NCBI GenBank assembly: GCA_036338695.1
Contig: JAYZBQ010000053.1
Location: 1-30,998 of the forward strand
Direction: 5' to 3'
DNA from: Myxococcota bacterium
Lineage (GTDB): Bacteria; Myxococcota; UBA4151
Length of the DNA: 30,998 nucleotides
Shown here: one piece after another, positions 1 to 30,998 of the stretch
How the letters are laid out: each line of letters starts with the position of its first letter
Numbering within the stretch: position 1 is the first letter of the stretch
The notes under the pieces: model-generated
Databases searched by the model: none
Seen by the model: only the letters and a program-made list of their open reading frames with translations
Told to the model about the DNA's origin: nothing
Program-made: the position numbers and the translations under genes

Positions 1-1
1 A

Positions 2-277
2 CAGCACCAGCGGCACGATTTAGGCCTCACGATTGACCTGAGCGGAGACGCTGGCTCGAGCGTGAACATCTCAGCTGGGGGGATCAGCGTCAGCGGGAAT
101 TTCCCGATCGGGGATACCGTCATGGTCACCTTCGCCATCCCTAGCTCCGGCTTGTTGGTGCACACCGAAGGGCTCGTGGTGTGGTCTGAAGAGGGCCGCA
201 GTGGCCTGCGGTTTGACGACTTAGACAGCGAGGTGCGCGCCGCGATCGATGAGGTGTTGCACCGCTCAGCGCCTTGA
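2..277 (+). CDS. PilZ domain protein (c-di-GMP receptor family), 5'-truncated by the window edge
   Basis: Frame is open from nt 2 (QHQRHDLGLTIDLSGDAGSSVNISAGGISV...). It has the D/NxSxxG motif (NISAGG), the second Arg of a probable RxxxR motif (the first would lie before the edge) and the typical 'G.VVW.....GLRF' ending. Confidence 0.75.
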   Translation, partial: QHQRHDLGLTIDLSGDAGSSVNISAGGISVSGNFPIGDTVMVTFAIPSSGLLVHTEGLVVWSEEGRSGLRFDDLDSEVRAAIDEVLHRSAP

Positions 278-1221
278 TCACGCGCGCTGAGCTTTTGGCG
301 CGCCTGCACGGCGAGAGCGCCGCAAAAGAACGGTCGGTTCAGCCGGCGCTCGATCTCACAAACTATGCCTCGGCGTACGGTTACGAGCTCGCAGATCTCG
401 CCCGGCGCGTTTTGGGCTTGGTTCGGTTTCGGAGCGGCCCGCTCAGGGTCCTTGAGCTGCACCCCGGGTCGGTGGCGCTTGCATCCGCTTTTGAGGGCGC
501 TCGTGTCTGCGCCGTGGAGCCTCAGCCGGACGCCGCTCGGCGGCTTGAGCGTGATGGGGTCGAGGTCACGCGTGGGCGCTGGCCGGAGCGACGCCCTGAG
601 GGGCGCTTCGACCTGGTCGTCGGGGCCGGTTTATCCAGCGCGTACTCGGAGCATGAGCTGCGTGAGGAGCTCGCACCGGAGATGGCGTCGCTGCTGGCGC
701 CCTTTGGGCAGGTGCTGATCCTCGAATCGGGTCATCGGCAGGGGGGGCGCGCCGTGGTCGCCTGGCGAGAGGGTCTGATGCGGCAACGCGTGCAGCCGAT
801 CGCACCTTGCCCGCACCAGCTCCGGTGCCCGCTCGCTCAGCACCGCCGAAAGGGCTGCACCTTCCCATTTGCTCCGAGCGACGAGGAGGCTGAGCTGCCC
901 GTCGATCCGGCAGCGGACGAGCTCGCCTTTTTGTTGGCGGGGCGTGACGCAAGCGTTCGCCGTTCGGAGCCCTTTGTGATCGCACGAGCACAACGAGATC
1001 AAGACCGGGTCGTCCTTCCCGTTTGTCATGAGACGCACGCTGCGCTGATTGCGCCGATCGGTGAGCACACGCGTCGAGGCGGGGGGCTCTATCGTCAGCA
1101 GCGCGGCTGTTATGTCGAGGTGCCGGCGGAGCGGTTGGACCCGCAGGGTGAGTTGCTCCCAGGTGGTGCGCTCCCTGCGGGTGAGCACGTGCTCGATCAA
1201 GTGTGTGCCGATGAGCCCTAG
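274..1221 (+). CDS. Rsm22/METTL17-like SAM-dependent methyltransferase-fold protein
   Basis: Family-like segments 'VLILESGHRQG..AVVAWREGL' and 'IAPCPHQLRCPL...GCTF', a later Cys in 'LPVCH', and a degenerate motif I 'VLELHPGS'. The TTG start overlaps the PilZ stop (TTGA). Confidence 0.65.
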   Translation: MITRAELLARLHGESAAKERSVQPALDLTNYASAYGYELADLARRVLGLVRFRSGPLRVLELHPGSVALASAFEGARVCAVEPQPDAARRLERDGVEVTRGRWPERRPEGRFDLVVGAGLSSAYSEHELREELAPEMASLLAPFGQVLILESGHRQGGRAVVAWREGLMRQRVQPIAPCPHQLRCPLAQHRRKGCTFPFAPSDEEAELPVDPAADELAFLLAGRDASVRRSEPFVIARAQRDQDRVVLPVCHETHAALIAPIGEHTRRGGGLYRQQRGCYVEVPAERLDPQGELLPGGALPAGEHVLDQVCADEP

Positions 1222-1274
1222 TTTGTGTTGGCTTTTGATCACTGAGTGGCTAGCGCCAAGATTCGGAGGTTCGG

Positions 1275-3260
1275 ATGTCTGAGCAGATCACGATTTATTT
1301 GCCCGATGGCGCCACAAAGACCCTCGAATCGGGTCAGACAGCGCATGCTGTCGCCGCTCAAATCTCCGAGGGTTTGGCGCGCCAAGCCGTGGGCGCTAAA
1401 GTCAACGGTGAGGTGTGCGATCTGCATCGACCGCTCGCCGACGGCGATCAGGTCCAGTTGTTGACCCCGCGCGACGCAGAGAGCCTGGAAATTCTAAGGC
1501 ACTCAACGGCGCATATCTTGGCAAGCGCGGTCAAGCGACTCTTTCCCAAGGCGCTGATCTCGATCGGTCCTGTCGTCGATGACGGCGTCAACGGCTTCTA
1601 CTACGACTTTGAGATGGAGCGCCCGTTTACGCCGGACGACCTGGTTGAGATCGAGGCGGAGATGAAGCGTGTCATCGGCGAGAAGTCGAGCTTTCAGCGC
1701 GTCGCCATCAGCCGAGAGGATGCTAAGCAGCGCTTCGAAGCGGAAGGGGAACCCTACAAGCTCGAGCTGCTCGACGCCGCCGACGGTGAGATTACGCTCT
1801 ACACGCACGGCGAGTTCAACGATCTGTGCCGAGGTCCGCACCTCCCGGACACCGGACGCGTAAAGTGCTTTAAGCTGCTGAGCCAGGCGGGCGCCTACTG
1901 GCGAGGTGACTCCAACAACACCATGCTCCAGCGCATCTACGGCACCGCCTTTTTCGACAAAAAAGAGCTCAAAAAGCACCTGCATCGCCTCGAAGAAGCG
2001 AAGAAGCGAGATCACCGGCGCCTTGGGCGTGAGCTTGGCCTGTTTACGGTCAGCGAGAAGGGCGACCTCTATCACGATGAGAACGAGGGGCGCTCGTACT
2101 TTGAAGAGATCGGTCAGGGGCTCGTGCTGTGGCTGCCGCGTGGCGCCCGGATCCGCACGATCTTGGAGGATTTCTGGCGGCGGACGCACCGCCAAGGTGG
2201 CTACGAGCCCGTGTATTCGCCGCATGTGGCGCACTCGGACCTGTGGCGGATCTCAGGGCACCTCGGGTTCTACAACGAGAGCATGTACAAGCCGATCGCG
2301 GTCGACGACGAGGAGTACCTCCTCAAGCCGATGAATTGCCCGTTTCATGTGATGATCTACAAGACGACGGCGCATTCCTATCGGGACCTGCCCGTTCGGC
2401 TCGCAGAGCTGGGGACGGTCTATCGGTACGAGCTCGCCGGCGCGCTGCACGGCTTGATGCGTGTCCGGGGGTTCACTCAGGACGACGCCCACATCATCTG
2501 CGCCGAGGAGAGCTTGGAGGACGAGCTCAACAAGGTCCTGCGGCTGGCGCTCGAGTACTTGCGAGCCTTTGGCTTTGAAGCCTTTGATATCATGCTCTCG
2601 ACCCGTCCGGAGAAGTTCGTCGGCGAGCCGAGCCTGTGGGCGCGCGCTGAGAAGGCGCTCGAGGGCTCCATCCGGGCGAGCGGGCTCGACTTTGCCGTAG
2701 ATGAAGGGGGCGGGGCCTTCTACGGTCCCAAGATCGACATCAAGATAAAGGATGCGATTGGGCGCACGTGGCAGTGCAGCACCATCCAGCTCGACTTCAA
2801 CCTGCCGAAGCGCTTTCAGATGACCTACACGAACCGAGACGGTGAGAAGGTCCCGCCGATCCTGATCCATCGCGCCATTATGGGCTCGCTCGAGCGCTTC
2901 TTTGGCATCCTGACGGAGCACTACGCCGGGGACTTCCCAGCCTGGCTCGCCCCGGAGCAGGCTCGAATCCTGACGATCTCGGAGCGCGCCGAGGGGGCGG
3001 CGAGTCAGCTGCTGGCTGCCTGCCAAGCGCGTGACCTGCGCGTGGAGGTCGATACGCGCAACGAGAGCCTCGGGAAAAAGATCCGCGACGCGCGCTTGAT
3101 GCGGGTGCCCTATCTCTTCGTACTCGGCGATCGTGAGGTCGATGAGGGGACCGCCGCGGTTCGGTCGCGTCAAGGCGAACAGTTTGGGACGTTGACCCAT
3201 GCTGACGCAGTCGATTGGTTGGCTGAAAAGAGCGTGCCGCCTTCACTTGACCTTTGTTAA
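1275..3260 (+). CDS. thrS: Threonine--tRNA ligase
   Basis: TGS domain, 'LRHSTAH', 'DLCRGPH', 'KPMNCPFH', 'GLMRVRGFTQDDAH', 'GAFYGPKID', 'IHRAIMGSLERF' and the anticodon-binding domain. SD GGAGG upstream. Confidence 0.99.
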   Translation: MSEQITIYLPDGATKTLESGQTAHAVAAQISEGLARQAVGAKVNGEVCDLHRPLADGDQVQLLTPRDAESLEILRHSTAHILASAVKRLFPKALISIGPVVDDGVNGFYYDFEMERPFTPDDLVEIEAEMKRVIGEKSSFQRVAISREDAKQRFEAEGEPYKLELLDAADGEITLYTHGEFNDLCRGPHLPDTGRVKCFKLLSQAGAYWRGDSNNTMLQRIYGTAFFDKKELKKHLHRLEEAKKRDHRRLGRELGLFTVSEKGDLYHDENEGRSYFEEIGQGLVLWLPRGARIRTILEDFWRRTHRQGGYEPVYSPHVAHSDLWRISGHLGFYNESMYKPIAVDDEEYLLKPMNCPFHVMIYKTTAHSYRDLPVRLAELGTVYRYELAGALHGLMRVRGFTQDDAHIICAEESLEDELNKVLRLALEYLRAFGFEAFDIMLSTRPEKFVGEPSLWARAEKALEGSIRASGLDFAVDEGGGAFYGPKIDIKIKDAIGRTWQCSTIQLDFNLPKRFQMTYTNRDGEKVPPILIHRAIMGSLERFFGILTEHYAGDFPAWLAPEQARILTISERAEGAASQLLAACQARDLRVEVDTRNESLGKKIRDARLMRVPYLFVLGDREVDEGTAAVRSRQGEQFGTLTHADAVDWLAEKSVPPSLDLC

Positions 3261-3307
3261 CTTAGCCCGCAGAGAAGTTGCCGTCCTAGGGACGAAAAGG
3301 AGAATGC

Positions 3308-4000
3308 TTGCGCCGTCGCCATTTTGCGCCAACGAAGCCTGAAAACGAACAACGCTTAAACGAAGCGATCACCGTACCCGAGGTGCGGCTTATCTCCCAC
3401 TTGGGCGAACAGGTTGGTGTCGTGCCGACTCGCCAGGCGCTCGCGATGGCTAAGGACGTCGGACTCGATCTCGTTGAGGTCAGCCCGAGCGCCAAGCCCC
3501 CGGTGTGCAAGCTCATGGATGCCGGCAAGCAGAAGTACCTGCGCAAGAAGCGTGAGTCGGAGCAGCGTAAGCGCCAGACCCGCATCACCGTCAAAGAGGT
3601 TAAGTTGCGCCCCAAGACGGACGAGCATGACTTCATGACCAAGGCGATGCGCGCCAAACGCTTCCTTGAGGCGGGCGACAAGGTGAAGATCACGATCATG
3701 TTCCGCGGGCGTGAGATGGCGCACCCGGAGATTGCGCGCGCCCACCTCGACCGGATGATCGAGGTGATGGGTGAGCTCGCCGTGGTCGAGCAGGTGGCAC
3801 GGATGGAGGGGCGCAACATGTTTGTGATCCTTGCGCCGAGCCGTGAGGTGCTCAAGGCTGTGGCGGCGGAGAAAGCGCAGAAGCTCAAAGCACGCGCCAA
3901 AGCCAAGAGCGAGCGCCGGGCAGCCGCCGGGGACAACACGGGCGAGGTTCCGGCCCTTGACGATGAGCCAGCTGAAGAAGCTGACGCTGAAGAGAGCTAG
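3308..4000 (+). CDS. infC: Translation initiation factor IF-3 with a ~50-aa C-terminal extension
   Basis: 'LNEAI...EVRLI', 'LDLVEVSPSAKPPVCKLMD', 'VKEVKLRP', 'GDKVKITIMFRGREMAH'. TTG start lies 5 nt after AGGAG (3298-3302). Follows thrS. Confidence 0.97.
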   Translation: MRRRHFAPTKPENEQRLNEAITVPEVRLISHLGEQVGVVPTRQALAMAKDVGLDLVEVSPSAKPPVCKLMDAGKQKYLRKKRESEQRKRQTRITVKEVKLRPKTDEHDFMTKAMRAKRFLEAGDKVKITIMFRGREMAHPEIARAHLDRMIEVMGELAVVEQVARMEGRNMFVILAPSREVLKAVAAEKAQKLKARAKAKSERRAAAGDNTGEVPALDDEPAEEADAEES

Positions 4001-4156
4001 CGCTCGCTGAGCGTGGTCGGCTCGACGGTTTTTATTGACCTGATCGACAGAGTGGATAAACGACGCCCGACGCCCGCTCGTGTGCGGGGGTGATGGGTCG
4101 GTTCCCCAAGTGTTCGACATCGTGTCGGACCACCGTCATCACGAAAAGGAGACATC

Positions 4157-4363
4157 ATGGCTAAAGGGCCAAAGATGAAGACCGTTTCTGGCGCAGCCAA
4201 ACGGTTCAAGAAAACCAAATCTGGAAAGATCCTGGCGAAGAGCGCGAACACCTCGCACTGCCTGACGCCATGGAGCTCCAAGCGTAAGCGGCAGAACCGT
4301 GGCACGCGGACGCTCGCCAAAGTGGATGTACCCGGCATCAGCCGGTGCATTCCTTACAAGTAG
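4157..4363 (+). CDS. rpmI: 50S ribosomal protein L35
   Basis: 'PKMKT.SGAAKRFKKTKSGKI', SD AAGGAG, canonical position after infC. Confidence 0.97.
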   Translation: MAKGPKMKTVSGAAKRFKKTKSGKILAKSANTSHCLTPWSSKRKRQNRGTRTLAKVDVPGISRCIPYK

Positions 4364-4375
4364 GGGGGCGGAACA

Positions 4376-4720
4376 ATGCGTGTCAAAGGTGGTTACGCTA
4401 CACGTCGTCGACGTAAGAAGATCTTTAACCGGGCCGAGGGCTATCGAGGCAAGCGCAAGAACGTCTGGCGCGTCGCCAAGCAGGCGGTCGACCGGGCTGG
4501 GCAGATGGCTTACAAGGGCCGCAAGCTCAAGAAGCGCGACTTTCGCCGTCTGTGGATCGTCCGCATCAACGCCGCAAGTCGTCTGCACGGGCTCAGCTAC
4601 AGCCGGTTCATGCACGGCTTGAAGAAGGCGGGCATCGAGCTGGATCGGCGCGTGCTTGCGCATCTCGCCGTCAGCGAGCCGGAGACCTTCGCATCGCTCG
4701 TCGAGCAAGCGAAAGGCTAA
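4376..4720 (+). CDS. rplT: 50S ribosomal protein L20
   Basis: '[14 protein letters not shown]', '[16 protein letters not shown]', '[23 protein letters not shown]'. Confidence 0.99.
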
Positions 4721-4802
4721 GGCGCCCTCGCACACTGTGCGCTGAGGTTCCCGCAGCGGCGGGCAGACCCGAAGGCTTGACCGAGCCATACGGAGCAACA
4801 TC

Positions 4803-5840
4803 TTGGAACAGGATCTCGTTGCGATCGAGAGCGACTGTTCGGCGGCCCTGAAGGGGGTCGCCGATCTGTCGTCGTTAAATGACCTGCGCGTTCAGTTCCT
4901 TGGGCGCCAAGGGCGTCTGACCGGCATCATGCGTGGGCTCGGTCAACTGGCGAAAGATGAGCGTAAAGCGGTCGGTCAGGCAGCGAACAAGGTGCGTGAT
5001 CGGCTCAACGCAGCTTTCGCCGAGGCGGAGACCTCGCTTAAGCGGCGAGCCCTCGACGCCGAGCTCGCCGAGCGGATCGACCTGACGCTCCCAGGGGACT
5101 TGGCGCAAGCTCGCGGTCGCTCGCATCCGCTGCGCCGCGTCGAGGCGGAGATCCTCGAGATCTTCAAGCGTCTCGGCTACACCGTAGCTTCGGGGCCGCA
5201 AGTCGAGGACGACTGGCACAACTTTGAAGCTCTGAACATGCCGCCGGACCACCCGGCTCGTGACATGCAGGATACATTCTACACGGTGGATGGTCGCCTG
5301 CTGAGGACGCACACGAGCCCGGTGCAGGTTCGTACCATGTTAGAGAACAAGCCGCCGCTTCGGATTGTTGTGCCCGGAGCGGTCTACCGCTGCGACGCCG
5401 ACGTCAGCCACAGCCCCATGTTCCATCAGGTCGAGGGGCTGGTCGTGGACCAGGGCATCACGATGGCGGATCTCAAAGGGACCTTGGCGCACTTTGCGCG
5501 TGAGATGTTCGGTGCGGACACCAAGATCCGCCTGCGGTCGAGCTTCTTCCCGTTCACCGAGCCCTCAGCAGAGGTGGATGTCACCTGCATCTTTTGCGGC
5601 GGTGAAGGCTGCCGGGTGTGTGGTGACTGCGGCTGGATCGAGATTTTGGGCTGCGGAATGGTGGACCCGGCGGTGTTCTCGGCGGTCGGCCTCGACCCCG
5701 AGACTACGCGGGGCTTCGCGTTCGGTATGGGGGTGGAACGCATTGCGATGCTGCGGCACCGAATCCCCGACATCCGGCTGCTCTTCGACTCTCGAATCGA
5801 TTTTCTCGAGCAGTTTGCTCAACGGAATCGGGAGGTCTAA
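4803..5840 (+). CDS. pheS: Phenylalanine--tRNA ligase alpha subunit
   Basis: 'HPARDMQDTFY', 'LRTHTSPVQ', 'HSPMFHQVEG', 'FFPFTEPSAE', 'GFAFGMGVER'. TTG start after GGAG. Confidence 0.99.
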   Translation: MEQDLVAIESDCSAALKGVADLSSLNDLRVQFLGRQGRLTGIMRGLGQLAKDERKAVGQAANKVRDRLNAAFAEAETSLKRRALDAELAERIDLTLPGDLAQARGRSHPLRRVEAEILEIFKRLGYTVASGPQVEDDWHNFEALNMPPDHPARDMQDTFYTVDGRLLRTHTSPVQVRTMLENKPPLRIVVPGAVYRCDADVSHSPMFHQVEGLVVDQGITMADLKGTLAHFAREMFGADTKIRLRSSFFPFTEPSAEVDVTCIFCGGEGCRVCGDCGWIEILGCGMVDPAVFSAVGLDPETTRGFAFGMGVERIAMLRHRIPDIRLLFDSRIDFLEQFAQRNREV

Positions 5841-5843
5841 CGC

Positions 5844-8216
5844 ATGCGATACATCAGCGATTGGGTCGCCGAGTGGGTCGAGGGGACGATGCCCTCCGCT
5901 CAAGAAGCCGAGGAGACGCTGACCGACCTTGGGCTTGAGGTGGAGCGCGTGCTGCAGGATCAAGACGTCGCAGACCGCGTGGTGATCGGTCAGGTCATTA
6001 CCAAGGCGCAGCATCCGAACGCCGATCGGCTCACCCTCTGTCAGGTCGATGTCGGTGAAGCCGAGCACGCGCAGATCGTCTGCGGCGCTCCCAACCATCA
6101 AGAAGGTGACCGCGTCGTCGTGGCGCGGCCTGGGTGTCGCCTGCCCGGAGATTTCAAGATCAAGCGCTCCAAGATTCGCGGTGAGGTCTCTGAGGGGATG
6201 ATGTGCTCCGAGACGGAGCTCGGCTTGGGCGAGTCCGACGAGGGGATTTGGATCCTGCCGAGCGATGCGCCGATCGGGCAGACGCTTGGGCAGTACGTGC
6301 GCGCAGGCGGACGCCATGTGTTTGAGCTGGGTCTCACGGCGAACCGCGGCGATGCGCTCAGCATGGTAGGGATTGCGCGCGAGCTCTGTCTGCGCAGTGA
6401 TCAGCGCAGCCCGCGTGCGCTCATCGAGGCCTGCGCTTCTCCAGGCGAACCAGCCGATGTGACGGTCGATCTCAGCGACGCCGGGTGTCCGTTTTACGCT
6501 GCGAAGCTGCTGCGGAACGTGCGCGTCGGAGCGTCTCCTTTATGGCTCCAGCAGCGGCTTCAAGCTGCCGGGGTGCGCGCCATCTCCAACGTCGTCGACA
6601 TCACCAACTATGTCCTCCTCACTTATGGGCAGCCGCTTCATGCGTTTGACTACGCCCTGCTCGGCGGCGGCGCGCGTCGTGTCCAGATGGGCGTTCGTTC
6701 GGCTGAGCCGGGTGAGACCCTGGCGACCCTCGATGGGGTCACGCGTAAGCTGGCGAAGGACGATCTGGTCGTGACCGAGTCGGGACGAGCCGTTGCGCTG
6801 GCTGGTGTGATGGGGGGCGCCGAGACAGAGGTCTCGAGCGAGACGACTGAGGTGCTGCTCGAGGCAGCATTCTTTGACCCGTCCCGGGTGCGCGTCACCG
6901 CTCGGCGGCATGCGCTTCACAGCGAGTCCAGCCATCGGTTTGAGCGGCACGTCGATCCTGCGCGCGTGCTGGCTGCGATGAACTTCGCGGCGCAGCTGAT
7001 GGTCGAACTGTGCGGCGCCGAGGCCGCCGACGGGTATGCCGAGGCCGGGTCGCTCCCGACCGCAAACGCACCGATTCGTTTTCGCTTCAGCGACGCCGAG
7101 GCCCTCATCGGGATGGCGTTCGACCCAGACGAGTCAGCGCAGCTGCTCGAGCGACTCGGCTGTCTTGTCGATCGCACGGCCACCGAACACTGGACGGTTC
7201 AGCCGCCGACCTGGCGCCGGGACCTCGAGCGCTCGGTGGATCTGATCGAAGAGCTGGTACGCGGCAAGGGTCTGGATGCAGTCCCTGAGCGACTGCCCGA
7301 CGCGCCGCCGCCGCCCGCTGGGATCACCACGGCTGATCCCACCGACGCGCTGGGGCGTAGCCTGAGCTTAGACCTGATCGGGCGTGGCTACTTCGAGTCG
7401 GTCAGCTTGGCGTTTATGAGCCCAACCTGGGCTGAGCGCTGCGCCCGGTCAGCCATCGAGTTGGACAACCCCTTGGGTGAAGAGACCCGCTACCTCAGGA
7501 CGGATCTACGTCCTGCGCTGGTCCAGGCCGTCAGCTTGAACCGACGACATGGGCGCGTCGAGGTCCGCCTCGTGGAGTGTGCTCGCCGATTCGAGCGTGA
7601 GGTCGAGCACAACACGATCGCTTGGACCGCGCCCTGGGGCGATAACCCGGTGGCGGGTTACGCCGCGTGTCGTGGTGAGCTCGAGGCGTTGCTCGGGGCG
7701 CGCGGGGTGGCGCAGTTGTGCTACGAACCCATGGGTGATGCAGATCGGCTGCTTCATCCGCGCAGCGCAGCCCGTGTCCTCGCGGAGGACCAAGTGATTG
7801 GGACGCTCGGCGAGGTCCACCCCGAGCTTCGCAACGAGCTCGAGCTGACGCCTGGTCAGTGGCTCGTTCAGCTGGATCTCAGCGCCACGCTCGAGGGCAC
7901 GGCGGCGCTGTCCGTCTATGAGCCGCTGCCGCGGTTTCCCGCTGTCCACAGGGACCTCGCCTTGGTCGTCGACGAAGCCGTCGGCGCCGGCCACCTGGCC
8001 GATCTGGCGCAGCGTGTGGACGCGAGCTTGGCGGTTCAGGCTCGAGTCTTTGACGTCTACCGCGGCAAAGGGCTCTCAGAGGGTAAAAAGTCAGTCGCTG
8101 TACGCTTCTCAATTCAGAGCGCAGAAGGTACGCTTAGCGAGAAGGAAGCGAACCGTTGGCTGAAGCGCTATCAGGAGTTAGCGCTTGATCAGTTTGGAGC
8201 TCAGCTTCGAGGCTGA
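5844..8216 (+). CDS. pheT: Phenylalanine--tRNA ligase beta subunit
   Basis: 'HPNADRL', 'IVCGAPN', 'SEGMMCS', 'TANRGDALS', 'NVVDITNY', 'GQPLHAFD', 'DLIEEL' and the FDX-ACB domain ('RFPAVHRDLA', 'FDVYRG'). Confidence 0.99.
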   Translation: MRYISDWVAEWVEGTMPSAQEAEETLTDLGLEVERVLQDQDVADRVVIGQVITKAQHPNADRLTLCQVDVGEAEHAQIVCGAPNHQEGDRVVVARPGCRLPGDFKIKRSKIRGEVSEGMMCSETELGLGESDEGIWILPSDAPIGQTLGQYVRAGGRHVFELGLTANRGDALSMVGIARELCLRSDQRSPRALIEACASPGEPADVTVDLSDAGCPFYAAKLLRNVRVGASPLWLQQRLQAAGVRAISNVVDITNYVLLTYGQPLHAFDYALLGGGARRVQMGVRSAEPGETLATLDGVTRKLAKDDLVVTESGRAVALAGVMGGAETEVSSETTEVLLEAAFFDPSRVRVTARRHALHSESSHRFERHVDPARVLAAMNFAAQLMVELCGAEAADGYAEAGSLPTANAPIRFRFSDAEALIGMAFDPDESAQLLERLGCLVDRTATEHWTVQPPTWRRDLERSVDLIEELVRGKGLDAVPERLPDAPPPPAGITTADPTDALGRSLSLDLIGRGYFESVSLAFMSPTWAERCARSAIELDNPLGEETRYLRTDLRPALVQAVSLNRRHGRVEVRLVECARRFEREVEHNTIAWTAPWGDNPVAGYAACRGELEALLGARGVAQLCYEPMGDADRLLHPRSAARVLAEDQVIGTLGEVHPELRNELELTPGQWLVQLDLSATLEGTAALSVYEPLPRFPAVHRDLALVVDEAVGAGHLADLAQRVDASLAVQARVFDVYRGKGLSEGKKSVAVRFSIQSAEGTLSEKEANRWLKRYQELALDQFGAQLRG

Positions 8217-8280
8217 AACAGCCGCCGAACGAGCGAGTAAGAGGCGAGCGGGGAGTTCCCGATCCGCCTTGGGAGATGGG

Positions 8281-8580
8281 ATGACGGAGCAACAGGTCGA
8301 GACGATGACCAAAGCCGATTTGATCGATGTGGTTCATCGTCGGACCGGTCTGAGTAAGCGCGAGGCGACGCGTTCAGTGGAGACGTTCATTGATTTGATC
8401 CGAGAGGCTCTGATCGATGGCCACCATGTAAAGCTCGCAAACTTTGGTACCTTCAAGCTCAGAGACAAGGCGCCGCGCATCGGCCGGAATCCGCGCTCAA
8501 GCGGGTCAGAGGTTGTGATCGCCGCCCGTCGTGTCGTAACGTTCAGGCCGAGCCCCAACCTACGATCGGCGATGAACTAG
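8281..8580 (+). CDS. ihfA: Integration host factor alpha subunit (IHF/HU family)
   Basis: 'MTKADLI', 'FGTF', 'GRNPR', 'ARRVVTFRPS'. Sits after pheT as in the conserved pheT-ihfA order. Start is ATG 8281 (GGAG upstream) or 8305, not the track's 8185, which overlaps pheT. Confidence 0.9.
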   Translation: MTEQQVETMTKADLIDVVHRRTGLSKREATRSVETFIDLIREALIDGHHVKLANFGTFKLRDKAPRIGRNPRSSGSEVVIAARRVVTFRPSPNLRSAMN

Positions 8581-8583
8581 CAC

Positions 8584-8934
8584 ATGACCCAGGACCACCG
8601 CCTCCCCGTCAATCAGCAGTTCTTTCGCATCGGCGAGGTTGCGACGCTGACAGAGACCTCGAGCTCGCAGTTGCGGTTTTGGGAGACGAAGTTCTCACAG
8701 CTTCGCCCCGTGCGCGGCGGCAGGGGGCAGCGTCGGTACAGTCGGGAGGACGTCGTCCTGATCTTCCAGATCAAAGAGATGACGGCGCAGGGGTTAGCGC
8801 TCAAGGCGATCAGTCGACGCCTTCAGACCGATCCCAACAGCGGCAACCGGCGCACGATCGATGTCGAGCGTCTGTATGAATTACGTAATCGGCTCGTGGC
8901 GCTGGAAGAGCGCCTGGGAAGCTTCTTGAAATAA
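8584..8934 (+). CDS. MerR-family HTH transcriptional regulator
   Basis: 'FFRIGEVA', 'LRFWETKFSQLRP', 'GQRRYSREDV'. This is the short MerR gene commonly found after ihfA. Confidence 0.9.
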   Translation: MTQDHRLPVNQQFFRIGEVATLTETSSSQLRFWETKFSQLRPVRGGRGQRRYSREDVVLIFQIKEMTAQGLALKAISRRLQTDPNSGNRRTIDVERLYELRNRLVALEERLGSFLK

Positions 8935-8966
8935 CGGTCCGCGTGACCGCCCTTAGAGGGCTATCT

Positions 8967-10289
8967 ATGAGTTCAGTGGTAATCGTCGGCGCCCAGTGGG
9001 GCGACGAAGGCAAGGGTAAGGTCGTCGACCGCTACGCAGCGCGCTCGAAGAACGTCGTCCGTTTTCAAGGTGGGAACAACGCCGGACATACGCTGGTGGT
9101 CGAGGGGGAAACGACCGTCCTCCACCTGATGCCGAGCGGGGTGCTGAACCGCGGGGTTCGCTCGGTGATTGGCAACGGCGTCGTGCTCGACCTCGAGGTG
9201 TTGGTGCGTGAAGTAAACGACTGCATCCGGCGTGGGTTGATCGACACGGCTCAAGGGACAAAGACCCTGGCGATTAGCGATCGAGCGCACCTGATCCTGC
9301 CGTATCTTGGGCGCCTCGATCGGGCGCGCGAATCCGTCGCTGGATCGGGCAAGATTGGTACGACGGGGCGGGGGATCGGACCGACCTATGAAGACAAGGT
9401 CGGGCGTCGTGGGTTGCGGGTCTGTGACCTGCTCGATCCGGATCGATTTCGGCAGCTCGCCCGGCAGCGGTTTGAGGCGGTTGATCGGTTGCTCAAGGAT
9501 CTCGGCGGTGAGCGCTACAGCGATGAAGAGATCGAGGCTGCCATCGAGCACCAGCTGTCGCTCGCTCGGGTCATTCAACCCTTCATCTGCGACACCTCCA
9601 AGCTGCTCTTCGAGGCGCGCCAGTCGGGTGAGAACATCCTTTTTGAGGGTGCCCAAGGGACGCTCCTTGACGTGGACCTAGGGACCTATCCTTACGTGAC
9701 CTCCTCCAACTGCATCGCAGGCGCTGTGTGCACCGGAGCCGGCGTCGGGCCGACGCAGATCGATGGGGTCGTGGGGATCTGTAAAGCGTACACCACCCGT
9801 GTGGGCGAGGGGCCGTTCCCGACAGAACTTCACGACGACCTCGGCGAGGCGCTGCGTGCTAAGGGGGGCGAGTTTGGGGCGACGACCGGTCGACCTCGGC
9901 GCTGTGGCTGGCTGGACCTCGTCGCGCTCAAGGCGTCCGTCCGGGCGAACGGGTTGACGGGCTTGGCGCTGACGAAGATGGACGTCCTTGACGGACTGGA
10001 CGAGCTCAAGGTCTGCACGGCGTATCGGCACGGTGACGCGCTGCTCGATGCGCCCCCCGCTCGCGCCGACATGATGGCGGACCTGGTGCCGGTCTATGAG
10101 ACCGTCGCCGGCTGGGGAGAGGAGACGGTGCGCGGTCACTCAAGCTTTGACCAGATGCCGGCAGCGGCTCAAGAGTACGTCCGCCTGATCGAGGCGTCTA
10201 TCGGCGTCCCCGTCTGTCTCGTGAGCGTCGGTCCCGATCGAGAAGAGACGATGGAGATCTCCGATCCTTTCGGTGGCGGGAGCGCATGA
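8967..10289 (+). CDS. purA: Adenylosuccinate synthetase
   Basis: 'GAQWGDEGKGK', 'RFQGGNNAGHT', 'IGTTGRGIGP', 'FEGAQG', 'GTYPYVTSS', 'EFGATTGRPRRCGWLD'. Likely start is ATG 8967 after AGAGGG. Confidence 0.99.
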   Translation: MSSVVIVGAQWGDEGKGKVVDRYAARSKNVVRFQGGNNAGHTLVVEGETTVLHLMPSGVLNRGVRSVIGNGVVLDLEVLVREVNDCIRRGLIDTAQGTKTLAISDRAHLILPYLGRLDRARESVAGSGKIGTTGRGIGPTYEDKVGRRGLRVCDLLDPDRFRQLARQRFEAVDRLLKDLGGERYSDEEIEAAIEHQLSLARVIQPFICDTSKLLFEARQSGENILFEGAQGTLLDVDLGTYPYVTSSNCIAGAVCTGAGVGPTQIDGVVGICKAYTTRVGEGPFPTELHDDLGEALRAKGGEFGATTGRPRRCGWLDLVALKASVRANGLTGLALTKMDVLDGLDELKVCTAYRHGDALLDAPPARADMMADLVPVYETVAGWGEETVRGHSSFDQMPAAAQEYVRLIEASIGVPVCLVSVGPDREETMEISDPFGGGSA

Positions 10290-11293
10290 GCGGCGGCTTA
10301 CGCTGTCGCTCCTGCGGTCGAGCTTTTCAGCCTCGCTTCGCCTATCAGACGGCTGCAGGTCCCGGTGGGGAAGAGGGCCCCTGGTGCAGCCCAAACTGTG
10401 TCCCTGCTTCGCAAGCGCAGCGAACCTGCTCTGTGTGCGGTACCCGCTTTGAGCCCGAGTTTGTGTGGCAGCTTGATGGGCAGCGGGCGTTTTGCTCGAA
10501 GCCCTGCGCCGGAATCGACGAGCGCGCAGGGTTATGCCTCGCCGTCATGAATCAAAAGGGCGGGACCGGGAAGACGACCACGGCGATCCACGTAGCCGTC
10601 GGGCTCGCAGCGGCGGGGGAGCGGGTCCTTTTGATCGACGCCGACGCCCAAGGGAATGTCGGCACCAGCTTGGACGCGTCGAGCCCTGGAAACCTTTTTC
10701 ACCTCATGATCGAGGGGCGCACCCTCGGTGATTTGATCGAGTCGGTACGCCCCAACCTTGACCTTTTGGCAGCAGACGCTGGACTGGCGGCGATCGACTT
10801 GCGCCTGCCGACCATGAAGGGGCGCTCGCGTATCCTGCGTCAGGCGCTGGAAGCGGGGCGTAACCGCTACGATCGAATTATCATCGATTGCGGCCCGTCG
10901 CTGAGCCTCTTGAACCAGAACGCGCTGTGCGCATCGGACGGGATCCTCGTGCCGGTGTCTTGCGATTATTTGAGCTTAGTGGGTGTTCGCCAGGTTCTCA
11001 GGACCTTGCGTAATGTCGGCAAGCTGCTCGACCACGAGCTTGAGCTCGTTGGACTGGTTCCGACCATGTACGACGGGCGGCGGCGCATCGACCGGCAGGT
11101 TCATCAGGCGCTGGTCGATCGTTTCGGTGAGCGCGTGGCACCTGCGATACGGCAGACGACTCGTATCACCGAGGCGCCGTCACGCGCCAAGACCATCTTT
11201 GAGGATGCGCCCACCTCGCGTGGCGCAGAAGACTATCGCCAGCTTGTTCGCTGGGTGAGCAAGCGGTCTTGGAGGGCGCACGATGTCGGATGA
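10286..11293 (+). CDS. ParA/Soj-family ATPase with two N-terminal 4-Cys zinc-finger (TRASH/FCS-like) modules
   Basis: Deviant Walker A 'NQKGGTGKTT', 'LLIDADAQGN', Walker B 'IIIDCGPS', 'TMYDGR' and 'RITEAPS'. N-terminus carries CRSC...WCSPNC and CSVC...FCSKPC. ATGA overlap with the purA stop. Confidence 0.92.
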   Translation: MSGGLRCRSCGRAFQPRFAYQTAAGPGGEEGPWCSPNCVPASQAQRTCSVCGTRFEPEFVWQLDGQRAFCSKPCAGIDERAGLCLAVMNQKGGTGKTTTAIHVAVGLAAAGERVLLIDADAQGNVGTSLDASSPGNLFHLMIEGRTLGDLIESVRPNLDLLAADAGLAAIDLRLPTMKGRSRILRQALEAGRNRYDRIIIDCGPSLSLLNQNALCASDGILVPVSCDYLSLVGVRQVLRTLRNVGKLLDHELELVGLVPTMYDGRRRIDRQVHQALVDRFGERVAPAIRQTTRITEAPSRAKTIFEDAPTSRGAEDYRQLVRWVSKRSWRAHDVG

Positions 11294-11558
11294 CCCTAAG
11301 CTGTCGCGCAACCCGCTCGCGATGCCCGAGGATCTGCTCTACGGAGCGCGGGACCTCGAGCCGTTACCTGCGAAGAAGGTGAAGCCTGCGCGCGATGTGG
11401 TGCTCTCAACCTTTAGCCTCTACCCAGAGGATCTCGAGCACCTCAATGAGTTGGTCACGGCGTTGAAGAAGTCCGGGCAGCGTGGGGTCAACAAGAGCCG
11501 CCTGGTGCGTCAGGCGCTCGCTCAGTTCAAGGCGTCGGACTACAAGCCGCCGCGGTGA
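11283..11558 (+). CDS. Small putative ribbon-helix-helix protein, candidate ParA partner
   Basis: GGAGG SD at 11271-11275 and an 11-nt overlap with parA. 'STFSLYPEDLEHLNELV...VNKSRLVRQAL' fits a strand-helix-helix pattern. Confidence 0.7.
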   Translation: MSDDPKLSRNPLAMPEDLLYGARDLEPLPAKKVKPARDVVLSTFSLYPEDLEHLNELVTALKKSGQRGVNKSRLVRQALAQFKASDYKPPR

Positions 11559-11559
11559 G

Positions 11560-12792
11560 TCAGCGCCAGACCGCAGGGACGAGCGCCGCCGGGACGGTCG
11601 CGGTCACGCGGTACAGCCCACCCAATAGGACCTGATCCCGGTTCAAGAGCTGTGGCCTGGGGTCGCTGATGAGCGGATGCGTCGCTCGCAACGCGCGGGT
11701 CGACCGCGCCGGCAGAATCGCGATCTTGCAGCCGAGCTCTCCCGCGTGGACGCTCGCTTGAGCGGGGCTTGAGGGGGGCGAGCCCACGTTGCCGATGCAG
11801 TCGCCTGCCTGCAGTGTCGCAACTTCCGTCTCGAACGACTCGGAGCGGCGCACGATGCGCACGGTCCCGTGGACGATCAGCCCAAGAAAGGGCTCCTTCG
11901 CCCCTTGTCCAATGATCTCTTCGCTTGGGTCCGCCATGCGCAGGCGAAATCCCCCCAAGAGCTTCGCCTTCTGGCTATGCTGTAGATCCCGGTACCCGGG
12001 GAGCGTACTGAGCAGATTGAGCAGCAGACGGTCGCGACAGAACCGAGCAAGAACCTCTGAAAATCGGGGGTCCTGGGCGCACTCGTAGTCAAGCACCTCG
12101 CTCGGGATCTCAAGCGCTGCGAGGTGACTGAGGCTCCGGACGAGCGCCGAGCGAGGTCGCCCGGTGAGGTAGGAGAAGACCCCGATGACGCCGCCGGCGC
12201 CGATCCGAGCGGTCTCGACCTCGGTACCATCGGGTTGGGTCTCGAGGACTTGCGCGACCCCTTCGGTGATGAGGAAGATCGAGTTGCCCAATCCGCCCGG
12301 CGCAAAGAGCGCGTCGCCCGTCTCAAGTTGGTGGAATCGACTCCCGGACACCAGCCGCTCGAACGCCCCTTCGGGGAAGAGCGACAAGACGGCGAGCTGA
12401 TCCCTCGGGATCTCGATCCGTGTCGTCGACTCGCCCTCGCCGGGGTTCGCGGGGATCGCTGCGTCCTCGCCGGTCGCCGCAGCCAGCAAGAGGAGGCTCC
12501 CCCCTTGCTCCTCGGCGCGAGCGCCTTTGGCGGCGTAGATGCGGCTGATCAACCGCAAGATGCGACGCTCGCCAGGAAAGCTCTCGAGCGCCTCTTTCGC
12601 CGTCTGAGCAGCCGCCAGCGCGTCCTTGTTCTCTTGATGCGCTCGGATCGCCTCACAGTAAGCCTCGACCGCCTCGGCTCGGCGCCCCTCTTGAGCTGCC
12701 TGGCGCGCCATGCTCTGCGCCTGACGGGCTGCTTGAGCGTTGGCGGAGCGCCGCCGGCTGATCAACGATGTCAGGGTCTTAATGAGAGTCAC
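11560..12792 (-). CDS. Tandem cyclic-nucleotide-binding domain protein with a helical (TPR-like) N-terminus
   Basis: 'LFAPGGLGNSIFLITEGVAQV...IGAGGVIG...RPRSALV' and a second 'IIGQG...LGLIVHGTVRI...LQAGDCIG' domain. The N-terminus is Ala-rich and helical. Confidence 0.75.
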   Translation of the reverse strand: MTLIKTLTSLISRRRSANAQAARQAQSMARQAAQEGRRAEAVEAYCEAIRAHQENKDALAAAQTAKEALESFPGERRILRLISRIYAAKGARAEEQGGSLLLLAAATGEDAAIPANPGEGESTTRIEIPRDQLAVLSLFPEGAFERLVSGSRFHQLETGDALFAPGGLGNSIFLITEGVAQVLETQPDGTEVETARIGAGGVIGVFSYLTGRPRSALVRSLSHLAALEIPSEVLDYECAQDPRFSEVLARFCRDRLLLNLLSTLPGYRDLQHSQKAKLLGGFRLRMADPSEEIIGQGAKEPFLGLIVHGTVRIVRRSESFETEVATLQAGDCIGNVGSPPSSPAQASVHAGELGCKIAILPARSTRALRATHPLISDPRPQLLNRDQVLLGGLYRVTATVPAALVPAVWR

Positions 12793-12887
12793 TGCGTCCC
12801 GCCGCTCCTAGCACACCACCCTAGGGTGAGATCAGCGATGGGTTCAAATGAAGTTCACGTCATTACGACGAGTGACCGAGTCGGCGC

Positions 12888-14393
12888 CTAGAAACGAATG
12901 CGCATATCAAAGTTGATGCTGTAGAACGTGCTGTTGATCAACTTGAACTGGTTACCGACGCCGTCAAAGGCGTAGCGGAAGTAGGGGCTGTACTCGTAGG
13001 CTTTGTTGATGGTTCCAGCCTCTTCGCCGGCGATCAGCGCACGGTCTCCTGGGTCGCCATCGTCGGCGCGCCCCGTCTTCTCGTCGGTCGTAAAGTGGCT
13101 GGTCTCCTGACCGATCGCACCGAGCAGGCGCGCCTCGAGCATCCCCGCTGTCGCAAAGCGCAGCCCGGCGTTCAAGCCGACGCGCGCGAACTGCTCTTCG
13201 TACGTGGGGCGGCCGAGCAGATCACTCATGCGGTTGAACTCACGGCCCTCCGAGACGTACTCTCCTCGGACCAAGACGTCGGTCTTGAGGTAGCTTTTCG
13301 ACCCCGCTCCGCCGCTCTTCCACAGGCTCGTCGACACGCCGAACTCCGTGCCGCCGATATGGCGTGGCTTGATCCCTGCGCCAAAGTCGATGGTCCGCGC
13401 CGGGTCGCCGGCGAAGTCCTGGCGCTTGTTGCGGCAGCGCGCAAACCATTGCTCGGTCGTCACGGTGCAGTCGCTCGCCAGGTGGTCCGGAGACAGGTCG
13501 AAGTCAGCCTGTTCTTGGTCGGTCGCCCGACCGTAGTTGGTGTCGTAGAGGTTCTGGCTGTCATAAGCCTGGGTCGCCGGGATCCCGAAGCTGTAGTCCA
13601 CCGCAAAATACGGGCGGAACTTTCCGACCCAGCGAGCCAAGACCGTGCGGGCGGTGATCCGATAGAGGCCTTCACTCACACCGCCGGGTGAGCCGGACGT
13701 GGCGTTGACTCCGACCGTGCCGCCTCGCAGCCCCTCTAAGTCCGGACCTGCATACACCAGCTCTCGCTCATCACCGGTCGGGAGCTGCGCGTTGAACTGC
13801 CAGTGCCAGGTCGGCTTGGACGGGTCGGCGATCTCGCTGAGCATGTCGAAGGCGAAGCCGACGTTTAGATCGCCGACGCTCGAGCGTCGGTAGGTCGTGT
13901 TGGCGCTGGAGTAGCCTTCTTGGAACGAGACGGCTGGGGTGCGCGTGCTGCGCGGGACACCTTTGTTGTAGACGAGTGACTGGTCTTGCGTCGGCTTGGC
14001 TTGACCATCGTAGATCAGCCCGGCCGTTCGGTAGGGTGCCGTGGCGGTCCAGGTCTGCTCCCAGTTGAGCACGATGGGGAGGTCGACGTAGAGCATCAGC
14101 CGACTGAACAAGCTGATTTTGAGCCGGGGCTCGATCACCTGCATGGAGCTCGTGTAGTTCGCCACCTCGGTGACGTTGTAGATCCCATCTGCGCCCTTGC
14201 CCTGTTGACCGAGCGTGGCGTTCTCGCCGCGCGTGTAAAACCCAAACTCAATGCGGCTGTCGAAGGGGTCGTCGCCGTCGCGTGGGTCGAGGTTCGTCGT
14301 GCGCTCGAGCGGCGCAACGAAGGTCGGCGCAGCGAGCGCCGGGCCCACGCTCAGCGTGAGCGTGACGACGGTGAGAGCAAGACCCTTTAGCAT
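12888..14393 (-). CDS. Secreted, probable outer-membrane beta-barrel protein (501 aa)
   Basis: Start ATG at 14393 after AGGAAAGGA; the track's 14573 start overlaps the upstream gene. Signal peptide MLKGLALTVVTLTLSVGPALA, amphipathic aromatic strands and a C-terminal 'INFDMRIRF' ending in Phe. Confidence 0.7.
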   Translation of the reverse strand: MLKGLALTVVTLTLSVGPALAAPTFVAPLERTTNLDPRDGDDPFDSRIEFGFYTRGENATLGQQGKGADGIYNVTEVANYTSSMQVIEPRLKISLFSRLMLYVDLPIVLNWEQTWTATAPYRTAGLIYDGQAKPTQDQSLVYNKGVPRSTRTPAVSFQEGYSSANTTYRRSSVGDLNVGFAFDMLSEIADPSKPTWHWQFNAQLPTGDERELVYAGPDLEGLRGGTVGVNATSGSPGGVSEGLYRITARTVLARWVGKFRPYFAVDYSFGIPATQAYDSQNLYDTNYGRATDQEQADFDLSPDHLASDCTVTTEQWFARCRNKRQDFAGDPARTIDFGAGIKPRHIGGTEFGVSTSLWKSGGAGSKSYLKTDVLVRGEYVSEGREFNRMSDLLGRPTYEEQFARVGLNAGLRFATAGMLEARLLGAIGQETSHFTTDEKTGRADDGDPGDRALIAGEEAGTINKAYEYSPYFRYAFDGVGNQFKLINSTFYSINFDMRIRF

Positions 14394-14445
14394 CGCGTGT
14401 CCTTTCCTGACCCCAAGCGTTATCCTGCAGGACACGCGCGGATGC
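14390..14445 (-). promoter_or_regulatory. Stem-loop covering the RBS and start codon of the OM-protein gene
   Basis: Perfect 10-bp inverted repeat cgcgtgtcct (14394-14403) / aggacacgcg (14429-14438), extendable by gcat/atgc over the ATG. Confidence 0.5.
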
Positions 14446-14463
14446 AACCTCCTAACGAAGGCG

Positions 14464-15837
14464 CTACTCCTCGCGGTCCCGCAAGCCGAGGTCGCGCATT
14501 TTCGTCTGCAGGCTCTTACGGCTGATGTTGAGCTGCTTGGCTGCATGGGTGATGTTGTTCTCGTTCTCGTCAAGCGCTCGCTTGATCAGCTCCCGCTCGA
14601 TCCGGGCGGTCGCTCGGCGGACGATGGACTTCATCCCGGTGTCGTAGTCTCGGATCGGCTGTTCATCATCGGCGCTGAGCGAATCGGGCAGGTGCCCAAC
14701 CGACAACTCCTCACCGTCGGCGAAGAGCATCGCCCGCTCGATGACGTTCTCGAGCTCGCGGACATTGCCCGGCCAGGAGTAGGCGAGGAGTCGACTGAGC
14801 GCCTCGGGCGAGACGTCACGGACCTGTCGACCGAGCCGCGCGTTGAACCGAGCGATGTAGTAGTGAACAAAGGTCAGGAGATCCTCGAGCCGATCGCGCA
14901 GCGGAAGCAGTCGATGACTCGCGACGTTGAGCGCGTAGAGTAGGTCTTCGCGGAAGGTCCCCTCGCGTGCGGCCGCCTCGAGGTCGCGCATGCTCCCTGC
15001 GATCAGGCGCAGGTCGAGCGGCGTGGCGTGAAACGAGCCAAGGCGGGTGACCGACTTTTCGTCGAGGACTTGGACGATTCGCGACTGCGCCGACTTGGGC
15101 AGCTTGTCGATCTCATCGAGGAAAAGCGTCCCTCCATTAGCAAGCTCGAAGCGCCCAGGCCGAGCGCTGACGGCGCCGCTCACGGCGTCGGCTTCATGCC
15201 CAAACAGCTCACTCTCGATCCAGTCGCTTGGGATGGCGCCGCAGTTGATTTTGACAAAGGGGCCCTCGCTGCGCTCGGAGGCTTCGTGGACCGCCTGCGC
15301 CACCACCTCATGACCGGTGCCTGGCTCCCCGAGGAGGAGGACGCTCGTCGGCAGATCCGCGACACGAAGGATCCACTCGCGCAGCTCGGTCGCCCCCTCA
15401 GATTGACCCAGGATTTTGATCTGCGCCGGGTCCGAGCCCGCATGGACGAGGCTCCGCATCGCAGCCGCTTGGTCCAGCGCCTTACGAACGGTCCGAACCA
15501 ACTGTCCGGAGTCGAAGGGCTTGGTCACGAAGTCGAAGGCGCCCTCCTTCATCGCTTGGACCGCCGTATCGACCGTACCGTGCGCCGTGATCACGATCAC
15601 CGGCACATCGGGCTGCTCGTTTCGAGACCAGCTCAACAGCTCAAGGCCCGTCATCCCCGGCATCCTGATGTCGGTCATCAGCAGGTCGATGCCGCCGCCA
15701 CGCAGGACGTCAACCGCCTCCTTCCCGTCTTTGGCGGTCACCACGTCAAAGCCCGACCTTGTGAGCAAAGCTTTGAGCACTTTTCGTAGGTTCGGCTCGT
15801 CGTCAACGACGAGTACGCGTTCGACATCGGTCGTCAC
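14464..15837 (-). CDS. NtrC-family response regulator (REC-AAA+-Fis HTH) with a degenerate AAA+ domain
   Basis: REC motifs 'VVDDE', 'MTDIRMPG' and 'KPF'. AAA+ motifs 'INCGAIP..ESELFGHE', 'GGTLFLDEI' and 'WPGNVRELEN'. HTH 'AAKQLNISRKSL'. GTG start overlaps the kinase stop. Confidence 0.95.
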   Translation of the reverse strand: MTTDVERVLVVDDEPNLRKVLKALLTRSGFDVVTAKDGKEAVDVLRGGGIDLLMTDIRMPGMTGLELLSWSRNEQPDVPVIVITAHGTVDTAVQAMKEGAFDFVTKPFDSGQLVRTVRKALDQAAAMRSLVHAGSDPAQIKILGQSEGATELREWILRVADLPTSVLLLGEPGTGHEVVAQAVHEASERSEGPFVKINCGAIPSDWIESELFGHEADAVSGAVSARPGRFELANGGTLFLDEIDKLPKSAQSRIVQVLDEKSVTRLGSFHATPLDLRLIAGSMRDLEAAAREGTFREDLLYALNVASHRLLPLRDRLEDLLTFVHYYIARFNARLGRQVRDVSPEALSRLLAYSWPGNVRELENVIERAMLFADGEELSVGHLPDSLSADDEQPIRDYDTGMKSIVRRATARIERELIKRALDENENNITHAAKQLNISRKSLQTKMRDLGLRDREE

Positions 15838-17915
15838 GAGCGGTCTCCTTCTTGAGCGTGCGGCAAGCGCTCTGGCGGGGTGGACTCTTCAACGCTGAGC
15901 GGCAAGCGGGGTAACAGCATGCGCGCCACAGTGCCTCCTCCTTCGCGTGGGCGAAGCTCCAACCGCCCACGATGGTCCTTCACGATGCGCTGCGAGATGG
16001 CAAGCCCCAAACCCGTACCGCCCGACTTGTCGGTCACGAAAGGGATAAAAACCTGATCTCCTAGCTCACTTGGAACGCCCGGGCCGCGGTCTCGGATGTC
16101 CACGGAGAAGTAGTCGCCCCGGTCGTGTGCGTGGACCTCAATCAGCTCGTCGGGCGCTGCCTCGCGCGCATTGCGCACGAGGTTGCGAAGCACCTGCAGG
16201 ATGCGGTCGGGGTCAAGCGCTACGGGCGGCAAGTCGGCGTCGACCTCGAGCGTGACGTCATCGCCAAGCAGCTTCACGGCGGCTGTGAGGAACTCGCTGG
16301 GCTCCACGCTGGAGCGGCTCAGCTTGCTGGGACGGGCGTAATCGAGGAAGCCTTGGACGGTGTGGTCAAGGTGCGCCACCTCCTTGAGGATGATGTCGAG
16401 CATCTCGGCGGCGTCGTCGGGAAGATCCTGCCCGCCGTCAAGCAGCTGTGCGGCGCCTTTGATCGAGCCGAGCGGATTACGGATCTCGTGAGCTAAACCT
16501 GCGCTCATCTCGCCAAGGGTTGCGAGGCGGTCACGCAGCCTGAGTTGATCGGCGTGCCGCGTGTTGGAGAGCCCGATCCCAAGGCGCCCCGCCAAGGCCA
16601 CCAGCGCTGCGCGCTCGACGGGCGTGAAGCCCTCAGGGCGGCGGTCGTCGTTGACGGAGAGCACGCCGATGAGGCGGCTCTCGGAGGCGATGGGCAGCAA
16701 CAGGTCGGCGCCCAGCGCTTCGAGCCCCGCGATCAAGCTGGCGTAGACCGAGACCTGGGCATCTTCGGACGCCGTCATCTTACCGATCCAGTCGGAACGG
16801 CGGCGCCGGTCGCGTTCGATCACCGCTCGGGAGAGCGCTCGAGGCTGGTCTCGGAGACGGGCGAAGAGTTCAGGAGCGTCCCGCACCCACAGCCGCTGCG
16901 CTGGGCGTTCACCGCCAAAGGCGCTCAGCCCTAAGTATTGCTCGGAGCTGTCGAGGAGATGGATGGCGACCCCGGTCACGATTCCCTGACCCTGAAGCTC
17001 TCGAACCACCGCGTCGAGCATTTGCTCCATCTCGACGGAGCGCCGGATTCCGTCACGCGCTTTGTAGCAAGCTTCGGTCAGGTGGGTGGTGCCGGCCATG
17101 AGCAGGCGCATGAGGGTCGCCTCGACCTTGGCTCGCAGCGGCTCAAAGAGGAGCGCAAGAACGGCGCTCGAGATCAGGGTCGCAAAGACGAAGGTGGCGC
17201 CTTGTTGCCGAAACGCGACCACCAGCAACAGATACAGCGCCGTCAGCGCCAACGTGACCGTTCCAAAGATCGCGCCGCGTACGATCAACTCTTGGCTGTC
17301 GAGGAGGCGCTCGCGCATCAGCGTGGCGCTGAGGTAACCAAAGAAGACCACGGGGGCGATGGTCCCGAGCCCAAAGAGGAAGTTGCCTGCGAGCGCTTCG
17401 AGCGCGCTCATGCCGATCGCTAGGCTGCAGCCCATCCACAAAAGACGCAGACGACCTGCCTCGCTGCGGTCCTCGATGTTCTGTGCGGCGAGGCGTAGCT
17501 GGTCGCTCACGAGGATCAACAGCCCGTAAAGCCCGATGGTTAGCGCAATCGGGAGGGCCCCGCCTTCCCGCACCCAAGGGGTCAAAGCGAGCAGGATCGT
17601 GGCAGCTGCGTACAGGACGCTCGCCCAGCGCAGGGAGGCGAGACTCGAGCTCTGGGCTCCCGACGCGACGTGCCCAACCATCGCCGCCGAGACGCTGGGT
17701 AGCAGCCCGGCAGTGACCCAGAAGGCCGCAGGCCACAAGCGCGCCTCCGGGGCGATGGCTGAGGCTGCGCTAAAGAGCTGCAGGAGACCGAACAACCCGG
17801 CGAGCATCACCAAGCGGTCGTCTTTAGGCCTTCCCTGTCCGCGTGCGGAGTGGTTCACCGCGATGACAGCGAGCAAGAGCGCAGCGACAAAGCCGGTCTG
17901 AGCAGTGAGCAGCAT
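15834..17915 (-). CDS. Multi-pass membrane sensor histidine kinase with a GAF domain
   Basis: Several hydrophobic TM segments, a GAF-like 'LLLPIASESRLIGVLSV', H-box 'AHEIRNPLGSIKG', N-box 'NLVRNAREA' and G-boxes 'DRGPGV', 'GGTGLGL'. Probable start is ATG 17915 (MLLTAQ...); the track's extension to 18782 is antisense to the DUF4215 gene. Confidence 0.93.
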   Translation of the reverse strand: MLLTAQTGFVAALLLAVIAVNHSARGQGRPKDDRLVMLAGLFGLLQLFSAASAIAPEARLWPAAFWVTAGLLPSVSAAMVGHVASGAQSSSLASLRWASVLYAAATILLALTPWVREGGALPIALTIGLYGLLILVSDQLRLAAQNIEDRSEAGRLRLLWMGCSLAIGMSALEALAGNFLFGLGTIAPVVFFGYLSATLMRERLLDSQELIVRGAIFGTVTLALTALYLLLVVAFRQQGATFVFATLISSAVLALLFEPLRAKVEATLMRLLMAGTTHLTEACYKARDGIRRSVEMEQMLDAVVRELQGQGIVTGVAIHLLDSSEQYLGLSAFGGERPAQRLWVRDAPELFARLRDQPRALSRAVIERDRRRRSDWIGKMTASEDAQVSVYASLIAGLEALGADLLLPIASESRLIGVLSVNDDRRPEGFTPVERAALVALAGRLGIGLSNTRHADQLRLRDRLATLGEMSAGLAHEIRNPLGSIKGAAQLLDGGQDLPDDAAEMLDIILKEVAHLDHTVQGFLDYARPSKLSRSSVEPSEFLTAAVKLLGDDVTLEVDADLPPVALDPDRILQVLRNLVRNAREAAPDELIEVHAHDRGDYFSVDIRDRGPGVPSELGDQVFIPFVTDKSGGTGLGLAISQRIVKDHRGRLELRPREGGGTVARMLLPRLPLSVEESTPPERLPHAQEGDRS

Positions 17916-18020
17916 ACAGGGCAGATGCCCCCTTTGGGTTCGTTTTGGCAACCGCCTGCGTGCGCAACGCACATTGCGCTTAGGGGGAGAGCGTGAGACA
18001 CTGCAGCTTGGAGAATCGCT

Positions 18021-20510
18021 ATGTTTCGAGTTGCGTTCGCTGTTGTTGTTTTGACCTCGATCAGCTGCGGCCCTGGCGCCCCAGCGCAGAGTCAGGCGCG
18101 CTGCGGGGATGGGCGCGTATCGGGGGGTGAAGGTTGCGATGACGGCAACTCGGTCGATACGGACGCGTGCACCAACGCGTGTCAGCCTGCGGTCTGCGGC
18201 GACGGCGTGGTCCGCACGGATTTGGCGGCTGGTGTTGTGGGCGCAGAAGCCTGTGATGATGGCAACGCGTTCGACGGTGACGGGTGCCTGAGTCGCTGCG
18301 TCGTGGCTCGCTGCGGTGATGGCGTCCTGCGGACCGACATCCCCGAGGGAGAAGAGGGCTACGAAGCCTGTGATGATGGCAACGAGGAGTCGGACGATGA
18401 CTGCACCAACGGTTGCGTCTTGCAGGTCTGCGGCGACGGGATCGTCCAGCCCGAGCGGGGTGAGCTGTGTGATGACGGCAACGAAGAGGACACAGACGCT
18501 TGCACGAACCGTTGTCGCCCTGCCGGCTGCGGCGACGGCTCGGTGTGGGAGGGCAATGAGGAATGTGACGACGGCAACCGAGACAACTTCGACGCCTGCC
18601 TCAACACCTGCACCGCGGCGCGGTGCGGAGATGGTGCGCCCAGAGTAGACTTGAGCGAGGGGGAAGAGGGGTACGAGGAGTGCGATGACGGCAACAGCGA
18701 CTCCGACGACGGCTGCCTGACGACCTGTGTCGCTGCGCGCTGCGGTGACGGTATCTACCGGCGCGACCTCAACCCCTCGCATCCCGACTATGAGGAGTGC
18801 GATGACGGCAACGACTCAGACGATGATGAGTGCTCGAGCGAGTGCGTCTCGCTCGGATGTGGAAACGGGCGCCTGAACGAAGGTGAAGAGTGTGACGACG
18901 GCAACATCGAAGACGCTGACGCCTGCCGCAATGACTGCGTCCGCGCCGTCTGCGGGGATGGTATCACGCGGCGAGACCTGCAAAACGGGGAAGAGGGTTA
19001 TGAGGGCTGCGATGACGGCAACCTCGACAACCTCGACGGCTGCACCAACGCCTGCCGCGTGATGATCTGTGGCGATGGGGTCACGCAAGAAGAGATCGGC
19101 GAGACCTGCGACGATGGGAATCAGGTCGACGAAGACGCCTGCCCGAACACATGCCGTACCGCTGTTTGCGGTGACGGTGTCCGCCGGGAAGACCTGCAGC
19201 CAGAGGAGGAGGGCTACGAGGCCTGTGATGATGGGAATCAAGCGCAGGATGATGGGTGCCTCAACGACTGCGTCGCTGCGGCTTGCGGCGATGGCTTTCA
19301 TCGCCAGGATCTGCAGCCCGGCGCAGAGGGCTACGAGGCCTGCGACGACGGCAACGAGGTCGACACCGACGCCTGCCTGAGCAACTGCGCAGCGGCTGCC
19401 TGTGGAGATGGTGCGTTGCGAGCGGGCGTTGAAGCCTGCGATGACGGAAACCGCGTCGACACCGACACCTGCCGGAACAACTGCGAGGTGGCGCGCTGCG
19501 GCGACGGCGTGGTGAACGTCGGCTTTGAGGCCTGTGATGACGGAAACCAGGTTCAAGACGATGGCTGCAACAACCTGTGCCGCCTCGGCACCTGCGGCAA
19601 CGGGCGTGTCGATCAGAATGAGGAGTGCGACGACGGCAACGACGTCGACGAGGACGCGTGCCGCAACGCGTGCGTGGCGGCTCGCTGCGGGGACACCGTG
19701 GTGCGAACCGACCTTCAAGCCGGCGCGCCGGGCTATGAAGCTTGCGACGATGGCAACCAGGTCGACGACGACGTCTGCAACAACCAGTGCCGATTCAACG
19801 ACTGCGAGCCGACCGTGCGTACGTTTGAGCACACGGGCGCGGTCCAGAGCTTTGTCGTGCCCGAATGTGCGCGCAGCCTGCGCCTTGAGGTTTGGGGCGC
19901 TCAAGGTGGGCCGACTGAGATCTGCGGTGGGCGCACCGACAACGACGGTGGCGCTGGCGGTTACGCGCGCGGTGACCTGGCGGTCGCACCTGGCGATACG
20001 CTGTACATTTTCGTGGGGGGTCAGGGCGTTCGCGGTGGCCGTGGTGGATTTAACGGCGGCGGCGACGGCGGGCGCTATGGCGCGGGCGGTGGCGGCGGCA
20101 GCGACGTGCGCGCAGGCGGTCAAGGTCTTGGCGATCGCGTCCTCGTCGCAGGCGGCGGCGGTGGGGGGAACACCGGCTGCCCGAATCATGGCACCGGCGG
20201 CGCAGGTGGTGGAGAGAACGGAGCTAATGGGATTGTCAACGCCGGGAACCGGCAGGCGCCAACGGGCGGGACGCAAAATGCAGGCGGGCGCGCCGGAACG
20301 AGCGGCGTCGCCGGTCGATTAGGCGTCGGCGGCGGGCGCGGGCAGTATCATGACGCCGGCGGCGGCGGCGGTTACTACGGCGGCGGCGGCGGCTATGCGG
20401 TCGGCGGCGGTGGCGGGAGTGGCTACATCGGCGGCGTCCGCAACGGCAGCATGAGCTCGGGACAACGTCAGGGGCATGGGCGCGTCGTCATCACCTTCGG
20501 GAGGCAGTGA
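18021..20510 (+). CDS. DUF4215 / Myxococcus cysteine-rich repeat surface (lipo)protein with a C-terminal glycine-rich (ALK/LTK GRD-like) domain
   Basis: Signal peptide ending 'TSISC'. 16 'CG(D/N)..ExCDDGN..D.C' repeats counted. C-terminus 'TFEHTGAVQSFVVP...LEVWGAQGG...YIFVGGQG...GFNGGG...GGGGSGY'. Confidence 0.9.
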   Translation: MFRVAFAVVVLTSISCGPGAPAQSQARCGDGRVSGGEGCDDGNSVDTDACTNACQPAVCGDGVVRTDLAAGVVGAEACDDGNAFDGDGCLSRCVVARCGDGVLRTDIPEGEEGYEACDDGNEESDDDCTNGCVLQVCGDGIVQPERGELCDDGNEEDTDACTNRCRPAGCGDGSVWEGNEECDDGNRDNFDACLNTCTAARCGDGAPRVDLSEGEEGYEECDDGNSDSDDGCLTTCVAARCGDGIYRRDLNPSHPDYEECDDGNDSDDDECSSECVSLGCGNGRLNEGEECDDGNIEDADACRNDCVRAVCGDGITRRDLQNGEEGYEGCDDGNLDNLDGCTNACRVMICGDGVTQEEIGETCDDGNQVDEDACPNTCRTAVCGDGVRREDLQPEEEGYEACDDGNQAQDDGCLNDCVAAACGDGFHRQDLQPGAEGYEACDDGNEVDTDACLSNCAAAACGDGALRAGVEACDDGNRVDTDTCRNNCEVARCGDGVVNVGFEACDDGNQVQDDGCNNLCRLGTCGNGRVDQNEECDDGNDVDEDACRNACVAARCGDTVVRTDLQAGAPGYEACDDGNQVDDDVCNNQCRFNDCEPTVRTFEHTGAVQSFVVPECARSLRLEVWGAQGGPTEICGGRTDNDGGAGGYARGDLAVAPGDTLYIFVGGQGVRGGRGGFNGGGDGGRYGAGGGGGSDVRAGGQGLGDRVLVAGGGGGGNTGCPNHGTGGAGGGENGANGIVNAGNRQAPTGGTQNAGGRAGTSGVAGRLGVGGGRGQYHDAGGGGGYYGGGGGYAVGGGGGSGYIGGVRNGSMSSGQRQGHGRVVITFGRQ

Positions 20511-22198
20511 TGATGCGTCGTCTCCTCGTCGGGTTCGTGTGCTTCGCGTCTGTTCAGTGTGCGCCGCCGGCTGGGGTGTCGGAGGGGCGCTGCGGTGACG
20601 GGCGCGTCTCGGCAGCGGAGGCGTGTGATGATGGTAACGACGTCGACAGCGACGGCTGTACGAATCAGTGCACTGTGGCGGTGTGTGGCGACGGGGTCTT
20701 GCGCGAGGACCTCAGCGCGGGAGTCTTGGGCGCTGAGGTCTGCGATGACGGGAACACCTTCGACGGTGATGCCTGTTTGAGCAACTGTCTGCGCGCCTCC
20801 TGCGGTGATGGGGTGCTGCGAACCGACCTCGGTGTCGAGGATGAGGGATACGAAGCCTGTGATGACGGCAACGCTGAGAATTGGGACGGCTGCACCAACC
20901 GCTGTGAGGTAGTGGGCTGCGGTGATGGAGTCGTTCAGCCCGAGATGGGGGAGACCTGTGATGACGGAAACGAGGTCGACACGGACGCCTGCACCAACCG
21001 ATGCAGGCCAGCAGGCTGCGGTGACGGCTCCGTCTGGGAGGGTCAGGAAGCCTGCGACGACGGCAACCGAGACAATTTCGACGGCTGCCTCAACAGCTGC
21101 GACCTCGCTCGCTGCGGCGATGGCGCCCAAAGGCTCGATGTGGCGGAGGGCGAAGAGGGCTTTGAGGCTTGCGACGATGGCAACAGCGACTCGGACGATG
21201 CGTGCCTGACCGACTGCACATTGGCTCGCTGCGGCGATGGTATTCATCGGCGCGACCTCAACCCAAACCACCCGGACTATGAAGAGTGCGACGACGGCAA
21301 CGACTCAGACGATGATGAGTGCTCGAGCGACTGCGTCTCGCTCGGCTGCGGCAACGGACGCTTGAACGAGGGCGAGGCGTGCGACGACGGGAACATCGAG
21401 GACGCAGACGCCTGCCTGAGCGATTGCACTTTGGCGCGTTGCGGTGATGGTGTGGTGCGCCGGGATCTCCAGGCGGGCGAAGACGGCTATGAAGCCTGCG
21501 ATGACGGCAACGAGGTCGACACCGACGCGTGCACCACCTTGTGCGCAGTCGCTCGGTGTGGAGATGGCGTGGTGCGTCAGGACCTCGCCGAGGGAGCGGA
21601 GGGCTATGAGTTCTGCGACGACGGTAACCAAGCCGACGACGACGCCTGCCGGCAAAATTGTGAGCTGGCGCGCTGCGGTGATGGAGTCCAGCGCACCGAC
21701 CTGGGTGAAGGTGTTGAGGGCTATGAGGCGTGTGATGACGGGAACGAGGTCGACGCCGACGCCTGTCGTAACGGCTGCGTTATGGCGCGCTGCGGTGATG
21801 GCGTGGTGCGCACGGATTTGCAGGAGGGCGATAACGGGTTTGAAGCCTGTGATGATGGCAACGCCAACAACGATGACGACTGCTCGAACGAGTGCAGGGT
21901 TCCGGGGCAGTGCGGGGGCTGGGAGTGGAACGGCGGATGCTGGTACACCGCGCCGCGCGTGAACATGTCGTGCCAGGAGTTGTGCGCAGCGCACGGTGGA
22001 TTCGACGCCGCCACGAGTCGCCACACGGGGAACCAGGTGGGGCGGCACTTCTGGCCGAACAAACGTGAGGGTAGGAACTGGGTCGCTATCGAGTGCTCAA
22101 GTACGGACAACAACACCAACTGGGGCGCAACCGGGGCTCAGCCCGACCCGACCTGGAGGCACGCCGCCTGTCACGTTAATTGCTCGTGCAACAACTGA
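20510..22198 (+). CDS. DUF4215 / Myxococcus cysteine-rich repeat protein, paralog with a different Trp/Cys-rich C-terminal domain
   Basis: Signal peptide 'MRRLLVGFVCFASVQC', 12 CDDGN repeats and a C-terminal 'CGGWEWNGGCWY...CHVNCSCNN'. Start is one of 20507/20510/20513, with GGAGG at 20500-20504. Confidence 0.9.
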   Translation: MMRRLLVGFVCFASVQCAPPAGVSEGRCGDGRVSAAEACDDGNDVDSDGCTNQCTVAVCGDGVLREDLSAGVLGAEVCDDGNTFDGDACLSNCLRASCGDGVLRTDLGVEDEGYEACDDGNAENWDGCTNRCEVVGCGDGVVQPEMGETCDDGNEVDTDACTNRCRPAGCGDGSVWEGQEACDDGNRDNFDGCLNSCDLARCGDGAQRLDVAEGEEGFEACDDGNSDSDDACLTDCTLARCGDGIHRRDLNPNHPDYEECDDGNDSDDDECSSDCVSLGCGNGRLNEGEACDDGNIEDADACLSDCTLARCGDGVVRRDLQAGEDGYEACDDGNEVDTDACTTLCAVARCGDGVVRQDLAEGAEGYEFCDDGNQADDDACRQNCELARCGDGVQRTDLGEGVEGYEACDDGNEVDADACRNGCVMARCGDGVVRTDLQEGDNGFEACDDGNANNDDDCSNECRVPGQCGGWEWNGGCWYTAPRVNMSCQELCAAHGGFDAATSRHTGNQVGRHFWPNKREGRNWVAIECSSTDNNTNWGATGAQPDPTWRHAACHVNCSCNN

Positions 22199-22269
22199 GC
22201 GCTCGGGTCGAAACAGCGGGGGTGAGTGAGGCGCTTGGCCTCGGCGCCGAAGTCGGATAAGGTGCCGAC

Positions 22270-23196
22270 ATGAAGTTGTCTCAAGCGATCGAGCGATGGC
22301 TGCGTCACCTGCAGATCGAGCGTGCCTGCTCTGAGCACACGGTGCGCGCCTACGAGGGGGAGCTGCGGCGTCTGATCGAGGCGCTCGATGACCCTGAGCT
22401 AAAGCGGGTCACCGGCAGGCGATTGCGTCGCTTTCTGGCGGCTCGGCATCAAGCCGTTGGCGCCTCGAGTCTGGCGCGCTGCGCCAGCGCCGTGCGTTCC
22501 TTCTTTGTCTACGCTCAGCGCAGCGGCTGGGTTGAGTCCAACCCGGCTCGGCTGCTGCGTCAGCCCAAGGTCCCCAAGCGGCTCCCGCGCCCACTCGCCG
22601 AGGGTGACGCGATCGCGCTGGTGGAGACGCCGGATGGTAGCGCAGCGCCCGATCCTGAGACACAGGTCCAGCTCGACACACGTGACCGCGCTATCCTCGA
22701 GCTTTTGTATGGAGCGGGCTTACGTATCGCTGAACTCTGCAGTCTGCGTCCGGTCGACGTGGACTTACGCCAGCGCACCGTCCGCGTGCTCGGCAAAGGG
22801 GGCAAGGAGCGGATCGTTCCCTTCCCAAAGCCGACGGCGACGGCGCTCAATGAGTGGATGAGGGCGCGCGAGCAGCGGTTTTTTGGGCCGGAGCCGAAGG
22901 TCGATGAAGCCAGCCCGGTGGCGCCCTTGTTTCTCGGGCGCCGAGGGAGCCACCTCAGCCCGCGCAGCGTCCGACGCCGGCTCCGCAAGGTCGTCCAGCG
23001 CGCCGGGCTCGCCGGGCGAATTCATCCCCATCGCTTGAGGCACAGCTTTGCCACCCATCTGCTCGAGGGCGGCGCCGACTTGCGCGCCATCCAGGAGTTG
23101 CTCGGACATGCCAGCCTGAGCACCACCCAAAAGTATACCGCTGTGAGCTTGAGCCACCTCGAGGGCGTCTACGACCAAGCGCACCCGCGCGCCTGA
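22270..23196 (+). CDS. xerC: Tyrosine recombinase XerC
   Basis: 'RDRAILELLYGAGLRIAEL', 'GKGGKERIVP', 'HPHRLRHSFATHLLEGGADLRAIQELLGHASLSTTQKYT' and 'YDQAHPRA'. Full R-K-H-R-H-Y catalytic set. Confidence 0.88.
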   Translation: MKLSQAIERWLRHLQIERACSEHTVRAYEGELRRLIEALDDPELKRVTGRRLRRFLAARHQAVGASSLARCASAVRSFFVYAQRSGWVESNPARLLRQPKVPKRLPRPLAEGDAIALVETPDGSAAPDPETQVQLDTRDRAILELLYGAGLRIAELCSLRPVDVDLRQRTVRVLGKGGKERIVPFPKPTATALNEWMRAREQRFFGPEPKVDEASPVAPLFLGRRGSHLSPRSVRRRLRKVVQRAGLAGRIHPHRLRHSFATHLLEGGADLRAIQELLGHASLSTTQKYTAVSLSHLEGVYDQAHPRA

Positions 23197-23312
23197 TCGA
23201 ACACAACTCCCCGTCTGACTGACCGATACTGTACTGTGGCCCGAAGACGCATGGTTGCCCCCTCGCAATGAGCTCAGGCGGCATGGTATCGGGTAATGGC
23301 GGAGGGCAGCGC

Positions 23313-24209
23313 GTGAACACTCGCCTGCGGAGACTGTGGCGCGACGAAGACGGGCAAGCGCTCGTCGAGGGCGCGCTGGTTTTGCCCGCCATGACCTTCC
23401 TGGTCATCGGGATTATCCAGTTGGTCATGATCCAACATGCGCGCGTCATGACGGAGTACGCGGCATACCAAGCGGTGCGCGCAGGGATCGTTCACAACGC
23501 CGACCGCAAAATGATGCTCAACGGTGCGCTGGTCTCGCTGCTCCCCACGATGGGCGCGACCGATACGATCTTGGGTACCAATGACCCCTTCACCGATCGC
23601 CGCCGGCCGGGGATCCTTCAAGTCTGGCTCAAGGCGAAAGGGCTCTTGCTGATCACCAATCAGGTCCAGTGCGGTATCGCCAGTCTCCAAGCGTATCTGC
23701 AAAATCTGGCGAGCAACATCCCGGGTTTGACGATCCCGCCGTTCACACCGCGTGTCGGCTTGGTCTCGATCGATATGGTCAACCCGAGACAGCAGGACCT
23801 CCCAGAAGAAGAGCTGGACTTTGACTGTATTGAAGGGAACTGTCAGGGGGTCACGGCGGCGCGTGCACGCGACCTGAACCGCATGGCGATTCGGCTGCGC
23901 TACAACTACCGGCTCCGGGTCCCCTTTGCGAACAAGTTTCTGCACGACGCCTGGCTGGCAGCGGTCTTCGGTCGCCGGCTCGACAACCGCTTGATCCCGG
24001 TGCACGACGAGCGCCTCACGCAGGTGAGCCGCCCCCGTAGGCTGACGTTGCGTGAGCAGCTCGAGATGCGCGTGCTGAGGTTGCTCGCCTCTGGCGGTAA
24101 CATCCTCGGCTTTCGCTTCGAGCCGATCTATATGCTCCCAATCGAGACGACCTATGCGATGCAGATGCAGAGCAACCTGTACCGAGCCAACCTGAGGAAC
24201 TGCTTATGA
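23313..24209 (+). CDS. TadE-like minor pilin (Tad/Flp pilus)
   Basis: Prepilin motif 'RDEDG|QALVE', a TM helix and 'EYAAYQAVRAGIV'. Likely GTG start at 23313, 7 nt after GGAGG (alternative ATG 23268). Confidence 0.85.
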   Translation: MNTRLRRLWRDEDGQALVEGALVLPAMTFLVIGIIQLVMIQHARVMTEYAAYQAVRAGIVHNADRKMMLNGALVSLLPTMGATDTILGTNDPFTDRRRPGILQVWLKAKGLLLITNQVQCGIASLQAYLQNLASNIPGLTIPPFTPRVGLVSIDMVNPRQQDLPEEELDFDCIEGNCQGVTAARARDLNRMAIRLRYNYRLRVPFANKFLHDAWLAAVFGRRLDNRLIPVHDERLTQVSRPRRLTLREQLEMRVLRLLASGGNILGFRFEPIYMLPIETTYAMQMQSNLYRANLRNCL

Positions 24210-25849
24210 GGGCGCGGCGGGGTCAGAGCCTGGTGCTGGCGGCGGTTGCGTGCCTGGGCTTGGCGTTGGGGGTGCTGGCGACGGTACAGATGGGGCGCGC
24301 TGTTCATCAGCGGATTCACGTCCAGAATGTGGCGGACTCGGCCGCCTATTCGGTCGCCGCTGCGCAGGCGAGAGCCTACAATTTCTGGGCGTTTTCGAAC
24401 CGCGCTCAGATCACGCACTACAACGCGATGATGGGCTTGCAGGCTTACGCCTCCTATCTGCAGTTCATGCCTTACGCCCTCGCGTCGCTCTCGGACACGG
24501 TCTATGAGGCGTCGAGCGTCACCGCGGGCTTTAGCTGTTGCTTCCTAATCCACGGGTGGGGCTGCGGCTGCCGGATCACGCTGAGCGGCCCTCGGGATCT
24601 GATCCCCTCCCTCTGTCGTATCGCCTTGTCGGCGCGCGACGCTATGCGCAACCAGCGGCAGCTTTTTGAACGGATGCACGACGTGGCGGCGACGCTCGAC
24701 CCGCTGCTCGCGAACCTGCGACGAACGCTTGAGGTCGCCAACCGGACCTTGGTGCCAGCCGCCAACGCCGCGATGTTCCAGAGCGCACAGGACTACATCC
24801 AGCAGGGGCGTCGTCGATTGGTCCGGGAGATGGACGACCGCGTAAACGCTGAGCCCGTGGCGCAAGGCATCGACTTTCTGCTCGACCGGATGAATCAGAC
24901 AGCCTTCGCCGCAACGGTTGAGCCGACGGCGATGGCGCTGGCGCCGCGGGCAAACAACGGCGAGGCGAGCCGGCGGATCATGGCGGAGCTCGCCAACGCC
25001 AGTCGCTATGATGAGCTGGTGACCAACCGGCGCGCGCGGGGGCTCTTCCTCGGCCTGCAGAGCAGCCTCTTGATCGGTGGTGAGACCGCCGGACAGACCA
25101 AGCTGATCAGCCAAGGGCGGATCTCGAACAACGCCAGCCATCCGGTGCCTGAGATCACGGGGAACGCCTTTGACGAGTCGATCGCGCCGGTAGGGGACTA
25201 CCTAGCGAGCGAGGACACCTTCCGATACGGTGTACCGACGTGGAACTTTCTGATGGGGGAGTTTCGCTCGACCGGTGACTTCGGCAGCTACGTGGTCGCA
25301 GGTCCAGGGGATCGAAAACTCAAGAAGTGGGATCCTAATCCAAGCTGGCAGACCATCTGCTGGGGGCGCCTCTACGGTATCTCGGCGCGTCGAGGGAACA
25401 ACTACGACGCCGATGAGTCAGGTCCGTCCTTCGACGGCATCGCGCCTTATATGCGGTTTGCCGCACGTGCGACCGCGGAGCAGGATTTTGGGCAGCCGTC
25501 GGTCTACACCTTCGCCAACAAGGCGGCGCGCCATATCGATCGAGACGGCCGGAGCGGACCTGCGCTGGATTTTCGGTTGGACACCGCAGATCGGCAGAAC
25601 GTTCGCTTCAACAGCCGGATCGGCGCCGAGGGGGGGCTGCTCGGGCAGCTGACGGGGGTCAACGCAGTCGCCCGAGCGCTGACCTACTACCATCGACCGG
25701 GTAACTGGGCCGAGCACCCAAATTTCTTCAACCCGTTCTGGCGTGCTAAGCTGGCGCCGATCGGGCAGCGCTTTCTCGGTAACCCGCTGTCCGGGCTGCT
25801 CGGTGGACAGATCGGGACCTTTATGTCCAACAACTTCATGACGCATTGA
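24206..25849 (+). CDS. TadG-like pilin-related protein (Tad N-terminal domain)
   Basis: 'RRG|QSLVL', a TM helix, 'QNVADSAAYS...ARAYNF.AFSNRA' and a C-terminal 'YYHRPGNWAEHPNFFNPFWRAKLAP'. ATGA overlap with the previous gene. Confidence 0.85.
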   Translation: MRARRGQSLVLAAVACLGLALGVLATVQMGRAVHQRIHVQNVADSAAYSVAAAQARAYNFWAFSNRAQITHYNAMMGLQAYASYLQFMPYALASLSDTVYEASSVTAGFSCCFLIHGWGCGCRITLSGPRDLIPSLCRIALSARDAMRNQRQLFERMHDVAATLDPLLANLRRTLEVANRTLVPAANAAMFQSAQDYIQQGRRRLVREMDDRVNAEPVAQGIDFLLDRMNQTAFAATVEPTAMALAPRANNGEASRRIMAELANASRYDELVTNRRARGLFLGLQSSLLIGGETAGQTKLISQGRISNNASHPVPEITGNAFDESIAPVGDYLASEDTFRYGVPTWNFLMGEFRSTGDFGSYVVAGPGDRKLKKWDPNPSWQTICWGRLYGISARRGNNYDADESGPSFDGIAPYMRFAARATAEQDFGQPSVYTFANKAARHIDRDGRSGPALDFRLDTADRQNVRFNSRIGAEGGLLGQLTGVNAVARALTYYHRPGNWAEHPNFFNPFWRAKLAPIGQRFLGNPLSGLLGGQIGTFMSNNFMTH

Positions 25850-26820
25850 CGGACGATCCATTGCCCGCCTCCTCAAGGATACAACATCGGCTCAAGCGAC
25901 GGCGCGGACAGGCGCTCGGCGAGTTCGTCGTGGCTGTACCGATCTTCATCGTGATGCTGTTTTTTGCATGGTATTTCTCAGACCTTGTGCAGGTTCGATT
26001 GGACACGCAGGAGATGGCGCGGCTCGTCGCTTGGGAGCCCACGAATCGCGCCATGAGCGATTTCAACAACGGCGATCACCGCTCAGCCCAGCGAAACGCA
26101 ACGCAGGACGGTGCGCGCATCGTGCGCGCACTGTACCGAGACATGGACCCGACGCGCGAGGACAACCAGATGCCGCGTAAGCTGACCATCGATCGCGCGA
26201 TCGATGAGGTGCGACTCGACCTGAGCGCAGGTCCTGCGGGTAACGATCCGATGATCGGCTCGAGTTTTGAGCAGCAGGGGGTCGTCGAGGGGACGGTCAC
26301 CAACACGGCCGTGGGGATCGATGAGTTCTTTCCTCATAACTTGCTGCTCGGGAGTCATTTCCGGGAGAACCCATTCGCCAAGATGAGGCAGACTTTGCGC
26401 TTTACCGACCGCTACCGTCTCTTGGCTGACTCGTGGCGCCTCCACGACGGTCAAGATGTTGTCCCGGGTGATCGCGATAAGGCGTTCACCAAGCAGGTCG
26501 ACCGGCTCGCCTGGGGCGTGGCGGGCTTCGGCGATGTCGTGCAGGCTTGGCCGGCATTAGGCGCCCAATTGAGCTTGCTGACCGGCTACGATCACGACCC
26601 TTTCGAGACCGTCGTTGCGAGTAAAAACTATTCGGACGGTCCTGACTCCGGCCGGCACGTCGTTGACGTGAGCGGCGGTCAAGACCGTTTCGACACAGCG
26701 CCGATGCGCGTCGACGACGCCGACGGCAGCGGCTCGGCTTACGGCCAGACGCTGAGCGGCCGGTCCAACCACTACCTCGGCTGTCGCACGCTCAAACCGG
26801 AGGCTGAGTGTTTTCGTTGA
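25846..26820 (+). CDS. TadE/F-like minor pilin
   Basis: 'RRRG|QALGEF', a TM helix and 'QEMARLVAWE'. TTGA overlap with the previous gene. Confidence 0.8.
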   Translation: MTDDPLPASSRIQHRLKRRRGQALGEFVVAVPIFIVMLFFAWYFSDLVQVRLDTQEMARLVAWEPTNRAMSDFNNGDHRSAQRNATQDGARIVRALYRDMDPTREDNQMPRKLTIDRAIDEVRLDLSAGPAGNDPMIGSSFEQQGVVEGTVTNTAVGIDEFFPHNLLLGSHFRENPFAKMRQTLRFTDRYRLLADSWRLHDGQDVVPGDRDKAFTKQVDRLAWGVAGFGDVVQAWPALGAQLSLLTGYDHDPFETVVASKNYSDGPDSGRHVVDVSGGQDRFDTAPMRVDDADGSGSAYGQTLSGRSNHYLGCRTLKPEAECFR

Positions 26821-27527
26821 GGGTCTTTAGCTGGGCGGCGCTGGCAGGCGCCGTGATCGCAGCGCCCCTCGTGTGGGCGACGTGGTCGGGCTCTGCGGCG
26901 GCGCCGGCGGTTGCGGCGCATGTTCAAGCGCCGTCGCTCCCTGAGGGGCTCTTTGGCGCATGGGTCGATGCGGGCGTCTCGAGCGATCCGATGGGGCGTC
27001 CGCTCCACCACGGCTTTCGATGGCTCCCGAAAGGGGAGCTTAGGGCAGCCGCTTTTGAGGTCGCGCAGCGTTGGCGTGACCGCTCGCTGCGCCCGACCTA
27101 TCAGAACACCGAGGATGGGGGTTTGTTCTTATCCGCTGTGGATCTCGCCTCTGGTCGACAGGAGAGCTACCTGCTGCAACCTGGGGCGGGTGGCTTGTCG
27201 GTGTGGGTGACCGTCGCCGGCTTGGAGCTTGGCGCCGATCAAGGTGTGCGCGGTCCTGCGACGGGTGGTCAGGGCGAAGCGACCGAGCGCTGGGTGGATC
27301 GTCCGCTCAAACCGGCCGCTCAGGCGAACGCGTCGGCGCTGCTCAAGCAAGGCTGGTCGATGCAGCCGTTGAGCGATGAGCTGCGAGAGCAGATGGAGTC
27401 GAACGGCGCGCTGGTGCGCTATTGGGTGCGCGGGGACAGGACCCTTCAAGAACTGGTCCATGAGGTAGAGGGGCGTACGCAGCTCAAGATGACGACGTTG
27501 CCACGCCAGAGCGAGCTCCAGCCGTGA
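26817..27527 (+). CDS. Hypothetical exported/membrane-anchored protein in the Tad cluster
   Basis: N-terminal hydrophobic segment. An in-frame TTG at 26817 forms a TTGA overlap (alternative GTG 26808), and the stop overlaps the next start. Confidence 0.65.
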   Translation: MRVFSWAALAGAVIAAPLVWATWSGSAAAPAVAAHVQAPSLPEGLFGAWVDAGVSSDPMGRPLHHGFRWLPKGELRAAAFEVAQRWRDRSLRPTYQNTEDGGLFLSAVDLASGRQESYLLQPGAGGLSVWVTVAGLELGADQGVRGPATGGQGEATERWVDRPLKPAAQANASALLKQGWSMQPLSDELREQMESNGALVRYWVRGDRTLQELVHEVEGRTQLKMTTLPRQSELQP

Positions 27528-27700
27528 GACGGTTTTGGCGTGACGAGAGCGGTCAGGCGCTCAGCGAATATGCGATCATCGTCGCCGCGTTTCTCATCGG
27601 TTGTTTCGCCGTCGGGGGGTTTATGCTGCCTCGTTTTGTGTACGCCTGGGATGTCTACCACGACTCATTTTATACGATCCTAAACCTGCCCTTCCCTTAG
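27524..27700 (+). CDS. Flp-like small pilin (58 aa), absent from the ORF track
   Basis: Manual translation MRRFWRDESG|QALSEYAIIVAAFLIGCFAVGGFMLPRFVYAWDVYHDSFYTILNLPFP* shows the Flp G|xxxxEY motif and a TM helix. GTGA overlap with the previous gene. Confidence 0.85.
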   Translation: MRRFWRDESGQALSEYAIIVAAFLIGCFAVGGFMLPRFVYAWDVYHDSFYTILNLPFP

Positions 27701-27705
27701 GCGAA

Positions 27706-29214
27706 TCAGAGCGACTCGAGGTAGGCGATTAGGTCGTCCTTTTGGTCCTCGGAGAGATCGTCACATCCAAAACGGTGACCGGTCGAGCTTTGGCCTGCGC
27801 CGCGCCGTTCGGGCCGCTCCTCGAGGCAAAGCAGCTGACGTAGATTATCGAGGGACCCGTTGTGAAGCAGCCGTGTCCGATAGCGTTGCCCCGCAAGGCG
27901 CGGCGATTTGATGGCGCGCGTCGCCTGATCGCCCGCCGCGTCGAGCCCGCAGCATAGGTTGCCTTGTGGGTCGGGGTTGTAGATGGCGCGCAGGGCGGAG
28001 TCGGTGCCGATCTCCTCAAAGTCAAACAGCCGCCGACCTTCACCGCTTGGACCGTCGTGACAGCCCAGGCAACCAGTTTCACGAAACAGTGTTTCGCCAC
28101 GCGCTGCCTGAGCGCGATCGATCGGGACCAGCGGGGCGGGTGCGCGCAAGCTGTAGAGGTATTGCTCAAGCGGCATCAGCTGCTCGTCGGTCCAGGTCCG
28201 GTTTGAGCCGCTGATCGCCACGAAGCCGTGCAAAAATCCCATGACCGAGCGGCCGATACCGGTCCAGCTCAGCTGCCCATGAGGCATCTCAGCCTGCTCG
28301 AGCTGCGCGGGCGTGGGGAGATTCCATAGATTGAGGATCCTGCTGACCGTCCAGACGCCGTCATCAGCCATGGGCTTCGTTAGGAAATCCATGGTCCCCG
28401 TACGCAGCGACCAGAAGCGGAGCTGCTCTTGTGGGCTCAAGTCCATGACGCCGCTGCTCATCGCGTCGCCAGCTCGGGTCGCCATGTTCAGGCCGAGGCT
28501 GCCGAGCGCGATCATGAAGCCGTCGAGTGAGCGCGCCTGCGCCACATCCTCGGCGAGCTCGAGTCGAATGAGTTCTGGGACCGCCGGATCGTTCGGATTC
28601 ATGCTCAGCTTGATAAGCGCGATCATGGTGCCGAAGAAGCGCCCGTAGTCGAGCTCAAGGTTGGGGTAGCCGACCGCATAGCGACCGTCAGGCATCTGTC
28701 CGAAATGGCAGCTTGCGCATGTGAACGCGTGCGTCTTGATCGAGCCCATGCGCTGGGTGCTCTCGACCAGTCCGATGGGCATCGGCGGCTCGGACCCGGG
28801 CGACGGGACGAAGCCCAAACCTGCAAAGCCCACACCGTAATAGGGCTGAAACCAGCGCTGAAGGAACTCTAGGAGGTGCGTGGGGATCCCGACCGTGCCG
28901 AAGCTCTCGTAGAAGAACATCCACTTGCCACACTGTCTGACGGTGGTCTCGCTGCGGTCACCGCTGCGGTAGCGTTGGCAGGCCGACTCGAGCTGACTGC
29001 GCTCGAGGACACGGCTTAGGTCAAAGTCGACGTCATGGGTGACCGGGTCTCGGAGCGGAGGCCACGGAGCGGGCGCCAACTGCTCGATTGGCTCATCGGT
29101 CTCTGGGGTTGAAGCTTGTGGATCGTCGAGCGGGGTTGAAGCTTGTGGATCGTCGAGCGGAGCGCAGGCACACAGCGCGATCGAAAAAGTGGTTCGGAGT
29201 AGTGTGTTCATCAT
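27706..29214 (-). CDS. Diheme cytochrome c lipoprotein (RoxA/MauG/bacterial CcP-like superfamily)
   Basis: Lipobox-like 'IALCAC', two CxxCH motifs (CASCH, CLGCH), 'LLHNGS' and the ending 'DQKDDLIAYLESL'. Confidence 0.8.
   Translation of the reverse strand: MMNTLLRTTFSIALCACAPLDDPQASTPLDDPQASTPETDEPIEQLAPAPWPPLRDPVTHDVDFDLSRVLERSQLESACQRYRSGDRSETTVRQCGKWMFFYESFGTVGIPTHLLEFLQRWFQPYYGVGFAGLGFVPSPGSEPPMPIGLVESTQRMGSIKTHAFTCASCHFGQMPDGRYAVGYPNLELDYGRFFGTMIALIKLSMNPNDPAVPELIRLELAEDVAQARSLDGFMIALGSLGLNMATRAGDAMSSGVMDLSPQEQLRFWSLRTGTMDFLTKPMADDGVWTVSRILNLWNLPTPAQLEQAEMPHGQLSWTGIGRSVMGFLHGFVAISGSNRTWTDEQLMPLEQYLYSLRAPAPLVPIDRAQAARGETLFRETGCLGCHDGPSGEGRRLFDFEEIGTDSALRAIYNPDPQGNLCCGLDAAGDQATRAIKSPRLAGQRYRTRLLHNGSLDNLRQLLCLEERPERRGAGQSSTGHRFGCDDLSEDQKDDLIAYLESL
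29105..29160. repeat. Perfect 27-bp tandem duplication (PLDDPQAST x2) in the lipoprotein tether
   Basis: ggggttgaagcttgtggatcgtcgagc at 29105-29131 and 29132-29158. Confidence 0.95.
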
Positions 29215-29245
29215 GAGTAGGAAGTACTAAACTACCTACGAGTAG

Positions 29246-29281
29246 ATTATAGGTGGATTGACGTAGCCTGATGCGTCAGGC
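29246..29281 (-). promoter_or_regulatory. Candidate sigma70 -10 (TATAAT) with a palindrome over the -35 zone, upstream of the cytochrome gene
   Basis: attata at 29246-29251 reads TATAAT on the minus strand; gcctga-tgcg-tcaggc lies at 29266-29281. Confidence 0.4.
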
Positions 29282-29347
29282 ACAGCCAAAATCACGCAAT
29301 TTGAACGGTTTTTGCTGATTAATCCGACTGATTCGAGGATATACTGG

Positions 29348-30568
29348 CTAGGAGAGACGGCGCAGCAAGGCGCCGAAAAATCCATCGGCGCCGTGAAGGT
29401 GCGGCATGGTCCGCAGATAGCCTTCGCTGTCGAGCGCATCCGCTTGTTCAGCCGTGAGCGTCGCGCCGATCGGCGAGCGCTCAAAGTCCGGATGACGGCT
29501 TAAGAAATCAGCCACTTGAGCATCGTTCTCCTGCGGTAGAATTGAGCAGGTGGCGTACACTAGATAACCGCCAGGGCGCACGGCGCGGCTGTACTGCTCG
29601 AGAAGAGACCGCTGCAGCGTCACGTACTCCTCCAGCTGCGCGCCCGTGAGGCGCCAGGGCAGGTCGGGCGCCCGCCGTGCGGTGCCGGTCCCCGAACACG
29701 GTGCGTCGATCAGTACGCGGTCAAATGAGCCGATGGCGTGCGCTTGGGATGTCTCCGGCGTCGACCGGATCGTGAGCCGCTCTGCGTGGACAAGGACGCG
29801 GCGTTTGAGCCGAGCGAGCCGCTTTGGGTCGATATCGCTGGCGGTGACGTGCGCGCCGTAATCGAGCAGCGCGAGGGTCTTACCGCCGGCTCCTGCGCAG
29901 GCATCAAGGACCCGGTCGCCCGGCTGCGCCCCCACCAACTCGGCGAGCAGCTGCGAGCCTTCATCTTGGATTTCAAACGCCGCACGAAGCTTTGACGGCA
30001 CGGCGCTCAGCTTAGCCTGCGGGGCACAGATCAAGCCGTGACGTGCGTAGGGGGTTGGCTGGGTCTCGACCTCATATCGGCGCAGTTGCTTTGCGACGAC
30101 GTCACGGGTTTGCGTCGCGCAGCGCAGGGTGGTGGGGGCGCGGCGCCGGAGGGCTTGCCCGAGCGTGAGTGGATCCACCAGGCCGTCACGCAGGCACTCG
30201 TAGACGAGCGGCGGTAGATTACCCTCTTGGAGGGGGTCTCTCTTCTCGACAAATGGCAGCGCAGCCGGTCCATCGGGCCAATCCTGCTCAAGCGCCGTTG
30301 CGAGCCAGAGGCGAGCCGACTCGGGATCGTGGGCACGGTCTGCGAGCAGCGCATCCACAGAGCCGCGGCGGCGAAGTGCGGTAAAGGTAGCCTCAGCGAG
30401 CCGCCGGCGGTCGCGCGAGCCGAGGCGCTCGACGCGCGCGATGGAGGCGACGCAACGGTCGGCAACCTCTCCATCAAATCGAATCCGCAGCCACGCCTCG
30501 AGCAGCCTCGGCGCCAAGAACCGATTGATTCGAAAAGACAGCGGTTGAGAACTGGCGTCTTGGTTCAA
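29348..30568 (-). CDS. RsmB/NOP2/Sun-family RNA m5C methyltransferase
   Basis: 'FEIQDEGSQ', 'VLDACAGAGGKT', 'LIDAPCSGTG', 'LVYATCS..PQEN', 'DGFFGA'. Both catalytic Cys are present. Start codon uncertain. Confidence 0.92.
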   Translation of the reverse strand: MNQDASSQPLSFRINRFLAPRLLEAWLRIRFDGEVADRCVASIARVERLGSRDRRRLAEATFTALRRRGSVDALLADRAHDPESARLWLATALEQDWPDGPAALPFVEKRDPLQEGNLPPLVYECLRDGLVDPLTLGQALRRRAPTTLRCATQTRDVVAKQLRRYEVETQPTPYARHGLICAPQAKLSAVPSKLRAAFEIQDEGSQLLAELVGAQPGDRVLDACAGAGGKTLALLDYGAHVTASDIDPKRLARLKRRVLVHAERLTIRSTPETSQAHAIGSFDRVLIDAPCSGTGTARRAPDLPWRLTGAQLEEYVTLQRSLLEQYSRAVRPGGYLVYATCSILPQENDAQVADFLSRHPDFERSPIGATLTAEQADALDSEGYLRTMPHLHGADGFFGALLRRLS

Positions 30569-30765
30569 ATCAGATAAACCCCTCTACGCATCTTTTGTTG
30601 TTCGGTGTTGGTATACTTTGTATACCCCGCCGCCTAGAACCCTAACCAGCGCCAAGACGTGTCATTAAACAAGCGAAAAACCTCAGGGATTACCCCGCAG
30701 CGCATTTGTTACACGCAGCACCGCCGGTCGAGTTCGCGAACTTCTGATTTATGGGTGATCACCGT

Positions 30766-30998
30766 ATGACCACAGCGAAGAAGAGCGGCGGAGCCAAGCC
30801 CGCTGAAAAAAAATCCAAAGAAAACAAGGCCACGAAGGCCGCCAAACCGGCTGCGAAGAAGGCTGCCGCCAAGCCGGCTGCGAAGAAGGCTGCCGCCAAG
30901 CCGGCTGCGAAGAAGGCTGCCGCCAAGCCGGCTGCGAAGAAGGCTGCCGCCAAGCCGACTGCGAAGAAGGCTGCCGCCAAGCCGGCTGCGAAGAAGGC
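30766..30998 (+). CDS. Lys/Ala/Pro-rich histone-H1-like repeat protein or N-terminal extension, 3'-truncated
   Basis: ATG 30766 (alternative 30751) after GGGTGA; reads MTTAKKSGGAKPAEKKSKENKATKA(AKPAAKKAA)n and stays open to the window end. Confidence 0.75.
   Translation, partial: MTTAKKSGGAKPAEKKSKENKATKAAKPAAKKAAAKPAAKKAAAKPAAKKAAAKPAAKKAAAKPTAKKAAAKPAAKK
30841..30998 (+). repeat. 27-bp tandem repeat, at least 5.8 copies (AKPAAKKAA)
   Basis: Unit gccaagccggctgcgaagaaggctgcc starts at 30841, 30868, 30895, 30922, 30949 and 30976 (partial). Only two single-nucleotide variants are seen. Confidence 0.97.

What the first reader, a model, noticed from the sequence alone, without database searches (positions are those of the whole stretch)
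10286..11558. Orphan ParA with tandem zinc-finger N-terminus plus an RHH partner: candidate undescribed positioning system
Seen: a Soj-type ATPase with an intact deviant Walker A (KGGTGKTT), Walker B, and Arg residues at the positions used for nucleoid binding in Soj (TMYDGR, TRITEAPS). It is preceded by two internally repeated modules, CxxC-GxxFxPxFxxQ-x(5-12)-(W/F)CSxxC, which resemble TRASH/FCS zinc fingers. It overlaps a 91-aa gene with a short N-terminal 'KLSRNPL' peptide, a flexible linker and a C-terminal strand-helix-helix. There is no parB, and I saw no parS or iteron array. The pair is coupled to the housekeeping gene purA. Known: ParA/MinD ATPases position cargos through a small adjacent partner whose N-terminal basic peptide stimulates hydrolysis (ParG, McdB, PomX/Y), and the characterised ParA N-terminal additions I know of are HTH-type. 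Inference: a chromosomal cargo-positioning or DNA-organising module in which the Cys fingers provide metal/redox sensing or cargo binding.
Basis: partly seen in the sequence, partly recalled or inferred. Interest (0 to 1): 0.72.

Follow-up and report, generated by a model that had tools for sequence, protein, structure and literature searches.

The report
Zinc-finger ParA second chromosome-partition system
This is a conserved two-gene unit of non-Myxococcus myxobacteria, a ParA ATPase with two zinc fingers and a small predicted DNA-binding partner; in relatives a repeated DNA site lies on the operon's promoter and at scattered spots that seem to favour the terminus half of the chromosome, so it likely positions chromosome regions that the ordinary origin-segregation system does not, although that site is not found in this genome.

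Summary
Observation confirmed. Window 10286-11293 encodes an intact Soj-like ParA with two treble-clef (TRASH/MYM) zinc fingers; 11283-11558 encodes a predicted ribbon-helix-helix (RHH) protein with a flexible tail. The pair is adjacent in 72 of 77 assessable relatives, single-copy and separate from the genome's own parABS. It was not found in the PomZ-rich families sampled. The purA link is local only (1 of 80 loci). New here: relatives with the partner carry arrays of a 10-bp unit, CTT(C/A)NN(T/G)AAG, repeated every 12 bp. They lie on the operon's promoter and at a few dispersed sites, often inside genes, and fall in the terminus half in two complete chromosomes. Best reading: a chromosomal ParF/ParG-like (type Ib) partition system acting on non-origin DNA (0.5). 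Against: this genome and one complete Sorangium genome have the pair but no arrays, 16 sampled genomes keep the ATPase without partner, binding is untested, and the fingers' role is unknown. The scan noted the pair before in another genome (e1-2083494); the summary shown mentions no DNA site. No paper found. New variant; interest 0.72.

The parts
10286..11293 (+). Zinc-finger ParA ATPase gene, 335 aa
   Evidence: GGAG 7 nt before the ATG
10304..10399 (+). Finger 1 (C7-C10...C34-C38), treble-clef TRASH/MYM type, with conserved F-x-x-[RK]-F-x-[YF]-Q
10427..10507 (+). Finger 2 (C48-C51...C70-C74), same pattern, Q62 invariant
10529..11269 (+). Soj/ParA ATPase domain (about res 82-328)
   Evidence: Foldseek to Soj/ParA, rmsd 1.4-1.6 A, 35-42% identity; VIA Z 36.9, rmsd 1.5, 249 aligned to 8ray
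10556..10579 (+). Deviant Walker A KGGTGKTT with signature Lys91
   Evidence: invariant in 109 of 109
11078..11080 (+). Arg265 in TMYDGR, at the Soj DNA-binding position (role recalled)
   Evidence: R in 108 of 109; identical motif in 1wcv
11162..11164 (+). Arg293 in RITEAPS, second basic position of the DNA-binding face (role recalled)
   Evidence: R or K in 106 of 109
11283..11558 (+). Partner gene, 91 aa, ParG-like layout
   Evidence: GGAGG upstream
11301..11342 (+). Partner N-terminal box (res 7-20, LSRNPLAMPEDLLY), predicted ATPase contact
   Evidence: conserved hydrophobic/acidic pattern; the interface itself was not shown
11400..11543 (+). Predicted ribbon-helix-helix domain (res 40-87); strand LSTFSL differs from the family's usual VICISM/L
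   Evidence: VIA: TraM-N Z 5.8 (rmsd 2.2, 48 aligned); CdbA, PutA52 and ParG Z 4.2; RHH_1 below cut-off in 43 of 77; strand counts
8943..10289 (+). purA, upstream in the pheS-pheT-ihfA-merR-purA run; local context only

Best explanation
The two genes likely form a second, plasmid-style (type Ib, ParF/ParG-like) partition system fixed on the chromosome: the predicted RHH partner would bind short 12-bp-period repeat arrays, repress its own operon and, through its flexible tail, stimulate the nucleoid-bound zinc-finger ParA to pull or hold those chromosome sites, probably in the terminus half that the origin ParABS system does not reach. Shown: both genes, the intact ATPase, their pairing, the separate canonical parABS, and the arrays in relatives. 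Predicted: the RHH fold and the partner-ATPase contact. Inferred: that the RHH binds the arrays, autorepression, ATPase stimulation, DNA movement and the terminus bias. The fingers are probably structural zinc modules that add a DNA or protein contact. In the window's own lineage the DNA-reading strand has changed, the promoter is lost behind purA and the arrays are not found, so it reads another site or is a relaxed form.
For: Pairing: 72 of 77 assessable loci; 38 of 56 ATPase-bearing genomes in a 301-genome phylum sample; 40 of 41 in a 101-genome sample of the class that holds Sorangium; always one copy. The fold matches are nearly all RHH proteins, ParG over 69 residues including the tail. 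Complex score 0.44 vs best control 0.01, weak support: that mark was reached by 116 of 157 solved and 2 of 215 mismatched pairs, at 0.60 or under by only 18 solved and both mismatches; runs agree in at least 28% of contacts, partner pLDDT at least 65. The unit lies upstream of the ATPase in 35 of 71 loci with partner (1.2 expected from shuffles; pattern derived from these loci) and in 1 of 20 assessable partnerless loci. It starts 19-23 bp after a -35-like TTG in 18 of 42 loci. Class sample, non-promoter sites: 54 in 265.5 Mb with the system vs 18 in 356.7 Mb without, control pattern 0.31 vs 0.32 per Mb; second pattern 47 vs 30. 56 of 61 genomes of one family have a site. The unsearched second unit is matched in 12 of 20 sites from that family and 0 of 14 from partnerless genomes (p 2e-4). 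In G408, 6 of 7 non-promoter sites lie near the point opposite dnaA while 22 look-alike matches are spread evenly (p 0.012). In G481, 6 of 6 lie in the skew-estimated terminus half.
Against: The window's genome has no array: 0 matches to either strict pattern, and the matrix scan gives 17 hits above 14 bits vs 25 in the reversed genome. Sorangium G301 has the pair with the usual strand but no asymmetric site in 11.7 Mb. 36 of 71 partner loci lack the promoter unit. 16 assessable phylum-sample genomes and 4 more (G302-G305) keep the ATPase without a partner, including the sister genus of this genome. Raw counts of the 15-bp pattern do not separate partner-bearing from partnerless genomes (42 sites in 40 genomes vs 21 in 18). 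The terminus bias is in-sample for G408, rests on noisy skew for G481 (dnaA not located), was unreadable for G480, and is not significant in eight draft assemblies (about 4 of 23 vs 23 of 62 on the dnaA contig, p 0.07). 59 of 101 class-sample genomes lack the system, so it is not essential. Roughly half of the sites looked at are intergenic, which also fits a small regulon. Related genomes are not independent.
Confidence: 0.5

Rival explanations
1. The RHH is only a repressor of the operon and a few other genes, or a minor nucleoid protein like CdbA. The ATPase positions a protein cargo that it grips with the zinc fingers.
For: The ATPase persists without partner in about 20 genomes. The fingers carry invariant non-Cys residues (F14, Q62), as a binding surface would. 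Several arrays lie just upstream of genes such as gltA and murC. CdbA sites are also part intergenic, part genic (PMC7156744, passages).
Against: The partner keeps a conserved N-terminal box that a plain repressor would not need, and the complex prediction passes weakly. Many arrays sit deep inside genes (pyrD, lon, valS, bamA, argC, trmFO). No cargo gene travels with the pair.
Confidence: 0.25
2. The arrays are read by the ATPase's own zinc fingers, which replace the operator-binding HTH of type Ia ParA; the RHH is a co-factor.
For: Type Ia ParA proteins autorepress through an N-terminal DNA-binding domain (PMC9178275, passages). Two fingers per subunit would match two half-sites per unit. 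Raw 15-bp counts relative to control follow the ATPase (42/80 with partner, 21/50 partnerless, 6/56 no system).
Against: Matches in partnerless genomes lack the second unit (0 of 14) and look like chance. One-finger lineages keep the promoter unit. The window has normal fingers but a changed RHH strand and no arrays.
Confidence: 0.1
3. It places the division site in myxobacteria that lack PomXYZ.
For: Near-complementary distribution: a PomZ-like gene in 197 of 301 genomes but in only 4 of 56 with this ATPase and 1 of 40 with the partner; 0 of 101 in the class sample. The family groups next to PomZ with weak support, 89 SH-aLRT on a quick tree. PomXYZ co-occur in Cystobacterineae (PMC7993993, passage).
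Against: The pattern mostly follows lineage. 59 of 101 class-sample genomes have neither system, and MinC is independent of it (11 of 42 vs 8 of 59). No FtsZ-recruiting gene is linked.
Confidence: 0.1
4. The fingers are metal or redox sensors, or the unit is tied to purine synthesis.
For: purA lies upstream here, purH upstream in 22 loci and guaB downstream in 4. TRASH domains were named for metal trafficking (recalled).
Against: The neighbours change by lineage and include a type II topoisomerase pair and two-component genes. Each finger has four Cys, as in structural zinc sites; its nearest relatives are L24e, MYM fingers and multi-repeat treble-clef proteins. 24 of 96 loci have one finger and 3 have none by pattern.
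Confidence: 0.05

Closest known systems
Type Ib plasmid partition systems: TP228 ParF/ParG/parH, pSM19035 delta/omega, pCXC100 ParA/ParB
   Same: Walker-type ATPase followed by a small RHH protein with a flexible N-terminal tail; repeats at the operon's promoter (in relatives).
   Different: Chromosomal and single-copy across several classes; ATPase is Soj-like with zinc fingers (20% identity to ParF and delta); sites are short arrays dispersed over megabases, not one centromere beside the genes.
Sulfolobus SegAB
   Same: Chromosomal ParA-type ATPase plus RHH site-specific partner, with palindromic sites upstream of the operon (PMC9178275, passages).
   Different: Bacterial; coexists with a full parABS; 19-22% identity to SegA; zinc fingers; dispersed sites.
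Chromosomal Soj/ParA of ParABS
   Same: Closest ATPase (35-42% identity, rmsd 1.4-1.6 A); same catalytic and DNA-binding residues.
   Different: No ParB or parS at the locus; separate branch from the genome's own ParA; N-terminal fingers.
E. coli MatP/matS (details recalled)
   Same: RHH-containing protein on dispersed palindromic sites, many within genes, in the terminus region.
   Different: MatP has no ParA motor and other domains; no homology test was run; terminus confinement here is looser and not proven.
Myxococcus PomXYZ and CdbA
   Same: Extra nucleoid-bound ParA in myxobacteria (PomZ); RHH nucleoid protein binding spaced repeats (CdbA, Z 4.2).
   Different: PomZ has two large activators and is on another branch; CdbA has no ATPase partner or long N-terminal tail.

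Membership tests
ParA/Soj ATPase (nucleoid-binding) | Deviant Walker A with signature Lys, catalytic Asp, Walker B | tested here: met
   K91, K96, D120, D201 invariant in 109 of 109
ParA/Soj ATPase (nucleoid-binding) | Basic DNA-binding residues on the C-terminal face, no membrane-targeting helix | tested here: met
   R265 in 108 of 109, R/K293 in 106 of 109; C-terminal tails vary from 0 to 64 residues with no common helix by inspection
ParA/Soj ATPase (nucleoid-binding) | ATP-dependent dimerisation and DNA binding | not testable with these tools
   needs biochemistry
Chromosomal ParABS | Adjacent ParB CTPase and parS | tested here: not met
   the genome's only ParB-family match and only parS match are on C48 with another ParA
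Type Ib partition system (ParF/ParG-like) | Small downstream RHH protein with flexible N-terminal tail | tested here: met
   model pLDDT 62-71 for res 1-40, 90-97 for res 41-90; RHH fold matches, top Z 5.8; monomer model only, Z values modest
Type Ib partition system (ParF/ParG-like) | Repeat sites at the operon promoter and a centromere | tested here: inconclusive
   arrays in many relatives; none in the window's genome or in G301; binding not tested
Type Ib partition system (ParF/ParG-like) | Short ATPase without an N-terminal domain | tested here: not met
   two fingers in 67 and one in 24 of 96 loci
Type Ib partition system (ParF/ParG-like) | Partner tail stimulates the ATPase through a basic residue | tested here: inconclusive
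   K/R near the box in 51 of 63, not invariant; complex weak support 0.44 vs 0.01; stimulation needs an assay
Type Ia ParA | N-terminal HTH that binds the operator | tested here: not met
   the N-terminus is two Cys4 fingers
TRASH / zf-FCS treble-clef finger | CxxC...[FY]CSxxC with four ligands | tested here: met
   zf-FCS in 71 of 109 homologues, best E 2.6e-10; L24e E 4e-4; the window's own protein does not hit zf-FCS
TRASH / zf-FCS treble-clef finger | Fold match of the isolated domain; bound metal | not tested
   the domain was not modelled alone; whole-protein fold searches covered only res 78-332
PomXYZ | PomZ-clade ATPase with PomX and PomY | tested here: not met
   separate branch; no PomZ-like match in this genome at E 1e-70
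MatP/matS-like terminus organiser | Sites confined to the terminus region | tested here: inconclusive
   6 of 7 in G408, 6 of 6 in G481 by skew, p 0.07 in drafts, none in this genome

The most novel reading that the evidence does not exclude
Many myxobacteria run two ParA partition machines on one chromosome: ParABS for the origin, and this zinc-finger ParA with an RHH protein on dispersed 12-bp-period arrays for the terminus half, in effect a motor-driven counterpart of MatP/matS.
Probability: 0.28. Interest if true: 0.9.

Novelty: new variant of a known kind. Interest (0 to 1): 0.72.

Why it matters
How the terminus half of large bacterial chromosomes is organised and segregated outside the enterobacteria is largely open (own knowledge). 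A ParA motor with a site-specific partner on non-origin sites would be a new arrangement, and zinc fingers would be a new kind of ParA N-terminal domain. It was missed because it was not found in the Myxococcus-type families sampled, where the genetics has been done. The candidate 22-bp site makes the question directly testable by binding assay and ChIP-seq in cultured Polyangia.

Tried and rejected
purA or purine link: not conserved. A start downstream of the fingers: rejected by Cys conservation. Replacement of PomXYZ or Min: no three-way exclusivity. A profile search of the partner against PDB sequences gave nothing significant, best E 0.11; the window's partner has no NCBIfam hit. Atlas search on res 1-80 gave one low lead, 0.76, zf-FCS on 28% of members. 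A new site in the window's genome: a tandem-palindrome scan found only DUF4215-type coding repeats and a hexamer run; no sigma-70-like promoter in window 1-13000; no telling conserved non-coding block against three family members. Single-unit counts are uninformative (63 in G408, 42 in this genome). The looser tandem patterns did not exceed their backwards controls as totals; only the asymmetric subset carries signal. GC skew could not place the terminus in G480. Expression: no RNA holder listed. Partner and finger profiles are unrelated. The tree is the quick version; the careful search did not finish. A Fisher table held a wrong cell; the value cited is. Literature searches listed no paper on this family; one search returned mostly irrelevant hits, and subscription journals and supplements were not seen.
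Full report
Observation. The window holds a 335-aa ORF at 10286-11293 and a 91-aa ORF at 11283-11558, both on the plus strand at the end of a thrS-infC-rplT-pheST-ihfA-merR-purA run. The ATPase matches AAA_31 at E 3e-47 and Thermus Soj at E 4e-46. Its model (pLDDT 91.7) fits Soj/ParA at 1.4-1.6 A. In 109 aligned homologues (of 120 listed; short, fingerless and a few long ones were left out) the Walker residues and seven of eight finger cysteines are invariant. The genome is 3.36 Mb, 64% GC, and has its own parA, parB and one perfect parS on contig C48, so this ATPase is an orphan.

The fingers. zf-FCS matches 71 of 109 homologues. A profile of the two fingers finds archaeal L24e in the PDB. 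Among the top 150 of 1.84 billion cluster representatives, 53 carry the ATPase part; by inspection the rest are fragments of this family or unrelated proteins with many treble-clef repeats. So the finger pair is specific to this ATPase family. Of 96 loci, 67 have two fingers, 24 have one and 5 none by pattern, two of those at contig edges. The domain was not modelled alone.

The partner. Its model has a low-confidence N-terminal 40 residues and a confident two-helix core. The best structural matches are almost all RHH proteins: TraM-N Z 5.8, then CdbA, PutA52 and ParG at 4.2. These Z values are modest, as expected for a small monomer. Y47, L54, K62, G65, S72, R76 and A78 are invariant in 77 sequences. 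The strand is VICIS-like in most relatives but LSTFS here. A 2:2 complex with ATP scored 0.44 against 0.01 for the best of three controls, which the tool rates as weak support; no interface was given, and likeness to solved ParA-partner complexes may contribute.

Distribution. The partner follows the ATPase in 72 of 80 named loci; three of the other eight end at the ATPase stop. Named carriers include Polyangiaceae, Kofleriaceae, Nannocystaceae and Bradymonadaceae. In 301 phylum genomes, 56 have the ATPase, 40 the partner and 38 both; 0 of 125 genomes of family f10 and 0 of 43 of f14 have either. I take f10 to be the Myxococcus family because all 125 carry a PomZ-like gene; that gene was identified by its length (recalled) and its neighbours. 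G180, flagged unpublished, is one of those 125. Eighteen genomes have the ATPase alone, two of them at contig ends. In 101 genomes of the class holding Sorangium, 41 have the ATPase, 41 the partner, 40 both and 59 neither. On a quick tree of 53 ATPase domains the family is one side of a branch (99 SH-aLRT), apart from canonical ParA and PomZ, with the window's lineage on a long stem. Neighbouring genes change by lineage; purA is adjacent in 1 of 80 loci.

A candidate DNA site. Where the operon has its own promoter, a 10-bp unit CTT(C/A)NN(T/G)AA(G/C) lies in the -10 to start region, often as a tandem pair with a 12-bp period and the centre AAG-YR-CTT. It occurs in 35 of 71 loci with partner and 4 of 23 without, three of those four being contig-end loci. 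The pattern was derived from these loci, so this count is in-sample. Elsewhere in the genomes, the pattern AAGYRCTTCNNTAAS gives 0.20 non-promoter sites per Mb in class-sample genomes with the partner and 0.05 without, with equal control rates (counts typed in from the tables). The pattern STTCNNTAAGYRCTT gives 0.18 vs 0.08 and is found in 56 of 61 and 12 of 18 genomes of two families (presence of the pair was not checked in each). For 14 of the 21 matches in partnerless genomes, none does. Sixteen sites inside genes use rare codons at 46 of 128 positions against 14% background, which the motif partly forces. Arrays of up to three or four units occur.

Results against the site. In the phylum sample, raw counts do not separate partner-bearing from partnerless genomes (42 in 40 vs 21 in 18; 6 in 22 without the system, 80 genomes). 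Sorangium G301 has none of the asymmetric sites. The window's genome has none, the three matches in its genus lack the second unit, and de novo scans found no substitute. The site is therefore a family feature that this copy does not show.

Position on the chromosome. In the closed 9.07-Mb chromosome G408, dnaA is at 2.65 Mb and sampled skew turns near 8 Mb (17 of 20 samples usable). Six of seven non-promoter asymmetric sites lie at 6.72-8.27 Mb, while 22 symmetric look-alikes are spread evenly; the pattern was refined on this genome. In the 10.75-Mb contig of G481, six sites lie at 1.88-4.33 Mb and skew puts the terminus at about 3.9-4.8 Mb; dnaA was not located. G480 shares what look like the same sites and its skew was ambiguous, so it is not counted. 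In eight draft assemblies about 4 of 23 asymmetric vs 23 of 62 look-alike matches lie on the dnaA contig (hand tally, p 0.07; one site then treated as a promoter was later shown not to be). The three re-scored matches nearest dnaA score 17.0-17.9 bits against 20.6-29.9 for most others. The bias is suggestive, not established.

Mechanism. ParA dimers bind DNA non-specifically and are released when a partner's N-terminal peptide stimulates hydrolysis (10.1101/2025.12.01.691545 and PMC11407121, passages). Plasmid systems use RHH proteins on repeat sites (PMC7022226, passage), and SegAB does so on an archaeal chromosome (PMC9178275, passages). The layout here fits that plan: RHH dimers would bind the arrays one helical turn apart, repress the operon, and present tails to the nucleoid-bound ATPase, which would then move or hold those loci. 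Every one of these steps is inferred. The main rival is that the RHH only regulates and the fingers grip a protein cargo.

Novelty. No Pfam or NCBIfam family covers the pair above cut-off beyond the generic ATPase domains. Eight literature searches listed no description (listings and abstract starts seen; passages read in PMC9178275, PMC7993993, PMC7156744, PMC11407121, PMC7022226 and 10.1101/2025.12.01.691545; no supplements). The system works like a type Ib partition module but fails membership on the ATPase's extra domain and the dispersed chromosomal sites: a new variant of a known kind, interest 0.72.

Noticed in passing
L007:1636-5897 (also L008, L009, L013, L080): A type II topoisomerase pair in A-then-B order (possibly topoisomerase IV) lies directly upstream of the zinc-finger ParA in one family, which would fit a late-segregation role.
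   Followed up: partly
L133, L197, L200, L205, L209: The array is kept inside pyrD across a genus with rare codons while the encoded residues vary (REALNE, REVLNE, RKVLNE), a sign of selection on the DNA.
   Followed up: partly
G360, G365: These genomes have several pattern matches but no detected system; low GC or incomplete assembly may explain it.
   Followed up: no
L050, L053, L054, L065, L070, L071 upstream of the ATPase: A second conserved promoter word, ATGACAT/ATGTCAT, in Polyangiaceae-type loci; Sorangium loci have a different inverted repeat there.
   Followed up: no
L098 (G031:C5:6440722-6441783): Partnerless family member with an altered Walker A region on a long branch, in a genome that also has pomXYZ-like genes; may be decaying.
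   Followed up: partly
L096, L097: Members of the ATPase family with neither fingers nor partner.
   Followed up: partly
G000:C76:65543-72211: The genome carries a flagellar cluster (genes resembling flhA, flhF, flhG, fliA, flgFG), unusual for well-known myxobacteria.
   Followed up: no
window 22270-27527: A XerC/D-type recombinase gene followed by a TadE/TadG-like pilin cluster.
   Followed up: no
window 18021-22198: Two large proteins with many DUF4215 cysteine-rich repeats, one ending in a glycine-rich domain.
   Followed up: no
G000:C12:50723-50920: A run of a 6-bp repeat near a contig end, with its complement nearby.
   Followed up: no
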